A program made the position numbers and the translations under genes. Under the pieces are notes generated by a model. That model saw nothing but the letters and a program-made list of their open reading frames with translations. It ran no database searches and had not been told where the DNA came from. From an uncultured virus (IMG/VR IMGVR_UViG_3300037067_008746) (lineage: Duplodnaviria > Heunggongvirae > Uroviricota > Caudoviricetes), in IMG/VR virus record IMGVR_UViG_3300037067_008746: a stretch of 20,000 nt of DNA; one strand, written 5' to 3'. Below, piece by piece: positions 1-20,000 of this stretch; within the stretch, counting starts at the first letter, position 1; each line of letters opens with the position of its first letter.

Positions 1-234
1 TGGGCAGCAGGAATAGACCCGGCAAAAATGACAGCAGAGCAGATGATGGAGGAATTGTATGATAGAGCAGGAATCGACGGGCTGTCAAGAATGCCAGAGC
101 TTTATAACCAGCAAATAAGAAGCCTGGTAATAAAGAAAGTAGGAACAAAACTAGAGCACGGAGAACGGGTGACAAAGGAAGAGCAGGAGCTGTATAATAA
201 ATACACTAAGAAAGAAATGGCAAAGGGGATCTGA
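1..234 (+). CDS. Hypothetical protein, probably 5'-truncated by the window edge
   Basis: Frame 1 is open from base 1 (WAAGIDPAK) into the 68-aa ORF 28..234; A-ending codon usage matches neighbouring genes; stop lies 2 nt before the next ATG. Confidence 0.7.
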   Translation, partial: WAAGIDPAKMTAEQMMEELYDRAGIDGLSRMPELYNQQIRSLVIKKVGTKLEHGERVTKEEQELYNKYTKKEMAKGI

Positions 235-236
235 AG

Positions 237-971
237 ATGGCAGAAATAACCGGAGAAATGCTAATTGCATTCGGAGAAGCCAACAATATGCGAATAATGA
301 GCCACAGAGATCCTAACAAGTGGGCAGAGAAAATAAACAAGAATAATGGAAAATGCCCATGCGGGAAGGAGTGCCCATGCGACGACTGCACTTGCATGTT
401 TTACGAGAAATCGGTGCCAGGGAAGGAAACAATAATGGTAAACAACACTGAAATAGCATCAGCAATCGAGACACTGGAAAAGGCGAAAGACGCACTAATG
501 AACATTCAACTAGACGAGCCAGAGAAAACAGCTCGCGCCATGGAGGAAGCAGCTAACATGGTAGAGAAAGACGCAATAGAACATAAATGCGGGCAATGCG
601 AGGACTACATGATGGGACTGGCAAGAAAACTAAACTTCATGCGCGACGAATGTGGAAAAGACACGAATTCATGTATGACAGAACGCGACCTGACGATAGA
701 AAGGATAGAAGGGATGCAGGAGACATTCATAGCCGCAGACGAGCTAATAACGAAAGCAGAACAGGAAACGACCAGAGACAATGGCTCCCATGGAGAGAAC
801 CATACCGATGAAGACATACCCGAAGCATTTCACGACTGTATAACAAGAACAACAAAAACACAGCTCCAAGACTTGAAACATGGTGATAGAATATGCACCG
901 CATCAAAGATGTGTGGAACGAAGAAACTGACCAAGGAAGATGCAGTGGCATCATGTGTGAAAGGGGCATGA
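237..971 (+). CDS. Cys-rich protein with N-terminal ferredoxin:thioredoxin reductase catalytic-chain-like motif
   Basis: 244 aa; KINKNNGK-CPC-GKE-CPC-DD-CTC-MFY resembles the FTR CPC...CPC...CHC signature with shortened spacers; further CxxC (CGQC) and spaced Cys in the C-terminal half. The CDS is secure, the function tentative. Confidence 0.6.
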   Translation: MAEITGEMLIAFGEANNMRIMSHRDPNKWAEKINKNNGKCPCGKECPCDDCTCMFYEKSVPGKETIMVNNTEIASAIETLEKAKDALMNIQLDEPEKTARAMEEAANMVEKDAIEHKCGQCEDYMMGLARKLNFMRDECGKDTNSCMTERDLTIERIEGMQETFIAADELITKAEQETTRDNGSHGENHTDEDIPEAFHDCITRTTKTQLQDLKHGDRICTASKMCGTKKLTKEDAVASCVKGA

Positions 972-975
972 AGAA

Positions 976-1314
976 ATGTTAATGCAATCAAAAATAATAA
1001 TGGCACTGGACGGGATAAAGCCAGTATCAGTCGCAGACGTGGCGAACACAGTGATGGGACAAAACAAAATAAACATGAAAAAATGTGAGGCACGCTGCAA
1101 ATATCAATTAGAGTTGCTGGCAGAGGCTGAAATAGCAGAATCATTCTTTGATGGGAAGAGGAGATTATACAAACTGCGCGACGGCGCAGAGATACTGGAT
1201 GGAACGATAAAACTGAACGGGAAGGACGGAAAAGAAAAATACACGGAAAACGTAAACAAGGTATTACGATTGATGTTGTCAGACGGTGACATAGTAATCA
1301 AGATACTGGTATAA
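976..1314 (+). CDS. Winged-helix DNA-binding protein
   Basis: 112 aa; pattern KIIMAL...PVSVADVANTV...CKYQLELLAEAEIAES...GKRRLYKL is typical of wHTH proteins; 4 nt after the upstream stop. Confidence 0.65.
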   Translation: MLMQSKIIMALDGIKPVSVADVANTVMGQNKINMKKCEARCKYQLELLAEAEIAESFFDGKRRLYKLRDGAEILDGTIKLNGKDGKEKYTENVNKVLRLMLSDGDIVIKILV

Positions 1315-1338
1315 CAAGAAAAATTATTCGCACACATC

Positions 1339-1376
1339 TTTTTATATGTTCTCAATCGTTCTGTAATACAAGGTGA
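1339..1376 (+). promoter_or_regulatory. Archaeal TATA box and RBS for the 69-aa gene
   Basis: TTTTTATAT at 1339-1347 and AGGTGA at 1371-1376, 6 nt before ATG 1383. Confidence 0.7.
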
Positions 1377-1382
1377 ACTGTT

Positions 1383-1592
1383 ATGTCGAAGACTATTAAG
1401 CCGGGAGAACTTGCCAACCCGCAGGTTCGTGTAAGGATTTTCAAGAACAAAATGGGATTCATCCACGTTGGAAAGGGAAACCCTGATGCAATCAAAGCTC
1501 AACAGAGTGTGCTGGCTTCCTGCGCTCGCAGCGCCAAGGGACTGAAGGGTGCCGCATTCAGAGCTGAAGTAACCAAGTGCATGAAGAGATGA
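1383..1592 (+). CDS. Small basic protein with PsiF-repeat-like C-terminal half; candidate abundant nucleoprotein
   Basis: 69 aa, K/R rich; QQSVLASCARSAKGLKGAAFRAEVTKCMK fits QQ-x5-C-x3-A..LKG..R..C; own TATA, RBS and downstream hairpin. Confidence 0.7.
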   Translation: MSKTIKPGELANPQVRVRIFKNKMGFIHVGKGNPDAIKAQQSVLASCARSAKGLKGAAFRAEVTKCMKR

Positions 1593-1599
1593 ACAGAAC

Positions 1600-1635
1600 C
1601 CCGTCGCTTCGCGACGGGACAAAAAACAACTTTTT
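1600..1635. terminator. Hairpin with A and T runs between convergent genes
   Basis: CCCGTCGC-ttc-GCGACGGG perfect 8-bp stem (1600-1618), then A6 (1621-1626) and a T run ending at 1635, between stops at 1592 (+) and 1634 (-). Confidence 0.65.
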
Positions 1636-2854
1636 ATGACAAACGTGGAACCAACGGAACTCTTTTTATTTCACCAGCGACAGGGACAACAATTTCGTCA
1701 TCTATGACATAATCACCACCATCGACGACAGCACTTATTTTGGTCGAAACATCCACTGGGAGATCAACCGTGATGGGGGCAATGCCAACGATACTATCAT
1801 CGAGTGAAATGATGGCACGACGACCGATGGGGGCAACCGTGATATGGACAGTGCCGAGAGAAACCGGAACTTTTTGCAACGTGTAAACAGGCAATTGTCG
1901 CTTTGAATTGGTAATATCAACTTCATCGCGAACAGAGCTATATCCAGGAGCAGACACGACAATAACATACCTCCCAACGGGCATTTCTATTTCACATGGA
2001 GTGATATTATCATTGATAACAAGATCTTCACCGACACGACCGACATAAACCGTGGCGTGAGTGGGTGATGACGTGACCTTAATGGAGCCGAGCTGCGGCC
2101 AACTAGAAATGCACTTGGCAGCGGCCTGCTTGAACTCGACCGGATCGACAAAATGATTTTTACCAAACTTAAGATTAGGTTCAGTGTAACACCGCTCAAG
2201 GGACCACAGGGCAAAGTTAACGTCACCTGAATAAACAGTGCCAAGGACACGTCCATACAGATCATTGGGGGTGTGACGGTCGTAGAACACCGTCACATCG
2301 CGACCAAGCCAGAAATCATTGGTAGCCTCCATGACCATCTTACCACGCGACGTGCCGCCCTCAGGGCAATCTATGCCAGCGACACGGACTTGGTGCCTGG
2401 TGGGAATAGCACCTTCCATGGCAACCTGCTCCACAGTAAGAGTGTCACCATCAGCGACAAGGACAATCTTGCCTTCAAAACTGCGGCCAACATCAGTATC
2501 ATTCTCAGTGCTGCCAGACGAGATGGGAGCGGTAAGACTGGGTATAATTATAGTGTCTTCAAGATAATCAAGCTGCATCTTGATATTATCAATCTTATAT
2601 GCATAATACTCTGGCTCATGATCATAGAGCTTGGATTTATTATCTTCAATAAACACCTTGAATATATCGAAATCTTTAGCAAGGGCAAGAAGATCCTGCC
2701 TGGCAGCAACATAGAGGGCGGATGCATCAGTATTGTACTGCTCATTCTCTTTAGCCTGTTTCTGAACTTTGATGACATTATCAATGCCTCTGAGGAGGTC
2801 TTGCAATCGCTGTCGGGCTTCAGCGACTGTAGTATTGATGTAACCAGTGGACAT
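1634..2854 (-). CDS. Thermonuclease (staphylococcal-nuclease-like) protein with N-terminal helical region and two C-terminal PEGA-like domains
   Basis: SNase motifs VADGDTL, VRVAGIDCPE, DLYGRVLGTVY; PEGA-like GSIKVTSSPTHATVYV...GRYVIVVSAPGY and GTVHITVAP...GIAPITV. Start moved to ATG 2854 (MSTGY) because a minus-strand TTTATA sits 25-30 nt upstream. Confidence 0.85.
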   Translation of the reverse strand: MSTGYINTTVAEARQRLQDLLRGIDNVIKVQKQAKENEQYNTDASALYVAARQDLLALAKDFDIFKVFIEDNKSKLYDHEPEYYAYKIDNIKMQLDYLEDTIIIPSLTAPISSGSTENDTDVGRSFEGKIVLVADGDTLTVEQVAMEGAIPTRHQVRVAGIDCPEGGTSRGKMVMEATNDFWLGRDVTVFYDRHTPNDLYGRVLGTVYSGDVNFALWSLERCYTEPNLKFGKNHFVDPVEFKQAAAKCISSWPQLGSIKVTSSPTHATVYVGRVGEDLVINDNITPCEIEMPVGRYVIVVSAPGYSSVRDEVDITNSKRQLPVYTLQKVPVSLGTVHITVAPIGRRAIISLDDSIVGIAPITVDLPVDVSTKISAVVDGGDYVIDDEIVVPVAGEIKRVPLVPRLS

Positions 2855-2893
2855 GGATGAATATTTATGTCGAGGCAGTATAAAGTATTGACT
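2855..2893. promoter_or_regulatory. Divergent promoter region
   Basis: 39-nt gap between divergent starts (2854 -, 2894 +); TATAAA at 2879-2884 reads TTTATA on the minus strand; ATATTTAT at 2861-2868 could serve the + strand. Confidence 0.5.
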
Positions 2894-3007
2894 ATGATAA
2901 ATAACAGCCATGAGTTACTGAAGAAAAAACAGGAAGCAATACAGGCAATTAAGAAAAAAGTGAAAGAAATCGAAAACAAGAAAATGAATCAACTGAGGGT
3001 GAAATAA
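2894..3007 (+). CDS. 37-aa Lys-rich coiled-coil micro-protein (not in ORF track)
   Basis: MINNSHELLKKKQEAIQAIKKKVKEIENKKMNQLRVK*, translated by hand; fills the gap and stops 1 nt before ATG 3009; contains the GAGGGTGA RBS of the next gene. Confidence 0.55.
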   Translation: MINNSHELLKKKQEAIQAIKKKVKEIENKKMNQLRVK

Positions 3008-3008
3008 G

Positions 3009-6000
3009 ATGGTAGACTTCAATGCACTGGCAAACGCAGTGGCATCAAACCAGAACATAGGATACAATGCGACACAGAGCACGCCAGCAGTGACTAGAAC
3101 AATAGAATTCTCACCGACATTCAGTGCAACAAACACGATAACAAACACACTGGCACAGAACGCAGCAAAAGAAGTAAAGAATCTAGCAACAGAATTGCAA
3201 ACAAGAAACACAGAATTAAAAGTGTTGACCGAGCAAACAAAACTACCATCGATAAAAGAATTCACATTAACAGTGGACGACATGCTGGAAAATTCGTTGA
3301 ACACGATAAATCTAATAGACCAATCAATCGCATCGGCGGCAAGAAATATAGAAAGTATAACAACTGAAGCAATATTACAGAGAAACCCATCTCTAAAAGA
3401 AATAGAAACGATACAAATGGAATCGCTGGACGCACTTGCACTAATAGATGCATTAAAAGACACGACAAACGCAGATATATCAAAATTGTCTGGAACACTG
3501 AAAAGTATTGCACTGACAGTTGCAATGAATGATCAAACATGGCTAAAACAACAAGACTTGTCAACGATACTAAACGAAGGATTGAAAATAGGATCACTGA
3601 CATACACGCCAGAAGAAATTCAAACAAACACAACACTGAAGGCAACACTACTAAACAACATATCAAAAACATCCGAGATGGCATACAAAGTAGAAGACAT
3701 CACAAAAGACGAAGGATTAAACAGATATCTGAGATCGCTGGGATATATATCAAACGTAGAAGAATTTCAGGGAGCAGTTGCATCAAAGAAGGAAATAAAC
3801 GGTGTAACATTGTTTGAGGCAATGAGAAATTATCAAAAAGAAAGCGGTTCTACCAATGTGCTGAAACCGGTGCTGATGGATGTGGCACGAGGGCCAATTT
3901 CAATAGAAATAATACAGAGCGAAGAACCAATACAAAGAAAGGCAACACGAACAATAAAATTCGATGAGCCAACACAGTTATCTGGATCGCAGATTAAGAA
4001 AGTGTCGACGGACACACTGAAACCAATTCCAACTGAAAATGGGACATACAAGGCACAACTAACAGATCCAACCGGAAAGGTAACAACACTGCGATTTGAT
4101 TCATTGAGTGATGCACAAACACAAATGGCAATATGGGAATCACAAAATCCAGAAAGCAGGAGAAGACTGTCGGAAATTGTACCAGGGAAAAATGCAGTGA
4201 CGTTGGTAGCGACACTCACTAGATATAACAACGAAGGAAAAAAGATAGAAAAAAACACGGCACTGCGGGCGACCGGTAGCACAATAGAAGAAGCACAAAA
4301 GAAACTAAACAGCACGTTAGAAAAGCAGATAGAATCAGACACAAACAAAGGAATAAAGATAGTAAATGTAGAAATGAAAACATATCACAAAGAAACATTC
4401 GATGAAAACTTAATAATGGCGGTGGGAGGAACAGAAACACCACTACACGCTGCAAACAACGTGGCAACGCCGTCGAAACAATCATTGACAGGATCAGGAG
4501 AATTGCTGTATTCGGCAGAAAAGCAAGCAGAAATCGCAGAAGCAATTGCAAAACAGGAACAGACATTTGCGAACACGGAATACGTGAGACTACTTGAGCC
4601 AGGAGAGACGATACTATCAGAGGAAACGAAACAACAAATACTGGCGGAAAAAGAAAAATACCCATACAAATTCGTAGACAATTCAATAACGGTGATAAAA
4701 CAAGACATAGCACCAGCAGAGTACGTGAACATAGAAGGGCACGAAACAATATCAGGTATACTGAATGCAATATACAAGTGGTATCTGCCAGACAATGAAA
4801 AACTAGCAGCAGACGGAATACTACAAAAATCAACTGTGACACAATACGGCGCATCGTTTATGGACGTGTACGGACAGGGAACACGATCAATGGATGCAGC
4901 AACGGCATTGACACTGGCGAGAGGGCCGGTGGTAACGACAACCGAATACAAACTGACGGAACTAGGAGAACAGGTGAGGCAAGAGATAGTAGCAAAGAAA
5001 CAGAGTGGTGACATATACTTAACAAGCAAAATACTGGACCTGGATGAAAACGATCAAAACAACCTGGTCTATGGACTGGAATTTGCAAACGATGATATCC
5101 AGCTTGAACAAATGAAAACAGATATAAAAAACATGCCAGCAGTTGAACTCGCAAGAATAAGCAATACATGGTACGGATCAACCGCAAAGGAAGTAGTCGG
5201 GGAAGAAGCGTTTGGTGACGCATGGTTAGATGAAGACGTGATTGCAAGCATCGCACAAATCCATTCGGGGCAAACTGTGCCGAAATTAGAAAAGATAATA
5301 TCAGAAATAACGTCGCCATACATGACAGGAGATGTGACAACGGATTTCGCAGCATTCTTCCTACTGGGGGGAGTGGCTGGTGAAATACCAGACATATTCA
5401 ACGTGGCATCGAAACTGGGAAAAACAGAACTTGTATCAGGAGCACTGCTAAAAGTAGCAGACATAAGCAAAAGCGTCGATAAAGTAGGAGAGTTCGTAGA
5501 TTATGCGAAAAACGCAAAGATCGAGATACCATACAGTGTGATAAACAACGCAGTGTTCAATGCAATGCCAATATCAAACATCGCAATAATACCGTCAAGC
5601 GGATCAATATCAAAAGCAATATCATCACCGGGAATGACAGCAGACATAGCAAAACTAGGAACAACGACCACGAACAAAGTAGATGCGAAGATAACGACAA
5701 TAGTACAGGACTACAGAAAAACACTAGACGCCGGGATGAGCAATGATGCAAAAGCGGCAGAACTGGTGTTAAGACTGGCAGGCGACGATAAAACGATAGT
5801 AAACGCGGCGCTAACGGAATTCATAGGAACAGATCCAAATACAATATACGCAGTGATAAGCAAGGGATCAACGAAAGTAGACCCGGCGACGGCAACAACT
5901 GTGTGGGAAAGACTGGAAACAGCAAACAAGTCTTACAGCGATTTAGCAGAGGCATTCGTAAAAGACATAATCACAAAATCAGATGGAGATCCGATTGTAG

Positions 6001-8471
6001 CAGCAAAACAACTTACCGACATGGGAGATAACATAGGAAAAGACGCAGTAAACTATATGATAAACACTGCAATGGCGCAGGGAACAAACTATTACAACGA
6101 TATAACAAACGCAGTTGAGGAATGGTCTAAAATAGACAACGCGGCGACACCGATACTAGCATCACCGACAGGAGCTACAAAGGCGATATCATCGAAGTCA
6201 ATAGACCTAGATGTGATAACACCAGATCAGCCATGGAAACTAAACGCATTGAGACGAGATAGCAACAAAGTAGAAACATCGACTGGAAAGGTAAGAAAAA
6301 TAGAAGACGTACATGATCTAGCGGCGCTGAGCGATGAAGAAATTGTCGCAATATCAAACAGCGATTACAAATTCGGGATAACAATACAAGATCTGAGAAA
6401 CTACAGAACAAAAGCACAAGACATATTGTCAAGAGACGTGAACGCAGAGATAGAAGACGTGACGGAAAAATTAACAGCGGCAGATAGAATCGGAGATACA
6501 GTAAAAGAAACCGCATACAAAAAACCAAAATCAGAAGCAATACTAATAGATATGGATAGATTAGGATTCAAACCGATCAACATGGAAAATTGGAGAACAG
6601 GAGACAAAACGTGGTCATGGGACGCAAAATCAATGAACACATTGAGTGACAAGGACTTCAAATATTTAACAGAGCGAAACCAAAACGAACTTGCAGTAGT
6701 GTTCAGAGACATAACGATACAAGACATAATGAAAGCACCAATAACAAACGAACGAAAGTCAACACTGATACGAAACTTCGCGACATCGATGACATCAAAT
6801 AACGCGGGAATAACAAAGATAGCAGATGCAACAAGATTGAATGAGCTAGTAGCAAAACAGAACAACGAAATAACAAAACTGATGTCAATGACAGACAACA
6901 TGGAAATAAAGAAACAACAAGAACTGATAAAATCAATCAACGAAGAAATAACACTGGAAAAGAACTCGTTAGAAGTAGCTAAATCGCATGTAGATACGAC
7001 TCCAAAAATACCGAAACCATCACCAATGAAACCAGGGAAAACAGCGCCGTCTAAGGCAGCAAACAATGCGCTGAATGAACTAAAGAAAGGAAACATAGAC
7101 GCGGCAGCAAAGAAACTGGGCGAAGCAAGCACATACAAACGACAAAACCTGATGGCAGACAAAGCAAACTTGCCAAAGTATGATGGAGTAACGATAGCAA
7201 AGATAAGACGGTTGGAAGGAACAGGAGCGCCAGATTCACTGATAAAACAGATGATGAGAGAACGATCAGAATACGCACTACAACAATTAGCAAAACAAGA
7301 CACTGACATGAAGAAGATAGCATTCAAGCTATCGAAAGGAGACGAATTGACAGAAGCAGAGAGATTGAAATTGTGGGACAACGGCGATGACATACGAAAA
7401 CTCGGAAAAGACGCAGCACACACAGACGATGGAAATCTGTTGATAAAAGGATTAACCGACGACGCAATCAAGTCCGGTGATAAGGCAAGAATGCAGAAAC
7501 TGGCCGACGAAATAAAAGCAGACAAGGAAAATTGCGTGAAACTGGGTGAGTGCGCGGGAACATCAGCAATATCATCGACACTATCGAGCGCACTATCATC
7601 AACACCGGTGTTGGCACTAGGCGTACTGACGGCAGCAGGTCTAACGATGACAACGATGACGGACGCCGATGGAAAGATGTGGAAATACGACGCGGACAAA
7701 GAAACTTACTACGAGATAACACAGAACGGACCAAAGACTGTAGACGTGAAGCATAGCTTGGAAGAATCAACTGAAGGACCAGAGAACGTAAATGTTGCAA
7801 TACTACCAGCATGGAAAGCACTGATGAATAGCGAAATACCATTACAATCATGGTACGAAGGATCTACACCAGGATACCAAGGACGAAACGTAGACATGGA
7901 CGAATACATATGTCAGAATTTTGCATTAGATGCAGTCGATGTAATAAACAGTGACACGGACACAAAGAAAGCAAACCTAAAAGCGTATGTAGTAAATATA
8001 TACGGAACGATAACAACTGATAAAACGGACATAGTATCACACGCGCTAGTGATGATAGAAAACGGAAACAAAAAAGTTGGTTCGTATGTAGACCCAGTAA
8101 CAAAACGATCAGTACCAATATACGAAAAAACACTAATAGAACCACAAACAGGACAAACAAGCTACAGTGGAATAGACCTAACATCAACAAACATGATGCT
8201 AGGTTCAGAAACATATGACATAGAACTGATACAACAAATGGAAAACACGACGCAAGAACTCAGAATCGGATATGACACGGGAATAGAAGATATATCAACA
8301 GTGTCAAAAGGAGACATGATAACAAACGTACAAGACGAATACGCACCAGGAATATCACAGACGGTCAGAGAAGCAGTAGATCGCGGAACACCGACTGAAA
8401 TAGCAGAACAAGCACGAATAAGCCCGTGGTGGAGCGAAGGAACAGACAAGAAAATAGTACCAAAAAAGTAA
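3009..8471 (+). CDS. Very large putative virion/ejection protein with C-terminal papain/transglutaminase-like cysteine peptidase domain
   Basis: 1820 aa, RBS GAGGGTGA; largely helical; hydrophobic segments FAAFFLLGGVAG (~5346-5381) and PVLALGVLTAAGLTM (~7604-7650); C-terminal YICQNFA...SHALVMI...LIEPQTG gives a Cys-His-Glu triad. Confidence 0.7.
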   Translation: MVDFNALANAVASNQNIGYNATQSTPAVTRTIEFSPTFSATNTITNTLAQNAAKEVKNLATELQTRNTELKVLTEQTKLPSIKEFTLTVDDMLENSLNTINLIDQSIASAARNIESITTEAILQRNPSLKEIETIQMESLDALALIDALKDTTNADISKLSGTLKSIALTVAMNDQTWLKQQDLSTILNEGLKIGSLTYTPEEIQTNTTLKATLLNNISKTSEMAYKVEDITKDEGLNRYLRSLGYISNVEEFQGAVASKKEINGVTLFEAMRNYQKESGSTNVLKPVLMDVARGPISIEIIQSEEPIQRKATRTIKFDEPTQLSGSQIKKVSTDTLKPIPTENGTYKAQLTDPTGKVTTLRFDSLSDAQTQMAIWESQNPESRRRLSEIVPGKNAVTLVATLTRYNNEGKKIEKNTALRATGSTIEEAQKKLNSTLEKQIESDTNKGIKIVNVEMKTYHKETFDENLIMAVGGTETPLHAANNVATPSKQSLTGSGELLYSAEKQAEIAEAIAKQEQTFANTEYVRLLEPGETILSEETKQQILAEKEKYPYKFVDNSITVIKQDIAPAEYVNIEGHETISGILNAIYKWYLPDNEKLAADGILQKSTVTQYGASFMDVYGQGTRSMDAATALTLARGPVVTTTEYKLTELGEQVRQEIVAKKQSGDIYLTSKILDLDENDQNNLVYGLEFANDDIQLEQMKTDIKNMPAVELARISNTWYGSTAKEVVGEEAFGDAWLDEDVIASIAQIHSGQTVPKLEKIISEITSPYMTGDVTTDFAAFFLLGGVAGEIPDIFNVASKLGKTELVSGALLKVADISKSVDKVGEFVDYAKNAKIEIPYSVINNAVFNAMPISNIAIIPSSGSISKAISSPGMTADIAKLGTTTTNKVDAKITTIVQDYRKTLDAGMSNDAKAAELVLRLAGDDKTIVNAALTEFIGTDPNTIYAVISKGSTKVDPATATTVWERLETANKSYSDLAEAFVKDIITKSDGDPIVAAKQLTDMGDNIGKDAVNYMINTAMAQGTNYYNDITNAVEEWSKIDNAATPILASPTGATKAISSKSIDLDVITPDQPWKLNALRRDSNKVETSTGKVRKIEDVHDLAALSDEEIVAISNSDYKFGITIQDLRNYRTKAQDILSRDVNAEIEDVTEKLTAADRIGDTVKETAYKKPKSEAILIDMDRLGFKPINMENWRTGDKTWSWDAKSMNTLSDKDFKYLTERNQNELAVVFRDITIQDIMKAPITNERKSTLIRNFATSMTSNNAGITKIADATRLNELVAKQNNEITKLMSMTDNMEIKKQQELIKSINEEITLEKNSLEVAKSHVDTTPKIPKPSPMKPGKTAPSKAANNALNELKKGNIDAAAKKLGEASTYKRQNLMADKANLPKYDGVTIAKIRRLEGTGAPDSLIKQMMRERSEYALQQLAKQDTDMKKIAFKLSKGDELTEAERLKLWDNGDDIRKLGKDAAHTDDGNLLIKGLTDDAIKSGDKARMQKLADEIKADKENCVKLGECAGTSAISSTLSSALSSTPVLALGVLTAAGLTMTTMTDADGKMWKYDADKETYYEITQNGPKTVDVKHSLEESTEGPENVNVAILPAWKALMNSEIPLQSWYEGSTPGYQGRNVDMDEYICQNFALDAVDVINSDTDTKKANLKAYVVNIYGTITTDKTDIVSHALVMIENGNKKVGSYVDPVTKRSVPIYEKTLIEPQTGQTSYSGIDLTSTNMMLGSETYDIELIQQMENTTQELRIGYDTGIEDISTVSKGDMITNVQDEYAPGISQTVREAVDRGTPTEIAEQARISPWWSEGTDKKIVPKK

Positions 8472-8485
8472 TGGAGATGATTTAA

Positions 8486-11400
8486 GTGGCAGATGCATGT
8501 TATGGAGAAGGCGACGCGGTGAGTGAACTACTCACCGCATCAAGCAAAACAACAAAAAAAACTACGGCAATATCGACACCATCTGAAATGGGAAAAAACA
8601 AAATAGACAAGATATTGGACCCACTAAGAACACTAGAAAAACAAGCACAAGAACATATAAATGATGCAAAGAAAACAGCAGAAATCGCTAAACAGAAACT
8701 TGACTATGGGAGCAGTGTAGAGCATGGTTCAGCAGGATCAAAGTTAAATGCAGCATTCGCAGACGCACAGGTAAAAGAATATCTAAAAACATTACCAACA
8801 AACGAATATGCAAAAATGCACAGTGATGTGCAGGGATGGTTCGGAGGAGAATTCGGAACACAAGGAGCAATGGCACGACAACTAGAAAAGGCATATAAAG
8901 ACGCAAGAATAGAAAAAATAATGCAATCGTTACCGAACACGAAAACAGGGGAAACAATAAAAGAACATTTAGATGAATTGAGTGGAAGAGGATATCTACA
9001 AGACGGAGATGTAACACAATTCGATATATTCGACAATAGATTAGATGATATCGCGACTATACGACAGAGTGACATATTCGATACATTAGATGCAGGTACA
9101 AGAAATCTCGACACAAATGACAAGATCGACATCGCATTGAGAAAAATAGAAACCGACACGACACTTCGACAAGAATTGCAACGACTGGGACAGGGAGGAG
9201 AAGAAATATATGAATCATTGACCGATGCCGGAAAGAAACAGGCGTCAATCGCACACAAAACAATAGTAAAAGCGGCAGATAAAGACAAAGGATTGACATA
9301 CGCAGACGTGAGATCGGCGCTGGACCAACTGAGAATAATATCAGAACAAGAAAAAGAACTCGCAACAATGAGCGAGACAGCAACACAGTTGAAAGCGACG
9401 ATAATACGTGAAAAGTTGCCGACGACACAATCAATTGATCGAATGTTATCACAAATCGAATCGACGCCGAATATGCGAGACAGGGGCACACTGGAATCAA
9501 TCGAACGAGACATAGAGAAAAACAAAATATTAGAACCAAAACGACAAGAAATAAGACAAAACGACTTCTACGAACAGTACAAAAATCGATTGGACCTGAA
9601 CACAGAAGAAGGAATAACAAAAGCAAGTGAAACATTAGACAACTACACAATAAAGGCGACAAAAGCGAGAACATTGCTAGAAGCAGACGCCGATGATATG
9701 AGAATGAGCGCGTCAATGCGTGGAACACTTGAGCGGGGATTGCAAAATCCAGCAAATATCGATGACATGGTACTAAACAACGCCGAAAAACAGATAACAG
9801 ACATATCAAATGATGAAGTAAATATATTAAACGCAATAAAGGCAAGAGACAGAGACATCCCAACATCGATGAAAAACACACTAACCGACCAAATAGAAGC
9901 GACAAAGAACGGGAAAAAAATAGACGCACAATTGGTGGAGAAGGCAAATAGACAAGCCGATATAATCGAAAACTACAATTTCAACGATATAACAGCAGAC
10001 AACATAGGAGAAAAACTAACAGAACTAAAGAAAAATCTAGGAGATAGCGAAGCAAATGAGTTCATGGGAAGATATTTCGACGAACAATTGAACAAGATAA
10101 ACAATGCCGTAATACCATTAACAAAAAGACAGAACGCTATCATTGATGACATAACGACAAGCATAAAAATAGAAAAACCGCCGATAGAAAAGGAGACGGT
10201 TGATGAACTAGCAGAGATAGTAAACAAAGTAAATTGGTCAGAAAATCGATTGCTGATGGAAAAAATGAGAGTGTTCGGACCACTAGGATACATAGACAAG
10301 CAAAATATATGGAAGGCAATGACAAAGACGGGACTGCGGCCAACTAAATCAATTTGGGGGATAACAAAATTTGGAGTGATCGGATTACCAGCATATTTCA
10401 TGTTTGCAGTATTCATAGAACAAAACGCATTTGAGGCGGTGTTCCAATTCGGATCATTCGGAAAAGAAGATGATTCGGCAGAAACGCTATTGTCTAAGTA
10501 TTTCGGAAAAGATACAATACAAAAGACATTTTTAGCAGGACACGACTTCATAAAAGCAATATACAATGGAATGGGCGCAATACCAATATACGGAGAATAT
10601 TTCCAAGCAATTACTATGATAATGTATTCAAACGTATTAGCACAGGACGGGAATCTGGAAGATATATACAACCACTTGGTAGAAAGAGGATTGGCAATTA
10701 AACTGGACACGCCAGACGAGAAAAACGGACTGCTATGGAGAGAAACAACTCAACTAGAGCGAAACGAAATATATAAAAATGATCCAAAAGCACTGTTCAT
10801 GAACGATGCATCATGGGTAGAAAAACAACTTGGAAACGAAAAGACCGGAATATTCAAACGCGGAAAAAGCGGGGAAGAATTGACAAAAACAAAGGCAATG
10901 GCACTATACTATGCAAACAAGGGAGGATACGACATAAGCATAACGAAATTCGGATTAACATCGGACGACTTGAACGACGAATCGATGATGATCGAAGTAA
11001 ACAAATACGGAGAAAAACACGATATCAGCGAAACGACAATACCATCTGGAAGTGGTGCAACTACAACGTCGGGAGCATATGAAAAGGCAATTGAAAACGC
11101 AATGAAACGTGAAGGACTAACAAGAGAACAAGCCATCCGAAACGTAGACGCTGAAATAAAATTCATGGGCGACCGCGACGGAATGTCAAGAGAAGACGCA
11201 TTACTAAAACTGACCGGGGTCGGGGGAGGAAGCGGAAGCGGCGGTGGAAGCAGTAGTAGAAGCAGTGAAAGCAGCTACGAATACGATGAAAAAAAATCCG
11301 AAACGAAAAAGGCAATGCCATCAGCATCACAGCAGCAATCATTAAACCAGGTGAAACGCGGAGAAAAGGAACTGAGCTACGAAGATGTGAACGCACTGAA

Positions 11401-11623
11401 AGTAGACGGGAAAGTAGACATAAAAACAGCAAAAGAGAATGGAATCGCCATCTCTGATTTAGCAGCAAAAGACAAAGAAGCAACTGTCGAAGGGTTCGAT
11501 GCATACGCTGAACAAATGAAAGAGGACAAGAAGATAGATAAATCCGACTGGACGCAGATGAAAGCAGAAGACAAAGACGCGGCAAGAGAAGCACTGCGAA
11601 GTGCATACGGATGTGGTAACTAA
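8486..11623 (+). CDS. Large helical protein with transmembrane segment; putative virion protein
   Basis: 1045 aa, GTG start after GGAGATGA; charged helical N-terminal part, hydrophobic IWGITKFGVIGLPAYFMFAVFI (~10352-10417), Gly/Ser linker (~11215-11275). Confidence 0.7.
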   Translation: MADACYGEGDAVSELLTASSKTTKKTTAISTPSEMGKNKIDKILDPLRTLEKQAQEHINDAKKTAEIAKQKLDYGSSVEHGSAGSKLNAAFADAQVKEYLKTLPTNEYAKMHSDVQGWFGGEFGTQGAMARQLEKAYKDARIEKIMQSLPNTKTGETIKEHLDELSGRGYLQDGDVTQFDIFDNRLDDIATIRQSDIFDTLDAGTRNLDTNDKIDIALRKIETDTTLRQELQRLGQGGEEIYESLTDAGKKQASIAHKTIVKAADKDKGLTYADVRSALDQLRIISEQEKELATMSETATQLKATIIREKLPTTQSIDRMLSQIESTPNMRDRGTLESIERDIEKNKILEPKRQEIRQNDFYEQYKNRLDLNTEEGITKASETLDNYTIKATKARTLLEADADDMRMSASMRGTLERGLQNPANIDDMVLNNAEKQITDISNDEVNILNAIKARDRDIPTSMKNTLTDQIEATKNGKKIDAQLVEKANRQADIIENYNFNDITADNIGEKLTELKKNLGDSEANEFMGRYFDEQLNKINNAVIPLTKRQNAIIDDITTSIKIEKPPIEKETVDELAEIVNKVNWSENRLLMEKMRVFGPLGYIDKQNIWKAMTKTGLRPTKSIWGITKFGVIGLPAYFMFAVFIEQNAFEAVFQFGSFGKEDDSAETLLSKYFGKDTIQKTFLAGHDFIKAIYNGMGAIPIYGEYFQAITMIMYSNVLAQDGNLEDIYNHLVERGLAIKLDTPDEKNGLLWRETTQLERNEIYKNDPKALFMNDASWVEKQLGNEKTGIFKRGKSGEELTKTKAMALYYANKGGYDISITKFGLTSDDLNDESMMIEVNKYGEKHDISETTIPSGSGATTTSGAYEKAIENAMKREGLTREQAIRNVDAEIKFMGDRDGMSREDALLKLTGVGGGSGSGGGSSSRSSESSYEYDEKKSETKKAMPSASQQQSLNQVKRGEKELSYEDVNALKVDGKVDIKTAKENGIAISDLAAKDKEATVEGFDAYAEQMKEDKKIDKSDWTQMKAEDKDAAREALRSAYGCGN

Positions 11624-13266
11624 TGGCTTGTGCATTAAAAGAAATAGAAAAAATGAAAGCAGACCTACAGAAAGGAGGAATGTCCGAAGCGGAAGCAGAA
11701 AAAGAGATAGCAACATTCATCGTAGTGCCACAAGACATCGTTGACGGCGGACTTGACGATAAAACAATGGTAGACGTTGTAAAATATAACAATTACGGAG
11801 ATCTGAAAACCACAGCATCAAACGAAGTTGCGGAGACGTGGGGAGTAGAGAAAACAATATCGAACGGACTGGAAAACGATGTTGAAATAATAAAAGCGTT
11901 CAAGGCAAAAGACATTGACATAGTAGCAATAGCGAACGTATTGGACGGAAGGTCATGGTACGACATACCACTGGAAACAAAGGGAAAAACAACGGAAGAA
12001 ATAAAGAAAAATGCGTCGGATTTAGTATCATTGGTGGCAGCGGGACATCCAGACGCAGTAAAATTCGTAAACAGCATCGCATCAGCGGCATTAACAGGGA
12101 ACGACGACGCTGAAAAACAATTGATAGCACTATGGGATATTCTTGGAACAGGCGGAATGTCGAAAGAATATGGAACAACGAAACCGGCTGGAAGAATAGA
12201 GCAATTTGAAAAAGTGACTAACGACATATATAACAAATATTACGACAACGTGTATAACGTGATGTATCCAGAAGAGAGCCTGAAGATAGAAAGCGGAAAC
12301 ATCACCTGGACAGATGCATTCGGAGAGAAACATAAAGCAACACTGACAGAAATGGGTGGAGAAGCGGTATATGATCCAACAACACGAACGATGAAAACAC
12401 TAAACGAGAAATATATACAACAAACGATTCAGATAGACAATTACACCAAACTACAATTGAATACGGGGGAATATGCAAAGGCGGTGCTCGCATACATAAT
12501 TGGATATCAGAACATTTCGCCCAATGATGTAAATGCACAAGAAACACTGGCAAACGAATTTGCGACAACCGTGTTTCCGAACGTGGAGAACCCAGCAGCA
12601 AACACAAACATGTGGGCTTGCACTGGATCGGGGTGTCTGGCCGCAAGCGGTAGTGGAAGTGGTGGCGGCGGGGGCGGAGGTGGCGGAGGAGGCGGGGGAG
12701 GGTCATCTGCCGGTAGCATAACAACGGAAATACTGTATATAGAATGCAACGTAACGACCGCATTGGTGTATGATAAATCAACAGGAAAATCAATCGGAAA
12801 CGTAAACGAATCGATAGAACTGACGAAGGGAACATACACAATACAAGTGAAAGCAGAAGGATACACGACGAGGGAAACAGTAATAGAAATAGGAAATTAC
12901 CCGGTATCGAAGACGATAAACCTGACAAAAGTGCCACCAAGCATATCAACATTCATAAACGGAATAGGCGGAATACAAAATCTGACAAAGGAGAAGTATC
13001 TGTATCTATTCTGCATATTGAAAATGCGAATGACATCAATGTATACATGGAAACAACTGGCAGACTCGGTGACGACAGTGCCATCTGCGGCAATACCAAC
13101 ATCGATTACGAAGTATGACGTATTATACATATATTATCTGGTGAACGGAGATGTATCGTCCGCACAAGCTCTGGTGGATGCCGAACAAGTAACATTACTA
13201 AGTGCAACCGGAGACGCGAGTAATGAACTCGATGAAACTGCAATCGGGACAACCGGAGGAATCTGA
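11623..13266 (+). CDS. Putative structural protein with poly-Gly linker and PEGA-like domain
   Basis: 547 aa; TAATG stop/start overlap; Gly run at 12661-12702 followed by LYIECNVTTALVY...GTYTIQVKAEGY (PEGA-like). Confidence 0.75.
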   Translation: MACALKEIEKMKADLQKGGMSEAEAEKEIATFIVVPQDIVDGGLDDKTMVDVVKYNNYGDLKTTASNEVAETWGVEKTISNGLENDVEIIKAFKAKDIDIVAIANVLDGRSWYDIPLETKGKTTEEIKKNASDLVSLVAAGHPDAVKFVNSIASAALTGNDDAEKQLIALWDILGTGGMSKEYGTTKPAGRIEQFEKVTNDIYNKYYDNVYNVMYPEESLKIESGNITWTDAFGEKHKATLTEMGGEAVYDPTTRTMKTLNEKYIQQTIQIDNYTKLQLNTGEYAKAVLAYIIGYQNISPNDVNAQETLANEFATTVFPNVENPAANTNMWACTGSGCLAASGSGSGGGGGGGGGGGGGGSSAGSITTEILYIECNVTTALVYDKSTGKSIGNVNESIELTKGTYTIQVKAEGYTTRETVIEIGNYPVSKTINLTKVPPSISTFINGIGGIQNLTKEKYLYLFCILKMRMTSMYTWKQLADSVTTVPSAAIPTSITKYDVLYIYYLVNGDVSSAQALVDAEQVTLLSATGDASNELDETAIGTTGGI

Positions 13267-14016
13267 TTGGTACTGTATGAGTCAAGAAAAACAACGCTGG
13301 TTGAGGCATTCGGTGAAGAGGGGTGCTTGACAGGCGATAGCTGGATGATAGCCACATTCCAAAACCTAAACGGAGAATTCACGTTGTACTCAGATGACGT
13401 GGAATTTATGTATAACAACCAACAATACTGCATACCAGAAGAAGACGTAGTGAACACGACGCTGATCGTAAGGGAATACAATGGTGTAAGCGCGGATATA
13501 ACCATCGAAGGAGAGGTGATCGGAAAGACAAATCGATTCATACCAATAGAAGCGGGAAATTACACCGCGACGATAAGCGCAGATGGATATGTGCCACAAG
13601 AAATAGCAGTGATAGTAAAAGACAAAACATCAAACGAATACAAATATGTGACACTGATAAAGGAAGAAGAAGAACCAGAGACAAATGGAGAAAGCGAATA
13701 CGGAACGGTGACGCCATTAGGAGCAATTCTAACACCAACAATGAACAACAAAACACCATCACCAATTGTAGCAGGAGACTACAATTGGTTTGGATGGGAA
13801 TTCACAAACACTGGCGACACAGCGTGGAAAGGAATGGTGGGCGTGAAACTGGTAGACACAAGTGGAAACGAGTTCTCGTGGACAGGAGACACAACGAAAA
13901 GGCAATCAATAGCAAAAGGAGAAACCAAGTATCTGTGGGCTTACTGCCTGGTGAATGACACAGTTGACGTAGAAAACATCAAGAACATATTCGCATTACT
14001 GACGAAAACGAATTAA
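13267..14016 (+). CDS. PEGA-like plus Ig-like beta-sandwich protein; candidate adsorption protein
   Basis: 249 aa, TTG start directly after the upstream stop; ADITIEGEVIGKT...GNYTATISADGY (PEGA-like); WEFTNTGDTAW...SIAKGETK (CARDB/Ig-like). Confidence 0.7.
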   Translation: MVLYESRKTTLVEAFGEEGCLTGDSWMIATFQNLNGEFTLYSDDVEFMYNNQQYCIPEEDVVNTTLIVREYNGVSADITIEGEVIGKTNRFIPIEAGNYTATISADGYVPQEIAVIVKDKTSNEYKYVTLIKEEEEPETNGESEYGTVTPLGAILTPTMNNKTPSPIVAGDYNWFGWEFTNTGDTAWKGMVGVKLVDTSGNEFSWTGDTTKRQSIAKGETKYLWAYCLVNDTVDVENIKNIFALLTKTN

Positions 14017-14058
14017 AGACCAAAACCGGAAGGCGCGGTCACGACTCCGCGCCTCGGT
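14017..14058. terminator. GC-rich hairpin between convergent genes
   Basis: AGGCGCGG-tcacgact-CCGCGCCT (14031-14054), extended by ACCG/CGGT (14025-14058); followed on the minus strand by TTTTGGTCTTT. Confidence 0.6.
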
Positions 14059-14152
14059 CCTGGCAGGAAGGAGACACACAGATCCAGCCGACACGAAACG
14101 ACCCCAGATACCACACCAAGTGCTTGAGGTGTATAGGAGAGCACATTGGCAT
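14039..14152 (-). CDS. 37-aa Cys/His micro-protein, possible zinc finger (not in ORF track)
   Basis: MPMCSPIHLKHLVWYLGSFRVGWICVSPSCQDRGAES*; RBS AGGTGGTG 7 nt upstream (14167-14160); stop lies in the hairpin loop. Confidence 0.6.
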   Translation of the reverse strand: MPMCSPIHLKHLVWYLGSFRVGWICVSPSCQDRGAES

Positions 14153-14173
14153 AACAATACACCACCTTTTAGA

Positions 14174-14218
14174 ATAAATATTTATCTATCAGATAGAGCG
14201 AGCAAAAGTATTATAAAG
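14174..14218. promoter_or_regulatory. Divergent promoter with palindromic operator
   Basis: Palindromes ATAAATATTTAT (14174-14185) and TCTATC-A-GATAGA (14185-14197); AAAAGTA-TTATAAA (BRE/TATA, 14204-14217) 25-30 nt upstream of ATG 14241; the TATA also reads TTTATAA on the minus strand. Confidence 0.65.
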
Positions 14219-14240
14219 AAGTATCTCTAATCAGTTTGTC

Positions 14241-14702
14241 ATGAGAAACATGAAGGCGCAGATACTGGCATCCAGAAAAAGGCGGGCAGACCGGCGAACG
14301 AGAAACGACATAAAACACGACATAATGAGAGCAATAAGCAATGACAACACACTAAAGAGAACAAACATTGCCAACAGATGCAACATAAACTACACGGTCG
14401 CAGTAGATTACACCGATGAAATGATGATGATAGACAAAACGATATCACGCGACGAAAAAGGAGTATTCTCGCTAACGGACATGGGCAGAGACGAAATATG
14501 CGAAAAAGAAATGGGAAAGGCCGCAATAACAAAAATAGTAAAAATCGCAATGGAATTCGCAGCAACTGACGTAATAGAATTCACAACAATGAACGGAGGA
14601 ACGTGCAAAGTCTGCGGAAACAGAGTTGTGCGTGGGAAAGGGCACAACGAAATGTGTGCATGGGCAAGACTGAGACAAATATCAAAAACACTGGGGAAAT
14701 AG
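14241..14702 (+). CDS. Archaeal winged-helix transcription regulator (HTH_45-like) with C-terminal zinc finger
   Basis: RRTRNDIKHDIMRAI...KRTNIANRCNINYTVAVDY...FSLTDMG matches the HTH_45 pattern; C-terminal CKVC-x9-H-x3-C. Confidence 0.8.
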   Translation: MRNMKAQILASRKRRADRRTRNDIKHDIMRAISNDNTLKRTNIANRCNINYTVAVDYTDEMMMIDKTISRDEKGVFSLTDMGRDEICEKEMGKAAITKIVKIAMEFAATDVIEFTTMNGGTCKVCGNRVVRGKGHNEMCAWARLRQISKTLGK

Positions 14703-14703
14703 A

Positions 14704-15384
14704 ATGAGCCAGGCACTGAGGGACCAGTTCGGTAATTACCACATAAAAGGAAAGAGCTACAAATCGATTACCACGGTAATAAAAGAAGAATGCCCGCATA
14801 TGGCACTTGATGCGTGGAAAGAAAGAACACCGGACTGGAAAACGGTAGGAAAAAAAGCAGCACTTTATGGAACGATGATGCACGTTCAATTACAGATGCA
14901 AGAACCAGACATCATACCAGTAGACATTCCGAGTGAAATGCCTTACTGGACGTGGCCGGATGACATGGAAGAAGAGCTGGCAGGAAGACTGGCACAATGG
15001 AAGTCACTTAACCTGGTACTCGAAAAACCGTGTCTGATAGAGCACACGATAGTAATAGAGAGGCACGATGCCGATGGTGATGTCCAGTGCGCAGGTACAT
15101 GGGATAGATGGGGGAAGGTAGACGGGATGCTGACGCTGCTGGACTGGAAAAGCTCGAAAAGCCCACAGAAATCACACCGAATTCAGATGGGAGCTTACTA
15201 CATCGGAGCAAAGGACGCGGGGATAGAAGTTGAATGGGGAATGATACCTTACGTGCGAAAAACCAGCATCGAGATCGTCGAAATGTCGCCCAGTGAAATG
15301 CAAGAAGCAGGAGAAAAATTCTTGGAACTAGCCAGAAAGTCTTATCTAAAGGTAAATGGAAAGAAGAACCAATGTCAACTTTGA
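14704..15384 (+). CDS. PD-(D/E)XK superfamily nuclease (RecB/phage exonuclease-like)
   Basis: YKSITTVI, AALYGTMMH, IEHTI, AGTWD, LLDWKSS, IQMGAY motifs. Confidence 0.85.
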   Translation: MSQALRDQFGNYHIKGKSYKSITTVIKEECPHMALDAWKERTPDWKTVGKKAALYGTMMHVQLQMQEPDIIPVDIPSEMPYWTWPDDMEEELAGRLAQWKSLNLVLEKPCLIEHTIVIERHDADGDVQCAGTWDRWGKVDGMLTLLDWKSSKSPQKSHRIQMGAYYIGAKDAGIEVEWGMIPYVRKTSIEIVEMSPSEMQEAGEKFLELARKSYLKVNGKKNQCQL

Positions 15385-15401
15385 TAAAAATGGAGAACTT
15401 A

Positions 15402-15439
15402 GAGTTTATCCCTGCGATCCCACTCGCAGGGAAAATCTC
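15402..15439. other. Intergenic hairpin upstream of the replicase
   Basis: TCCCTGCGA-tcccac-TCGCAGGGA perfect 9-bp stem (15409-15432), imperfectly extended by GAGTTT/AAATCTC. Confidence 0.65.
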
Positions 15440-15459
15440 AAACGCGGTGGTGCAACTAT

Positions 15460-18438
15460 ATGAGCAATGATAACGAAGACGTTAAAGTATTTAAAAATAA
15501 CGGTAAAATCTCAATTCCACATCAACTGTCGGAATTCGAGGGAGCAAGATTCATAATAATAGACAAATCCGTTGGAAAAGGAAAGAAACCAAAAGAGAGA
15601 AAATGGACAACGGAAAAGAACTATTCTGCAACCGAAGCAAAATTACTAGGACATATACGCGGGGGAGGCAACTACGGTGTAGCGACAGGGATATCATGGC
15701 TACACTGTCTCGACATAGACGAAGTTGAGCGAGTAAAAGAACTGGGTATACTGGAAAAGCTACCAAAAACGCTCACAGTATTGACCGGTGGAGAAGGACT
15801 GCATTATTGGTATGAAATAGAAGGGCTACAGAAGAGAATAATATTCTACGATACGGTTTTAAAAGATCCAGACAATGAAGATGAATATTTACACCTAGGA
15901 GAAGTGCAATCTCGTGGAAATTATGCAATTGGACCAAACTGTGTACACGCGAGCGGAAAAAGATATAAAATAATAGACAATTCGCCGATAGCAAAGTTGT
16001 CATATCAAACATTGATGGAAATTCTATCACCACTAAGGACAAAGAAAAAGGACGATAGGCCATCAGCACCAATGAGATTGGGCGAAGGTAAGCACGCGCA
16101 CTGTGAAGTAGAACTGAGCAAAATTGCATGGCCGAGGGGAACAGTAAACGAACTAAAAGGATCAAACGGACGCGAATACAGAGGAGAAAACCCATTTCAC
16201 GGATCAAAACATGGACAAAACTTCTCGGTGAATCCAGGAAAAGGAGTATGGCATTGCTTCAGACACGGATCTGGCGGAGGATGGGTAGAGCTTCTGGCAG
16301 TAAAAGAAGGAATAATTTCATGTGACCAGGCAGGGCATGGTTGTCTGTCGAAAGCACAATACAGGGAAGTGATGCAACGAGCAGAAGACCTGGGACTACT
16401 GGACGAAAAAGCAATAGACGCACCAATAAAAGAAATCGAGCTGGATAGAGAAGTAGTAAAAACAATACCGAGGCAAATCCCAAACGGTGACATGGTGGTG
16501 CTAATCGCCCCACCAAGAACAGGAAAAACACACGCTGTAGTACAATGGTTGCGAGACAACGGAACAGGCAACTACATAACACACACGCACGCGATAGTGG
16601 AGCACGCAATTAAAATCGCAAGAGAACTGGAAATGACTGGTGTGGTATGGGTGGTAGGAATGAGCCAACCAGGCGCTTGCCGCCAAACAGAAACAGGAAA
16701 CTGTTCAACATGCCCACTGAAACACACAAACGAAAATCACATGCAATACGAGCGAAAATCAGCATCACTTTTACACGAACAAAAACTGTTGACGGTAAAA
16801 AACATACCGCTCGATTTGTGTCCATACTATGCACTGAAGGCGGCAGAAAAACATGCGCGATACTGTTTCACGGTGGTAAATAATATCAACAACATAATTC
16901 CGAGAAAATTAACGGTGTTAGATGAAGAACCGGTGCTGTCTCATTTTTACGCGACATCGATTGAAGTGGGAACCATCAAAACGAGGGCAGGAGAAACCGC
17001 CACGAAGAACTACATCACAAAAAGCACACCACTTCAGATAGAGCTAGACAATATATTGAATCAAAAGAAAAAACCAGCAATGAAAGAGTACGCGAAGAAG
17101 ATTCAAGAAATTTCAAAAATCTTCGATGCGGGCGTAGACGAGGGCTGGAAGGTGGGCCAGATCGCAGATGAAATCGAAGACGTGCTGATCGGGTTCGCGC
17201 CAAAGCACCGAGAAATGGCGACTGAGGGAGAGCAAGAGGACGGAGATAACCTGACAATGGACGCCTGTGTGCGATGCCTGGGCAATATCTACCGAGAAGA
17301 GGGCAAATCTCCGGTGAACATAGTGAACAAGCCGGGTGGCTACCAATCAATTTACATCCTAGGAGACGAGAGAAAAACCAGCTACGGGATGGACTGGCTA
17401 AATAAAACGGACAGGGTAATAATAATCGGAGCGACAAAAGCTGAGATTTTCGCCAACGAGTTCGGAGGGCGGGAAATCGTTATCGAGCAGTTCAGATATG
17501 ACGAAAGGTTCATGTTGATAGGCGTTCACAAGGATAAAATAACTGACGACAGAGGATCAAAGACCGCCGATAAAAAGAAGGTGCTGGATATCGGAAAGGC
17601 CATTTGGAGAAACTCAGAAACTGTGGAACGTACACCAATCGTGATATTAACAGGGTCCAAGAAGGAGCAAGAAAAGGTCGCCTCATTGCTAAATGGAGCT
17701 ACGATGGCGAGGAAGGAAAGAGAGGGAGGAATGGAGGCCGAGTTCGTTTCTGGCAAACCTGTGATCATTTTTCAGAATTCTGTCATCTCTAGGGGCCTTG
17801 ACGTCGATCAATACAATGTGCTGCTTGTATACGGTTGCGATTTTGCCCAACCTTTCTGGTCGATAGCAGACGCCGGTATAGCAGCGGCCATAATATCGGA
17901 TGAAACAACAAATTCAGTCCTAAGAATATCGTCAACTTTGAGAACCGACAACAAGAGCTTGAAGATAGTCGTAATGTCCAAAGAAGATTTAGGACGAGTG
18001 AAATACCTCACTGACAAGAGAGTAATGACTACCGATGCAAATGATATTGCGAAAGTTATAAGAAAGATGGGGGTGGGTGGTAGCGTTATTCGAGATGGGA
18101 GGGCTGGAACTAGAGTAATAAAAACAGGAGTTAATTATATCGAGGGAAAGGAGAAATTCATCGAGCTGATATCGAATAGTAATGATATTATAGATGACGA
18201 GATGGTAGAGTCGATGAAGGCTAAAATTCTTTCGTTCTTCAAAGAACAAAAAAGAGCACACGTTAAGATTATTACTATAAAAAAAATTAACGCCGCAATC
18301 GGCAACGGTAAGTATAACGGGATAATTAAGGAGGCAATCAACAGGCTATACTATATGGGAATATTGATAAAAAATGGCAATTCTAAAGAATCTAAATGGG
18401 AATTAAACACGAAATCCGACAATAATAGGCAGAATTAA
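15460..18438 (+). CDS. Replication protein: Prim-Pol + degenerate Zn-ribbon + SF2-like helicase with putative Fe-S cluster + C-terminal wHTH
   Basis: 992 aa; GNYGVATG, LDID, TGGEGLHYWY, YAIGPNCVHASGKRY (Prim-Pol); NPFH...NFSVN...WHCFRH (CHC2-like); APPRTGKT (Walker A), four Cys ending in CPYY, VLDEE (Walker B), SRGLD (motif V). Confidence 0.85.
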   Translation: MSNDNEDVKVFKNNGKISIPHQLSEFEGARFIIIDKSVGKGKKPKERKWTTEKNYSATEAKLLGHIRGGGNYGVATGISWLHCLDIDEVERVKELGILEKLPKTLTVLTGGEGLHYWYEIEGLQKRIIFYDTVLKDPDNEDEYLHLGEVQSRGNYAIGPNCVHASGKRYKIIDNSPIAKLSYQTLMEILSPLRTKKKDDRPSAPMRLGEGKHAHCEVELSKIAWPRGTVNELKGSNGREYRGENPFHGSKHGQNFSVNPGKGVWHCFRHGSGGGWVELLAVKEGIISCDQAGHGCLSKAQYREVMQRAEDLGLLDEKAIDAPIKEIELDREVVKTIPRQIPNGDMVVLIAPPRTGKTHAVVQWLRDNGTGNYITHTHAIVEHAIKIARELEMTGVVWVVGMSQPGACRQTETGNCSTCPLKHTNENHMQYERKSASLLHEQKLLTVKNIPLDLCPYYALKAAEKHARYCFTVVNNINNIIPRKLTVLDEEPVLSHFYATSIEVGTIKTRAGETATKNYITKSTPLQIELDNILNQKKKPAMKEYAKKIQEISKIFDAGVDEGWKVGQIADEIEDVLIGFAPKHREMATEGEQEDGDNLTMDACVRCLGNIYREEGKSPVNIVNKPGGYQSIYILGDERKTSYGMDWLNKTDRVIIIGATKAEIFANEFGGREIVIEQFRYDERFMLIGVHKDKITDDRGSKTADKKKVLDIGKAIWRNSETVERTPIVILTGSKKEQEKVASLLNGATMARKEREGGMEAEFVSGKPVIIFQNSVISRGLDVDQYNVLLVYGCDFAQPFWSIADAGIAAAIISDETTNSVLRISSTLRTDNKSLKIVVMSKEDLGRVKYLTDKRVMTTDANDIAKVIRKMGVGGSVIRDGRAGTRVIKTGVNYIEGKEKFIELISNSNDIIDDEMVESMKAKILSFFKEQKRAHVKIITIKKINAAIGNGKYNGIIKEAINRLYYMGILIKNGNSKESKWELNTKSDNNRQN

Positions 18439-18516
18439 CGAAATCGGCGGGTAGTGTACAATCGGGTTTGGGCTGGAAATGGCGAATCATTTTTATCTCC
18501 AAAAAAATGCGAAATG

Positions 18517-18687
18517 GTGAAGGCTCCTGATAGCGACAATCTAGCCATGTCACGATTTTGCATTTTCGGATTAAAATACAATTGTTGGGCAGTCGAATCC
18601 AAAAAAGGTTACACTGAATTTTATCTCTTATATAGGTAATGCGAAGACGTGAAGGCTCCTGATAGCGATCATCTAGCCAAGTCACGA
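18517..18687 (+). repeat. Two 39-bp direct repeats, period 132 bp; candidate replication origin
   Basis: GTGAAGGCTCCTGATAGCGACAATCTAGCCATGTCACGA (18517-18555) and GTGAAGGCTCCTGATAGCGATCATCTAGCCAAGTCACGA (18649-18687), 36/39 identical; both preceded by TTTTATCTC and AATGCGAA. Confidence 0.85.
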
Positions 18688-18780
18688 AATGCCTCTTGCT
18701 ATCGAATTTTAGCCCTCACTTGCGCATGCTATCGATTGCTCAATTTTTGTGGAAGAGAATCGTCGATCATCGTAGTTACG

Positions 18781-18818
18781 TTTTTATACGCAGCGGGAGA
18801 CTTCGAAAGCAGAAGGTG
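18781..18818 (+). promoter_or_regulatory. TATA box and RBS of the membrane-protein gene
   Basis: TTTTTATA at 18781-18788; AGGTGA ending near 18819, just before ATG 18822 (alternative ATG 18828). Confidence 0.6.
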
Positions 18819-18821
18819 AAA

Positions 18822-19115
18822 ATGTACATGGACGAAATTGAGAAAAATGAAGTCACGCCTGCAATTGCTCCGGCGGAGAACATGAACAGGCCGCTGTGGC
18901 AGAGCCAGCGAGCGTTGCTGTTGACGATAGCGATGTTCCTGTTCACGTTTGTGTTGATGGTGAGCGCGATCTGGAAACCAGTAGACCAGATAGGAATACT
19001 CGCGTTTGGCGGTATAATCGGTGTCGGTTTTGCATACTTCTTTGGTGGGAAAAGTGCAATCGACAAGGCAACATCAGAAGCAAAAACAGGGGAGATACTT
19101 TCAAAATACAAATAA
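18822..19115 (+). CDS. Small two-TM membrane protein, holin-like
   Basis: 97 aa from ATG 18822; hydrophobic ALLLTIAMFLFTFVLMVSAIW and IGILAFGGIIGVGFAYFFG, charged C-tail. Start reassigned from 18696 using the RBS and TATA. Confidence 0.65.
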   Translation: MYMDEIEKNEVTPAIAPAENMNRPLWQSQRALLLTIAMFLFTFVLMVSAIWKPVDQIGILAFGGIIGVGFAYFFGGKSAIDKATSEAKTGEILSKYK

Positions 19116-19207
19116 AAATTCGAATTCGTTGTTTTTTCATAATTTTTTATTGGTTTTTTCATTTTTTAATTATTTTTTGTTTTTTCGTGAGATTTTTGGT
19201 GATTTTT
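19116..19207 (+). terminator. Extended oligo-T tract
   Basis: Many T5-T7 runs directly after the stop at 19115; oligo-T runs terminate archaeal transcription. Confidence 0.6.
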
Positions 19208-19302
19208 CGGGTTGCTATAATAGGGGAGGGGGGAGAGAGAAAGAGAGGAAGAAGAGAAGAAGAAAAGGATAGGTTAGATGGGAGTGAAGGCGAGAAAAGA
19301 AA

Positions 19303-19553
19303 GGATGATTAGGAGAGGGTGAGTGGAAGGAGACGCGAGAAGACAAGGTAAAAGTGAAATTGAATGGTGTTGAATGACGATGAGATACATGAGAGAGATA
19401 GTGAGTGTTGAGACGTGGAAAGTGGTTGTGGCGGTAGCAGCTATGTTGTTATATGGCTACATGTGTGCGATTGCAATAAAAGGACTTGTTAATTGACGGA
19501 TGATTAGCAGATGGTGAGTGGAAGGAATAGCGTGAAGACAAGGTAAAAGTGAA
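19303..19553 (+). repeat. Two 56-bp purine-rich direct repeats, period 195 bp
   Basis: 19303-19358 and 19498-19553 (GGATGATTAG.AGA.GGTGAGTGGAAGGA...GCG.GAAGACAAGGTAAAAGTGAA), 50/56 identical, each followed by a micro-ORF. Confidence 0.85.
19374..19496 (+). CDS. 40-aa single-TM micro-protein (not in ORF track)
   Basis: MTMRYMREIVSVETWKVVVAVAAMLLYGYMCAIAIKGLVN*; lies between the two 56-bp repeats; exact start uncertain (ATGs at 19374, 19380, 19389). Confidence 0.5.
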   Translation: MTMRYMREIVSVETWKVVVAVAAMLLYGYMCAIAIKGLVN

Positions 19554-19575
19554 GATTAATAGGAGTTGAATTGAG

Positions 19576-19674
19576 ATGACATCGAATGGTTGGACATTTG
19601 AGCAGTGGTTTGAGTTTTTGTTCGCAGCAGCAATGGTATTGCCTTTTGTGATCACAAAGATAGTACTGGGGTGA
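19576..19674 (+). CDS. 32-aa hydrophobic micro-protein (not in ORF track)
   Basis: MTSNGWTFEQWFEFLFAAAMVLPFVITKIVLG*; leader AGGAGTTGAATTGAG-ATG. Confidence 0.55.
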   Translation: MTSNGWTFEQWFEFLFAAAMVLPFVITKIVLG

Positions 19675-19680
19675 TTTGAG

Positions 19681-19758
19681 ATGACAGACATTGAATTCCT
19701 GGGGATAGCAGCAATTGTAATGGGTCTTATGTTGTTGGCACTGGAAGTATTGAGGTAG
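19681..19758 (+). CDS. 25-aa single-TM micro-protein (not in ORF track)
   Basis: MTDIEFLGIAAIVMGLMLLALEVLR*; leader GGGTGATTTGAG-ATG whose RBS overlaps the previous stop. Confidence 0.55.
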   Translation: MTDIEFLGIAAIVMGLMLLALEVLR

Positions 19759-19795
19759 TGTAGCCAAGAAGTTGGGTTTTTCAGGGTGATTTGAG

Positions 19796-19945
19796 ATGGT
19801 GACGATCAAGCGGATATTGGATGCAGCATTGGTGTTGAGCATGATTACTGGTATGTTTTGTCTCGCAATAGGGGTGTTGTTTTGGGTGATTGTTTTTATC
19901 AGCACGTTTTGCAAGTGGGACATTGTGCAATTGTTTGTGATTTGA
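19796..19945 (+). CDS. 49-aa hydrophobic micro-protein (not in ORF track)
   Basis: MVTIKRILDAALVLSMITGMFCLAIGVLFWVIVFISTFCKWDIVQLFVI*; identical leader GGGTGATTTGAG-ATG. Confidence 0.55.
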   Translation: MVTIKRILDAALVLSMITGMFCLAIGVLFWVIVFISTFCKWDIVQLFVI

Positions 19946-20000
19946 ACGTGGTATCATCCAGAAGCCCGTTTTTAGCCCCGTAGGGCCACTTTGGCTCCGT

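Follow-up and report, generated by a model that had tools for sequence, protein, structure and literature searches.

The window analyzed here is a stretch of 20,000 nt that forms part of a 70.6-kb contig, and its interval 19303–19945 carries four consecutive short ORFs on the + strand. The ORF listing finds all four again, with 40, 32, 25 and 49 aa, at the positions given in a preliminary description of this DNA. Each one is mainly hydrophobic as described there, and the best 17-residue window has a mean Kyte-Doolittle hydropathy of 2.3–2.7 in all four. ORF1 (19374–19496) encodes 40 aa, or 38 aa when started from the ATG at 19380, with a charged N-terminus followed by a single predicted hydrophobic helix. 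The 38-aa form is present as a called gene (P0003) in the protein collection. The Shine-Dalgarno (SD) pairing of ORF1 is weak in the window (−5.4 kcal/mol) and stronger in L001, a second contig that is a close variant of the window (−8.5 kcal/mol). ORF2 (19576–19674, 32 aa) and ORF3 (19681–19758, 25 aa) each consist of a single predicted hydrophobic helix; the TGA stop of ORF2 lies within the SD sequence of ORF3. Their SD pairing is −9.1 and −11.0 kcal/mol, respectively, the latter being the strongest of the interval. Neither was found in the 15-billion-protein collection. ORF4 (19796–19945, 49 aa) has a long hydrophobic stretch of one or two predicted helices, an SD pairing of −8.9 kcal/mol, and a called gene (P0001) in the same collection. 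The stop-to-start gaps in the window are 6 nt and 37 nt. The four payloads are mutually unlike as proteins, as had been proposed: shuffle p values for the six within-window pairs range from 0.02 to 0.88 and none is solid. The interval probably forms the coding portion of a single C-poor (8% C) transcription unit on the + strand. The peptides are predicted to be four orphan single-pass membrane micro-proteins that are translated and inserted into the membrane.

Upstream of the array, an oligo-T block at 19132–19207 of the + strand consists of eight T5–T6 runs, 7–13 nt apart and mostly 10–11 nt. It holds 8 of the 23 T5+ runs on the + strand of the window and also comes up as a repeat family in the repeat search. 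Equivalent blocks are present in L004 and L146, two more distant relatives whose primase is 59–64% identical to that of the window. The block may terminate transcription from upstream, as archaeal oligo-T signals do, and/or bend the DNA before the promoter. The putative promoter of the unit is the TATA-like motif GCTATAATAG at 19214–19223 (+ strand), which occurs once in the window and has the counterparts GGGTT(T)GCTATAATAGGGG in L004 and TTTTCTATAATAGGGG in L146. The pattern CTATWATAG is found in just 2–3 copies per complete 69-kb relative, at both flanks of the array; the third site, in G001, lies within coding sequence. The 5′ leader at 19222–19302 (+ strand) is purine-rich and almost without C, with a pure purine run at 19222–19269, and C makes up 3.4% of 19200–19373. 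This leader is 99.5% identical in L001, and purine tracts occur at the equivalent place in L004 and L146. It shows no fold beyond that of shuffles (z = −0.14), and the leader alignment gives 0 base pairs. At the other side of the array, a T5 run at 19969–19973 (+ strand), 24 nt past the stop of ORF4, is a possible end of the unit with a putative terminator role; the array of L146 likewise has a TTTTTAGCC motif after its last ORF. Further T5 runs at 19615, 19777 and 19893 lie within the unit and could stop archaeal transcription early. The region after the array has a fold z of −1.11, and 0 inverted repeats were found in 18300–20000.

Two kinds of repeated signal lie within the array. A 63-nt leader repeat precedes ORF1 (copy 1, 19303–19365, + strand) and ORF2 (copy 2, 19498–19560, + strand), the two copies being 86% identical; copy 2 is 98.7% identical in L001. 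BLAST reproduces the 56-bp repeat described earlier at the same place, with 56 nt at 89.3% identity (50/56). Blocks AGAAAAGAAAGGATGA and GGTAAAAGTGAAATT of copy 1 are found exactly in L004. The second signal is the exact leader reported for ORF3 and ORF4, and the repeat search indeed returns the 15-nt GGGTGATTTGAGATG twice without mismatch on the + strand. Its copy at 19669–19683 combines a stop codon, an SD sequence and the ORF3 start codon, and that at 19784–19798 the SD sequence and start codon of ORF4. A further repeat pair, TGAATTGAGATGACA and TGATTTGAGATGACA, is 93% identical. The junction pattern G[GT]GATTTRAGATG is confined to the arrays of the window, L001, L004 and L146. In two complete 69-kb relatives the exact junction is array-only and the reversed-pattern control gives 0 matches; one extra match with one mismatch lies within coding sequence of one complete relative. 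The junction has stop codons in two frames, or in all three if A follows the ATG, which is the case for three of the four junctions that the window and L001 contain together.

Comparison with L001 separates constant from variable parts. There are 0 mismatches between the two contigs across 3673 nt upstream, and the L001 leaders are 98.6–100% identical to those of the window, while the ORF bodies are only 38–53% identical. The L001 bodies are still open, hydrophobic and SD-led, and the array has five ORFs there versus four in the window. The ORF1 body is 52.6% identical, with a protein alignment z of 13.8 against the L001 allele, and a third ORF1 allele (P0004) of equal length is 84% identical over 38 aa. 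The first 26 codons of ORF2 are 98.7% identical in L001 and the tail differs beyond; the ORF2 tail together with the ORF3 segment is 38.5% identical. In the place of ORF3, L001 has an unrelated 30-aa hydrophobic ORF. The segment 19771–19798 is again 96.4% identical. Across a 97-nt indel, parts of two L001 ORFs are joined in frame in the chimeric ORF4: its N-terminus resembles a 35-aa ORF of L001 (z = 10.5) and its C-terminus matches a 49-aa ORF. Protein allele P0002 is identical to ORF4 over the C-terminal part. In sequencing run X1, a window-type piece (19595–19894, 0 differences) occurs together with L001-type pieces. The data on variation come from two near-identical genomes, a single protein allele, two relatives and the contigs of 4 of the 24 listed runs. 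Among these contigs no circular junction was seen, and uncovered stretches in X5, X6 and X20 were given no weight. Of the proposed recombining cassettes, conserved signals with varying payloads are borne out in L001, X1, L004 and L146, and recombination is suggested by the mosaic pattern. Matches at 19131–19189 in sequencing runs are low-complexity T-rich sequence of other organisms. One 152-nt contig (depth 2.6) from run X20, recorded as RNA, covers 19185–19320, proposed promoter included; carry-over of DNA or read-through may account for it, and it is not counted as evidence of transcription. Run X6 is labelled RNA-Seq and was rated as probably DNA.

The same differences can be read as those of an ordinary accessory region, in which tandemly duplicated and weakly constrained hydrophobic peptides diverge fast with no dedicated cassette mechanism. 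Here the signals would be conserved by purifying selection and the difference between the window and L001 would be a single imported tract; to this combination we assign a real but minor chance. SNP density shifts at about 19291: the preceding 3864 nt have 0 differences and the conserved segments beyond have about 1.5–4%, which fits one imported tract. ORF2 and ORF3 have a common 25-nt core of 76% identity in the repeat search, the 35-aa and 49-aa ORFs of L001 are weakly alike (p = 0.03), and unequal crossing-over of tandem paralogues would yield the chimeric ORF4. However, if the roughly 50% divergence were neutral, only extreme constraint could hold a 300-nt non-coding leader at 99% identity, and this leader is just ~74% identical in L004. 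The lack of solid similarity in the within-window protein pairs also speaks against this reading, as do the variable patches, which lie apart from one another with a repeated signal bordering each.

The more distant relatives repeat this arrangement. L004 and L146 retain the T-run block, the CTATAATAGGGG motif, the purine leader and the junction GGTGATTTRAGATG, and a GGTAAAAGTGA block is kept in relatives and is complete in L004. The payloads differ, with 68 and 88 aa in L004 and 65, 68, 28, 23 and 52 aa in L146; the search for the leader in related genomes recovers leader blocks and junction with other payloads. At the junctions, stop and start are 1 nt apart in L001 (4347/4349), L004 (14125/14127) and L146 (10076/10078 and 10247/10249), and the SD sequence lies within the last codons of the upstream ORF in all three. 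This gap fits termination-reinitiation coupling; in the window coupling is not assured because the gaps are 6 and 37 nt. The C content of the four units (window, L001, L004 and L146) is 8.1–8.7%, versus 15–18% element-wide, and third codon positions in all four are shifted C-to-T and A-to-G relative to other genes. Scans with the leader pattern return 21 stretches in viral contigs and at least 119 in genome contigs. Among the 143 listed loci, real BLAST similarity besides L001 is found only in L004 and L006, which are identical to each other, and the rest are chance matches. A blastn search with 18400–20000 against phage records gave no match, and the primase gave none in viral contigs (single query), genome contigs or phage records (tblastn).

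It had been cautioned that G/T-rich DNA yields hydrophobic ORFs by chance. This finds no support in 2000 dinucleotide shuffles of 19356–19960, since the shuffles do not reach the observed counts of hydrophobic ORFs. At least four non-overlapping ORFs of at least 25 aa arise with P = 0.02, but four hydrophobic ORFs in 0 of 2000 shuffles (mean 0.15), and three hydrophobic ORFs whose SD pairing is at least as strong as −8 kcal/mol also in 0 of 2000 (mean 0.01, maximum 1). The L001 array likewise gives 0 of 2000. The SD pairing of ORF2–4 is as strong as that of the element's large genes, which ranges from −5.5 to −10.1 kcal/mol at 13 of 15 sites tested in the window and L001; the remaining two give +0.8 (14241) and +2.8 kcal/mol (4885, a mis-set non-ATG position). 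The mean for all 428 + strand ATGs is −2.6 kcal/mol, and just the starts of ORF2–4 reach −8 kcal/mol among the 20 ATGs in 19303–19960. With a combined filter for SD pairing and hydrophobicity, ORF2–4 alone pass when both strands of the whole window are screened. In L001 the filter leaves only the five ORFs of the array plus the gene that follows, and in L004 only the syntenic 68-aa ORF. Codon periodicity is seen as well, with T at 51% in position 2 versus 26% and 23% in positions 1 and 3.

These results bear on two readings in which the ORFs would not be genes. In the first, the region is non-coding, acting as a regulatory RNA, an origin or R-loop-forming DNA by the primase gene, and the ORFs are by-products of composition. 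C depletion does extend to the non-coding leader, the homopurine tract and phased T runs adjoin the primase gene and a 50-nt direct repeat, and the peptides are without protein homologues. This reading is nevertheless very improbable: strong-SD hydrophobic ORFs almost never arise in shuffles, codon periodicity is present, and frames and SD sequences survive ~50% divergence in L001. Moreover, Rfam gives no match in the window or in L001 3000–5000 (nor is there a tRNA), and folding does not exceed that of shuffles. In the second, the real gene is the minus-strand ORF 19504–19923 of 139 aa, which exceeds most shuffles (mean longest ORF 71 aa, P = 0.026). We consider this extremely improbable. That ORF has no SD pairing (+1.3 kcal/mol), the counterpart strand of L001 is split into ORFs of 54, 41, 42 and 59 aa, and a G-poor strand has few stop codons by composition.

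The element is ~70 kb and virus-like, and its host is probably a methanogenic archaeon related to Methanothrix. When the primase was searched against the plasmid collection, a plasmid of Methanothrix harundinacea was the sole match (E = 8e-23), and TTTTTATA-type boxes upstream of other genes were also counted toward an archaeal host. A bacterial-type promoter and terminator scan was set aside as irrelevant to a probably archaeal element. No virus hallmark gene was found by domain scans of the 11 large ORFs of the window, by PHROGs, or by a terminase search in two complete relatives, where families PF03237 and PF03354 were not found; the 1820-aa ORF has no PDB sequence match. The micro-proteins retrieve their own alleles alone among 5.8 billion clusters and 1.84 billion representatives, with only allele P0002 returned from the representatives. 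Pfam (E up to 1), PHROGs and PADLOC give no match above cut-offs, and the best ESM Atlas score, 0.83, is at chance level. Within the literature covered, no equivalent in archaeal viruses is described. Since the micro-proteins are without homologues, their function is a guess. Our guess is that they are early-expressed membrane effectors in virus–host or virus–virus conflict.

Size and hydrophobicity would also suit membrane-damaging toxins or lysis/egress peptides, type I toxin- or holin-like, silenced by antisense RNA or by timing. Lengths of 25–49 aa, a single helix and a tandem layout fit the criteria for tandem type I toxins as outlined in PMC2887945, and so does the ORF1/ORF2 similarity that reaches the 5′ untranslated region. 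There are several SD-like stretches in the long leader. However, searches of Pfam, PHROGs and PADLOC link the peptides to no toxin family. Structured mRNAs are typical of type I toxins, whereas neither inverted repeats nor leader structure are present here. The ORFs are also chained as an operon by SD–start junctions rather than being separate repressed units. We regard such toxins as distinctly unlikely.

The best explanation, which we hold with moderate confidence, is a single + strand unit with constant signals and exchanged payloads in an archaeal virus-like element. The unit would start after the phased oligo-T block, at the conserved TATA-like motif 19214–19223. The transcript would run through a nearly C-free, unstructured purine leader of ~150 nt and then the ORF array, and would probably end at the T5 run at 19969. 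Ribosomes would start at ATGs with an SD sequence before them, and the later ORFs would be joined by the conserved stop–SD–start junction. In this scheme promoter, leader and junction stay near-constant, and ORF bodies appear to be replaced or fused, and their number to change, between genomes that are identical elsewhere. Homologous or unequal recombination in the repeated signals, between co-occurring variants, would be the most likely mechanism, as we infer from the mosaic pattern alone. In a stronger version, the unit would be a hot spot dedicated to diversification in an archaeal virus, and a nursery of membrane micro-proteins. A strong promoter and an R-loop-prone homopurine leader would leave the sense strand single-stranded, and this exposure would bias mutation to C-to-T and A-to-G. 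The stops, SD sequence and start of the junction would terminate any incoming or newly arisen ORF and restart the next; expression would then be retained whether a payload is swapped, fused to another or arises de novo. Taken jointly, these steps are unlikely.

The comparisons point to what may be a fast-turnover toolkit of membrane micro-proteins. Very small membrane proteins mostly escape annotation, and almost nothing is known of how methanogen viruses act on their hosts. The methanogens concerned drive methane production in landfills and digesters. The promoter motif, C-poor leader and reusable junction form a compact signature for harvesting such peptides from metagenomes, and the population-level turnover is limited to ~400 nt within genomes that are identical elsewhere. 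Should the peptides act as effectors or in exclusion, this turnover would mark an active conflict interface. Should the junction couple ORFs independently of frame, it would also be useful as a principle for designing small-protein expression in archaea.

Several known systems share parts of this organization. Integron gene cassettes and phage morons are promoter-proximal arrays of exchangeable small genes, as is the array here. An integron cassette array was rejected, with no integrase in the 11 large window ORFs scanned and 0 attC-like inverted repeats. Morons carry their own promoter and terminator, whereas the ORFs here do not. A diversity-generating retroelement target was also rejected within the 20 kb covered: the same 11 ORFs contain no reverse-transcriptase domain, and the 23 substitutions listed for ORF1 are a mixture of 14 transitions and 9 transversions, which counts against the adenine pattern of a retroelement. 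Tandem type I toxin-antitoxin loci such as ldr/rdl and ibs/sib, as presented in Fozo et al. 2010 (PMC2887945), similarly hold hydrophobic peptides of <70 aa in tandem within one intergenic stretch, with similarity extending outside the coding region. Gene callers often miss such peptides according to that source, and ORF2 and ORF3 are missing from the collection here. In our array, though, the coding parts are not paralogous, the ORFs are chained as an operon, and toxin-family homology is lacking; known type I families were absent from archaea in the searches reported by Fozo et al. (PMC2887945). Translationally coupled gene pairs use termination-reinitiation, as outlined in Huber et al. 2019 (PMC6728339) and PMC10666635, and the 1-nt gaps and SD sequences within the upstream ORF end in L001, L004 and L146 resemble them. 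The known pairs, as characterized in these sources, mostly overlap (ATGA or TGATG) and are often subunits of one complex, whereas here one junction sequence is reused between unrelated micro-ORFs and the window has the longer gaps given above. The dark-matter islands of archaeal genomes, as portrayed in Makarova et al. 2014 (PMC4158269), likewise contain fast-evolving, lineage-restricted small proteins that are enriched in transmembrane segments, often lie on viruses or plasmids and have a proposed conflict role. That account, in its main lines, is a whole-genome statistical description, with neither a common leader and junction architecture nor within-population cassette polymorphism.

The closest analogue is the PeSL (promoter-early stem-loop)-flanked ORFan cassettes of T4-type phages, and no family membership holds. 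PeSL cassettes of T4-type phages are reportedly also treated by Comeau et al. in 2014. In the account of Arbiol et al. 2010 (PMC2839356), they flank ORFans in hyperplastic regions of these phages. The repeated elements differ: a PeSL combines a promoter with a terminator hairpin, whereas here a 63-nt leader and a 14–15-nt stop–SD–start junction are repeated, one promoter motif serves the whole array, and there is no stem-loop (0 inverted repeats, 0 consensus pairs). The host is probably archaeal here and the window payloads are all predicted single-helix membrane peptides. Common to both systems are short, conserved expression signals that recur between small orphan genes, and indels or replacements between very close relatives, here the window and L001, that sit at these signals. 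As described for PeSLs, and as we infer here, the signals would also act as sites of homologous recombination and carry expression along.

The four + strand ORFs of the preliminary description are all found in the sequence and the ORF listing: ORF1 (19374–19496, 40 aa), ORF2 (19576–19674, 32 aa), ORF3 (19681–19758, 25 aa) and ORF4 (19796–19945, 49 aa). The peptides are hydrophobic, as had been proposed, and the best 17-residue window of each has a mean Kyte–Doolittle hydropathy of 2.3–2.7. The array is real and is almost certainly coding, judging from its sequence. An earlier caveat, that G/T-rich DNA gives such ORFs by chance, does not hold. In 2000 dinucleotide-preserving shuffles of 19356–19960, ATG ORFs that are 25 aa or longer and do not overlap average 1.8, and four are reached in 2% of shuffles. 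Hydrophobic ORFs (hydropathy cut-off of 1.9 in the shuffle and filter tests, our own choice) average 0.15, and four never occur (0/2000). Three of the observed hydrophobic ORFs also have a Shine-Dalgarno (SD) pairing of −8 kcal/mol or lower; the shuffle mean is 0.01 and the maximum one, so the proposed shuffle test leaves the set of ribosome-binding site, ATG and hydrophobic ORF unmatched. SD energies were computed against a 10-nt 3′ end of 16S rRNA. They are −9.1, −11.0 and −8.9 kcal/mol for ORF2, ORF3 and ORF4, and weak for ORF1 in the window (−5.4 kcal/mol). The 428 + strand ATGs average −2.6 kcal/mol, and 13 of 15 larger-gene sites in the window and the near-identical metagenome contig L001 lie at −5.5 to −10.1 kcal/mol, the two outliers being +0.8 (14241) and +2.8 (4885, which was set wrongly and is not an ATG). 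Among 20 ATGs in the interval, −8 kcal/mol is reached by those of ORF2–ORF4 only, and the combined SD and hydrophobicity filter, run on both strands of the whole window, returns the same three ORFs and no others. In the array frames T occupies 51% of second codon positions versus 26% of first and 23% of third positions. Shuffles, SD pairing and periodicity together therefore indicate that composition alone does not yield the array. On the minus strand, a 139-aa ORF of the window is without SD pairing and is split into four pieces in L001.

The array is part of a putative transcription unit on the + strand. Eight T5–T6 runs (8 of 23 such runs of the window) lie at 19132–19207, mostly with 10–11 nt spacing, followed by a TATA-like motif, GCTATAATAG, at 19214–19223, which is single copy in the window. 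After it comes a purine leader, a 48-nt pure purine run and then purine-rich sequence with 3.4% C, which shows no structure beyond that of shuffles. The order is then leader copy 1, ORF1, leader copy 2, ORF2, junction, ORF3, junction, ORF4, and the last element, 3′ of ORF4, is a T5 run at 19969. The C content of the unit is 8.3% versus 18% for the window. The repeat finder gives the leader repeat as 19303–19365 and 19498–19560 (63 nt, 86%), and BLAST returns the same 50/56 identity reported earlier for the repeat before ORF1 and ORF2. The exact leader described for ORF3 and ORF4 is the 15-mer GGGTGATTTGAGATG at 19669 and 19784 with 0 mismatches, and a related 15-mer precedes ORF2, as also described. 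Read from the sequence, this junction contains an SD sequence (GGTGAT), TGA stops in two frames and the ATG; the ATG with a following A gives a further TGA, so that stops then occur in all three frames. The ORF2 stop codon sits within the SD sequence of ORF3. The leader repeats open with a 5-codon mini-ORF (ATG ATT AG. AG..GG TGA) at 19305–19322 and 19500–19517, with weak SD pairing (−4.6 and −3.2). The leader of L004, a relative, has a 7-codon mini-ORF at the matching block.

L001 is a 7.7-kb contig whose first 3673 nt are window 15427–19099 with 0 mismatches, and it carries another array. Identity to the window is 99.5% in the promoter and purine leader, 98.6% in leader copy 1 and 100% in ORF1 codons 1–9, versus 52.6% in the remainder of ORF1. 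It is 98.7% both in leader copy 2 and in ORF2 codons 1–26, 38.5% in the ORF2 tail and ORF3, 96.4% in the junction preceding ORF4 (19771–19798) and 96.3% in the C-terminal part of ORF4, with a 97-nt indel within the N-terminal segment of ORF4. The five L001 ORFs (39, 32, 30, 35 and 49 aa) are all hydrophobic, their SD energies all fall between −8.5 and −12.6 kcal/mol, and the array exceeds 2000/2000 shuffles. The N-terminus of window ORF4 aligns with the 35-aa ORF of L001 (z = 10.5) and its last 35 residues are identical to the 49-aa ORF; ORF4 is therefore an in-frame chimera of two L001 ORFs across the 97-nt indel. The distance between the L001 starts at 4349 and 4446 is also exactly 97 nt. 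The variation is mosaic and bounded by the signals. Of the proposed recombining array with constant signals and varying payloads, the kept signals and the varying payloads stand in L001 and in the relatives L004 and L146; the recombination itself we infer. By sequence comparison the array is hypervariable with conserved expression signals.

More alleles occur elsewhere. A third ORF1 allele in the protein collection, from another contig, has 38 aa and is 84% identical. Exact look-up of ten micro-proteins finds four in the collection (the 38-aa form of ORF1, ORF4, and one allele of each), and ORF2, ORF3 and four L001 ORFs have no exact match there. The window-type and L001-type ORF4 entries (P0001 and P0002) are each recorded on a contig of exactly 70,606 nt, which may be one contig or two. 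Parts of the stretch are present in twenty listed runs from 14 studies, labelled landfill, groundwater, wastewater and similar; contigs were compared with the window for 4 of 24 listed runs. In run X1, a 4198-nt contig has the L001 version of ORF1, a 376-nt contig differs from the window between 19653 and 19841, and a 300-nt contig equals window 19595–19894 with 0 differences; both array forms therefore co-occur in this run. In run X6, ORF1 resembles the window form but has two substitutions, each of them non-synonymous as we read the codons.

The suggested search of related genomes finds the signals kept and the payloads different in L004 (identical to IMG/VR record L006) and L146, whose primases are 59% and 64% identical to that of the window. 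Both have the T-run block and purine leader. At the TATA-like motif, L004 reads GGGTT(T)GCTATAATAGGGG and L146 reads TTTTCTATAATAGGGG. The leader blocks AGAAAAGAAAGGATGA, GGTAAAAGTGAAATT and GGAGTTGAATTGA are exact or near-exact in L004, and L146 has diverged forms of the last two. In both, the junction form is GAGGTGATTTAAGATG; across the two relatives taken together, the stop-to-start distance is 1 nt at three junctions. The exact junction is confined to the array in both complete relative genomes (reversed-pattern control, 0), and CTATWATAG, with 2 or 3 copies per genome, flanks the array on both sides. L004 encodes a protein of 68 aa, which has a helix at its N-terminus, and a soluble one of 88 aa; L146 encodes a 65-aa soluble protein, the 68-aa homologue, hydrophobic 28- and 23-aa ORFs and a 52-aa Cys-rich protein. 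These units have 8.1–8.7% C, soluble payloads included; because C is low there too, its depletion belongs to the unit as such rather than to membrane coding. Compared with large genes, third positions in the four units shift in A from 0.48 to 0.25–0.34, G from 0.22 to 0.29–0.42, C from 0.18 to 0.09–0.12 and T from 0.12 to 0.23–0.25, for which a mutation bias particular to the strand or a differing codon preference are possible causes. By our criteria the architecture is not found in the more distantly related loci L002 and L003, with primases at 54% identity, and L149–L152.

A non-coding stretch follows the array (window 19946–20000; L001 4596–4885; L004 14394–14562; L146 10408–10552), with short hairpins such as CACTTGCC..GGCAAGTG in L004 and L146. 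It has no Rfam match, and its fold z is −1.11 in L001. Beyond it, a second CTATWATAG lies inside a palindrome, ~1.25–1.3 kb past the first. A few kb 3′ of the L004 array are a SAM-methyltransferase domain protein (19444–19974) and a pentapeptide-repeat protein (19884–20771, E = 1e-54), possible candidates for anti-restriction functions.

The TATA-like motif would be the transcription start signal of the unit. The C-poor mRNA would be unstructured and readily translated, ribosomes may initiate at each SD sequence and re-initiate at the junction, and the peptides would enter the membrane. Payload turnover would come about through recombination, homologous or unequal, within the repeated leader and junction sequences. 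Termination-reinitiation coupling has been reported from archaea (PMC6728339) and is a better fit to the relatives than to the window itself. This kind of locus is already known, an accessory region of the hyperplastic type whose regulatory modules can be reused, here in a previously unstudied element whose host is probably a methanogen. In its mode of operation, the closest analogue is the promoter-early stem-loop cassettes of T4-type phages, in which conserved regulatory motifs recur beside ORFans and bring about their shuffling (PMC2839356). However, the array differs in being without a stem-loop and having one promoter motif only, and for these reasons it does not belong to that class. Tandem type I toxin loci share its peptide type and tandem leaders (PMC2887945); homology of the array peptides to type I toxins was tested and none was found. 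Features of integrons and diversity-generating retroelements were not found within the available sequence, nor was a description of such an array in archaeal viruses in the literature searched.

We infer that the element is viral or a virus-like replicon, with a methanogen as host. PEGA domains occur in three window ORFs, one under Pfam's cut-off, and family matches identify a winged-helix HTH_45 protein, a Cas4-like PD-(D/E)XK nuclease (14704–15384) and a 992-aa PrimPol/zinc-ribbon primase (15460–18438). No phage record matches the primase, and its single match among 72,556 plasmids is to a Methanothrix harundinacea plasmid (26.6% identity, 37% of query, E = 8e-23). IMG/VR lists two relatives as complete genomes, with sizes of 69.4 and 69.1 kb, and one of them has direct terminal repeats; neither contains the two terminase families looked for. 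Upstream of other genes lie TTTTTATA-type boxes together with SD sequences of the GGTGA type. The large ORFs scanned are all on the + strand but one (1634–2911, minus), and across 1–19000 large + strand genes have 37–43% A and 16–19% T (AT skew up to 0.51). Neither Pfam nor PHROG gives a match for the very large ORFs at 3009–8471 (1820 aa) and 8486–11623 (1045 aa), and the former has no PDB sequence match. Just 5′ of the T-run block, 18822–19115 encodes a protein of 97 aa that contains two hydrophobic stretches, is identical in L001 and has no family match; a GTTTTTATAC box and an SD sequence, GGTGA, lie ahead of it. Tandem ~11–12-nt units (GAGAAAGACGT / GAGAAAGACAT types) lie 3′ of the primase in L003 (1830–2050) and L002 (1870–2065). 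Directly 3′ of the window primase is an intergenic 50-nt direct repeat (18506–18555 and 18638–18687, 88% identical, 132 nt apart), a possible iteron-like origin or regulator site; L004 has an analogous, unrelated pair at 13018–13067 and 13152–13201 (92%).
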